A stretch of 61,597 nt of DNA, counting the filler, from Nemertoderma westbladi (Eukaryota; Animalia; Xenacoelomorpha): assembly GCA_032718475.1 (NCBI GenBank). It is 2 parts of 2 records of this genome, joined end to end, with 100 filler letters (N's around TTAATTAATTAA, not from the genome) between each part and the next. Parts side by side here need not be neighbours in the genome. Positions count along the whole stretch, not along the records: positions 30,800 to 61,597 come from JAUCBJ010005558.1; 1 more part is not named here. One strand, 5' to 3'. The notes under the pieces are model-generated. The model was not told the DNA's origin and ran no database searches. It saw only the letters and a program-made list of their open reading frames with translations. Of this stretch, positions 1-61,597 are shown piece after piece (the first letter of the stretch is position 1; the number at the start of each line of letters is the position of its first letter). The translations under genes were made by a program, and so were the position numbers.

Positions 1-265
1 CAACTCACTTGATGTACTTCCAGGTTACACAACTTCCTATAACTCACTTGATGTACTGCCAGGTTACACAACTCCCTATAACTCACTTGATGTACTGCCA
101 GGTTACACAACTCCCTACAACTCACTTGATGTACTGCCAGGTTACACAACTCCCTACAACTCACTTGATGTACTGCCAGGTTACACAACTTCCTATAACT
201 CACTTGATGTACTGCCAGGTTACACAACTCCCTATAACTCACTTGATGTACTGCCAGGTTACACA
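1..265. repeat. 39-bp tandem repeat (at least 6 copies, runs off the window) built from the BRPF exon 3' end plus its splice donor
   Basis: Minus-strand unit TGTGTAACCTGGCAGTACATCAA|GTGAGTTATAGGGAGT; the innermost copy is the real exon end and GT donor. Confidence 0.95.
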
Positions 266-412
266 TGTCGCAGAACAGAATTACGTTGCTGTTTGCGCAC
301 TCCCCGTCGTTGCATATAGCACAAACTGCGTCTTCGTCTATAACAGATTGCTCGGCTTTACTGTTGGTACAAAACTCAAAGTAGGATTCCTTCTCGAGGC
401 GGTCCATCAATC
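243..412 (-). CDS. BRPF1: BRPF1/BRD1 (peregrin) exon: end of the EPL1-like region and start of PHD1
   Basis: tttag acceptor at 413-414, GTGAGT donor at 242; translates (G)[56 protein letters not shown], close to the remembered BRPF1 motif; phase fits the upstream exon. Confidence 0.95.
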
Positions 413-666
413 CTAAAAGATATAGATAATCAGTTGCAAACATCATCAGTCTCTCTCACCCACATTACATACAACTCCAGAAGCCCTACAACAGCTCGGA
501 ACAACGTACGTAGACTCAGCAATACAATCAGTAAAACGTATACAATATTTATTTATAATCAATAACAGTAATACCGTAAGCAGAATTAACACTGGACCTC
601 ATTATACCCAAACAGCCACAGTACACTAATTATCTCACTAGCAACTTAATAAATAATAATTCTAAC

Positions 667-769
667 CTTCAAATAAGTCCTGACTAACTAATGACAGTTT
701 ATTTTCTTGTCGTTCATCGTTCATCATCTCCAACCAGGCGTGGTCCTCCTCGTCCATATCATATTCAAC
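667..769 (-). CDS. BRPF1: BRPF1/BRD1 exon (VEYDMDEED motif)
   Basis: ttag acceptor at 770-771, GTTAGA donor at 666; 103 nt encoding VEYDMDEEDHAWLEMMNDERQENKLSLVSQDLFE plus 1 nt; joins in frame to 243-412. Confidence 0.95.
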
Positions 770-3700
770 CTAACGTAGTAATAACAATATATTCAACCTA
801 ACGTAGTAATAACAATATATTCAACCTAACGTAGTAATAACAATATATTCAACCTAACATATTAATAACAATATATTCAACCTAACGTATTAATAACAAT
901 ATATTCAACCTAACGTAGTAATAACAATATATTCAACCTAACGTAGTAATAACAATATATTCAACCTAACGTAGTAATAACAATATATTCAACCTAACGT
1001 AGTAATAACAATATATTCAACCTAACGTAGTAATAACAATATATTCAACCTAACGTAGTAATAACAATATATTCAACCTAACGTAGTAATAACAATATAT
1101 TCAACCTAACGTAGTAATAACAATATATTCAACCTAACGTATTAATAACAATATATTCAACCTAACGTAGTAATAACAATATATTCAACCTAACGTAGTA
1201 ATAACAATATATTCAACCTAACGTAGTAATAACAATATATTCAACCTAACGTAGTAATAACAATATATTCAACCTAACGTAGTAATAACAATATATTCAA
1301 CCTAACGTAGTAATAACAATATATTCAACCTAACGTATTAATAACAATATATTCAACCTAACGTATTAATAACAATATATTCAACCTAACGTATTAATAA
1401 CAATATATTCAACCTAACGTATTAATAACAATATATTCAACCTAACGTATGAATAACAATATATTCAACCTAACGTAGTAATAACAATATATTCAACCTA
1501 ACGTATGAATAACAATATATTCAACCTAACGTAGTAATAACAATATATTCAACCTAACGTAGTAATAACAATATATTCAACCTAACGTAGTAATAACAAT
1601 ATATTCAACCTAACGTATTAATAACAATATATTCAACCTAACGTAGTAATAACAATATATTCAACCTAACGTAGTAATAACAATATATTCAACCTAACGT
1701 AGTAATAACAATATATTCAACCTAACGTATGAATAACAATATATTCAACCTAACGTAGTAATAACAATATATTCAACCTAACGTATGAATAACAATATAT
1801 TCAACCTAACGTAGTAATAACAATATATTCAACCTAACGTATTAATAACAATATATTCAACCTAACGTAGTAATAACAATATATTCAACCTAACGTATTA
1901 ATAACAATATATTCAACCTAACGCATTAATAACAATATATTCAACCTAACGTATTAATAACAATATATTCAACCTAACGTAGTAATAACAATATATTCAA
2001 CCTAACGTAGTAATAACAATATATTCAACCTAACGTATTAATAACAATATATTCAACCTAACGTAGTAATAACAATATATTCAACCTAACGTAGTAATAA
2101 CAATATATTCAACCTAACGTATTAATAACAATATAATCAACCTAACGCATTAATAACAATATATTCAACCTAACGTATTAATAACAATATATTCAACCTA
2201 ACGTAGTAATAACAATATATTCAACCTAACGTAGTAATAACAATATATTCAACCTAACGTAGTAATAACAATATATTCAACCCAACGTAGTAATAACAAT
2301 ATATTCAACCTAACGTATTAATAACAATATATTCAACCTAACGTAGTAATAACAATATATTCAACCTAACGTAGTAATAACAATATATTCAACCTAACGT
2401 AGTAATAACAATATATTCAACCCAACGTAGTAATAACAATATATTCAACCTGACGTAGTATAACAATATATTCAACCTAACGTAGTAATAACAATATATT
2501 CAACCTAACGTATTAATAACAATATATTCAACCTAACGTAGTAATAACAATATATTCAACCTAACGTATTAATAACAATATATTCAACCTAACGTAGTAA
2601 TAACAATATATTCAACCTAACGTATTAATAACAATATATTCAACCTAACGTAGTAATAACAATATATTCAACCTAACGTATTAATAACAATATATTCAAC
2701 CTAACGTAGTATAAAAATATATTCAACCTAACGTAGTAATAACAATATATTCAACCTAACGTATTAATAACAATATATTCAACCTAACGTATTAATAACA
2801 ATATATTCAACCTAACGTAGTAATAACAATATATTCAATCTAACGTATTAATAACAATATATTCAACCTAACGTATTAATAACAATATATTCAACCTAAC
2901 GTAGTAATAACAATATATTCAACCTGACGTATTAATAACAATATATTCAACCTAACGTATTAATAACAATATATTCAACCTAACGTATTAATAACAATAT
3001 ATTCAACCTAACGTAGTAATAACAATATATTCAACCTAACGTAGTAATAACAATATATTCAACCTAACGTATTAATAACAATATATTCAACCTAACGTAT
3101 GAATAACAATATATTCAACCTAACGTAGTAATAACAATATATTCAACCTAACGTAGTAATAACAATATATTCAACCTAACGTAGTAATAACAATATATTC
3201 AACCTGACGTAGTATAACAATATATTCAACCTAACGTAGTAATAACAATATATTCAACCTAACGTATTAATAACAATATATTCAACCTAACGTAGTAATA
3301 ACAATATATTCAACCTAACGTAGTAATAATAATATATTCAACCTAACGTAGTAATAACAATATATTCAACCTAACGTAGTAATAACAATATATTCAACCT
3401 AACGTATTAATAACAATATATTCAACCTAACGTAGTAATAACAATATATTCAACCTAACGTAGTAATAACAATATATTCAACCTAACGTATTAATAACAA
3501 TATATTCAACCTAACGTAGTAATAACAATATATTCAACCTAACGTATTAATAACAATATATTCAACCTAACGTAGTAATAACAATATATTCAACCTAACG
3601 TATTAATAACAATATATTCAACCTAACGTAGTAATAACAATATATTCAACCTAACGTAGTAATAACAATATATTCAACCTAACGTAGTAATAACAATATA

Positions 3701-4036
3701 TTCAACCTAACGTATTAATAACAATATATTCAACCTAACGTAGTAATAACAATATATTCAATCTAACGTATTAATAACAATATATTCAACCTAACGTAGT
3801 AATAACAATATATTCAACCTAACGTATTAATAACAATATATTCAACCTAACGTATTAATAACAATATATTCAACCTAACGTATTAATAACAATATATTCA
3901 ACCTAACGTAGTAATAACAATATATTCAACCTAACGTAGTAATAACAATATATTCAATCTAACGTATTAATAACAATATATTCAACCTAACGTAGTAATA
4001 ACAATATATTGAACCTAACGTAGTAATAACAATATA
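761..4036. repeat. 28-bp satellite (about 117 copies) built from the BRPF splice acceptor
   Basis: Plus-strand unit caacctaacgtagtaataacaatatatt; minus strand reads ATTGTTATTACTACGTTAG|GTTGAATAT, the last 19 intron nt plus first 9 exon nt; variants gtagt/gtatt/gtatg. Confidence 0.97.
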
Positions 4037-4271
4037 ATATACTGACTTATAACATTAGCGTTCAAACATTTATCAAGACAACGACGACAACAGACGGGTC
4101 CACCAATTATATCTTTGTAAAATTAAAGCAAAATACATACTTCCTATTAATGCTTCACTATCATTAGGCAACTTTCGCATTTTCGACCATCTTCCCAAAC
4201 AGTCTGGGAAACTTCACATGGGGGTATTTTGGTATTCACGCACTGCGCGAAGTCCTCATCTTTTTTTTGAG

Positions 4272-5325
4272 GAGGGGGGGGGGTGGTCTGTTGATCAGTC
4301 GGTCGGACGGTGAGTGAGAAGGTGGGCGGGTGGGTGGGTGGGAAGGGAAGGTGGATGGGACAGTGGGAAGGTGGGAAGATGGGAATGTGGGAAGATGGAT
4401 GGGAATGTGGGAAGATGGGTGGGAATGTAGGAAGATGGGAATGTGGGAAGATGGGGATGTGGGAAGATGGATGGGAATGTGGGAATGTGGATGGGAATAT
4501 GGGAAGGTGGGTGGGAATGTAGGAAGATGGGAATGTAGGAAAATGGGAATGTGGGAAGGTGGGGGAATGTAGGAAGATGGGAATGTGGGAAGGTGGATAG
4601 GAATGTGGGAAGATGGGAAGGTGGATGGGAATGTGGGAAGGTGGGTGGGAATGTAGGAAAATGGGAATGTGGGAAGACGTGAATATGGGAAGATGGGAAT
4701 GTGGAAGGTGGGAAGATGGGAATGTGGGAAGGTGGATGGGAATGTAGGAAGATGGGAATGTGGGAATTTGAATGGGAATATGGGAAGGTGGATCGGAATG
4801 TAGGAAGATGGGAATATGGGAAGGTGGATGGGAATGAGGGAAGATGGGAAGGTAGGAGGGAATGGGGAAGATGGGAATGTGGGAAAATGGGAATGTGGGA
4901 AGATGGGAATGTGGGAAGATGGATGGGGATGTGAGAAGGTGGGTTGGAATGAGGAAGATGGAAATATGGGAAGATGGGAATGTGGAGAATGGGAATGTGG
5001 GGAGGTGGATGGGAATGTAGGAAGACGGGAATGTGGGAAGGTGGATGGGAATGTAGGAAGATGGGAATGTAGGAAGGTGGATGGGAATGTGGGAAGGTGG
5101 GTGGGAATGAGGAAGATGAGAATGTGGGAAGATGGGAATGTAGGAAGGTGGGAAGGTGGATGGGAATGTGGGAAGATGGGAATGTAGGAAGGTGGATGGG
5201 AATGTAGGATGATGAGAATGTGGGAAGGTGGATAGGAATGTGGGAAGGTGGCTGTGTGGGAAGATGGGAAGGTTCATGGGATTGTAGGAAGATGGGAAGG
5301 TTGATGGGAATGTGGGAAGATGTGA
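4272..5325 (+). repeat. G-rich low-complexity arm (GGGAATGT/GGGAAGAT/GGTGGAT units), left arm of a foldback-like pair
   Basis: Dense GGG tracts; reverse-complementary in unit content to 10438-11303. Confidence 0.85.
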
Positions 5326-5452
5326 ATAACAATGTTTATTGTTTGGATAGAAAAGCCCGCTATTGTAACCTGCTCCTTTCCCTCAATTGGTAAGTAACAA
5401 CAACGTATATTGTTTTGTTTAGAAAAGCCGCTTCTGTCACCTACTCATTTCC
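5326..5452 (+). repeat. About 60-bp tandem repeat, left part (split by the LINE)
   Basis: Unit gtttattgttttggttagaaaagcccgc..tgtaacctgctcctttccctcaattggta; the same array resumes at 9990. Confidence 0.8.
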
Positions 5453-6064
5453 TTTGTTGTAATCTATTTTTTTTCCCTGTAGTTATTTCATATAAGTAAT
5501 TAGTATTAGTGTTAGTTTAGTTATTCTATAATAGCACTACCGGACTACAGAATATTAGTCCTAGTTGGTATGTAAAGGGTTTACAAAGTACGTTTGATAA
5601 ACAACGTTGTTGGAATATATCCACTATTTTTAGTTATTTTTTTTATTAGTTAGAAGGAAGCAACTCCAACTCATTTCTATAATAACCGCTCATTATATAT
5701 GTTAATCATACAATATACACAATATAATAAATAGTTAATATTATACATAATTATATATTATTAAGTTGTCAATGGAACCAAGTTACTTATATATTCGACA
5801 TTATTAACAAGGTCCAAATTCATTTCATTTTAATATATATGTGTACTAATAAACTAATGTATTTTTGTAATACAGGTATTAATTACGTTATCATTAACTA
5901 GATTAAAACATAAAACCATAATCAATTAAATGGTGGCGGTGGATTATGTTATATTATTTGTAAACTTTAATGTCAGATCTTGTTTTGGTTGCCTTTGAAC
6001 GTTTATTTTGCCGGCTTTCATTCCGACCGTATTTTAAAACGAAATACATAACTACACACAACTT

Positions 6065-9000
6065 ATGCCATCAAACTATTCCAATACCTTTTGCGATTTC
6101 TGTTTTTCCCAAATTGATAACAATAATACATTGCTAAATTGTTCTATCTGCAAGCGCACATTTTCAATCATTTTCAATGTGGTACATGTGTTATGGACAC
6201 ACAAGATATACAAAATTTGAAAATGATATTTATATTGCATACACTGTTATATAAAAATATTTCCATTTACTGATGTTTCAACTGATGATAATGACATATT
6301 CTTCTTTGATGATGATGCTGAAGATGATATTCTATTACCTGAAAATTATACTGATTATAATAGCTCTTTTAACTATATTGATCCACATACAAATTTAAAA
6401 AATAACATCTCAAATTGTCAATACTACGATGAACTTAAATTTAATAATACATTTAATAATATAAATAACAACAACTTATCCATTTTTAATATAAACTGTA
6501 GGAACCTAAAATTAAACTTTTCCGCTATTATTGACTACCTATCTTCACTTAACACCCAATTTGACATACTAACATTCACTGAAACATTCCTCACTGATGA
6601 TTCTGACCTAGATTACTTACAAATACCAGGTTACTCACGGCCCCTAACTACCAACCGAGCATACGGAAAAAGAAACCGCGGAGGCACAGCTATTTATATA
6701 AAAAACGAATTAACTGTATCTGAAAGAAAATATTTAATATTACCAAACTGCGAGTCTACATGGGCTACCATCATGAGCAAAAAAAGGAAAAATTCACCAA
6801 TTAAACCACTTATTGTAGGTACAATATACAGATCAGACACATGCAAAATAACTGATTTTAATATAAACCCAAATACACTACTATCTACATTGACCAATGA
6901 CTCAACAGACAGACATAGTACTAACAGGGGACTATAATATAGATTTGTTGAAGCCATCAAACCCATCCAATAATTACATACAAATACTTGAATCCAACGG
7001 CCTTGAACAATTAATCGATAAACCAACACGAATTACGCCACATTCTAGAACTATAATTGACCACGTATCAACAAACATTTCTAACAAATTAATTTCATCT
7101 CGAGTTTTCAATGGCCAATTAGGAACAACCGATCACTTAGCAACATTCATTATAATACAGAACTATTCGTGCTACTTTACACCCCCACAGACAACTTATA
7201 TTTATGACTACTCTAAATTTAACCAACCCAGATTTCTTTCTGACTTACAAAAAAATCTGAACTGGACATACAAAGACCACTCAGTCCCACTAGAGGTGAA
7301 AATTGAAAATTTCTACAATGATGCTTATTACAAATAAACACCTACCAAAAAAAAACTTAATAAAGAATGAGATTCCTCGGAAACCCTGGATGACACCGGC
7401 ACTTGTAAAATCTACAATAAAAAGAATAAACTTTACGCCACTCAATCTAAGAATCCTACACTACAAAATCAACAACAATATAAAACATACCGTAATCAAT
7501 TGACAAAAATCCTTAGATCAGCTGAAAAACAATATTATGCATCAAAATTTGAAAAGTATAAATGTAACATGAAAAAAACCTGGGAAACCATTAATCAAGC
7601 AATAAATAAGCGACAAAATCTAAATGCACCCAAAAATTTAATAATCACTACATCAAAAGGTCCACAAGAAGTAACTAATTCCAAGGAAATTGCTAATATA
7701 TTTAACGAACACTTTGCCACCGTAGGTTCAAAATTATCTGAAAATATTCCAAAAAGTAATAGAAATCAAACTCGTTTTATAACGCACCGCAAAGCAAATT
7801 CATTCTACTTATCTGAAACTACTGAAACGGAAGTAATATATAATATATTAGACTTAGACAACAACTGTGCCACCAATGCCAAATTTCCAATTAAATTAAT
7901 TAAAATAGCCGCTTACGATCTAGCTCCCCATTTAAAAGATTTAATTAATTTATCAATACAACATGGCTTCTTCCCCAAAATATTAAAACGTGCGAAAATT
8001 ACACCCATTTACAAAACTGGAGATCCTACTGACAAAAATAATTACCGTCCCATATCTATTCTACCACTATTTAGTAAATTATACGAACAGATAATTAATA
8101 CACAACTACTGAGCTACCTAAACAAATACTCTATATTATGCGACTCTCAATACGGATTTAGAAATAATTAACTACGACAGATGCCATATTAACAATAACA
8201 GAACGCCTACAAGAAGCACTAGACTCACATAATACTGGTTGTATAAGCATTTGACACTTTAGACCACGGGATATTATTAAAAAACTAAACAGTTACGGAA
8301 TAAGAGGCCTCCCACACGATCTACTCAAGAGCTTTCTTACTGACAGATCACACACAGTCGTTCTAAATAATATACAATCCGACCCTATAACCCCCCTCTG
8401 TGGTACTCCACAAGGCGCAGTACACTCTTTTTACTTTATATAAATGACTTACCAAACTGCACATCCCTAGATCACTACGCTTTTTGCTGACGACACTAAC
8501 CTACTGCACACACATTCTAATACAAACTCTTTAGTATCAACAGTTAATATTGAACTCCAAAAACTCAGTGAATGGCTACTAGACAACAAGTTATCACTCA
8601 ATCTAAAGAAAACTGAATATTTACTATTCTCAAATTCAATTGTAACTCAAAACTTAGTTCAACCGATTAAAATAAACCAGTAATCAAAATTAAAAACGAA
8701 ACAAAATTTCTGGGTATCTGGATTGACAACAAACTATCTTGGAAATACCATTGCGCATACATACACAAAAAAATATCAAAATCATGCGGTATATTTTTTA
8801 AACTACGTTATATCTTACCACAGAATATACTAAAATTACTTTATTTTTCACTTATTCACCCATACATACAATACGGTATAATACTATGGGGCAATACTCA
8901 CAACAAATATATACAACGAATTCGAGTCAAAATAAACAAAATTGTAAGAGCCATCACTTTTAGCCACTATCAGTCACATTCAAATCCAATATATAAACAA

Positions 9001-9315
9001 CTAAACATACTAAAGTTAGAAAACATTTACAAACTTGAAGTAACAAAATTAATGTGGGACATAAATAACAATAAAAAGCAACCTTTTATTACATCTTTAT
9101 TTCAACAGACATCACAAATACATAAATATAATACTAGATCAGTAGCGTCCTTAAATTTCTTTCTCCCACGAACTCGGTTACTATCAACACAAAATTCACT
9201 AAAATATAGCCGCACAAAAATATGGAATTCACTACAGTTTGACTTAAAAAATAATAAATCCAAGAAATCTTTAGCAAGAAAGTACAAGACATATTTAATA
9301 AACAACCAGAATTAA
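6065..9315 (+). pseudogene. Frameshifted LINE ORF2: N-terminal PHD-like Cys cluster, APE endonuclease, reverse transcriptase
   Basis: CDFC..CSIC..YCIHC; LSIFNINCRNL, TETFL, GGTAIYIK, GDYNID, IIDHV, TDH (APE); NYRPISILP, QYGFR, TPQG, YINDL, FADD (RT); several stops and frameshifts. Confidence 0.92.
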
Positions 9316-9701
9316 CACATACTTGTATTTGAATATTAATATTAATAAATTAACACACACGAAATAACATCGACCTCATCTTCATCAATGAATAATCTTG
9401 TCTTGTCATTATCCTCTCTCTTCTATCAGTAAAATAGTATGAAAGTTTATTAATTAATTTTGTATAATGGTGTGCCCACCCACACGTTGCTATCTGTACG
9501 CATAATACTAGACATTACAATAATTATTTATTAGTTTTATAAATATTTACAATAGACATAAATGGGAAAAAACAGAACTCAATTCAACCCGAAATTATAA
9601 ATAATGAATATTATGATGGCATAAACTCTTCTCTTTATATCTACGCACCACAACGGCAAAATAGAACAACACTAGCTATGCTACTGTTATTTTTTCTCAT
9701 T

Positions 9702-9918
9702 TAAAATCTATATCTACTATTACATTACTATCACAAACATTACAAATTTTAGCTAAATAAACGTTACATTGTAACATTGAAAAATTGTAATGCTATAACT
9801 ATAATGTCTATATAAAATCTATATCTACTATTACATTACTATCACAAACATTACAAATTTTAGCTAAATAAACGTTACATTGTAACATTGAAAAATTGTA
9901 ATGCTATAACTATAATGT
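9702..9918. repeat. About 111-bp tandem duplication in the LINE 3' UTR
   Basis: taaaatctatatctactattacattactatcacaaac...ctataatgt occurs at 9702 and 9813. Confidence 0.9.
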
Positions 9919-9989
9919 AAATTTCATGCCATACATTGCGTAAATCGAAATTATACGAGCTCTATGAGCTCTATTGATTGATTGATTGT

Positions 9990-10437
9990 TCCTTCAATTG
10001 GTAGATAACAACACAACAATGTTTATTGATTTGGTTAGAAATGCCCACTGCTGTGACTTGCTCCTTTCTCTCAATTGGTAGGTAAAAACAACGTTTATTG
10101 TTTTGTTTAGAAAAGCCGCTTCTGTCACCTACTCCTTTCCTTAAATTGGTAGATAACAACGTTTATTGATTTGATTAGAAAAGCCTGCCTCTGTAACCTG
10201 CTCCTTTCCTTCACTTGGTAATAATATCGTTTATTGTTTTGGTTAGAAAAGGCCGCCTCTGTAACCTGCTCCTTTCCCTCAATTGGTAACAATATCGTTT
10301 ATTGTTTTGGTTAGAAAAGCCCGACTCTGTAACCTGCTCCTATCCCTCAATTGGTAACAATATCTTTTATTGTTTTGGTTAGAAAAGCCCGCCTCTGTAA
10401 CCTGCTCCTTTCCTCCATTGCTAGGTAAAAATAACGT
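9990..10437 (+). repeat. About 60-bp tandem repeat, right part (about 7 copies)
   Basis: Same unit as 5326-5452; related motifs dispersed near 17770, 28700, 28990 and 29200. Confidence 0.85.
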
Positions 10438-11303
10438 CATTCCCATCTTTCCACATTCCCATCTTCCTAGATTCCCATCTTCCCACATTCCCATCTTCCT
10501 ACATTCCTACCCATCTTCCCACCTTCCTGCATTCCCAACCCCATTCCCATTTTCTTACATTCCCATCCACCTTCCCACATTTCCATCTTCCTAAATTCCC
10601 ACCCACATTCCCATCCACCTTCCCATCTTCCTACATTCCCACCGATCTTCCCATCTTCCTACATTCCCACCGATCTTCCCACCTTCCCATCTTCCTACAT
10701 TCCCACCCATCTTCCCACCTTCCCATCTTCCTACATTCCCAACCACATTCCCATCTTCTTACATTCCCATCCTCCTTCCCGCATTCCCATCCACCTTCCC
10801 ACATTTCCATCTTCCTAAATTCCCACCCACATTCCCATCCACCTTCCCATCTTCCTACATTCCCACCCATCTTCCCACCTTCCCATCTTCCTACATTCCC
10901 ACCCATCTTCCCACCTTCCCATCTTCCTACATTCCCAACCACATTCCCATCTTCTTACATTCCCATCCTCCTTCCCGCATTCCCATCCTCCTTCCCACAT
11001 TCCCATCCACCTTCCCACATTCCCACTTCCTACATTCCCACCATCTTCCCACATTCCCATCCACCTTCCGCATTCCCATCTTCCCACATTCCCATCTTCC
11101 TACATTCCCACCCACCTTCCGATTCATCTTCCCACATTCCAATCTTCCTACATTCACACCCATCTTCCCACATTCCCATCCACCTTCCCATCGTCATACA
11201 TTACCACCCACCATCCCACATTCCTACATTCCCAACTTCCCACAATCCCACCGACCAACCAACCGACCGACCGACAGACCAACCGAGCCACCCACCCACC
11301 CCT
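10438..11303 (-). repeat. C-rich low-complexity arm, right arm of the foldback-like pair
   Basis: ACATTCCC/ATCTTCCC/ATCCACC units ending in ccgaccgaccgacagaccaacc, mirroring ggtctgttgatcagtcggtcgg near 4285. Confidence 0.85.
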
Positions 11304-11397
11304 TTAAACAAATGTTGACCCATTTTATTTCGACTTTCCTGGGCACTCTGGGAAAGTTCACATTGGCCCATTCATTACACGGATGTTAAACACTTAC

Positions 11398-11534
11398 TTC
11401 GTCATCCAGTTGTATGTCCGTTTTCGCGACGTGTCTGTAGTACTCAACAGGCCGCTCTCCGATTAACGGGAGTTTTATTGGGCTCTCAAGAAGTCGATAT
11501 TGTGGCTCCGGCACACGGGACTGCTTGGGATCCC
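11398..11534 (-). CDS. BRPF1: BRPF1/BRD1 exon (start of the EPL1-like region)
   Basis: ttttag acceptor, GTAAGT donor at 11397; DPKQSRVPEPQYRLLESPIKLPLIGERPVEYYRHVAKTDIQLDDE resembles BRPF1 LPEVVYR..RPTSYYRYIEKSAEELDEE and joins in phase 0 to VEYDMDEED. Confidence 0.88.
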
Positions 11535-12070
11535 CTAAAAGTACAAGATATTAATTAATCCATAATCATTTATTGACCAGTTACTTTGCCGCAATGACCA
11601 TAATTGATATAGTCCATATATATATTTCCTTAAATAGGCTACATTAGAGATAAGTGATGACAACAGACACAATATTATTATCAGACATATACGATGCCTC
11701 AGTTAAACTGAAATATTCAGTTGTTCACACAATGAAAGCGTGACCTTGACTCCAACGAATTAATGGTTAAACCTAATCGTTTAACTATATACCTAATACT
11801 ATTACTAACCTAAACCTAATATGATAGGGCTTATTTGCCCTTATCAGAGACAACTACAACAGTAACTGCTGATCACCTTTAAGATAAATCAACCTGTTGT
11901 ACTTTTGGATATTCACATAGAGCAAAAATTAATATAATTTTAGCACAAAAAGACAATCTGTTTTAGTAGTTTCCCTAGTAATATGTCGAGGGATAAGTGG
12001 CTGGCGAAGTTTTCTCGCATGCGAAGTATTACTGCGAACGAGCCGACAAAAATATAATAAATATAATTGA

Positions 12071-15000
12071 AACTGCATGTAACCCTGTGTTCTTAGGTAT
12101 CGTTTATGTTATTAATTAGAACTGCATGTAACCCTGTGTTCTTAGGTATCGTTTATGTTATTAATTAGAACTGCATGTAACCCTGTGTTCTTAGGTATCG
12201 TTTATGTTATTAATTAGAACTGCATGTAACCCTGTGTTCTTAGGTATCGTTTATGTTATTAATTAGAACTGCATGTAACCCTGTGTTCTTAGGTATCGTT
12301 TATGTTATTAATTAGAACTGCATGTAACCCTGTGTTCTTAGGTATCGTTTTTGTTATTAATTAGAACTGCATGTAACCCTGTGTTCTTAGGTATCGTTAA
12401 TGTTATTAATTAGAACTGCATGTAACCCTGTGTTCTTAGGTATCGTTTATGTTATTAATTAGAACTGCATGTAACCCTGTGTTCTTAGGTATCGTTTATG
12501 TTATTAATTAGAACTGCATGTAACTTTGTGTTCTTAGGTATCGTTTATGTTATTAATTAGAACTGCATGTAACCCTGTGTTCTTAGGTATCGTTTATGTT
12601 ATTAATTAGAACTGCATGTAACCCTGTGTTCTTAGGTATCGTTTATGTTATTAATTAGAACTGCATGTAACCCTGTGTTCTTAGGTATCGTTAATGTTAT
12701 TAATTAGAACTGCATGTAACCCTGTGTTCTTAGGTATCGTTTATGTTATTAATTAGAACTGCATGTAACCCTGTGTTCTTAGGTATCGTTTATGTTATTA
12801 ATTAGAACTGCATGTAACCCTGTGTTCTTAGGTATCGTTAATGTTATTAATTAGAGCTGCATGTAACCCTGTGTTCTTAGGTATCGTTTATGTTATTAAT
12901 TAGAACTGCATGTAACCCTGTGTTCTTAGGTATCGTTTATGTTATTAATTAGAACTGCATGTAACCCTGTGTTCTTAGGTATCGTTAATGTTATTAATTA
13001 GAACTGCATGTAACCCTGTGTTCTTAGGTATCGTTAATGTTATTAATTAGAACTGCATGTAACCCTGTGTTCTTAGGTATCGTTTATGTTATTAATTAGA
13101 ACTGCATGTAACCCTGTGTTCTTAGGTATCGTTAATGTTATTAATTAGAACTGCATGTAACCCTGTGTTCTTAGGTATCGTTTATGTTATTAATTAGAAC
13201 TGCATGTAACCCTGTGTTCTTAGGTATCGTTTATGTTATTAATTAGAACTGCATGTAACCCTGTGTTCTTAGGTATCGTTAATGTTATTAATTAGAACTG
13301 CATGTAACCCTGTGTTCTTAGGTATCGTTTATGTTATTAATTAGAACTGCATGTAACCCTGTGTTCTTAGGTATCGTTTTTGTTATTAATTAGAACTGCA
13401 TGTAACCCTGTGTTCTTAGGTATCGTTAATGTTATTAATTAGAACTGCATGTAACCCTGTGTTCTTAGGTATCGTTTATGTTATTAATTAGAACTGCATG
13501 TAACCCTGTGTTCTTAGGTATCGTTTATGTTATTAATTAGAACTGCATGTAACTTTGTGTTCTTAGGTATCGTTTATGTTATTAATTAGAACTGCATGTA
13601 ACCCTGTGTTCTTAGGTATCGTTTATGTTATTAATTAGAACTGCATGTAACCCTGTGTTCTTAGGTATTGTTAATGTTATTAATTAGAACTGCATGTAAC
13701 CCTGTGTTCTTAGGTATTGTTTATGTTATTAATTAGAACTGCATGTAACCCTGTGTTCTTAGGTATCGTTTATGTTATTAATTAGAACTGCATGTAACCC
13801 TGTGTTCTTAGGTATCGTTTATGTTATTAATTAGAACTGCATGTAACCCTGTGTTCTTAGGTATCGTTTATGTTATTAATTAGAACTGCATGTAACCCTG
13901 TGTTCTTAGGTATCGTTTATGTTATTAATTAGAACTGCATGTAACCCTGTGTTCTTAGGTATCGTTTATGTTATTAATTAGAACTGCATGTAACCCTGTG
14001 TTCTTAGGTATCGTTTATGTTATTAATTAGAACTGCATGTAACCCTGTGTTCTTAGGTATCGTTTATGTTATTAATTAGAACTGCATGTAACCCTGTGTT
14101 CTTAGGTATCGTTAATGTTATTAATTAGAACTGCATGTAACCCTGTGTTCTTAGGTATCGTTTTTGTTATTAATTAGAACTGCATGTAACCCTGTGTTCT
14201 TAGGTATCGTTAATGTTATTAATTAGAACTGCATGTAACCCTGTGTTCTTAGGTATCGTTTATGTTATTAATTAGAACTGCATGTAACCCTGTGTTCTTA
14301 GGTATCGTTTATGTTATTAATTAGAACTGCATGTAACTTTGTGTTCTTAGGTATCGTTAATGTTATTAATTAGAACTGCATGTAACCCTGTGTTCTTAGG
14401 TATCGTTTATGTTATTAATTAGAACTGCATGTAACCCTGTGTTCTTAGGTATCGTTAATGTTATTAATTAGAACTGCATGTAACCCTGTGTTCTTAGGTA
14501 TCGTTTATGTTATTAATTAGAACTGCATGTAACCCTGTGTTCTTAGGTATCGTTTTTGTTATTAATTAGAACTGCATGTAACCCTGTGTTCTTAGGTATC
14601 GTTAATGTTATTAATTAGAACTGCATGTAACCCTGTGTTCTTAGGTATCGTTTATGTTATTAATTAGAACTGCATGTAACCCTGTGTTCTTAGGTATCGT
14701 TTATGTTATTAATTAGAACTGCATGTAACCCTGTGTTCTTAGGTATCGTTTATGTTATTAATTAGAACTGCATGTAACCCTGTGTTCTTAGGTATCGTTT
14801 ATGTTATTAATTAGAACTGCATGTAACCCTGTGTTCTTAGGTATCGTTTATGTGTTAATTAGAACTGCATGTAACCCTGTGTTCTTAGGTATCGTTTATG
14901 TTATTAATTAGAACTGCATGTAACCCTGTGTTCTTAGGTATCGTTTATGTTATTAATTAGAACTGCATGTAACCCTGTGTTCTTAGGTATCGTTTATGTT

Positions 15001-16827
15001 ATTAATTAGAACTGCATGTAACCCTGTGTTCTTAGGTATCGTTTATGTTATTAATTAGAACTGCATGTAACCATGTGTTCTTAGGTATCGTTTATGTTAT
15101 TAATTAGAACTGCATGTAACCCTGTGTTCTTAGGTATCGTTTATGTTATTAATTAGAACTGCATGTAACCCTGTGTTCTTAGGTATCGTTAATGTTATTA
15201 ATTAGAACTGCATGTAACCCTGTGTTCTTAGGTATCGTTTATGTTATTAATTAGAACTGCATGTAACCCTGTGTTCTTAGGTATCGTTAATGTTATTAAT
15301 TAGAACTGCATGTAACCATGTGTTCTTAGGTATCGTTTATGTTATTAATTAGAACTGCATGTAACCCTGTGTTCTTAGGTATCGTTTATGTTATTAATTA
15401 GAACTGCATGTAACCCTGTGTTCTTAGGTATCGTTAATGTTATTAATTAGAACTGCATGTAACCCTGTGTTCTTAGGTATCGTTTATGTTATTAATTAGA
15501 ACTGCATGTAACCCTGTGTTCTTAGGTATCGTTTATGTTATTAATTAGAACTGCATGTAACCCTGTGTTCTTAGGTATCGTTTATGTTATTAATTAGAAC
15601 TGCATGTAACCATGTGTTCTTAGGTATCGTTTATGTTATTAATTAGAACTGCATGTAACCCTGTGTTCTTAGGTATCGTTTATGTTATTAATTAGAACTG
15701 CATGTAACCATGTGTTCTTAGGTATCGTTTATGTTATTAATTAGAACTGCATGTAACCCTGTGTTCTTAGGTATCGTTTATGTTATTAATTAGAACTGCA
15801 TGTAACCCTGTGTTCTTAGGTATCGTTTATGTTATTAATTAGAACTGCATGTAACCCTGTGTTCTTAGGTATCGTTTATGTTATTAATTAGAACTGCATG
15901 TAACCCTGTGTTCTTAGGTATCGTTTATGTTATTAATTAGAACTGCATGTAACCCTGTGTTCTTAGATATCGTTTATGTTATTAATTAGAACTGCATGTA
16001 ACCCTGTGTTCTTAGGTATCGTTTATGTTATTAATTAGAACTGCATGTAACCCTGTGTTCTTAGGTATCGTTTATGTTATTAATTAGAACTGCATGTAAC
16101 CCTGTGTTCTTAGGTATCGTTTATGTTATTAATTAGAACTAAATGTAACCCTGTGTTCTTAGGTATCGTTTATGTTATTAATTAGAACTGCATGTAACCC
16201 TGTGTTCTTAGGTATCGTTCATGTTATTAATTAGAACTGCATGTAACCCTGTGTTCTTAGGTATCGTTTATGTTATTAATTAGAACTGCATGTAACCCTG
16301 TGTTCTTAGGTATCGTTTATGTTATTAATTAGAACTGCATGTAACCCTATGTTCTTAGGTATCGTTTATGTTATTAATTAGAACTGCATGTAACCCTGTG
16401 TTCTTAGGTATCGTTTATGTTATTAATTAGAACTGCATGTAACCCTGTGTTCTTAGGTATCGTTTATGTTATTAATTAGAACTGCATGTAACCCTGTGTT
16501 CTTAGGTATCGTGTATGTTATTAATTAGAACTGCATGTAACCCTGTGTTCTTAGGTATCGTGTATGTTATTAATTAGAACTGCATGTAACCCTGTGTTCT
16601 TAGGTATCGTTTATGTTATTAATTAGAACTGCATGTAACCCTGTGTTCTTAGGTATCGTTTATGTTATTAATTAGAACTGCATGTAACCCTGTGTTCTTA
16701 GGTATCGTTTATGTTATTAATTAGAACTGCATGTAACCCTGTGTTCTTAGGTATCGTTTATGTTATTAATTAGAACTGCATGTAACCCTGTGTTCTTAGG
16801 TATCGTTTATGTTATTAATTAGAACTG
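12071..16827. repeat. 49-bp satellite (about 97 highly homogeneous copies)
   Basis: Unit aactgcatgtaaccctgtgttcttaggtatcgtttatgttattaattag with rare point variants. Confidence 0.97.
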
Positions 16828-16863
16828 ACCACGTTACAAGATAATTTTTTCGCAGGTTATTTC

Positions 16864-17031
16864 GCACTGTTGTGTCCCTAGGCAAGACACTTTAGACATT
16901 AGTGCCTACGTCAACCCAGCGGTATAATGGGAACCTGGCTTTGCTGGGGTAATGATAATAAAAGCGCTTTGAGTATGCTGAGCGTAGAAAAGCGCTATAT
17001 AAATAACCAATATTATTATTATTATTATAAT
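16864..17031 (+). mobile_element. 5'-truncated SINE body with L2-type 3' tail
   Basis: gttgtgtccctaggcaagacacttta core, aagcgctttgag...aaagcgctatataaat stem region and (att)n tail, as recalled for invertebrate tRNA-derived SINEs. Confidence 0.7.
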
Positions 17032-17977
17032 TTGTCGTTGATTTATGTCGCCGAAAAAAAGACGTCGCACATCGAATAATAAGAAAAAAAAATCGTGTGC
17101 ATGATGACGCGGTGTCGGGCTGTTTATCATTGATGGGGACTCTTTAATTAAATTATTGTCGAAACTACAATAAATTGATCACAATCAAGTGATAATGGAT
17201 TGTTGAATTGTCGAATGGAATTCATTTTCGTTGAGTTCAGTTGAATTTATCTTCAATTTTACAATTATCTTCTTCGATTATACTGTACCGTATAGGGCCA
17301 TTGAACGACTTTCTCATTATCTTTCTAACATCCAGTGTTTGTAAGGACGAATGCTCTCCTGATACCGTCAGCGTTGTCTGTATTCCCTCGATACCAAACG
17401 GATCCCACGACCAGACAATAGGTCGTGTTAATCTCGGCCCCAAGCTAACCCCACCCACCTAACTACGGCATTATCCCTTCCCAATAGAGACACCTGCTTA
17501 CTCCAGGAGGTTGGGCCCCAACGCACAGTGCTAGGCGTGGGAATATCATTGATCGCACCGTTACCAAAATACAATGGAAGGCGTCTTTCTTCCCAAGTAA
17601 AGGGCCCACCCCACACCACGAACATGAACGAATCTCCACTGTTATTGGCACAAGCATGGAACACGCGATTAATAGTAAGTTTCTTTTACAGTTTTTAGTA
17701 CATTTTCAGGGAACTTCACGAAATTAATGTCAGGACCACTCGTGTAAAACCTTTTTTTGGTACAAACAGGTTGCATTGCGGCTTTTTCTAACCAAAACAC
17801 TAACTCAAGTACAAGTTATCCAGACACAAGTGTCAGGGCACAATTTGACCCGGCATTAACTGTACAGATCTGAGATGACCAGACACGAGTGGTCGAGCTA
17901 CGCTTTGTCAAGACACATATCATGTTGTCACGACACGAGTTGTCTACATCTCAAAATGTGTCAGACTGCGATCATGG

Positions 17978-18110
17978 AAAAGGGAGAAAAGACGTCGAAA
18001 AGGGGGCAAAGACGTCGAAAAAGGGAGCAAAGACGTCGAAAAGGGGGCAAAGACGTCGAAAAGGGGGCAAAGACGTCGAAAAGGGGGCAAAGACGTCGAA
18101 AAGGGGGGCG
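17978..18110. repeat. 20-bp minisatellite (about 6 copies)
   Basis: Unit aaagggggcaaagacgtcga. Confidence 0.9.
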
Positions 18111-20335
18111 TAAATCCTGGAATGAATTATTAGTAACCTGATTTTTCACCCCCCCCCCCGTCTACGTTATTGTTTGATACTTGAATTTCTATTCACAAAT
18201 AATATCCCTACAGAAATTTGATTATTCATATAATTCAATAATTTGAGTATTATATATTCATTTTTTTCCTTCAAAGTTGATATATATAATTTCAATTTTT
18301 ACGACGACACAATTTTTTTTTAATTATAAAAGAATTTGGCTGCGTATTCCTGAACTTATTTTTTTATGTGTAATTACCTCATGTTTTTTACTGTTCCATT
18401 TCATAAAGATACATGAGTATTAAAATCATACATGTGTAAAAAACGTATTTTAGTGTATTGTCGGGTGATTGCAGTCGACTGCCAGCTGTCGGATAATGCT
18501 GTCGGCTGTCTGCTTTTCCGTACTATGAGAACGTTCACAGCCAACTATGCAGTACTCGAGTCTTATTGTCGATGTCGATGTCGATATTTTCGTGTTGTTG
18601 AAAGCTGACATTTCTAGCATTAACAACAAATGAGAAGCAGTGTTTAAAAATCAAAATTATGGTAGCCCTACGATATATACAGATATAGCCAATGATTTAT
18701 TATTGAGCTGAGGGTTGAATGTTTATGTAAGAACCTGGGTGTAGTTATTTTAAACTTGATTGTTGAAAGCAAATGTGTGACGCGGGCCTAACTGAAATGA
18801 GACTGGGATCTTAGTTGAGATTGAGATTGTGACTAGACTGGAAGAATTTAGGGAAGCTTGTAAAGAAATTGTAATAAATAAGCAAAGCATGTCGTATAGC
18901 AAATCATATGTAATTAAAGATATTAAGTAACAAAACAAAATTAAATCTAAATGCAATTATTCAAAAAATTATAATTTTAAAGCCATAATAAATATGGCAA
19001 AATTAAAATTTGCACGTAGTAAGTACATAATTTACTTCAGTACATAACGAAATGAAAAATAAGTACAATAAACATAACAGGTAAGAATCATTATATACAA
19101 ATTGGTAATATTAACAATAGACGTCTGTCTGGCCCCACTGAATTCTTGCATAATTGACGCGCCGTGATACATAAATATTGACGTATTTGTTTCAAAATGG
19201 CGCGAATATATAAAAGGGAAGGCAACGAGAGGTTCCCAACTAAACTCTATAATCAAATCACATTCACATAATAAACTTAGAGGGAAAAATTATTGATTGT
19301 TTTGAGCGCAAGAAAACATTAGAATCGACTTAGAATCGAATTGACGGGATGAAAGATATCGTCGCTCTAGTACCAAAAAATGCTTAACTATCTGCTTTGG
19401 ACAAATAATACTAAAAAGTGCGACTTTTATATATCAAAAATATGCGCATAGAAGCACTCCCAGGTTGTTTTATTGTTTGTGTAGAGTGTCTGTGTAAATA
19501 CAGAATCGTAATCTCAAACATTCGGCTACTAAAGCGACAATAAAATAAGGAGTTTAACAAAGGACGACACGCTAAGGAGAGAGCGAGTCTTTGTTAACCC
19601 AACCCTGGAGACAAATATAAATCCCACAACATTCCATTAAATCACATACTCTTATACTCCAAAGCCAAAATTATGTTACGACCAATATATTAAAAAAGGC
19701 ACAGATTATACGAACAAATTAATAACAGACATAATCTCTACTAGACCAATAGTGTTATAAACGCCACGTGTAAGTAAAGGAGAATAATAGTAACTGCTGG
19801 AGATTAGTCGCTATACTCTGTGGTCTCTATCAGTTTGTATAGGACCAACCTTGAATGAGTTGAATATAATAAAAGAGAGTCGTATTGATAGCGGGATGAG
19901 CCAAACCCTTATCCCCTGGGAGTGTGTAGGGCAGTACAACACAAACACACAGGATAGAGGGGTGCGTGACCTGTGGAATAATGTCAGATGGATATGCGGC
20001 CCAGAATACCGGGGCCTAACGGCTCAGTTTATAGCGGCCCACATGTAGGCGCAGTTAATTCCAAGAATTTCAACCCTGGACGTTGTTCGGGGAAGGCACA
20101 CACGGGACCGGTACCAAACGTGTGCCCTTCATTGACGCAGCACGTGCTCAATAGATTATAATAATAATAATAGAATACAGTGCGTCGGCGATTGATAAGT
20201 TGGCAAACACGACCACACCCATCTTTGAATTAACCCAATCACTGGAATCAAAGGACGATAAAGGAATAGCACAGCGCACCGCGGTATAATGCACTTATAT
20301 TGCAACTGGAGATTGTTGAATACAATAGAGATTCA

Positions 20336-20724
20336 CTATAAGTAAGTTTCCCTACCCATATTGCAGAAAGCAGTGCCTTGGATAACGGCTTGCGTCGCTA
20401 ATCGTCTAAAGTCCGAGTATCTGGGGGCGCAGGCCTGTCTGGGCACTCCGTTCACCATGGAGCCCATGAGGAGGAACTGGCCCACGCCGGCGCGGGACCT
20501 ACACTTGGAGGGTGTCTGCACGACCGTGGTGAATCTACCGCTGCGGGGGGCCCGGTTCACCGGGAGGTCCTCCTTCTGGCGGTACATCCGCGCCACGTTG
20601 ATGTGAATGTTGGAGTTCTCTTTGTCCTCCTCGTTGGGTTCGATTCGGTCGATACGACCGAGGACGATGTAGTCGGCCTTGCAGAACTTCTCGAGTATCT
20701 GCATGTCCGTGCAAGGCTTACAAT
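20336..20724 (-). CDS. METRNL: Meteorin/Meteorin-like, last coding exon (NTR-like domain)
   Basis: cttag acceptor; (D)CKPCTDMQILEKFCKADYIVLG..RMYRQK..GQFLLMG..CAPRYSDF..C then TAG; matches remembered METRNL CRPCSDTE..RLYRQK..GDFLFTG..CAPRFKDF. Confidence 0.92.
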
Positions 20725-21116
20725 CTAAGGAAATAAAATAATATTATAGGGTAAAAAAAAGGCTAGGAAATTACATTTAAAAATATAAATATAAGTTAAC
20801 GTATAATCTTCATTTATCATTATCAACCACAGCAGGATATCTTCCGGTAGTTATTATTAGTTTAATATTGAGACGCACACCGGCCGTCCGCACATACACC
20901 ACTAACTAACACGATCGCAATGGACATTTACTCAACTACTTAAATGGGATACAAACAAGTGGTTGTCCCCATCAAATAGGAAACAGGTCGGGAGTAACCG
21001 CTGTCGTTATAAACGTGGATGGGAAGGAGCAGGTTAGGGTGCGGGTTATTCCAATCAACAATAGACAAGCGACATGGGCAATAATTGCAGTTTCAATTTC
21101 GATTACAAGAACGGGA

Positions 21117-21869
21117 TGTCTGCTGTCGGATGAGGTTGTCTGCTGTCGGATGAGGTTGTCTGCTGTCGGATGAGGTTGTCTGCTGTCGAATGAGGTTGTC
21201 TGCTGTCGAATGAGGTTGTCTGCTGTCGAATGAGGTTGTCTGCTGTCCAATGAGGTTGTCTGCTGTCGAATGAGGTTGTCTGCTGTCGAATGAGGTTGTC
21301 TGCTGTCGGATGAGGTTGTCTGCTGTCGAATGAGGTTGTCTGCTGTCGGATGAGGTTGTCTGCTGTCGGATGAGGTTGTCTGCTGTCCAATGAGGTTGTC
21401 TGCTGTCGGATGAGGTTGTCTGCTGTCGAATGAGGTTGTCTGCTGTCGAATGAGGTTGTCTGCTGTCGAATGAGGTTGTCTGCTGTCCAATGAGGTTGTC
21501 TGCTGTCGAATGAGGTTGTCTGCTGTCCAATGAGGTTGTCTGCTGTCGAATGAGGTTGTCTGCTGTCGAATGAGGTTGTCTGCTGTCGGATGAGGTTGTC
21601 TGCTGTCGGATGAGGTTGTCTGCTGTCCAATGAGGTTGTCTGCTGTCGGATGAGGTTGTCTGCTGTCGAATGAGGTTGTCTGCTGTCGAATGAGGTTGTC
21701 TGCTGTCGAATGAGGTTGTCTGCTGTCCAATGAAGTTGTCTGCTGTCCAATGAGGTTGTCTGCTGTCGGATGAGGTTGTCTGCTGTCGGATGAGGTTGTC
21801 TGCTGTCCAATGAGGTTGTCTGCTGTCGAATGAGGTTGTCTGCTGTCGGATGAGGTTGTCTGCTGTCGG
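21117..21869. repeat. 20-bp satellite (about 37 copies) in Meteorin intron 3
   Basis: Unit tgtctgctgtc[gg/ga/ca]atgaggt with three interspersed variants. Confidence 0.97.
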
Positions 21870-22968
21870 TAAAACGCTTAAACCTTGATTGGTTCATTAT
21901 TGAGTGACGCCGCCACTACTGCAAACTGCGCAAAAATATCGTAAATTCGCAAACTAGTTGTCCAGACGTCACTTAAACATAATCGATAAAATCATGAAAT
22001 ACAATTATTGTCTGTAGACCAGATTACCCTAATATTAATCATAATATCAGAGGAAGTTAAGTAATAATTATTTTAAGTCCCTGTTTTATTGACGGGGGGA
22101 GGGGGTGGACCTGGACACTCAAACGTCAAGTTTGTTTACCATAAACAATTAATTGTAATTAACTGATTACTCTAGACTACTAACTTCTTATTAGTATAAT
22201 TATTAATTATCTTAAACCTTGGTTTAGTGAAGAGCATTAATATAGTAAAACACGATTCGTATAATTGTATAATCAATTGCAGGATGGTATGTCATAAGAG
22301 GCAATTAATTTTTCGCAAGACGTATAGTATTTCTTATCCATCTTTCCTACGATAAGTACCACGCTGAGCCGCACACAACTCACTATTAAACTGCGACATA
22401 ATACATGACCAGACATATGCCACGTCAACTGAGTAGTTCATATCAAACGGAGTCAATCTCACAGCATGTGTGATCTACATCCCGTAGATACGAACCATAG
22501 AGAACCAAAAGGTGTGAAAACATCTTAGTAGAAAAGCAGAAGAAAGTGTGAACTTTACCAAAGTTAAACTCAGCAACTTTACAGAGCCTGGGAACTTAAA
22601 CGAGTGAGATACACCATAATCAGAAATCAAACACAGCAACACAGGCCCGGAGTATTTAATTAGTGAGATATATCGCTTGTATTACCGTGAAATAATAGAC
22701 CGTGGGAGAATAAACACAGAATGGTGTACTTAGGCATATTGAACTTTGCACAAGGGCCTTCCATAACTAACTCTCCCATGACTTTATCAGTCCACAAGAA
22801 GTATCATTTAACACACATAATATCGCATATTTGATAGATAATCACGATTTTTAAGCCCAAACTCTGGCCGTATAGTAAAACTAGAAGAGCAAACAGATAA
22901 AACAAGCAATCAAGAAAGTTATTAATTTACTGATAAACACGTTGGGTAAACACATATAGTAAACGTAC

Positions 22969-23144
22969 CTTCGATGTTGACGCGGTCGTCCTGAGTAACG
23001 AACTCGGTGGGATTTACAGTTGGTTCGTCTCTGCGGACTCCCATACCGATGTCGTAGTTAAATAGGACCAACTTCCTCTGGGACTCGCGGTTAGGCGACG
23101 TCTCTACGTACAATATAGCCAGACCTCCGTTACTGGGGAAACAT
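22969..23144 (-). CDS. METRNL: Meteorin/Meteorin-like coding exon 3
   Basis: tttag acceptor, GTACGT donor; 176 nt; (R)CFPSNGGLAILYVETSPNRESQRKLVLFNYDI..; phases fit both neighbours. Confidence 0.9.
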
Positions 23145-23601
23145 CTAAAATAAGAAATATAATCGAATTAAATGTTGTTGTTTCGAAACATCCATGTTTA
23201 CTATTTACATACAACATTAATGGAATCCCTGGCTATAACCCGCCCCCCTTGGGCATCTAGGCACCGCTAATTGACTTTCAGTACGGAACCGCCGCTCGTA
23301 AAACACACATAAAAGGAAACGCAGCCGAAATCCACGAGCCAAATTGTCGACATTTCGGTAGATCTAGACGACACTAAGTAATCGCCGCGACAATCAATTT
23401 ATAAAAGCACAAATTCCACACAGTTATTATCGGAGACTCGGAGTAAGTAATGAAAGAACAATAAAATCAATAAATCCATTAAAACTATATAGGAGAGCTT
23501 CGCTACCAAAATAGTCGTAAATTATATTAATATAAACTGAGCCGTTTGCTAAATAATGTCATATGGTTACTGAGTGGTTGGTTACGAAGTTATAGACTCA
23601 C

Positions 23602-23856
23602 CTCGGTTTCTGTTCATCGTCTCCATCCTCTATCAGCATCTCGAGTTGGGTGTCTGGCCCCGCGTCCCTATAGACCCTGGCGCCATGGTAACCTATAGCC
23701 GGTCGGATACACAGGGTGAAGTCGACCACGTCGACAGGGGGCGCTAGGATAATGCGGACGCCTCGGTAGGGGTAGTCGAACTGAAACTGTCCGGCCAGAC
23801 ACTGGAAGCGAATCTGTCGCACAGAGCGGGAGCCCGGGAGTTCGGCTGGTAAACCG
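23602..23856 (-). CDS. METRNL: Meteorin/Meteorin-like coding exon 2 (CUB-like domain)
   Basis: ctcag acceptor, GTGAGT donor; 255 nt; (S)GLPAELPGSRSVRQIRFQCLAGQFQFDYPYRGVRIIL..FTLCIRP..GARVY. Confidence 0.92.
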
Positions 23857-25592
23857 CTGAGGAGAAATAAACACGGCGTTATAAGGGTGTCAGAGGGTTA
23901 GCTATACCGGTACCACTGCGAAGTAAACAATACGAAGTGGATAGGTGTTAACATAGAGTGCACATTTAATCTTTTATAATTAGAAATTACTTATTTATTG
24001 ATTATTGGAAAATGGTTAGTCTATTAATTAAATGAGCACAACACAAGATCATGTTCGATAAACTTATCACCAAGTGACACGAACACGAGGAACGAAATAA
24101 GGACAGAATTTAACATAAATAAATACAAATACAAAGAAAGCATAATAAAATACGCAGTAATTCAGAAAGTCATGCTAAAAGTTGTAACCTTATGAGAGTC
24201 TCTATACTCTATGGGATCATGCAACTTAATTAAATCTGATAAACTCGGACACAGGCAGGAACAAACTATACGCAATACGGGTTATAGCGCAGACCAGATC
24301 CTCGGGCCCAACATAACGCGGAGTTAAACTTATGAGCCGTCGAGTCGCTATAATTCCCCGGAGCCGGGACCACAGTGAATGGGGCCAACTTTCCCACGCC
24401 TTTGCGGACACGAGACTTTAACGAGTAGAGGGGAACTAGACGACAAAAACCATCGCCTAACAATTGGGTTCACGTGAGTGAATTGGGGTAAGGCGCGTGA
24501 GAATTTTTGGGCCCCTATTCAAGGGGGCTAGCGGTCACACGGCCACCTCCGAACGGGGCCCAACGAGGTGAGAGATAGTAGCAACGGAGGCTGAAACCGG
24601 GCCAGAATTCAACCCGTACCAAACACATCCTAGGTAAGGCTATTGTCATTCACTTTAGGATTTATTTGAATGGAAATGATGGGAGTCTTAGCTTAATAAA
24701 CAATTAATGATGTGGAGCCATGCGGCAGCTGCTGCAATATAACACTAAATATTTCAAAGTGGCTAAGAAGCTAAACGAGAATATAGGCCCCTACAACATT
24801 GGTTATTCGAAAATTATTACATATCGTTATACTGTTTATACCGGTACATCCTAAATTGCGTTACTAATAAATTGAGTAATGAAAAATGTCTGAAACGACC
24901 AACGTGCAATAAATACAGGCCTCAGGCTCAGTCTCAGACCAATGGCGGCCTGTTTTCAAGATGGATGAGTTATTTGCGGCTATTTATGTATTTGCTCAAT
25001 TAAAAGTATCATAATATAAATCCTATAAATCAGAAATACTATATACATGCCAGTTTAATTAGGGTTGGATGGTGTAATTAGGTGAACACCTTCACCTTGG
25101 CCTAAAGTAACACAGGCCTGGTTTAGGTCTCATGTTGTCCTGCCTGACATCTAGGTCTTCTGAATTAAAATTTGATTTTTACCGATAGGCCGACTACCGG
25201 TATTGCTTATTTGTTTACTCTAATACTAGAACAATTATTCATAGGCCTACTAAAAATGAAGAGCGCTAAATATTTGATAACGATAGCAGTCGTTTGTTGA
25301 TCAGGCAAGGCACAAACCATACTCAAACAATATTACAACAAAAAATATTTAAATATTAGGCCTACCTTACATAACAAACACGGAGTTGAGCTGTTGACAT
25401 TACATTACACATTACCGATACCGGTACAACATGACATTACAATAAAACATAACATTTTCACACCAAGCTGCCAAGTGATAAACAATTGAAACAAATAGGC
25501 CTAACCGAAACGATCAATATTCTACTTTTACATAACATTAAATTGCCACATAGATACAGTCACTAAAACGAGCAAACATATCTGAGGCTTAC

Positions 25593-25705
25593 CTTGCTTG
25601 CCAAGAACAGTTGTCATCAGTGTAAATGGCATCAACAATTATCAAATAACAAACCAATGAAATTATGAAACCAGCCACACCACCATCAATCGAATACCAG
25701 GCCAT
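25593..25705 (-). CDS. METRNL: Meteorin/Meteorin-like first coding exon (signal peptide)
   Basis: ATG at 25705; MAWYSIDGGVAGFIISLVCYLIIVDAIYTDDNCSWQA(S) (compare YSSDRCSWKGSG); GTAAGC donor. The four exons total 933 nt = 310 aa plus stop. Confidence 0.9.
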
Positions 25706-26880
25706 GTTGATATGCAGATGTATCAATTATCAGATGGAGAAAATTTGTAATCAAAGTTGCAAGTACTAACAATATCATATAGATTATAAATTAATTCAAG
25801 AAGTATACAACCAACTACTGTGTTTACATCGGTTTATATAGAGATAGGCACTAGGGAGGTAGCACAACAACGAACCATTATTACTCGTAGGGAGAAATTA
25901 TTATACAAACTACAGAAATTAAAGTTTCTATGATCAAATTTCACAAATGATTGAAGAATAAGATCGCGTTTATACATCCCAAGTATTTTAAGAACACAAT
26001 TAATTAACAAATATTTAACAAATATTTAAATGTGCCTAACAATTAAATGTGAATACTCAACCTACCCATTCAAAATAATGGTTTCATGATAAATCACAAG
26101 TGGATAGTATAAGGACATCTCATTGGATAATATATGATAGCAAAATAAATGTCAACCAATAACTTGGCGACTCACTCAGTAACAAAGTTATAGCAAGCAA
26201 GAAGGCCTAGGTTATAGTATGTTTGGGTATCAACGTATTATGGCCTGGCCTACTGTACTGGCTAGGTCACGCTCAGGTCTGGTAAAGCATTGATTGATTT
26301 TGCTGGTAAGGCATTCTGTGTGTGGGGGGGGGGGGGTAGTTGAATTATGATTGCCATGCTAAGTTAAGCTATATGTATGTAAAGCCAGAGACAGCATGGA
26401 GCGATGGAGGGCATGAATTTTACATATTTTATTCTTTATTATTTCAATACAAATTTTTATATATAAATTAAGCGGGAATTTTATTAACCCTGGCACATTT
26501 TTAAATTAAACAGCCGCATATTTGTTATATGTAATCGAGCTTTGTTATTGGTGGTAACCAAGGTTCTAGAAGACTAGAACTACAAGGCCATACAGCCGTG
26601 GGGGAGTGGAGGCAAACCATTTTTAATTATATTTCATAATCTATAATCTCTCATTTTACCAATACTATAACAAATTTTAGAAAACTATTTGGAAATAATT
26701 ATTATAAATTAATTATTGCGTTGTACGTGTTTTCGGTAAGGCGTACTAAAGTGTAGGTCTCATGACGGTCGAATTTACTAGCTAATTTGAGAGTTTAAGT
26801 TACAAAGCAAAAACACAATGGAAAGAGCTTGTCCCACTTTCTTGAAAGTTCTTTAGGAATCGTGAAGCTGTTTTAACATG

Positions 26881-28202
26881 GGTGGGTGAGTACAAAACCA
26901 AGACCCAAGACCCAACGACTCAAAACCTGTACAAAATGTAGTTTTGTAAATTTCCCCCTGTTGCCAAGGCCATTTTGACCCTTAATTAAGCTAATTATTC
27001 GTGGAGCCCTTGATTTTCTAATTCGCCACACTTTTGCAATTCATCACAGCCATTTTCATGCTTTTTAGATTTTACGAATATTGGCCATTTTTAAAGCATA
27101 ACAGACTCCAACTCCACTCTCACTATACGGAAATATTAAACATTCAAGAACATTTTTATATACTGGTGAGTTGTGATCTGTAAGACTGTAACTGATAGAC
27201 TCAAATACGATTGATCCAAATTCCAAATAATACGATAGGCAAATACGATAGCTATCGTAGGTCTGTGCATACGATAACGAATACTAACTTCAGCCAAACT
27301 TACACTACACAAGGCCTACACTATAATGTGTGCTGGTACATAGAGGTGGCTGTATAACTGTAACTGTATAGGTAACTGTATATTAGGGAGGTGCGTTTTT
27401 CACTTTTTTTCGATTTCATTGTTCTTCTACAGGTGCACAAAAGTTGCCAAATGGTAAAAAATTAAGACAAAATTTTTTTTGAAGGTGTCTAGGTCCCACT
27501 AAATCGGGCATTGCGATTCTAATGACTAAAAGTTGGCCATTGAGAATAATCGTCATTTGCGCCAAAGGGTAGTTTCTGGCCATGTGCCTGTGGCACTAGT
27601 TCCCTTGATCCAAAAATTAAAATGTTGGTATCTAACTAAGTTTGGACCCATTTGATGACATCTGATGCATGCAGGAAGTTCTTTCTTGAGTCATTGGTCT
27701 TTCATTAATGTGTTATATTGTTATAAATTTCATTATGGTGCCTCGCGAAGGCTCAAAATTTCAACCCCCTTGGGATCCGTAAAGATATCGATGAGATTTA
27801 AAGAATTTTTTTTGCCTTAATTTTTTACCATTTGGCAACTTTTGTGCACCGGTAGAACAATTAAATCGAAAAAAAAGTAAAACACGCACTGTGCCCTACT
27901 GTATGTGTGTAGAGACTATCTGTAGTTAGATCTTTGAGTCTTGCTGTGTTGCCGTGGTTTGCATGGCACTTGGCAGTTGGGTGACTACAAAACAAAGACC
28001 AAAGTCACAAAGAATAAAGACCTGCACAAAACACATGTGTTAACTTTCGTTTAATATTTTGGTTCCCCCAACATGCCTGCTCCTTTAAATGGCAATGCGA
28101 CCTGGCGGTCTTTGGGTTTTATCGCTATTTGGGGCCTAACGCAACTTTAGCTCTTTGTTTTTTACAAAAGGTCTTGGGTATTTGGGTTTGTACTCACCCT
28201 AT
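26881..28202. mobile_element. Non-autonomous TIR element, possibly Mutator-like
   Basis: About 30-bp inverted ends gggtgagtacaaaaccaagacccaagacc / ggtcttgggtatttgggtttgtactcaccc; tttaacatg (9 bp) on both flanks; a second left-end-like copy near 27979. Confidence 0.6.
27386..27896. mobile_element. MITE with about 95-bp TIRs nested in the previous element
   Basis: ggtgcacaaaagttgccaaatggtaaaaaattaag / cttaattttttaccatttggcaacttttgtgcacc; TA on both flanks. Confidence 0.75.
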
Positions 28203-30699
28203 TTAACATGTAACATTGGAGGAATAGAAATGAAAATTAAATTTCATTATAACGTATAAACATTTTTAATTTTTTAATTTACATGAAATTTCCAGCGTGT
28301 TTTACATAAATTACCTGCTTTAACTCCAAATGACCACTTCTGACAAATAATTAAAAATAACTAAAACGTTAAATTTCTGGGTAGCTCTGCATGACGGCCA
28401 CGGCTGAAGACATATTGCACTTGTATATTGTTGGTATTTATTGACGGTATTCTTTATCTTTGCTTTACTTGCTCGCTTGCAATTTTTATCCCGAATTTCG
28501 CTATCTCGAGATTGGTGGTTTTCCTTACTGTTTAGCACGCTCCCTCACTGCCGTGATAACAGCTCAGTGATATAAATGTCGCAATTCTATATCCATATGG
28601 TTACTCTTATACACCTATCCCACACAGCAACGTGTTGTCGGTTGTCGCATACCCGCGGCAAATAGTTGCCCAAATTGACCGTCCGCAAGTGAAATAAAGT
28701 TTTGTTTATTGTTTTGGTTAGAAATCACCGTCACTGTAACCTAATAAAATGATGTTAATAACTTTAATCATATTATATAATATTATAATATATAATATAA
28801 ATATTAATAACTTATTATTTAATTTATTATTAATTGGAATAATTTATTATTACTTATTAATTATATAATAATAAACCCACAAAACTCATTGTTTCTGGTT
28901 GCGGTCATTTAGCGCATGTACTTAACCTCGGACCTCAACATTCCTTCAATTGGTACCGGATGATATCGTTTCATTAATATCTCACGCATCCTGTAACCTG
29001 CTCCTTCCCCTCTATTAATACTGATATCGTTTATTGTTTTTTTTATTTGGGGGGGGGGGGGGGGGGGGGGGGGGCAGACAGGCAGGGCGAGTGAAGTGAA
29101 ACAATTTTGGAGGTTTTTTTTTAACGTTTAATATGTTTTATATGTATTTATTTATTTGAATGTGTTTAATGCATTCATAAATACAGTAGAATTTAGGGAA
29201 AGGGGCAGGTTACATTGGCACGATATTTAAACCAAAACAATAAACTAAACACAATAGAACAGGTTACAGCTTTATTTTTGAGAATAATCAGCTGTTATTT
29301 GCGTCGAATTTCCCCTGGAGAGGGATGAATTGTTATTGCGTCCAGTATTCCCCCCCTATCTTCATCCAGACCACCCTCCGAACCCACCTCCCACTAAACT
29401 GTAACGCAAATTATAACGGAGTCGGCGGAACCTCCAAGGAATGCCGGTCACTCTTCCCCATGTCGCACATCGCATCACTTCTGAATTACGACTACAGCAA
29501 ATCAATGCTTCGTTCGATGTTGAACCCTGGTTCTACATCTGTCCGCGACAACGATGCTATTAACTTTATAGAAAACTGTTACAAAATTAGATCTATATCC
29601 TTTCATCAAAAACATGACCGCATACTAGAATATTTCACTTTCAACTGAGTGTCGCTGGAAATCACCCAAACCACGATAGGGGTCCGACTACCACTTAACC
29701 GACAAGAACTACCTTAACCACATGAACTTACCAGCATACCATCTCCTAACTGACAACCATCCACACATTATCCCTCTACGTGTTCTGTACAGTAAAGTTG
29801 GTGCTACATTAATTACTATTTTATTGATCCGATGTTTTTATCGAACGTTGCACGGCTTTTTACCCAATATAGCCACCGGGGCATTAACCCGGTAATGTTA
29901 ATTAATTAGTCTGTCTAAAGTTTAGGAAATAATATGCGTGTGGGAACTTAGCTCAAGCTGAAACTCAAGCTGAAACTTGAGACTCAGGCTCTGTTCATAA
30001 ACTGGGTACAGTGATTGACTTGGTTGAATTGAATTAGACCACAGACAGCGACATTGTGATGACGCTGATCCATTGTCAGTCCTCCAGTCTGCCACTAGAT
30101 GGTAAAATATATGTGAGTGAAAAGCCTTATAATACCATTATGTTATTTATAATCAGTTCAAAGTAAGAACTTTGCCAATATGTAGTTGACCTTGGGTTTG
30201 TGACGTTAATCCATATGCATGTGCATGCAGTATATATCAGTACCAATATTTGGCACCAGAAACACAGACATTTGAAAAACAAAAAACAAGTGATTGTGAA
30301 ACCAAGATAATTATTTGATGATTCTCCATAAGTCTGACAATTTCATCCCCACAAGCCCCTTTTATATATCTGGTTCTGGTCAAATTATTACCGAAGATGA
30401 CACACCCTCTTATCCTAATTAATTGTGCGCATAAATGAATATCGCATTTGATATATTATTTAAATTTTTCCGCTAATTTTACTATAGTTATACTAATTAT
30501 ACAGCACCACGATATGCCGGGCCAGGTACCGACCGTACCGTAATGTCCCATGCCATCACGCGCAATGGTATATGATGCGCCATGCATTCGCGATGTTGTG
30601 CTACTGTATGATGTACTTTGATAAAACGTATAACATTGCCTGCCGTGACATCCATACAATCAGCGGCGTACTATGGGATATACGTACATGCGATGCGTT

Positions 30700-30799
30700 N
30701 NNNNNNNNNNNNNNNNNNNNNNNNNNNNNNNNNNNNNNNNNNNTTAATTAATTAANNNNNNNNNNNNNNNNNNNNNNNNNNNNNNNNNNNNNNNNNNNN
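30700..30799. other. Artificial contig linker
   Basis: 44 N + TTAATTAATTAA (stops in all six frames) + 44 N. Confidence 0.97.
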
Positions 30800-31123
30800 C
30801 AAGAATCCCGTTCAACACATGTAATCAGCAGTGAGACAGGATAATTTCAGTTCAGTAGCTCGGGATTGGTCGAAATCAGAACTAACTCAACGCAGGGCTA
30901 TGGGTAACTGGGGCAACCTTCCCAAGCCGGCTGGCCAATCGAACAGCTCAGATCCCTCCTAAAGGATTCCAACGCCTTGGAGGGGGGAACTGGTTAGCAA
31001 AGAAAACAAATCAGTCATATCCCAGAAAAACCTTTACAGTAGGTTTCAGAGTATTTTTAGCGTATGGGGGAAAAACTGGGTTGCGGGGCGAAGGGCCAGT
31101 TACATCCCACAGAAGCTTTTACA
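30800..31123 (-). mobile_element. Partial LTR of a related BEL/Pao family, opposite orientation, cut by the contig end
   Basis: Starts TGTAAAAGCTTCTGTGGGAT at 31123; shares tttgctaaccagttcccc, gcttgggaaggttgcccc and ctactgaactgaa with the LTR at 31298. Confidence 0.85.
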
Positions 31124-31297
31124 CGATTTGTCTTGGTTGATTGTAATATTTGCTTGACACACCTTTCTAAAACATTGCACAATAACATCAATAATTTGTG
31201 AATGTTTTTCTCACCCATTCCGACATCATCACAATCTTCAGATCTTCTGAATATTTAATCCAGTTAGTGCGCAGTCACCACGATAAGAGAAACGTCG
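31124..31297 (-). pseudogene. Decayed Gypsy RT, continuation of 45491-45790 across the BEL insertion
   Basis: After GD(V) it reads SYRGDCALTGLNIQKI with a frameshift, then a degenerate (V)DD region. Confidence 0.7.
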
Positions 31298-32500
31298 TGT
31301 AAAAGCTTTTGTGGGATAACTGATTCGTTTGCTTTGCTAACCAGTTCCCCCCAAGGCGCTGGAATACTCAAAAAGGGATCTCTAGCTCGAATAGTGCAAG
31401 CTACCGGCTGATTGGCTGATTTGCTGTACGAAGGGATCTGGGCTATGTTCGATCGTCCAACCAGCTTGGGAAGGTTGCCCCATAGCCCTGCTTTCTGTAT
31501 CTGCCAATAGGATTTGAGTTGGTTTTGATTTTGACCTATCACAGATCTACTGAACTGAATTTCCTATCTGTATGCTCATTCTCTGTGGTGGGTGAGATCT
31601 TTGTAGAATAAGGGTAGCTGGTATTCTTATAGTTATTCTTATCAGTATTCAGTGTTGGTTATTCTAAGCCAGGAAGAACGGCTTTGGAGTATTTTTGTGC
31701 TTTTCTGCTTTAGCCTTACACTAGTAGGCTTAATTATAAGGACATATATCCGTTATCTGCATACCGCAGTACTGCATACTGCAGTACTGCATACACTGCA
31801 TACTGTGTAACACTGTGCATACTTTATATTGTTATACTGCTATTTACTGTCAGTTCTTCATAATATGGTTGATGAATTATTATATTTGGAATAACGATAA
31901 ATAATCCCGAAAACCCAATATTCTTGATATACCGAAGGTAAGAGAGAAGGGTTACATATAACGATTGTGACTTATGTTAAAGTGGTTTGAAGTGAATCTA
32001 ATGTTATTTGATAGACCCTACATGAGTCGGTCTGTGTTCCTTTTATATGTGACTAAAATCAGTGGAGATCGGCAGATTATTGTGCAGTATTGTGCAGCAT
32101 TGTGTATGAGTGAGACTGATAACGAAGCATTTCCTAAAGAATGCGCCATATATGTGAATTATAACTAAGCCATATCGTTGTGAGTAGTTTAAGTCATAAC
32201 TCTGTTTATATAGATAGAGCGCCACGTCCTAAAGGAACTGTTAATATTCCCCGAAGGTGAATGATATTGTCAGAGATTGTATAATACTGTCAGTCGAATA
32301 ATACAGTAGGCTTACATAGCAATACGATTAAGCCGTCGAACCCAATCTCCCGGGTATATCCAGCGGGTGAATGATCGCGCACAGATTGGTTTCGACTAGT
32401 GTAGTGAATCAAATACTTGTCAGAGGCTAAAAGTGATTTATTATATAGAAGACATCCTAATTTGGCGGGTTGAACTGCCAAAGGTCTGAAAGCGCGAACA
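31298..32500 (+). repeat. 5' LTR (1203 bp)
   Basis: TGTAAAAGC...GCGCGAACA; near-identical to 44287-45490. Confidence 0.96.
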
Positions 32501-32650
32501 ATAACGGATATCTAGTCTGTATTGCAGTGTAGGCATTAAATACAGTTTAATATTGTTCTGGTAAGAACAATAACGGATATCTAGTCTGTATTGCAGTGTA
32601 GGCATTAAATACAGTTTAATATTGTTCTGGTAAGAACAATAACGGATATA
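32497..32650. repeat. About 70-bp tandem duplication starting at the LTR end
   Basis: aacaataacggatat recurs near 32497, 32566 and 32635. Confidence 0.85.
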
Positions 32651-32914
32651 GCTTCTGTATTGCAGTAGGCAATAAAGCTGAAGTACTGGCAACCGGTACC
32701 CAGTAGGCCTGACTACCTAACCACCCGGACCGGTACCTACAGCAGTACAGGTACAGCAGTATTATTCGATTTGATTATTGTATACTGTAGGCTGCCAGGG
32801 GAATAGGGATTGATCACCCCTCATTCTTTTGTATAGTTTACTTGTTTCTGTCAAGTTTTATTTATTTGTAGGCCAGTATTGAGCAGAAGGCGTGCAAGCC
32901 TGCTCAGATTGTAC

Positions 32915-33490
32915 AGATAATTTGTAGGCTTGACTGTTGGCTAACTGTTGATTAGGTCTGAACGGATTACAGTGCATGTAGAGTGTATGTCCGATAAAGA
33001 ACGGTTAGGAAGTAGGGGCAGCCAAAGCTGTAAGGTAAACCCCCAACTAAAGAATAATTCGTACTACTGGGTTAGAACGCATACTACCTAATCATTTCGG
33101 AGTCTGCATGTCCTGTAGTTTATTTAGGCTTGAGAGTAGTCTGCCATCGTTTAGTCTGTACTTTGTTAGTATAAGTCTGTACAGGTAGCGTATAATATTT
33201 ATTTAGATAATTTGTAGGCTAGATAGTTGTCTGGCTGTTGTTGGGTCTGAACGGATTGCAGTGTGTGTGGATCATCTGTCCGATAAAGAACGGTTAGGAA
33301 GTAGGGGCAGCCAAAGCTGTAAGGTAAACCCCCATCTAAAGAATAAGTCGTACTACTGGGTTAGAACGCATACTACCTAACCATTTCGGAGTCTGCATGT
33401 CCTGTAGTTTATTTAGGCTTGATAGTAGTCTGTCAGTATTTGGTCTGCATTTTGTTTGAGTGGTTTGTACGCGTAGCGTAATATTTATTA
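32915..33490. repeat. About 290-bp tandem duplication in the element leader
   Basis: agataatttgtaggct..gtccgataaagaacggttaggaagtaggggcagcc..gtagcgta occurs twice. Confidence 0.9.
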
Positions 33491-34918
33491 TTCAGAGTTT
33501 ATGCGATTATTCGCAACATTCATTCCCCAAGTTTGTTCCTACAATAATTGTGTTTGTTATACATACCGTTATAGTTAAACTAACCCCGGTACTATACGGG
33601 CTGCTCGGCGTAGGTAAAGACTGGTGATTTTGTGCACCGGTCACTCCAGCAGATGCCGTGGTTCTTTTAACTGTTCAAGTATATTTAACTACTGATTATC
33701 TGTTGTACAAGTACTCGTACCTAATTTAGGGTTTAGTGTACAGTGCTTTCCGAAAGTAATTAGTGTAGGCATTATATTTGTGTTGTAAAGTGGTTGATAG
33801 GCACGTTCGATTAGCTCTATTAACTTCTAGGTAGGAACACTCCGTGATACATAACGTAGTACCTATAGCGATACGGCTATAGGTCGTCAGGCGGTGGTAT
33901 TTTCCTATCTGGACAACGCAGTGTATTTACTACTACGTATTATTTTCAAATACCGCAGTACCCTGTCCGTTGTAATAACCAGATTTCTAACCCTTTGTTA
34001 GGCTGGTTTGTAGACTTCTTGTAAAATTACCCTGAAAATTCGTATTTTGTGTTTTTTGTAAATTTTTGTGTTTATTTAGAGATTGTAATCTCACCCGAAT
34101 TGTACGTAATTTGTAGTATTAAGTAACTTAGGTAAATTAGCATTATTTGTTTTAGTGTCCTATAAGTAACACTTCACTGAAAGCGCACCGCTTTGTGTAG
34201 TGATTACGCCCCAGAAATAATAACATTTATTTCAAACATTGACAAAACCCATTAAAACGGGTATATATATTATAAATCAACTCAAACGATTTATAAATAG
34301 TAGGCCTGCCATACAACAATTAGGTCTCAATATCAGTTGGACTACTGCTTAAATAACGGTAATAAAGTAAGTTAAAGTAACCAAGTAACCCTTAAAATTC
34401 AGAAATTCAATTATTCTAAAATAATTGACATACCGGTATTTACAATAGGCTTATTATATTTATTTCTATAAATTTTAGGTTGAAATCATACTGGTATTCT
34501 GTAATTAATTCTCGTCTGTAATTATACTTATATATATACATTATAAGTGTAAGCTGTATACCGGTATTCACGATAGGCCTATTATATATTTATATATATT
34601 TGTGCTAAAATTATATACCGGTTTCTGTGAAAAACCTAGTCTGTAATAATACTTATATATATACCATAAGCATACCGGTATTCTAATATTATATATATCA
34701 CGCTACACTGAGTAGCAGTATCGGTAATTAATTACTAGGCTAGCAGTTAATACTGAATTACTAGACTTGCTTGGACTGTAATATAGCAGTAGGCATTCAA
34801 CTGTACAACCAAACATGTCTGACTCACAACAAACATTGTCAGATATTCTCTTAGAGGGTGTTAGAATGAGTATTAGACTTAGACAGCGTCTTAAAAGGAT
34901 CTGTGACCAAGATCAAGT

Positions 34919-37900
34919 ATGGAACATCCCAGACCAAAGTCTAAGTCCCCTCCTACTGTGCGAAAGATCATCCCTCAAGTAGTAGTATCAGACACTAGGC
35001 TAGTCCAACATCGTAGGTCTATCATAGGCACTCGAGCTCAGGTCAAGCGGGACCAAGAAGCAGCGGAACCGCAACAACCCGCGAGCCAAGAACTTACTTC
35101 TCAACGGCCTGATAGCTCCAGTAGTTCGGATACTGTTGAGCGGACGCCCGAACGCGGAGCGAAGATGGCGGATAAGGTTTATGATGAGCGGCCAACCTAT
35201 GAAGAATCAACCGACGCCACTTCTTCTCAAGAAGAAAGCGAAGTGACAGCAGAGAAACCGCATAAGAGGGATGCTATTGACATCTATCTGTCAGACTATC
35301 AACGCTTTGTAGGAGATGAAGAGTTGAGGAGAAGGCTGGAGGGGCTTAGCCCTAATAGTGAAGGAACCAAGCTTGTGTTGGATGCCATCGATGCGGAAAT
35401 GTTAGCTGCGAACCAAGCTAAATTTGATGAACTCCTCCGCATCACTAGAGTCCAAGAAGAGCAAGTAAAGAAAAAACTTATAGAAGACAGAAAGGCGGCG
35501 GCAGTAGCAGCAGCCGTGGCAGCGGCAGAAGCTGAAAGAAAAGCGGCCGAAGTGGAAAGAAAGGCGGCAGCGGCAGCGGCCGAAGTGGAAAGAAAGGCGG
35601 CAGCGGCAGAGGCCGAAGCGGAAAGAAAGGCTGCAGAGGCAGTGGCAGAAGCAGAACGGAGAGCGGCTGAAGAAACCACCCAACTAGAATTGGAAAACAT
35701 TCAGGAGAATCAAGACTGCATAAATAAACAGTTAACAGCTAGTCAAATGCATATGATGGGTCGATCTACTCCCAAAAGACAGGGATATACATCATCTGAG
35801 GAAGGCGATACCACCGATACTGAAGGCAAAGGAAATAGATCTCGTCTAAGCAGACGTAGAAAAACATCCCACCATCAGAAATTGCCTGATTTGCCTCCAG
35901 CTGTTAGAAGGCAACTAAATAACACCAACTTAGGTAGTACAGAACCCACAGACCAAATAATTAAAATAGAAAGACTCCCTACTATAGTAGATGAGCCGGA
36001 AATAATTAGGCCTGTTCTTGAAATCACCCCTTCGGTGATAGACACACCTGTGCTCCCTGAAGTTACCTCTAAATTCCCTCTGCACAGCACTAAGCTACCT
36101 GTGCCCAGTAGAACAGCCCATGAGACAGTTCAGGTCCTGGACCCCGAGCGAAATATTCATGATTTGTCGCCCGTTGTCCCTCGTCCGCCCGCTACAACGT
36201 TGGCGACTCCCGCTTCGGCGGTCGAATGGGTGGATGGGAGACGGCGGGGGATGGATCTCCTGCTCGGGCAGATGCAGGAGACCGTTCAGCAATTCAAGGG
36301 CACAGTAAGGGAAAGTAGGTTAGAGTTGCAAGAAGTGCAGCAAAGTATCGCGCTAGAACGCAATAAATTAGTAAATTTACAAAAGGGTATATCACCACCC
36401 CCTGTAACAATGTGTCAACCCGTTAGGTCTGAAGTATCCCATGCGCAAGGTGTGGAGCCTACACGCATCTATACTGCTAGCGAAGTAGAAACTCCTATAG
36501 TAAACCCTATTAAGGGTAATTATAAACCTGTTGATAATGATATCTCATCTAGACTTGATAATAATCCGAGAAACTTATATACCGATAATTCTCTATTCAA
36601 TAATACGATGGCCCAAGAAAGTTTTACACGTCAAATGGCTAGAACCGAAGCCCGGCAAGCGGTAAAGGTGGGAGAGATCGTCAAGTTCAATGGAGATGAG
36701 ATGAAATGGTTACCTTTTAATGAATATTATAAAGATAACGTTCAGAACTCTGTAGTATCTAATGGAGAGAAACTTAGATTCCTCATCGAGTGCTTGGAAG
36801 GATCTCCCAAGTTAATGGTGTTAAAGTTTATTGGACATCCAGATGGATTAAGACAAGTTTGGGATACACTAAACATCAGGTATGGTAATAAGACTAACAT
36901 AGCTAGGTATTTATATGCGAAATTAATGGCGCCCCGAAAGTTTCTTAGCAGCGGGATTATAGAATTTTCCGATGAGATTCAGGAGATCTGTAGACAGCTA
37001 GATTGGTTAGGTAAGTCTCATGAATACCAGAACTCTATGGTTGTAGGAGCCTTAGCATCTACTTTACCAAAGGGTGGAGTAGGTACACACTGGGACAAGA
37101 AGGTGTTATATATGATGGAACAGCAACAACGAGACCCTACCATGGCTGATCTCATGTCATTCTTGGATAGCGAGGTGAAATTACAGCTCATAAAGCAGTC
37201 CAGAGAGAAGACAGCGGAAAGTAAGGTAAGTGAGAAACCCGTTTCTAGGAGAAGGGTAACACCAGTATGTTATACCGACGACGGTGAAAGCCAAACCTCT
37301 CAAGGAGAGGACAGCGGGAAAGACACTGACAGGTCTTATTATGTCAATAAAATGCCTAAAGATCAGGTAAGTAAATCCAAGTCTCGACCCAATGACAGAA
37401 GGGAACCGGTACAAAAAACCCCTCCTACGTCTCCTAAAAGAATTCAGGTGAGAAAGCCCGAGGAAAGAACAAGTGTGCACCACATAGCACAGGTTAAAGT
37501 AAGTAACATCAAGCCGAAATGTGTGCTGTGCGACGGGCCCCACCGTTTAAATGCGTGTGATAAATTCCTGAGGAAATCACTAAAGGATAGACGTGAAGTC
37601 ATGTGGGATAAGCGGTTGTGTTATAATTGCCTCAGACGAGGACACCAACGGCGAACCTGTTACTCCGACGCAAGGTGTGCAAAGTGCGGCGCAAAACATC
37701 ATATCTTGTTGCACACGGAATTCGAACGAAACAGCCCGAGTCAGGTAAGTGAGTCCGAACTACATGTCCAATTCAGTGATGTGAACGACACTGATCAATC
37801 TGAGATGGAAGGATTCTATACGGACGAGTTCTCCGACGAAAACGAATCCTGTTACTTAATAAACACCACCGCAGTGTATCGAGCACTCGTGCATGAGAAA

Positions 37901-37933
37901 GACACAGGGAAAGCGCTCGTTGAGTTTGGTTAG
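34919..37933 (+). CDS. gag: BEL/Pao Gag (1004 aa as currently terminated inside the insert)
   Basis: DUF1759-type KFNGDEMKWLPF..EKLRFLIECLEG; triple knuckle CVLCDGPHRLNAC / CYNCLRRGHQRRTC / CAKCGAKHHILLH; Ala/Glu coiled-coil repeats. Confidence 0.93.
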   Translation: MEHPRPKSKSPPTVRKIIPQVVVSDTRLVQHRRSIIGTRAQVKRDQEAAEPQQPASQELTSQRPDSSSSSDTVERTPERGAKMADKVYDERPTYEESTDATSSQEESEVTAEKPHKRDAIDIYLSDYQRFVGDEELRRRLEGLSPNSEGTKLVLDAIDAEMLAANQAKFDELLRITRVQEEQVKKKLIEDRKAAAVAAAVAAAEAERKAAEVERKAAAAAAEVERKAAAAEAEAERKAAEAVAEAERRAAEETTQLELENIQENQDCINKQLTASQMHMMGRSTPKRQGYTSSEEGDTTDTEGKGNRSRLSRRRKTSHHQKLPDLPPAVRRQLNNTNLGSTEPTDQIIKIERLPTIVDEPEIIRPVLEITPSVIDTPVLPEVTSKFPLHSTKLPVPSRTAHETVQVLDPERNIHDLSPVVPRPPATTLATPASAVEWVDGRRRGMDLLLGQMQETVQQFKGTVRESRLELQEVQQSIALERNKLVNLQKGISPPPVTMCQPVRSEVSHAQGVEPTRIYTASEVETPIVNPIKGNYKPVDNDISSRLDNNPRNLYTDNSLFNNTMAQESFTRQMARTEARQAVKVGEIVKFNGDEMKWLPFNEYYKDNVQNSVVSNGEKLRFLIECLEGSPKLMVLKFIGHPDGLRQVWDTLNIRYGNKTNIARYLYAKLMAPRKFLSSGIIEFSDEIQEICRQLDWLGKSHEYQNSMVVGALASTLPKGGVGTHWDKKVLYMMEQQQRDPTMADLMSFLDSEVKLQLIKQSREKTAESKVSEKPVSRRRVTPVCYTDDGESQTSQGEDSGKDTDRSYYVNKMPKDQVSKSKSRPNDRREPVQKTPPTSPKRIQVRKPEERTSVHHIAQVKVSNIKPKCVLCDGPHRLNACDKFLRKSLKDRREVMWDKRLCYNCLRRGHQRRTCYSDARCAKCGAKHHILLHTEFERNSPSQVSESELHVQFSDVNDTDQSEMEGFYTDEFSDENESCYLINTTAVYRALVHEKDTGKALVEFG

Positions 37934-39747
37934 TTAGTTTGTTTGAAGGGTTTGTTTGGTTTGGTTGTCAGAAGGTTTGTTAGTTAGTTAAACAATGTAA
38001 ACAACAAATAACATTAATCATTACGGAAAAAGATAGAAAATAATGGAACATAAGTTTCTGAAACAGCAATAAGAATAACTATTTCAAAGATTATTGATAT
38101 TTATTTACCTGAGAACCAAGGAAATCGATCGTAGTTCAAGCACATGATAAGGTTCTACTTACTTTATCATATCGGCCTGTTGTTTCTCCACATACTCCAG
38201 CAGTTCAGCTCGCGTTTCATTATCCCATATAAGGTAAGGATTCTCTGTGTTGCTGTTCAACAGTTTCAGTATATCCATGCTGCTCACCGTCGTGTTGGTC
38301 ATCTGTTTGCAGACGAACCGCGTGAGTAACGCATTGAGACTCTTACAGACAGTCGCGTTCTCCGGAGTCGCGGTCCCGTTGTTGTCGTGGTAACCAGCCA
38401 ACCGGGACAGCGCGCGGATACTGAGTTTAGCGAGTTGATTCGCCACTTCCTGCTGGTTGGACTCGGCGCTCCTCTCCACGCCGCCCTCCTCCAGGGTGTA
38501 ATCGTAGTTGAAGAGGAAGAGGAGGATATGCCAGATGATTCCGGCGAGGAACAGATGGTTCTGGAGGTAGTAGTCGACGGAGAGTGCGGAAGCGCAACGG
38601 ACGACTTCGCAACAGACGTTGGAGAGATTCCGGAAGTAGAGGATCCGACAGAGATCGCGAATAATCACGGGGAGTTCAACGATGCGTTCTCGACACGGCC
38701 CGAATTGCGCCGCCACGGTGTAGCACTGCGCCACATGGAAGCAGACGAGAGCCGGAGTATCGGAACCTCGACTCGATAAGCCGAGCACGTCGACGCATCG
38801 AGCCAACGCCCGCTGCAACGTCTCCACTCCGCACTCGCGTCGCATCTCTTCCGCGTTCAGCGCCGAACAGTCGACCGTGTGGTAGGCGAGCTGCACCGCC
38901 GCGGGGAGAATGTCCACCGGTTTGTTGAATAAACAATCGTCTTTGGTTTCCGAGTCGATGGTGGTGATTAACATTGGGTAACCCGCGTACTTATACGGGG
39001 AAAGAACCTCCGAACATCGGGTAAATAAGATACTCTGAGAGCGAAGTAACAGTTTAATATTCTCCGGTTTCGGTCCGATATTCCGCGAGCTGGCTTTACT
39101 GCAGAGGAAGTCGTAGGCTTTATTGACCGCTTCGAAAATCTCCCGCCCTTCAGGGTTCTTGTCGGGATGGTATTTCTGCGCCATACGGAAGTATGCGTGA
39201 CGTAATTCGTTGTCGGGGTAACCCCCGGGTTTGGGGGTCAGGTTGAGCGCGGCGTGCGCTTCGTCCCAGCTAAGCGACGGGGGTTTCCTGTCTACCTCCT
39301 CCCGCCACGCCTCCAGGATGTCCTTGAGCAGACGAACCGGCTCCTCCAGCGGCCAGTCCGGGAACCGAGTCTCGTCGCACAGATGCCGCATATAGTAGAT
39401 GTTGACGAACAACTTGTCCTCCAGCTGGGGGTAGCTCACCGCCGGGATCGGGCAGAACTGGTACACCGATTGGCTGTTGCTCAGCAACCGGGGCGTGAAG
39501 TCTGCGATGTAGGTGGCTATCTTCTCGATCATCAACCTCCGCATCTCCGCGCTCCAGATCGCCTCGGGGGTGTCGAACTCCCCGAGGAACATTCCCGCGA
39601 AGCGTTCCGCCCCGTGGTTGACCAGGTAGTAGACCATGGCCTCGGGGAGGATGGAACCCAGCACGGAACGGCCGTCGGTGGGGTCCTCGGAGCGGAACGC
39701 TTGCACCGAGTGGGAGCGCTGGAGGAACCGGGCGATCGGCAGCCGAT
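37917..39747 (-). pseudogene. DNAJC13: Inserted DNAJC13/RME-8 fragment: coding 39747-38163 (includes the J-domain) plus intron start 38162-37917
   Basis: [71 protein letters not shown]; ends AA|GTAAGT; flanked by GGAAAGCGC at 37908-37916 and 39748-39756. Confidence 0.95.
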
Positions 39748-41057
39748 GGAAAGCGCCAACTTCCAATATAGGAATCCGAGAATTTCCTGTAGTCCAGTTA
39801 CGGGTCCACGGACCTCAGAAGAGCTATATAGTGAACGCCCTCCTGGACTCCGGTAGCACAGGAACATTCATCGATAAAGAACTAGCCGAAGTCATCTTTG
39901 CTGGACAACCCAAGTTCCGAACCAAGCTAAACATGTCAGGGATCATGCATGTTTGGAATTCTACTGTAGCTGCCGACTATTATATAGGTGAGTTGTTCAC
40001 TCCACAGGATAAACTAGGAGAATACAGTATAAGGTCAGTCAAAATGGTGGCAATAAAGAACTTCGCTACCACCCAAGTGGAACCTTATAATTGGGACGAA
40101 GATGATCATGCCCAACAACTTAACATCCCTAGATTCGACACCGATTATCCTGGAGTACAAATATTAATCGGTCAAAACGCGCATGAGGCGCTGGAGACAT
40201 TAGAGAAACGACCTGCTCAACCGCAACCACTTCAGACCTATGCGGTAAGAACTAGAGTAGGTTGGTACCTTACTGGACCTTCCCGAAGAACGCTCAGAGA
40301 AAGACTGCTTCAAGATCGTGTCTGCCAGGTGAGTGAATGGGAAGACGATACTAGTGAGGGAGACGACCCAACTGAGGGAACACCATACTCCTCAGATAAT
40401 GATGATATTAGCTCCACTGTAGATCAATGGAGATATTGCCCCAAGAAGTTTAATCCAACTGACATCGCTTCCAGAGGAGCAACTCCTCAAGAACTGACAG
40501 ATACTACAGACCGGTTAGGTGAACCCGACTTCCTGAGTAAGGAGGATGAATGGCCTCCCCATCTTACTCCGACTGAGATTAGACCAGCCAAGGGAGCGGA
40601 GAAAGTCAAACCTAAAACCCGGACGGGTGGAGCAGAGTTATTTGAACCCGGGATAGATCTGTCGGTATTACATATTGCCAGGGACGACGCCGTGGATCTG
40701 GACCTCCCCACCGCGAGTGGATCCTTCATGAAGATCAGAGGGAGCGATTGGAGCTCTGGAACATCAGACGTCTCGCAGGGACTCTTACCTCTCCTGCAGG
40801 GAGCGACGGACCACTATAGCTCCTGGAATCGGCTTTGTAACGCCGTCATATACTTTGAGCGATGTTTCTATCGTCACTATTCCAGGACGAAGAGGAAACC
40901 TGGAATTGTATTCGGGATGCAGCGACTCAATCACCCAGTCGGTCGTTTGTGTTTACCGGAAGGGAATGGAGGACTCTCCGGAAACTGTGGAAGGCAAGAT
41001 TCTCTTCCCACGACCACCTCCCTAATCCTTCAAACATCTAGGGACTCCATAATGTAA
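39748..41057 (+). CDS. BEL aspartic protease fused to the RNase H C-terminal remnant (RT deleted, no integrase)
   Basis: [26 protein letters not shown], then [25 protein letters not shown] and YSSWNRL; no RT or integrase motifs seen. Confidence 0.88.
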
Positions 41058-41576
41058 CAACATATGGAGTGGGTGAGTGACTCTATTATTTTATATTATT
41101 TTATTATTTTTATATTTCTGTATGTATTACTATGTAATTTTATCTTAATCGTTTTATTTAATTTTATTTAGTAACATGTTATTTTAGCGAGCATTTAGTA
41201 GGTTAATGCAATATATTCGCATTTATTACGTAATTACTTATATTATATATTTAGTGCGACGGCGAGAAATAATTCTTTTTCTCCTTCCTTACTGCCCGTA
41301 TTACATTATAAATACGAGACTACAGTAAGATGAAAGGTCCATACTTATTAAAGTACAATAAAGCCACTACTATATTTAAGTATTATTGGTAGGCAGAGTA
41401 TTAGGAATGCAAAGTTCAGATCCTCGTGTCTCGGCTAAACCAAGCTCTGGGTAGACCTTGGAAACGACTTGCCTCTTCACACTGACATTGCTTCGTGCGA
41501 TATTGCTCTCATACCGTATATTAAATAATACATATAGTAGCGTGATGTCCCTTTAACAGTAGCGTATAACGCAAAA

Positions 41577-41885
41577 TAAATCTGTTAAACCTTTTGACCA
41601 TCTGTAATTCTAGTCGATTAAGATATCACGGCACCCACCGATATACTTGAAAGACAAATTCTAGAATCAGTGGTTAACGTCCCCAGACAAGTTCTGGAAT
41701 AAATCGGTGCCCATCTCAAATATTAATTATTTAATATTTGCAAATCTAATAAGTCAAAATCTGTAAAATTCAGATCCTTCAACAATTCTAGTCAATTAAG
41801 ATATCGTAGCATTTACCGATATTCTTAAAAGGACAATTTTCATAGAATTAAGGATCTTGTGTCCCCAGACATGTTCTAGAATCAA
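41577..41885. repeat. Diverged tandem duplication, period about 180 bp
   Basis: aattctagtc.attaagatatc..accgatat..gtccccagaca.gttct occurs twice. Confidence 0.7.
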
Positions 41886-43187
41886 AATATGTCAATTTAA
41901 TTATCAAATAATAAAATTTCAGGGAATAAATTTAAATTCATGCCTTTAATGAATTTAATAAATTGCCATTTTTACGCAATTTATAGCATTCCCAAAATTC
42001 CATTAATTAATAGATCAAGGGAGCGGAGATTTATCTTATTATGCGTATGAGTGTGCGAAAGTCTCCCAAACATAGTCAATAGCCGATAAAATTCATAAAG
42101 TCATGTATAAAACAGGACATTGACCATTAAAGAATTACTATTAAATAACATCCCAGATCTGTATGCATTGGAATTACCCTAATTCTACCGCTAGCTTTGC
42201 ATAATGTCACCATAGCAACAACCACGCTAGAATTAGAATTGAGTTAAAAGAACAATAGAAAGCTTGTCCCATTGAATAGCATAGGAAATAAATAGCGCAC
42301 TGCTAGTATCCAAGGATACATAATAATACAGTGACATTCTGGAAGGCATTGACTAACGGACAAATGGCCCGAGTGTGTGTAATTTGTGACAAGTTGTGTG
42401 TGTGGTATTTGTGAGTTTATAGGCGAATGTTACTACTAAGGTGTGTTTACAGTAGCGAGTCGCAATTGTGAAAGTAACCCTAACTCTCCAGTAAGAACCT
42501 GAGGTGTATCTAAGCCTTTGGGACGGACAGTCGAGTGACTTGTACCGGTTGTCGTTGTGCGGCTACGTCGTTGGCGAAAGTACAGCGGCGACGACACATC
42601 GGTGCTGAGGATCTCGCACTGTCCGGGGGCTGATTGGGGTAGGCAGCGACGCTCGCTAGCCTAAATATAAACTCATTATAATATGGATAAACTCATATAT
42701 AGCAGATATGACGGAGTTGATAGAAGATGGTCTTGGTATCGGGGAGCGATATACTCTACTTTCAAACGTTTGTTGATAGCTTGATACGCGGTGATATTAG
42801 TCCAACTACTACGAAGGATGATGGTCGTTATATCGAACCTACGATTTCCTGGAAGTAACTTACGCGTGAATTGGACTATGGAAAATTCACCGCTCGCTAC
42901 ACGCATTGTAATGGTATGTATATGGACTTCTTAACCATTGACCATTCTATCGATTTACACGATACGGACTATGTCGAACATATCCTACCCAGAGGAGTCG
43001 AAACGATAAACCAAAATTCTAATGCGAAAATCCTATTCGAAACAAACTCGAAAGAGAAGACGTTGAAGAACCTGATAAACGTAACGGTTTCAACGATTAT
43101 CTAGAATTCCTAAGAGAGACCTATCTCAATGTTGCCAGTCAACAAAATCTCGAAACTCGATATCCTCAAGGTATACATCCAGATCCT

Positions 43188-43763
43188 ATGATGGAACTCA
43201 AACGGCTCTATTTTACGATGATGTATCTTACCGCCGATCAACCGCTACCTGTCGTTCCAGATAGCTTCGAACAGATGGAGGAATATTGTAAAACTGGAGA
43301 GCGATCACCCGCGTTTCCCCTTCAAGACGTGCGTCTTTGGTATTACTGTGACGAATGCCCCAGACCTAACCAGCAAATCGAAAGGCATAAACATCCGCGG
43401 AGACGTTGCGCTAAACACAGTTTTACGCGATATACTTATGGGAGTTTCGAGCGAAACCTTTTCGACGTATCACCTACGGTCGCGCGCCTTAAGCGATCAT
43501 TGAATAAACCCATGATCAGAGTTCCGGAATACTCGGTCAGACCTCCTCATTCCCAAGTGATACCTCAAACTCTCGATCCTAATAGTAGTACGGATCCTCC
43601 CGAGCTGTACTTACCGTTCAGAGATCCAGTGTTACCCGAACCGTTAGTCGGTGGCACTCAGGTTGTGGGCTCCCTAAATATCCGCCCATCTTACCTGGCC
43701 GGATTGGGGCACGGGCACCCGATATCGCCATTCAATCGTATAATCGGAATCATTCCCGTTTAA
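43188..43763 (+). CDS. Unknown 3' accessory ORF of the LTR element (Cys/His-rich), probably part of a longer decayed ORF
   Basis: 191 aa from the ATG, frame open further upstream; CDEC..H.H...C..H; no recognised family. Confidence 0.4.
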   Translation: MMELKRLYFTMMYLTADQPLPVVPDSFEQMEEYCKTGERSPAFPLQDVRLWYYCDECPRPNQQIERHKHPRRRCAKHSFTRYTYGSFERNLFDVSPTVARLKRSLNKPMIRVPEYSVRPPHSQVIPQTLDPNSSTDPPELYLPFRDPVLPEPLVGGTQVVGSLNIRPSYLAGLGHGHPISPFNRIIGIIPV

Positions 43764-44286
43764 CACGATACCACCTGTCATCAAGGTGGAGGAGAGCGTT
43801 GTACGAAAAGAGATAGACGCTATTCTACAAAGATCAGAAAAGAAATCTACGTTTGCTCAGATAAACCTAAATTATAACAGCAAGTCCAAGCGGTAAACGG
43901 ATTGGCTTTATCCCAGTTCGATTGGGAAATCCATAGTCTCTAAGACGATATTGAACTTGGACGACCCTATTCTCGGCGAGAGTTTTAGACGAACGTATCC
44001 AACGATGAGCGGAGGAAAATCAGCTCGAGGAGAAACATATTGAAACGGCGGATACCCCGACTATAATCCCACACCTTCTGATGCAATCATATTGCACCCT
44101 TCACCCAGGAGTTATAGCCCTCCTTGTAAAGTGGCTCGCCCCAAAGAGAAAAAGACTCTTGTTAGCTTTAAAAAACTGCGTAAACGCCGTCTGCGCAAGA
44201 AAGACTAACTGTTTAGAGTATTCTCGTATTTTAGAAACTGTGATTTTGTATATTTTATAGACTTAAATCCCATTTTCTGGGAGCGG

Positions 44287-45490
44287 TGTAAAAGCTTTTG
44301 TGGGATAACTGATTCGTTTGCTTTGCTAACCAGTTCCCCCCAAGGCGCTGGAATACTCAAAAAGGGATCTCTAGCTCGAATAGTGCAAGCTACCGGCTGA
44401 TTGGCTGATTTGCTGTACGAAGGGATCTGGGCTATGTTCGATCGTCCAACCAGCTTGGGAAGGTTGCCCCATAGCCCTGCTTTCTGTATCTGCCAATAGG
44501 ATTTGAGTTGGTTTTGATTTTGACCTATCACAGATCTACTGAACTGAATTTCCTATCTGTATGCTCATTCTCTGTGGTGGGTGAGATCTTTGTAGAATAA
44601 GGGTAGCTGGTATTCTTATAGTTATTCTTATCAGTATTCAGTGTTGGTTATTCTAAGCCAGGAAGAACGGCTTTGGAGTATTTTTGTGCTTTTCTGCTTT
44701 AGCCTTACACTAGTAGGCTTAATTATAAGGACATATATCCGTTATCTGCATACCGCAGTACTGCATACTGCAGTACTGCATACACTGCATACTGTGTAAC
44801 ACTGTGCATACTTTATATTGTTATACTGCTATTTACTGTCAGTTCTTCATAATATGGTTGATGAATTATTATATTTGGAATAACGATAAATAACCCCGAA
44901 AACCCAATATTCTTGATATACCGAAGGTAAGAGAGAAGGGTTACATATAACGATTGTGACTTATGTTAAAGTGGTTTGAAGTGAATCTAATGTTATTTGA
45001 TAGACCCTACATGAGTCGGTCTGTGTTCCTTTTATATGTGACTAAAATCAGTGGAGATCGGCAGATTATTGTGCAGTATTGTGCAGCATTGTGTATGAGT
45101 GAGACTGATAACGAAGCATTTCCTAAAGAATGCGCCATATATGTGAATTATAACTAAGCCATATCGTTGTGAGTAGTTTAAGTCATAACTCTGTTTATAT
45201 AGATAGAGCGCCACGTCCTAAAGGAACTGTTAATATTCCCCGAAGGTGAATGATATTGTCAGAGATTGTATAATACTGTCAGTCGAATAATACAGTAAGG
45301 CTTACATAGCAATACGATTAAGCCATCGAACCCAATCTCCCGGGTATATCCAGCGGGTGAATGATCGCGCACAGATTGGTTTCGACTAGTGTAGTGAATC
45401 AAATACTTGTCAGAGGCTAAAAGTGATTTATTATATAGAAGACATCCTAATTTGGCGGGTTGAACTGCCAAAGGTCTGAAAGCGCGAACA
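44287..45490 (+). repeat. 3' LTR (1204 bp)
   Basis: By eye it differs from the 5' LTR at about three sites (two substitutions, one 1-bp indel). Confidence 0.96.
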
Positions 45491-45790
45491 CGTCGCCAGT
45501 CGACACAAACCCCATTGGTGAAAGTAAAAATTTAAATTTACCATAGGGAGTAATGAAAGTTGTCAAAGTTTGAGAATCAACATGTAGTGGCATTTGCCAA
45601 TATCCGCTGACGAAATCGTGTTTAGCAAAATAACAATCGGTTTGTTTAAAACCACCTACTGCTTCTGCTGGTGTTTTAGTTGGGTATGAAGTGCGCTCAA
45701 CTTGGGTGTTTAATTTTGTAAGATCGATACAAATTCTTATCTCCCCCCCTGGTTTTGGAACCACAACTAGTGGGTGGCTCACTGGTTGAA
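45491..45790 (-). pseudogene. Gypsy reverse transcriptase fragment (target of the BEL insertion)
   Basis: HPLVVVPKPGGEIRICIDLTKLN..DFVSGYWQMPL..LTTFITPYGKFKFLLSPMG. Confidence 0.9.
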
Positions 45791-46285
45791 TAATTTATTT
45801 GTCTACCATCTCGTCCAATATAGTTTTCACTTATCTTGTAAAGCATATGGTATGCTGCGTCGGGGGCGTGGACTTTCGACGCAATCAAAACTCCTATGTC
45901 TCCAAGCGGCCAGGGGAAAGTCGACGCAAATAACGCCTGATTACTCCCAAAAATAACAGTGTAACCGGATTTATTACGACAGAAAAAATTATTGCGACAA
46001 AGTACCGTATACCCCGTGTTTTCAGAATTAACTGATTTCTGGGATTGAAATCCCCCTTACAGCTGTCACACTTCTTTGCCTTTGATTCCTTGGCGCAAAT
46101 GATTTCTACTTGTTCGTCAACTTCAATTGATGACTGATTAAGGTTCGATTGTAATGTTCTGGAAATACCTTGGTCCGGTATGTTATCGGCAACTAGTACT
46201 TGACATGACACACACACTGCACTACTGCACACGGCTGTACATACACTGTACTGCTGTATGCAGACAGGTACGTACTAAAAGGTAG

Positions 46286-46390
46286 AACGATCTATAACGG
46301 GCTATAACGATCTATAACGGGCTATAACGATCTATAACGGGCTATAACTTCCTTATAACAAGCTATAACCACCTATATCGAGCTATAATC
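46286..46390. repeat. 10/20-bp tandem repeat
   Basis: ctataacggg/ctataacgat alternation. Confidence 0.85.
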
Positions 46391-46849
46391 TGAAAATTTA
46401 CAATAAAAAAACATATTTTAGAATGGATTTATTTTCCTAGTCAGTAATTTAATTATGCAATTTTGTTTTTTAGTTCATAATGCTTCTCATCTTTGTGGTA
46501 TCACGAAATCAGTCATTACTGCATCAGTCAGCATGCCACTACTGCATTATCTGACTAGACTACAGGACTATCAGACAGTGCAGAAGTGGAGAGGTCTCCC
46601 ATCTCTGTACTCTCATCTATCTGTACAATATATCAAAGAGTCTGCCTGTGCGTTGCCAACACTACAGCACAGCTGATCAATAACCAGTATTTTCATGTAT
46701 TTGTAGGCCTAACTTCTCCTGTTCTCTGCTTGTTGCGCCATATCGGCGCTACAGAAATGGAATGCCATAGAACGCAACAAATGTACAAGCCAATGGAATT
46801 AGAGTGGAATGTATAAACCAATCTTAGGTTGTTGCGCTGTTGGGCCAAT

Positions 46850-47462
46850 GTGGGGCGAGACACGTAGTCGGCGAGCCTTGGCATACGGTTCATATAGGGC
46901 AAATGGGGCATGTCCGTCTGTCTGTCTGTCCGTCCGTCTGGTAAATGTTTGAACGCGAATTTCTCGGCATCGCGCTTTCGGAATTGAACCAAACTTAGTA
47001 GGTAAGTAGTAGAGAGAAAGTTTAGAAAGTTTGTAAAGTTTGGTGAAAAATCATGCAGTCTGACGTCAGCTACGACAGATTATGTGGTTTTTAGAAAATG
47101 TTAAATTTCTCGAGAAGGCCTCATTTTCCTGAGCTGAAATTTTGGTGGCCTGTAGAGAATCATGAAGTCTATCTTTTACGAAATTGAAAAGTTAAGACAT
47201 TTAATTGGGGATCCGCTAGAGACTCAGAAGTAATGACATAGGCCTACCGGTACGGTACTGCTGTACAGTGCTGCACTGGTAAGTACGAAATTGCAGAATA
47301 ACAATTTGACACCACCTAGCGGATTAACATATGATTGTATATCGAATGAATACATTTATAGCATGGGATATTGGGTCCAAACTAGACATGCCCCATTTGC
47401 TCTATATGAACCGTATGCCAAGGCTTGCCGACTACGTGCTGCGCGAAGTCCCCACGAACGTG
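46850..47462. mobile_element. Non-autonomous element with 54-bp inverted repeats and a (GTCY)n tract, DINE-1/HINE-like
   Basis: Inverted repeats at 46861-46914 and 47385-47438; ends gtggggcgag.cacg and gctgcgcgaag.cccacgaacgtg shared with 53466-54100. Confidence 0.65.
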
Positions 47463-48643
47463 TTGTTCATTGGTTATAGGGCTGTTGTGCTGTTGCGCCG
47501 TTGCGTGCACTGTAAAAAATGATTCAGTGAACTACCTTACCTTAGTTAATGCCACATAAATTGGCCGTATTCTATATGGTAAATCACCTTAACATAATCA
47601 CGAATAAATTTCACCGTATGATTAAGTTAAGTTTTCATAAACAACATTAGGTGTTTCGCCATAATTATTTTATGGCCTGTGGCTTTATGACATCTTGTAT
47701 ATTTTCACCAGAAATTGCAAATTTTTGACCATAAATTATTTAAGGGAAATCCTAATTAACCGAAATATGATTAAATTGGAGGCAGATTTGAATTCCGGCG
47801 GTCGGTCACATTGTAGACATTTTATTTCAGTACGGTACATTACTGCATTCTCTGTTATTATAACTGTTGCAGTTTGCAGTGCAGCTGTCTGGCTGTACCG
47901 GTAGCTACTATGCAGTACAGCAGTAGGCCTAATAGAAAAATATCTTAATCTGTCGTCTGTACAGCTGCACTGCTGTAGGCATACCTACAATAATTATAGA
48001 AACTACTGCTGGCGCAGGACAGGAGTAGGCTTCTACTGTTCTACAGTTGTACCGGTCACTGGCTGACCGGTAGCTGCTATTACAGTATTACTAGCTAATG
48101 CTGTAATGTCTGATTGTCTGAACCTACAGCGCTACAGCATACAGACAGACAGATGACATATTTATTCAGACAGTGCAGCAATGTAACGGTCAGCGGGCTA
48201 CTGGTCAGTAGGACTACTGCAACCAGCCAGCCAGCAGAGCAGAGAGCAGACCGGTAGTGTGGTAAGGTACCGGAACCGGTCTGCCGGTACCCTGGGCAAT
48301 GGGTACCGTAGAACGGAGCTACTTTGATACCCTGGGGTTACTTTGATTTCACTGGGGCTTCTTTGATATTTGACACAAATACTGTACCTTAATGATAAGA
48401 TAAACAGCACTCCAGTACAGAACCGGCTGACCGGTAGTGGTAGGCCTACAGTCAACAATATAATATATTTCTACCATATATCATTACACCTAAACAACCT
48501 TACAGCCTTAATTTAGTATCGGTACTTTCTTGTACTGTTATAGATATAGGCCTATCTGCCTATTCTATGTACAAAATACTGAAATATAATAGAATATAAT
48601 ATAATGCAATTCGCTGAGTTAAAGAACATGGAGAAAGTATTAA

Positions 48644-49580
48644 ATGCAGAAATGTGTAAGTAAAAAGCTGAAAATACCCTATGGGACACTGTGGAATAGA
48701 ATTAATAAGCACCATGAGGGATTGGCTGGTCATCCTACAGCAATGACTAATGAAGTGGAAGTGAAAGTTGTACAGGCCATAAATATCTTAGCTCGTTGGA
48801 GAAAACCAATTGAAGGGATTGAAGTCTGTATGATGGTCCAAAACATGCTAAATATTGCAGGGAAAGTAGTGAAAGAATTTAACTCAGCAAGGACTCAAGC
48901 AGGACCCGAGACAAACCTTCCAGGACGCGATTGGCTTGAAATGTTCCTTGTTAGACACAAGCTAACCAAACGCATCGCAGACAATGTTACTCCCGCAAGG
49001 GCAGAGGTTGGCGAGAAGCAACTTAATGCCTTCTTTAACAATTACGAAGCTGAAGTAACAGATGTGATTCCACCATCTAACATTTTCAATTTTGATGAAA
49101 CCAATGTGAGCAACCAGCCCAGCAGCCTGGGGACAAAAGGGTTATCTGCAAGCGTGGTTTGAAACGTGTGGAGCGTATTATCTCAAAATCAAAACAGGTG
49201 GTCTCTCTTATGTTCAGTGGGTAATTTATTGCCTCTTATGGTGATATATAAAGCTGGAAGATACGATCCGGAATGGGGAATAGGGGGGCCATCCGGCACA
49301 ATTTACGATGCAACAGAATCAGGATGGTTCGATGGTTTCGATGTACTTCGAGGTATTTCTATCAGCTGCCAATAAACTGAATGTGAAAAAATTCTTATTG
49401 GTGATAATCTGTCTAGCCACCTCTCTATTAAAGTTGTTCTTAGCTACAAATCAAATAATATTAGTTATATTCCTCTTGTTCCTAATGCCACTCACATACT
49501 ACAACCCTTGGATGTGGCCTTTTTCAGACCTCTGAAGACAGCTTGGCGGGCAATACTAACCAAGTGGCGTATTGAATCTG
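48644..49580 (+). pseudogene. Frameshifted pogo/Tigger-type (CENP-B/DDE_1) transposase
   Basis: IPYGTLWNRI HTH, PGRDWLEMFLVRH, IFNFDET, GDNLSSH, PNATHILQPLDVAFFRPLK; a likely left end TA|CCGTA with gctactttgat repeats at 48304-48370. Confidence 0.88.
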
Positions 49581-50710
49581 TGAAACCTTTGACTACGTTA
49601 TTTTATTTACTTTAGGCCTTATTTATACTTTTAATTTCGTTTTCCCAAATGGTTTTTTTTTTAGTTTGTTGCAAGTTTGATAACTGGCCATAAAGTAATA
49701 AAAAACTCTCAGGCTGGGCGAATTAAGAACAATGTTTTTCAATATTAGTCATGAAATAACAATGTTTTGCAATATTTGTTAACACGTTATTTGTCATGTT
49801 ATTGTTTACTATGTTATTTGTCAATTTGTGTAACAATGAATTGCAATATTAGTTTATTTAGTTTTAAAAAAAGTTTTCCATATTTCATCTAGAACAGATT
49901 TATATCAAGATTCCAAATTTGAAAACGGTTTAGCAAGATCTGTCATACTTCTCGAAATGGTTCTCTATCCGATGGACTGTCGGTCTGCCCGTCAATAAAA
50001 AGAATACTATCTGTCTAAAAAAATTCCTATATGGGTTTTCTTGGTCGGTGACTTCATTTCTGATGTCAGTATTCAAATTTGGCCTTGTCGTTTCTGTTTG
50101 TATGTCTGTCCGTCAAAATATAACAGACAGCCAAACAGACAACTTGGAAATCATCAAACGATAAAACTGACAATAGAAATGAATTCTGCGAACAGGAAAA
50201 CCCCTATAACTAAACTTTGACCTCGATGGTGTGACCTTCATATTCGACGGATAGATTGTCGGATAGTCCGAAAGACCGACAGAGAGACATACAGAAAAAC
50301 TAGATTTCACTAAAAGTGAAAACTGACCTCGAAATGAAATCAGTGACCAGGAATACCCCCATAGCAAAAATCATAGCATGTACATGGTGAATCACCAGAT
50401 ATAAACGTATTTTAGCCATAACATGTTCCATGGTGAACTAAAGACAGCAGGGTCAATTTCACCATAATTATTTTATGGCGAACCAGGAAATCCACAGATT
50501 TTCGCCATAACTTTATTATAGAGGTTTACCGCCTATATTATAGCAGAGCAGCTCCTATTTTGCCGTAAATATTTTATGGTGAATCACAAGAAATAAACCA
50601 GCTTTTGCCATATATTATTTATGGCCTTTGCATTAATTTGTTTAATACCTTTTACCATAAATGAGGTGCAGCAGGGCTATACGCGACCTTTTTATGGTGA
50701 AAAGGCTATT

Positions 50711-51776
50711 TTGGTTCACGGTCCTTGACATAGGTGACCATTATTACCGTAATGTGTGTGTGTGTGTGTGTTAGTGTGTGTGTGTGTGTGTGTGTGTGTC
50801 CAGAGCGATATCTCAGTTATTTATTAATCAATCGAAACAAAATTTGGACAAAAGTTAGATATAGGGATGGCGAAGGCTCATACAAAAAATTGGGTGTCGA
50901 GATGGTATTTGTGCGATGTGAGCGCTATATTTGCGTGTTTTCGCATGGTTTAGGAAAAAGCTATCTTGTCATAGGGAACGCAATGAATGATTCTGATATT
51001 TGGCATGGAGGTACCTGAATTATTTGTAAATCGATTAACGGAGGCCGATTTTTAAATTTGGACCTACATTATGACCTAATTGAAGATTTAATTAAGGTAA
51101 TTAATTAGCACTGCTAGTACTGTCTGATTGTCTGCCTGTAGTAGGCATACCGGACCGGTACTACCTGACCACTGTAGGCCTATCTGCCTATCTTCATACT
51201 GTCATAGGTCAGTACAGCAGTAGGTCCTAGCCTAGCCCTAGCAGTAAATATAATATTTCGCCATGTTCGCAGGCGACTTCGCACTGACTACCAGTAGGCC
51301 TATGCAGCTATGCTATGAGATTAACCGTCCAGTCGTTCAGATGCATATGGTACCGGTACTGGAACGGGTTACGGTTTAATCCTGCATTTGTCAATTACGA
51401 CAATACCGGTACGACTTTGAGTACCGCTGTACCGGTACGCGGTAGCCTACCGTTACCGGTTGACCGGTAGGCGTAGGCGGTAGACCTACGGTGCGATGGT
51501 AGCCAGCCGGTAGGTGGTAGGCTTACCGTACCAGTATAAATGTTGGCGGATGGCGGGATGACGTCGTGTGGCGCGTAATTACTTACCGGTTGCCGGTAGA
51601 CGCCTACCCAACTCGTAACTGGTGGTCGTGGTCGTGGTGGGATGAGCACAGGAGCATGAGGTCGCCTACGATGGGAACAAGTGAAAAGGAAACATAGGCC
51701 TACCCGAACGAAAACGTATTATTATTGTACTGATTAAGTAGGAGGACCGTGAACCTTCCAGGCTTGCCAGCTTGTA
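50711..51776 (+). mobile_element. Helentron-associated (HINE/DINE-1-like) element, copy 1
   Basis: Subterminal inverted repeats GGTTCACGGTCCT / AGGACCGTGAACC, (GT)n tract, 3' hairpin caggct-tgcc-agcttg, inserted in a T run. Confidence 0.8.
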
Positions 51777-51799
51777 TTTTTTACAGTGTGTTTTCCATC

Positions 51800-51943
51800 A
51801 GGAAGCCTTTTATATATCCTTATGTATAGAGTCGACATGTTTTTTTATGTCGTGTTTGTACCAGAATTCTTTATTGCAATATTCACACTTATTGGTTCAC
51901 GGTCCTTGACATAAGTGACCATTATTACCGTAATGTGTGTGTG

Positions 51944-51986
<43 letters not shown>

Positions 51987-53310
51987 CCAGAGCGTTATCT
52001 CAGTTATTCAATAATCAATCGAAACAAAATTTGGACAAAAGTTAGATATAGGGATGGCGAAGGCTCATACAAAAAATTGGGTGTCGAGATGGTATTTGTG
52101 CGATGTGAGCGCTATATTTGCGTGTTTTCGCATGGTTTAGGAAAAAGCTATCTTGTCATAGGGAACGCAATGAATGATTCTGATATTTCGCATGGAGGTA
52201 CCTGAATTATTTCTAAATCGATTAACGGAGGCCGATTTTTAAATTTGGACCTACATTATGACCTAATTGAAGATTTAATTAAAGTAATTAATTAGCATTA
52301 GCAATTACCAATACTGCAGTACGGGTACTGCAGTCCTGTAGGCCCTAGACTGCTAGTACTGTCTGATTGTCTGCCTGTCAGCCTGTAGTAGGCATACCGG
52401 ACCGGTACTACCTGACCACTGTAGGCCTATCTGCCTATCTTCATACTGTCATAGGTCAGTACAGCAGTAGGTCCTAGCCTAGCCCTAGCAGTAGATAGCT
52501 AACGGTACTTCTGACTGGCAGACTGGCATAGCATTTCAGTTTATTATTATCCATCAGGTAGGCTATGCCTGGCTTAAATATAATATTTCGCCATGTTCGC
52601 AGGCGACTTCGCACTGACTACCGGTAGGCCTATGCAGCTACCGGTAGGCTATGAGATTAACCATCCAGTCGTTCAGATGCATATGGTACCGGTACCAGAA
52701 CGGGTTACGGTTTAATCCTGCATTTGTCAATTACGACAATACCGGTACGACTTCAGAGTACCGCTGTACCGGTACGCGGTAGCCTACCGTCACCGGTTGA
52801 CCGGTAGGCGTAGGCGGTAGACCTACGGTGCGATGGTAGCCAGCCGGTAGGTGGTAGGCTTACCGTACCGGTATAAATGTTGGCGGATGGCGGGATGACG
52901 TCGTGTGGCGCGTAATTACTTACCGGTTGCTGGTAGACGCCTACCCAACTCGTAACTGGTGGTCGTGGTCGTGGTGGGATGAGCATGAGGTCGCCTACGA
53001 TGGGAACAAGTGAAAAGGAAACATAGGCCTACCGGAACGAAAACGTACCCGAATACTGGGTACGTTTCGACAATGATGTATCGGTTATTATTATTGTACT
53101 GATTAAGTAGGAGGACCGTGAACCCTCCAGGCTTGCCAGCTTGTATTTGATATCTTTATGTATAGAGTCGACATGTTGTTTTAGACAGTCTTTTCTAGCA
53201 AATGATTTTCAACAATGAAAACAGTTGTATTTGATATCTTTATGAAAGCAGTTCACATGGTAGGTAGCATGCTGACTGAATTCTTTATGACAATAACCGC
53301 ACTTACGTTT
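51800..53310 (-). pseudogene. Decayed C2H2 zinc-finger array interrupted by HINE copy 2
   Basis: 51800-51891 and 53146-53310 carry the gatatc(c/t)ttatgtatagagtcgacatg (HVDSIHKDI) unit of the 60622-61597 gene, with indels. Confidence 0.8.
51892..53145 (+). mobile_element. HINE/DINE-1-like element, copy 2 (longer)
   Basis: Same termini and core as 50711-51776 with extra internal segments; inserted at TT. Confidence 0.8.
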
Positions 53311-53488
53311 GATACTACAGTATTGTATAGTCAAAAAGACCTAGTCTACCAACAGTCAAAGAAAGGCTTCAAAAAAATGTCCGATTATCTAAATAGGATT
53401 CCTTAAATTCTAAAAGATCTAAATAATATCAGCAGATAGACGCAACTAAGGAAATTACGTCATTCTGTGGGGCGAGCCACGAAGTGAG

Positions 53489-54455
53489 CGAAGCCTTAGC
53501 ATATGTGTACCATTAACGAGTTGTCTGTCATCGTTGACGTCGTAAATTTTTGATCACTAATAACTCAGTCATTCCTTGATGAATTTAAACGAAACTTGGT
53601 ACGTATGTAGTCCGGCGAATGTTTAGAAAGAATCTTAGAAAGAAAGAGAATAGAAATAATTTTTTGGTAAAAAAAAAACGAACGAACGCAACGAGTTTAC
53701 AGTGGATACGAGTATCCATCTGCCATAAATCAGCGGTTACTCTTACAGTTTCGACACTTTGCATAGTTATAAAGGTCGTTATTCTCCTTTTAGGAAAATT
53801 ATTTTAAGACAAAACAGAATGAGCGCAACGCGGCTAATGAAGGAGAAGAGTATTGTAAAACTAAAAATGTCATACTTAACTTAAATAGCTCTAGTTAGAA
53901 GGTTTACAAATGACAGTTAAAGTGTGTAAGGGCAAACTGAAATGGATCTCTATTTTTACAACTAGATTATCACAAACTGATAGCATGCCTTCACTCATAT
54001 AAATTTTGTGAATGACTGTTTTCTTATATCTAATAGAGATTAGTATAATGTACTTTCTAATATAGGCTCTCGTGCTGCGCGAAGGCCCCACGAACGTGCA
54101 CCACTCTGCAGTAAGCCCACCGAACTAATACAGTTGTTTACACAGTATTCAGGTATTACGGAATCCGGGAAGAACGGCAAGGATGTTTATCTGATCGCTT
54201 CTAAAATTCCAAAATAACCTGCCAGCGGCTATAAGCATTTTAAAATCATTATTAGTTTGCTAAACCGACCCAAGTCAACACACTGAGGATTAAGTTGCGA
54301 CAGATTGTTATTTGGTGTTATGTTGCGACAGACTACTGTTAATCGATGACAGCGACTGCGACACTGTACCGGTCACGGCCAGTGGTACAGGTCTGTAGGC
54401 CTACCCTCAACCGGTAACGGATAGGTGGCTTTGGGAACGAATGTGATCAAATACA
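53489..54455 (+). repeat. 967-bp direct repeat, copy 1
   Basis: cgaagccttagc...aaataca; near-identical to 58534-59500. Confidence 0.92.
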
Positions 54456-54722
54456 AGGCAGGGTCCTGGTCAACACTTGTGATATCAAAAATGATACAAA
54501 TAAAAAAAAATCGAAAAAAATGATTAATCAAAAGAAAAAAAAATGAAAAAAAAATCGAAAAGTGATATACTGACACACTGATATAAAATGTAAGAAGATG
54601 CTAAGATGCTGATGTAGGCCTAAACTAAGTAAGGCTTTATGATTCTGGCTGACTGGGGCTACCCTACCACTAGCTGACTAGTCAAAATACTAGACGGCTA
54701 GACCAGTAGACAGACAGTCAAA

Positions 54723-54995
54723 CACGTTCGTGGGGCTTTCGCGCAGCACGATAGTACATTATACTAATCTCTATTATATATACGAAAACTGTCTTTCCTA
54801 AAATATATATGAGTGAAGGCGATGCTATCAGTTTGTGATAAACTAGTTGTAAAAATAGAGATCCATTTCAGTTTGCCCTTACACACTTTAACTGTTATTT
54901 GTAAACCTTCTAACTAGGGCTATTTAAGTTAAGTATGACATTTTTAGTTTTACAATAATCTTCTCCTTCTATAGCCTCGTTCCGCGCGTCCTGTG
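54723..54995 (-). repeat. Inverted partial copy of about 53815-54099
   Basis: aaaaatagagatccatttcagtttgcccttacacactttaactg is the reverse complement of the sequence near 53913-53957. Confidence 0.88.
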
Positions 54996-55397
54996 TTGAG
55001 GAGTCAGTTCGGGGAAGTTAGTAGTCAAAAAATTAATTATTGTAAACTAACTAAAATCTTTATATTCCGACAAACCTACAGTAGTAATATAATTTAATCC
55101 AAACCACACAAACTAATTACAAAATAATGTATATTAAGTCTAATACATAGGGTTTATATCAGTACATTGATTACGTAAAATACTTATGTCAAACAGGTTA
55201 CACATGGCAATGGTTTAAATGATGACACAATTAATTACTTAATTAATTACAATAAAGTGTTAAACCTGCAGTGATTATCAGATTGCAGTCAACGTCAAAA
55301 TAAGCAATAAATCAAAACAAGAACTTTGCAATATCACAATAAATTAATTTGTAGTATCCACGATATCCAGGTTGGAATTTATGTAGTCAGGGAGGCC

Positions 55398-58226
55398 TCA
55401 GGCCTGAGCACGACGAAAGGCTACAGATGATTCATCCGTCCAGGCAACAGCATCATGCGGCTGGTCAGACAACAGGGTGTCGAGTGGGGCAATGAGACTA
55501 GAACAATGGGGGAGAACCTTAGCTAAAACCTTGAAGGATCCAATGAACGACCTGAGCTCACGGATGGTAGATGGGGGTGGGCAACATGAGAGAGTAGATG
55601 TGATATGAGGTGATGCAGAGAGGAATCCCTCAGTCCATTGCCAACCAAGAATAGTGGTGGAACGTGGACAAATGACGGTTTTCTTTGGTGATAACCGTAA
55701 GTCACAGTGATGAAGTGCTGCAAGGAGGGCAGTGAAATTACTAAGGAGATCTTTTATGGTGTTTCCACCACAGTAAAGATCATCGGCGAACTTTGTGACA
55801 CCACCTTGGATGATAAGGTCACCAAGGACTCTGCACATAAGTTCCTCAAGTGCAGTCTCAGATCCTGGCATGCCCATGGCACAACGGGCATAAACACGTA
55901 CACCCCGGAATGGTGTAACTACGCCACAAAACTTCATTGATGATTGCTGTAAGGGAATTTGATAAAAGGCAGAAGTTAAATCAGTTTTAATAATGTAACG
56001 GTAGGAACCAATGGTACGAAGGGTGGACGTGACATCAGGGAGTAAGGCAGGTTGGAGCTTGCAGTATCGAGCTACCTCAGTGAAGGCTGTGACAAGGCGG
56101 GTGCCGCCATTAGGCTTAGAGACTAGAAATGATGGGGATAAATACTCAACATTAACTGGGACTGACTCTGGCGTAGCAAATACACCAAGGTGTTCAAGTT
56201 CATCAAAGCGCTCTTGCAACTCTAGTAGGCGGTTGCGGGCATACTGAGGCAGACGACCCTTATGTTGGGGAGGGAGGGTAGGTCCCATGTTAACAACTGC
56301 CTCGAATGGGCCAGCTGCACCATTGTACCCTTGATAGTGGGGGTTAAAGACAGTATCATATTTATCTAATAAAGCATGGAAACTTTGGCGGTCAGAGGGG
56401 GAGAGTAGACTGTCGTGATCAATAGAAACCGGATCTGAGTACTTTAGTGCGGGATGAGGGGGTTGACGAACAACCGTACTGGGTGTATTATTGACATTGG
56501 TCACTGCTGCTGGTTGAGAAATGGCTGGGGTTGATGTACATACATGGGAGTTACGTTTTATAGTGACAGGGTTTGGTAACTCATTTGGGATACGGACTTG
56601 TCCAAGATAAGGTTGGACAACCATGGGTGAAAACCATGGTGGAGGGAATGATCCAGAGCCGGGGGCAAGATGTGGGGCAACAAGAAGTGGGGTATCGCAG
56701 TCGATATGGGGAGGTAGGGAGAGGGAGAGGGAGTCTCCAGGCCATATCACAGATGAGTGGGAAGGAGCGCGGAGGAGGGTAGACTCAATCCGCCGCACAT
56801 TAGGTATAGCTGGTGAAGATGGTGTATATATGGCTGAACTGCCATCACGGAATGTGATTCTGTTAAGGGCAGGACGAATGCTGATATCATTTGCCTGTAG
56901 AAATGGCATTCCAGCTATAACAGGGGCTCCCAAGGAGGAGACTACAAGGCCCGTAAATGGAAAGGTTAATAATTTATGTGACATACTGAAGGTAGTTTCA
57001 CCAATAACACGGAGGGTGGATTTACCATCAGCAAGGGCTGGTACTTGCCGGGAGCTGGGCGATATAGTTACTCCTAGGGTTCGCACTAGTGATTCCCAGA
57101 TAAGATTTGATTCGGATCCGCAGTCCAGGGTAATACGGTACGCATTTCCATTGGTACATACATCAAGATATGGGGAGTGAACAACTGCTACACGTTGGAC
57201 TCGGGGTGAGTCCTCCGAAAATTTATCTAACTCAACAATGGGAATATCATCAACTTCCTCGTCCTCTTCATCCTCAAGATCTATAAGACGGGTACGAGTA
57301 ATGTATTTACGGTCACGTTCGGGTAGAAAGGGGCAGTTACTCAGAAAATGGTCTATAGGATGACGACCTACCTGGTAACATAGTGCACAGGTTGGGCTAG
57401 TGCGTGAACGTTGCAGCGACAACTGTCGGTGCCGGGCATCACTCCTTTGCTTGGTTACCGGTGGTCCTGGTCGACGGGCTATGACAGTGTGGGTGTGGAA
57501 GGAACGCACTTCGGTTGACGCATGGATTTCCTCAAGGAGGGAAGTTAGTGCTTGGCTCACTTCTGGTTTTATGGAGGCCAGGGTGCGGGAACGCAGCTCA
57601 GTTCCATATCGCTGTTGTACAAGGCGTGGTAAGTCTTCATGGATAAGGCGCAACCATGTCAGGACAATGAAATTTTCGAGTGAAGGGGAAACCTCCTCAT
57701 CTTCCATGGGGGCTACACCATGGTGGGTAACGCCTCCTGCCTGGGACAGGAGGTTGTCTTCCATGAAGGCAGTTAGCCGTTGATATAGATCCTCGGGCCT
57801 CTCCTCCGTTTCCAGGTGGATGGTGGCAAAATCGAGGAATCTCGCGCCAGTAGATTGGAAACCGTAATGCTGGCGTATGGCATGCCAGATGGTAATTAGA
57901 GATGTGGAAGTGCGGACAATGGAGTTTCTTGAGATAATTGGGGCGTAGTTGGCAATCTGCCCAAGCATTAGCTCAAGTGCGGCTGCTTGTTGGGTGGCTG
58001 TACGGCGCCGGGCTACTGGTATGGTGTCCGGATCATCATGGAGATCGCGGTTCGGGTTGTTGGGGGTTTTTCGACCCCATGTAGCACCAGCATCGGTAAA
58101 CCGTGCGAATTCCGGATCAAGGGCGAGTGTATACGTCAATGTTTGCCTCCACGATTCAAATGAGGTAGTTGTCTCGACTTTAGATAATGTATGCAGCTTT
58201 GGTGGGCGTAAGGTAGAGGCGGCCAT
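55398..58226 (-). CDS. Gypsy Gag-protease-RT polyprotein, truncated before RNase H and integrase
   Basis: Knuckle CALCYQVGRHPIDHFLSNC, protease LDCGS, RT SPSFLVSKPNGGTRLV, TDLTSAFYQ, MGMPGS, FADD, LRSFIG. Confidence 0.92.
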   Translation of the reverse strand: MAASTLRPPKLHTLSKVETTTSFESWRQTLTYTLALDPEFARFTDAGATWGRKTPNNPNRDLHDDPDTIPVARRRTATQQAAALELMLGQIANYAPIISRNSIVRTSTSLITIWHAIRQHYGFQSTGARFLDFATIHLETEERPEDLYQRLTAFMEDNLLSQAGGVTHHGVAPMEDEEVSPSLENFIVLTWLRLIHEDLPRLVQQRYGTELRSRTLASIKPEVSQALTSLLEEIHASTEVRSFHTHTVIARRPGPPVTKQRSDARHRQLSLQRSRTSPTCALCYQVGRHPIDHFLSNCPFLPERDRKYITRTRLIDLEDEEDEEVDDIPIVELDKFSEDSPRVQRVAVVHSPYLDVCTNGNAYRITLDCGSESNLIWESLVRTLGVTISPSSRQVPALADGKSTLRVIGETTFSMSHKLLTFPFTGLVVSSLGAPVIAGMPFLQANDISIRPALNRITFRDGSSAIYTPSSPAIPNVRRIESTLLRAPSHSSVIWPGDSLSLSLPPHIDCDTPLLVAPHLAPGSGSFPPPWFSPMVVQPYLGQVRIPNELPNPVTIKRNSHVCTSTPAISQPAAVTNVNNTPSTVVRQPPHPALKYSDPVSIDHDSLLSPSDRQSFHALLDKYDTVFNPHYQGYNGAAGPFEAVVNMGPTLPPQHKGRLPQYARNRLLELQERFDELEHLGVFATPESVPVNVEYLSPSFLVSKPNGGTRLVTAFTEVARYCKLQPALLPDVTSTLRTIGSYRYIIKTDLTSAFYQIPLQQSSMKFCGVVTPFRGVRVYARCAMGMPGSETALEELMCRVLGDLIIQGGVTKFADDLYCGGNTIKDLLSNFTALLAALHHCDLRLSPKKTVICPRSTTILGWQWTEGFLSASPHITSTLSCCPPPSTIRELRSFIGSFKVLAKVLPHCSSLIAPLDTLLSDQPHDAVAWTDESSVAFRRAQA

Positions 58227-58424
58227 TAGCTGCAGATTTGTATGATTGGATAGGGGTAACAGGGTAGGCCTATATTTTAAATAGGGCTATATGGGACAGA
58301 TACACCAGCAGGTATTAAAGTACCGGTATTTATTTGAAATCTGGCAGTCTGGGTATTGTAGAGTAGCAGAGTAGAGGGTTGTGTGGTGGTGTTCTGAGTT
58401 CTGAATGTCTGAATCAACCAAAAC

Positions 58425-58440
58425 GCTGCCACCACGCCAA
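58425..58440 (-). promoter_or_regulatory. Putative primer-binding site of the Gypsy element; LTR remnant at about 58444-58533
   Basis: ..CCATCA tat TGGCGTGGTGGCAGCG about 200 bp upstream of the gag ATG. Confidence 0.6.
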
Positions 58441-58533
58441 TATGATGGTAAGCTGCCCGGATAATATTGTAGGCAGGTAAGAATATGATAGGCCTATATA
58501 ATATATATTTAATAACAAGTTGGTTAATTGGGT

Positions 58534-59500
58534 CGAAGCCTTAGCATATGTGTACCATTAACGAGTTGTCTGTCATCGTTGTCGTCGTAAATTTTTGATC
58601 ACTAATAACTCAGTCATTCCTTGATGAATTTAAACGAAACTTGGTACGTATGTAGTCCGGCGAATGTTTAGAAAGAATCTTAGAAAGAAAAAGAATATAA
58701 ATAATTTTTTGGTAAAAAAAAAACGAACGAACGCAACGAGTTTACAGTGGATACGAGTATCCATCTGCCATAAATCAGCGGTTACTCTCACAGTTTTGAG
58801 ACTTTGCATAGTTATAAAGGTCGTTATTCTCCTTTTAGGAAAATTATTTTAAGACAAAACAGAACGAGCGCAACGCGGCTAATGAAGGAGAAGAGTATTG
58901 TATAACTAAAAATGTCATACTTAACTTAAATAGCTCTAGTTAGAAGGTTTACAAATGACAGTTAAAGTGTGTAAGGGCAAACTGAAATGGATCTCTATTT
59001 TTACAACTAGATTATCACAAACTGATAGCATGCCTTCACTCATATAAATTTTGTGAATGACTGTTTTCTTATATCTAATAGAGATTAGTATAATGTACTT
59101 TCTAATATAGGCTCTCGTGCTGCGCGAAGGCCCCACGAACGTGCACCACTCTGCAGTAAGCCCACCGAACTAATACAGTTGTTAACACAGTATTCAGGTA
59201 TTACGGAATCCGGGAAGAACGGCAAGGATGTTTATCTGATCGCTTCTAAAATTCCAAAATAACCTGCCAGCGGCTATAAGCATTTTAAAATCATTATTAG
59301 TTTGCTAAACCGACCCAAGTCAACACACTGAGGATTAAGTTGCGACAGATTGTTATTTGGTGTTATGTTGCGACAGACTACTGTTAATCGATGACAGCGA
59401 CTGCGACACTGTACCGGTCACGGCCAGTGGTACAGGTCTGTAGGCCTACCCTCAACCGGTAACGGATAGGTGGCTTTGGGAACGAATGTGATCAAATACA
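58534..59500 (+). repeat. 967-bp direct repeat, copy 2
   Basis: Matches 53489-54455 apart from a few substitutions. Confidence 0.92.
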
Positions 59501-59514
59501 TTTCCGTGGATCTA

Positions 59515-59595
59515 AGACGTTTCGTTCCGGGACTTTTCTTCCCCGGACTTTTCGTCCTGGACTTTTCGTTCCGGTATTTTCGTCCCAGACTTTCA
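59515..59595. repeat. Short tandem gacttttcgt(t/c)cc repeats
   Basis: About five degenerate copies. Confidence 0.7.
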
Positions 59596-60621
59596 AAAAA
59601 TACAAGCTAGTAAAAAAACACTGGCTACTGTACAATAAAAAAATATATCCAGCGGCCTACAAATGTTCTAGAACTCTTACCAATAACAAATATAAAAAAC
59701 CATATTTTAAAAATTTCAAAAAGTACTAGCTAGTAACTAGAAAGCCAGCAAGCTGGCTATAAGAAGACTGTCTATAAGACAACAAAACCGAAAAACTAAA
59801 TGATAATCTAATCCCCAATCAAATATCAATCGCAATCAATATGTAAACCCCTCCCACCCTCCATGCAGCATTGGAGAAAGCAGCATTAATGCCATGACCA
59901 GTTCGGAGTTCTCAATAGACAACCCACCCCAACCATTGGATTTACTGAGACACATTCAACACTCCGGCCAGCTTGCTACCTGTCTTCCCAGCTAACCGGA
60001 GTTAAATAATTATACAACTTTGCTATGATACAGAGAAAATCCTTCCCTATTCGCTACCATAGGCAAAGTTCAGGCTGCGTGAGGGAATATTACATATTTA
60101 TACACTATTTTATTTTCAATCAATAAATAATCATACATCTTTATATAAACACTCGAATATAACAAAAACTTTGTGAGAATGGGACACGGCGAATCGACCT
60201 GCGCTATTTTTATTCAACATGAGCTTAATTTTACCCGCTAAATAATTAATAACTGAAATAAGAACCCAAATAATCGATACATTTCTTTGTATAGTTGGCC
60301 ATGAAGTAGAGCACTTCTTACCCTTCCAAGCCAATATCAATGTGCACAAACAAACATACATACAGACAAACACACAGCTTGAACCACTAAAATTATTGAA
60401 AAGTTATGTCTCTGTTCTAGGGGATGTCGGTGAAATAAACCTAGTAATGACTGTAGTCAATTAAAAATTAACAATCACCTATTTATTTTATATTTAATTC
60501 ATTCTAAAATAAACATCTTTCCGATAATGATTAGATACAAAAATATAGTTCAGTATAATACAACAATTTTGGTACGGGCAACTTTAAGACTTATGAACAG
60601 AATTGTGTTATTGTTATTTTG

Positions 60622-61597
60622 TTACCGGTAACTTGAGAAGAGACAAGATTTATGAACAGAATTGACATGATCGTGTAGGTAGACTTGCCGACTGAATTCT
60701 TTATGACAATAACCGCACTTATATTTGATACCTTTATGTATAAAGTCGACATGTATTTTTAGTGCGGCTTTTGTAGTAAATGATTTTCCACAATCAGAAC
60801 AGTTGTACTTGATATCTTTATGTATAGAGTCGACATGTCGTTTTAGAGCGGCTTTTGTAGCAAATGATTTTACACAATCGGAACAGCTATACTTGATGAT
60901 ACCTTTGTGGGCAAAGTTAACGTGAGTGTTTAGACTTATTTGCTGGCTGAATTCTTTATTACAATAACCGCACTTATGTTTGATATCTTTATGTATAGAG
61001 TCGACATGTAGTTTTAGTGCGGCCTTTGTAGCAAATGATTTTCCACAATCGGCGCATCTATACTTGATGATACCTTTGTGGGCAAAGTTGATATGGGTGT
61101 TTAGAGTCTTTTGCAGGCTGAATTCCTTATTACAATAACCGCACTTATGTTTGATATCCTTATGTATAGAGTCGACATGTACTTTTAGGTGCTGTTTGTA
61201 ACTGAATTCTTTATTACAATAACCGCACTTATGTTTGATATCTTTATGTATAGAGTCGACATGTCGTTTTAGTTCGGCATTTGTAGCAAATGATTTCCCA
61301 CAATCGAAACAGTTGTACTTGATATCTTTATGAAAGTAGTTCATATGGGTGTTTAGATTCCCTTGGTGGCTGAATTCTTTATGACAATAACCGCACTTAT
61401 GTTTGATATGTTTATGTATAGAGTCGACATGTTGTTGTAGTTCGGCATTTTTAGCAAATGATTTTCCACAATCGGAGCAGCTATGCTTGATGATACCTTT
61501 GTGGGCAAAGTTAATGTGGGTGTTTAGACTCCCTTTCTGGCTGAATTCTTTATGACAATAACCGCACTTATGTTTGATATCTTTATGTATAAAGTCG
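60622..61597 (-). CDS. Tandem C2H2 zinc-finger protein, 3' part (frame open to the window edge; 11 complete fingers)
   Basis: CxxC-x12-HxxxxH units of two types (CGYC.KEFS and CxDCGKSF) with K(D/G)I(I)K(H/Y) linkers; stop at 60622. Confidence 0.9.
   Translation of the reverse strand, partial: DFIHKDIKHKCGYCHKEFSQKGSLNTHINFAHKGIIKHSCSDCGKSFAKNAELQQHVDSIHKHIKHKCGYCHKEFSHQGNLNTHMNYFHKDIKYNCFDCGKSFATNAELKRHVDSIHKDIKHKCGYCNKEFSYKQHLKVHVDSIHKDIKHKCGYCNKEFSLQKTLNTHINFAHKGIIKYRCADCGKSFATKAALKLHVDSIHKDIKHKCGYCNKEFSQQISLNTHVNFAHKGIIKYSCSDCVKSFATKAALKRHVDSIHKDIKYNCSDCGKSFTTKAALKIHVDFIHKGIKYKCGYCHKEFSRQVYLHDHVNSVHKSCLFSSYR

Follow-up and report, generated by a model that had tools for sequence, protein, structure and literature searches.

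How a piece of the host gene DNAJC13 (RME-8) came to lie antisense within a young LTR element is the question raised by a 61,597-nt window of the Nemertoderma westbladi genome (the whole stretch of DNA analyzed; positions below count along it). The initial annotation proposed that a LINE had inserted host RNA by target-primed reverse transcription (TPRT), based on three marks: a perfect 9-bp target-site duplication (TSD), a 5' truncation and an A-rich tail.

Analysis of the sequence surrounding the insert revealed a non-autonomous, BEL/Pao-like LTR element that belongs to a very abundant family. The 5' LTR (31298..32500, + strand, 1203 nt, TG...CA) and the 3' LTR (44287..45490, + strand, 1204 nt, with a short purine run just before it) differ by 2 substitutions and a single-base indel, 3 of 1204 positions in all. 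Identical 5-bp TSD copies precede the TG at 31298 (31293..31297, + strand) and trail the CA at 45490 (45491..45495, + strand). The LTRs are nearly identical and the element is young, in agreement with the initial annotation. A Gag-like reading frame of 1008 aa, stop to stop (34907..37933, + strand), matched Pfam DUF1759 (residues 594-722, E 1.6e-12); it enters the insert and terminates in filler sequence. Three Cys/His knuckles of the Gag were read in translation at 37520..37714 (+ strand), where weak zf-CCHC matches (E 0.01-0.1) and a match to the Gag relative P0121 (316-422, E 4e-16) were obtained. Beyond the insert, an aspartic-protease region is followed by a short remnant resembling what follows the Pao peptidase/RNase H domain (39757..41057, + strand); the Asp_protease_2 match (E 0.006) lay below the cut-off, and comparison with P0122 gave 748-898 at E 0.29 and 1490-1529 at E 0.001. 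The Gag search returned only two distant relatives, both of which also carry Peptidase_A17 and DUF5641. No RT or integrase was found in this copy, nor any match to the RT/integrase of P0121 or P0122, and a tRNA search identified no tRNA genes. The element was therefore classified as non-autonomous and BEL/Pao-like; a DUF1759 Gag with three knuckles and TG...CA LTRs with a 5-bp TSD are present, and the RT-RNase H-integrase succession of BEL elements is missing. The same combination of DUF1759 Gag, knuckles, protease, LTRs and TSD with no RT/integrase is described for non-autonomous BEL/Pao elements such as Bel-21_AG (PMC3212995); in contrast to Bel-21_AG, the element here is large (~12 kb without the insert) and has long non-coding arms.

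The + strand of the window holds exactly two copies of the 9-mer GGAAAGCGC, at 37908..37916 and 39748..39756, and the - strand none. These copies flank 1831 nt, exactly as first annotated; the repeat does not extend in either direction, and the chance of a given 9-mer with this composition is ~6e-6. On the - strand the insert contains 528 stop-free codons, as had been reported, with a Pfam DnaJ match (E 4e-10). The encoded peptide is ~60% identical to animal DNAJC13 proteins (54-63% among the 120 matches listed), mostly over the whole query, and the best homologs (~60% identity) are spread over many animal phyla; a PDB sequence search with the peptide returned J domains only. Similarity along the full fragment thus identifies the cargo, as previously proposed, as a DNAJC13/RME-8 fragment that includes a J domain with its HPD motif (~39092-39217, - strand). 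In a non-exhaustive literature search, titles and abstract openings of the papers listed contained no report of DNAJC13 capture by a retrotransposon, and PMC13317346 contributed nothing on filler or introns.

Assembled contigs from public sequencing runs (X1, X2, X3, X4 and X6) were compared with the window. They contain a separate parental DNAJC13 locus, which the initial annotation had presupposed. Parental contigs extend past both insert ends in X1 and X3, and in X2 a parental contig extends past the 39742 end and through a 264-nt stretch absent from the insert. Run X4 is taken to be RNA only because of splicing at two GT donors. Read along the - strand, the insert begins with 5 non-parental nt (39743..39747), followed by one large DNAJC13 exon of 1580 nt (38163..39742; 526 codons + 2 nt), which contains the J domain, and the first 31 nt of parental intron A (38132..38162), with a GTAAGT donor at 38162. 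In X4 the contig match is confined to 38163-39742, and DNA contigs continue to 38132. At 38131 one base replaces 264 parental nt, of which 117 nt belong to intron A and 147 nt to exon B. This internal deletion is documented by X2 record 10 (510 = 159 + 264 + 87), by an X4 joint with 147 letters between its parts and by X1 record 2, a 61-nt contig identical to the window across the junction; X3 contigs break off precisely at 38130 and 38132. Next come the final 22 nt of exon B (38109..38130, - strand; X4 record 19, positions 2471-2493), which encode IDFLGSQ, a motif found at the same distance in homologs. The remainder consists of the first 135 nt of intron B (37974..38108, - strand), with a GT donor at 38108-38107, and 57 nt of non-parental filler (37917..37973, - strand). 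DNA contigs from X1 and X3 match 37974-38130, and the X4 contig departs at 38108 into the next coding exon. The insert is therefore unspliced, exon-intron-exon-intron, with two introns begun and retained at two GT donors; both donors and the intron sequence had been missed in the initial annotation. Nor is it simply 5'-truncated, as had been reported: both ends are cut and the 264 nt are deleted internally.

The large exon carries 5 non-synonymous differences from the parental contigs. Three of the 5 amino-acid changes fall at columns invariant in 119/119 aligned homologs, and the changes mark decay of the insert reading frame. The ratio of non-synonymous to synonymous differences was 5:7 for window-private changes and 2:11 for parental polymorphism, which is not significant alone (Fisher P 0.20). 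A cargo working as a protein was rejected on the basis of its antisense orientation, the lack of a start and the 3/5 changes at invariant columns. We also rejected the possibility that the window represents the native DNAJC13 locus, its introns occupied by elements: tblastn of 6 homologs found no other exon in the window, the exon is cut mid-coding and the parent differs past both ends.

Examination of the target site changed the interpretation of the flanking repeat. In uninterrupted family copies 41 letters separate 37907 from 39747 (counted from 37887 there are 61, which is the same length), and each of the 3 contigs joined across the site (2 in X4, 1 in X6) shows these other letters where the window runs directly into the left 9-mer. 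The right 9-mer copy (39748..39756, + strand) is the element's own sequence, and at the left copy (37908..37916, + strand) family copies differ. The precise empty site predicted by the initial annotation was represented by 0/4 joint rows among 437 contigs aligned. Loose contig ends agree with target loss: X1 has 9 at 37907 and 10 at 39747, and X2 has 7 and 18. The repeat is real, but a ~41-nt deletion of the target accompanies it, so it does not qualify as a clean TSD. In 7 run alignments, made in two sets (X1, X3 and X4, then X1, X2, X4 and X6), no contig covers 37922-37973 or bridges 37916/37917 or 39747/39748, an absence that is uninformative since contigs drop rare paths. Depth over the insert was 22-36, compared with ~9e4-1.4e6 summed over element contigs (X1/X3). 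In X1 the deletion branch had a depth of 18.2 and the parental branch 31.2; the deletion-junction depth fits about one extra copy, although depth in contigs does not count copies. The junction specific to the insert thus lies at roughly single-copy depth, with the element orders of magnitude deeper. The insert has likely not multiplied with the element, and the proposal of a vehicle that amplified its cargo as a family was not borne out.

The terminal 57 nt, previously interpreted as the A-rich tail of a TPRT product, are absent from the parent and adjoin intron sequence; at 37974 the X1 parental contig parts from the window and enters a G run. Their A content is 49%, with a longest A run of 3. 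The tract is a mosaic of inexact repeats of the intron end next to it: 31/57 nt are covered by 6-mers drawn from the neighboring 40 nt, a value reached by 41/6112 control 40-mers, and at k=7 37/6112 controls did as well. This control is lenient, the filler itself being low-complexity. At the opposite end, the 5 non-parental nt at 39743..39747 repeat, in inverted orientation, a 5-mer located 3 nt away, a fold-back with a chance of ~8/1024. The base at 39747 also agrees with the element family, and the fold-back reduces to 3-4 nt if its final bases derive from the element. The only AATAAA (38105) lies ~130 nt upstream of the parental 3' end, and the insert has neither a poly(A) tail nor a polyadenylation signal 10-30 nt before its end. 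No clear microhomology was seen by eye at the junctions (at most 1-2 nt at 39746-39747), where fillers obscure the joins. Pack-MULE/TIR and Helitron capture were rejected: as first reported, there are no terminal inverted repeats (5/44 end positions match), and neither strand has the CTAG-type end that we take to be characteristic of Helitrons.

We favor, with a probability of roughly 0.55, an origin in which the unspliced 1.77-kb DNAJC13 piece, antisense in the Gag-protease linker, is a templated patch copied in during error-prone break repair. A break would have arisen within the element, and short rounds of priming and release would have generated the repetitive filler, the fold-back and the 9-nt repeat, the latter as a templated copy of the right flank. 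Longer copying with one jump may then have drawn on the DNAJC13 locus, on pre-mRNA cDNA or on an older duplicate, before the ends were rejoined; the whole would amount to template-switching gap filling, with filler from end joining. Repeated template switching fits because there are four irregular joins in 1.9 kb. The donor is intact elsewhere, 41 nt of the target were lost and fillers of 57, 1 and 4-5 nt are present. DNA and pre-mRNA templates are indistinguishable from the insert sequence; templated insertions at breaks have been argued to derive from reverse-transcribed RNA (PMC5110952).

Several known systems resemble this arrangement. Like templated sequence insertion polymorphisms (TSIPs; Onozawa and Aplan 2016, PMC5110952), the insert is a sequence from a distant locus with its donor intact; at 1.8 kb it exceeds the experimental insertions of 73-414 bp (PMC5110952). 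Human class 2 templated insertions combine a micro-deletion with non-templated bases, have no poly(A) and are described as lacking a TSD (PMC5110952). The insert mixes these class 2 traits with a direct repeat of >= 5 bp, a class 1 trait, and because the 9-nt repeat is present it was filed as working like class 2 and not as a clean member. That repeat is perfect and placed as in TPRT; it belongs to the class 1 (LINE-type) features and counts against break repair. Pol theta end joining produces imperfect 5-8-nt repeats templated from adjacent sequence, and its SD-MMEJ insertions (Chan et al. 2010, PMC2895639; PMC7407515) share with this site imperfect adjacent-templated repeats, direct and inverted repeat motifs at junctions, and deletion combined with insertion. 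In contrast, those insertions are short and local, and a 1.77-kb ectopic tract needs an extra step. Since Pol theta synthesizes 1-25 nt per round (PMC7407515), the long tract calls for a second polymerase or a preformed fragment. Single-copy Pack-TIRs (Tan et al. 2021, PMC8277862) likewise hold a host fragment, sometimes exon plus intron, within a transposon of which a small part is replaced, and Ssk-FB4 has a 45-bp de novo insertion at one of its breakpoints; single-copy captures of this kind in animal transposons are mostly attributed there to transposition-independent gap filling. Unlike Pack-TIRs, the host here is an LTR element and not a TIR transposon, and the insert has a 9-nt flank repeat, a cargo deletion and no clear microhomology. 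Gap filling usually leaves microhomology of 1-36 bp, with a median of 2, at one or both ends (PMC8277862), and the lack of clear microhomology at the junctions also counts against break repair.

The product is a dead passenger that interrupts Gag ahead of the protease and has neither a start nor flanking exons. The most it could yield is a putative antisense DNAJC13 RNA from the LTR promoter. A single decaying copy has little consequence, and the event is real but a fairly ordinary accident; it would carry more weight if the cargo recurred at a second site or if the locus produced small RNAs targeting DNAJC13. It provides a well-resolved young case of host exons entering LTR elements without mRNA retroposition. 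It also cautions that a 9-bp flank repeat and an 'A-rich' end are insufficient for TPRT until the empty site and the parent have been seen.

For LINE-driven TPRT the geometry fits, with a copy of the 9-mer at either side and the repetitive tract where the RNA 3' end would lie, and non-LTR enzymes can prime reiteratively. On this account a broken or nascent DNAJC13 pre-mRNA was copied from + strand priming after the 9-mer, stuttering gave the 57-nt tract, one jump occurred between RNA pieces and the left flank lost ~41 nt at resolution. Non-templated bases and template jumps do belong to non-LTR integration, but duplication and deletion, alternative outcomes of second-strand nicking in standard TPRT (PMC2881922), are both present here, and a separate deletion ending 0-2 nt from the repeat would be a coincidence in so young an element. 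Unlike class 1 TSIPs, the insert has no poly(A), no signal 10-30 nt upstream and no TTTT/A site (PMC5110952), and no LINE open reading frame was recognized among the scanned window ORFs. With an unspliced source, no poly(A) and a repeat accompanied by target loss, the three marks first cited no longer point to TPRT, which we judge unlikely. The unspliced source excludes only a processed retrocopy, as class 1 TSIPs can be intronic. A template switch by the helper-supplied RT of the LTR element, in the particle during the last or an earlier retrotransposition, would have replaced a short element stretch with host RNA. Host sequence does replace part of the element between two LTRs, the family is abundant, element contigs are deep in X4 (the presumed RNA run) and the insert seems at least as old as the integration. 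Replacement of an element part and de novo junction bases are marks of metazoan LTR-mediated retrocopies, in which a partial host gene lies between discontinuous LTR-element sequence and whose carriers include Pao elements (Tan et al. 2016, PMC5131818). However, those cases show microsimilarity at 25/29 junctions and fillers of 2-26 bp, whereas the insert is antisense, with a long filler in place of microsimilarity, no spliced mRNA source and no multiple sites evident. The screen in PMC5131818 required exon-exon junctions and was hence blind to unspliced cases. An antisense, intron-containing insert would need an antisense transcript or a switch onto nuclear pre-mRNA during plus-strand synthesis, and we regard this route as distinctly improbable.

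An assembly chimera at the element-insert junctions is less probable still. The absence of contigs bridging 37916/37917 or 39747/39748 would be in its favor, although contigs drop rare paths; the deletion junction exists as its own 61-nt X1 contig, X3 contigs stop at 38130 and 38132, and the structured filler, the 9-nt repeat and pseudogene-type substitutions at invariant residues are unlike a mis-join. Under any mechanism, the patch may instead have been copied from an older, decayed DNAJC13 duplicate or deletion allele, or the insert may predate the last retrotransposition, a minority possibility that we take seriously. Non-synonymous change in the insert (5/1216 sites, 0.41%) exceeds the divergence of each LTR (0.083%; P 0.05-0.11), an excess hard to fit with an insertion long after integration. 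Private substitutions in the insert amount to 0.33-0.41%. In addition, X1 contigs with the deletion junction and the window letters at 38028, 38597 and 39591 continue parent-like past both ends. This run-on is uninformative, since simplified contigs can merge paths once low-depth links to a high-copy repeat are dropped. Somewhat more doubtful is that capture came first and was followed by one retrotransposition with the cargo, so that the copy here, with its near-identical LTRs, is a fresh daughter of an older chimera. If the cargo moved, an LTR element transported to a new site an intron-containing antisense host fragment that had been acquired through DNA repair, and antisense RNA against an essential trafficking gene might then be possible, as the family appears strongly transcribed. 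Against an older source, the element body may be of about the same age as the insert: at >= 14 internal sites (among 40 difference rows of 683), >= 99% of X1 depth differs from the window, corresponding by hand count to >= 0.16% of ~8.95 kb.

The 9-mer was found in the window only at 37908-37916 and 39748-39756, its two copies separated by 1831 nt, as the initial annotation had described. On the minus strand the insert carries an open frame of 528 codons, and its identification as DNAJC13/RME-8 with a J-domain was borne out by a Pfam DnaJ match in a profile search and by ~60% identity to animal DNAJC13 proteins over residues ~1120-1656, without large gaps. The protein comparison gave 921 matches among 7987 candidates scored, of which the best 120 were looked at; these matches mark the organism as an animal, with no close relative found among those listed, and tblastn of the homologs found no further DNAJC13 exons elsewhere in the window.

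Contigs assembled from public sequencing runs revealed the separate parental DNAJC13 locus on which that annotation depended, with DNA contigs from two samples (runs X1 and X3) matching the insert and then continuing unlike the window. Record 12 of X3, 3969 nt long, covers 38132-39742 with 13 differences and extends for another 2358 letters; contigs of both X1 and X3 follow the window over 37974-38130 before diverging. One contig from run X4 (2994 nt) matches 38163-39742, runs through 147 other letters, matches 38130-38108 and exits again. Both exits are GT donors (38162 and 38108), and hand translation of the loose ends gave FILMYTGSNL on the side preceding the insert and AEYLHSLRAL past the second donor, both homolog-like; X4 was therefore taken as RNA. 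Window positions 38129-38109 encode IDFLGSQ, and the 147-nt gap gives it a spacing that 72 of the 94 homologs with the anchor motif match exactly (1 is a residue off, and 21 do not show the pattern). The genomic gap in record 10 of run X2 is 264 nt (510 - 159 - 87), and the window has one base there instead, at 38131. The two gaps and the GT-donor exits therefore resolve the insert on the minus strand: exon A contributes 1580 nt, broken off inside the exon, and intron A its first 31 nt; after a deletion of 264 nt come the last 22 nt of exon B and the first 135 nt of intron B. The insert is unspliced. The parental exon at 38163-39742, at least 1580 nt long, has GC-rich third positions (0.46-0.92 by block) and no CpG depletion (o/e 1.21).

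A 61-nt X1 contig identical to 38101-38161 spans the deletion junction at a depth of 18.2, compared with 31.2 for the parental branch. In X3, which comes from a different sample and study, contigs end precisely at 38130 and at 38132, in our reading the same fork; X2, listed under the sample of X1, gave the parental path only. The window may derive from the X1 sample. No contig bridging the element-insert junctions was present among the public-run contigs compared. These data support the deletion-bearing DNAJC13 as a real molecule in about one extra copy but do not place it at this locus; mis-assembly is a very improbable rival.

Analysis of the junctions revealed a more complex event than the clean 9-bp TSD and A-rich tail originally proposed. 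At 37974 the parental sequence departs from the window and enters a G run, which makes 37917-37973 non-parental. This 57-nt filler has no A run longer than 3 and is a patchwork of imperfect copies of adjacent intron: 31 of the 57 nt are covered by 6-mers from the 40 nt of intron next to it, a coverage reached by 41 of 6112 control windows, and 6-mers of the element-side flank cover none. At the opposite junction, 39743-39747 repeats in inverted form a 5-mer lying 3 nt from it; the chance of this is ~8/1024, and the case weakens should base 39747 belong to the element, as the contigs allow. When family copies without the insert were inspected, the 9-mer did not directly follow 37907; the three contigs that join across the site all have 41 different letters separating 37907 from 39747 (in one the count is 61, taken from 37887), and loose-ended contigs agree with both sides of the site (16 and 28). 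A precise empty site was seen in 0 of 4 joint rows from 437 contigs. Taken together, the family copies, filler and deletion data show an event that left a 9-nt repeat and removed ~41 nt of target, with fillers at three places and one jump within the insert.

We favor a patch laid down during break repair as the origin of the insert (probability about 0.55), because the hallmarks of TPRT and LTR template switching fit poorly, the filler and deletion resemble Pol theta joining, and the single-copy capture resembles gap filling. Imperfect repeats templated from adjacent sequence, together with deletion, are the signature of Pol theta end-joining (PMC2895639, PMC7407515), and PMC8277862 puts most single-copy captures inside animal transposons down to gap filling at breaks. 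Either DNA or a cDNA of pre-mRNA may have served as the template. Two features speak against break repair: the 9-nt repeat is clean, and no clear microhomology was seen. LINE-driven TPRT, as first suggested and here acting on broken DNAJC13 pre-mRNA, was retained as an unlikely rival: duplication and target deletion are alternatives in the standard scheme (PMC2881922), whereas the insert shows both, and it does not fit the poly(A) plus signal that class 1 templated insertions require (PMC5110952). Capture within the particle by LTR template switching is more doubtful; it replaces part of the element, as in the window element, but the known cases in PMC5131818, whose screen is blind to unspliced ones, are spliced; 25 of their 29 junctions show microsimilarity, and their fillers measure 2-26 bp. 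LTR elements carrying host fragments are already known, as are templated patches at DNA breaks; a non-exhaustive literature search by title and abstract starts found no report of this DNAJC13 capture, which is unspliced, antisense to the element and at roughly single-copy depth.

The host element (31298-45490) has LTRs of 1203 and 1204 nt with TG...CA ends, 2 substitutions and 1 indel apart, and a 5-bp flanking duplication. Its Gag contains DUF1759 (Pfam) and, in translation, three Cys/His knuckles; two Gag relatives were found among 1549 candidates, both Pao-type polyproteins. In tblastn these two located the knuckles, matched the protease weakly and picked up a remnant of 41 residues at 40425-40547, but no RT or integrase; Pfam detected neither in four internal ORF pieces. 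We class the element as non-autonomous and BEL/Pao-like. The family is very abundant, with 90,094 contigs from X1 and 22,113 from X3 matching 33500-45800. Summed contig depth, which is not copy number, was ~9e4-1.4e6 on the element versus 22-36 on the insert; amplification of the cargo along with the family, one sense of the vehicle originally envisaged, is therefore excluded.

We also examined the age of the insert. Among the rows listed there were 25 exon differences, 12 of which separate the window from both X2 and X4 contigs (7 synonymous, 5 non-synonymous); the remaining 13 are parental polymorphisms, 11 of them synonymous. Three of the five non-synonymous changes (L>M, E>K, H>Y) fall at columns invariant in 119/119 aligned homologs. 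X1 has the window letter at two of the 12 sites and no coverage at two others. The DNAJC13 cargo is decaying. Non-synonymous divergence (5/1216 sites, 0.41%) exceeds that per LTR (0.083%; P = 0.047, or 0.09-0.11 with more cautious counts), which hints that the insert predates the last retrotransposition or derives from an older duplicate. Against that hint, a hand count over ~8.95 kb of the element body gave no fewer than 14 near-private sites among only 40 of 683 rows, so the body may be about as old as the insert. A single move of the element with its cargo is not very likely.

Near the join of the protease region and the RNase H-like remnant, at 40402, nine X1 contigs exit into other sequence, perhaps longer family members, and most continue. 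In the family the short form seems to predominate. A 69-nt tandem repeat (32496-32666, 2.5 copies) begins at the 5' LTR end, and no TGG-type primer-binding site was found directly after this LTR. Just upstream of this LTR, 30823-31047 matches the beginning of the element's LTR at 71-82% in inverted orientation and is probably a piece of an older, related LTR. Run X5, under a different organism label, has contigs mostly 96-99% like the element (33500-45800) and none on the central DNAJC13 bins, reflecting a close relative, contamination or transfer.

A Gypsy-type RT remnant (Pfam; minus strand, 45450-45794) directly adjoins the right end of the BEL-like element, and no clear continuation was seen to the left of that element. 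A second LTR-type element (53489-59500) has 967-nt direct repeats, 99.07% identical, around a 962-aa Gag-protease-RT frame (minus strand, 55398-58286) ending soon after RT; the aligned ends of the repeats show no clear TSD. A minus-strand frame at 20336-20743 with a weak Agrin NtA match (E 0.049) probably represents the terminal exon of a host gene that encodes a netrin-like domain; a 172-aa frame at 48644-49162, without a Pfam match, resembles the N-terminus of a pogo/Tigger-type transposase. MITE-like segments lie at 46861-47438 (terminal inverted repeats 54 nt, 96%) and 27391-27889 (83 nt, 89%), and very homogeneous tandem arrays at 12064-16827 (49-nt unit x97, 98%), 761-4036 (28-nt unit x117) and 21117-21868 (20-nt unit x38).
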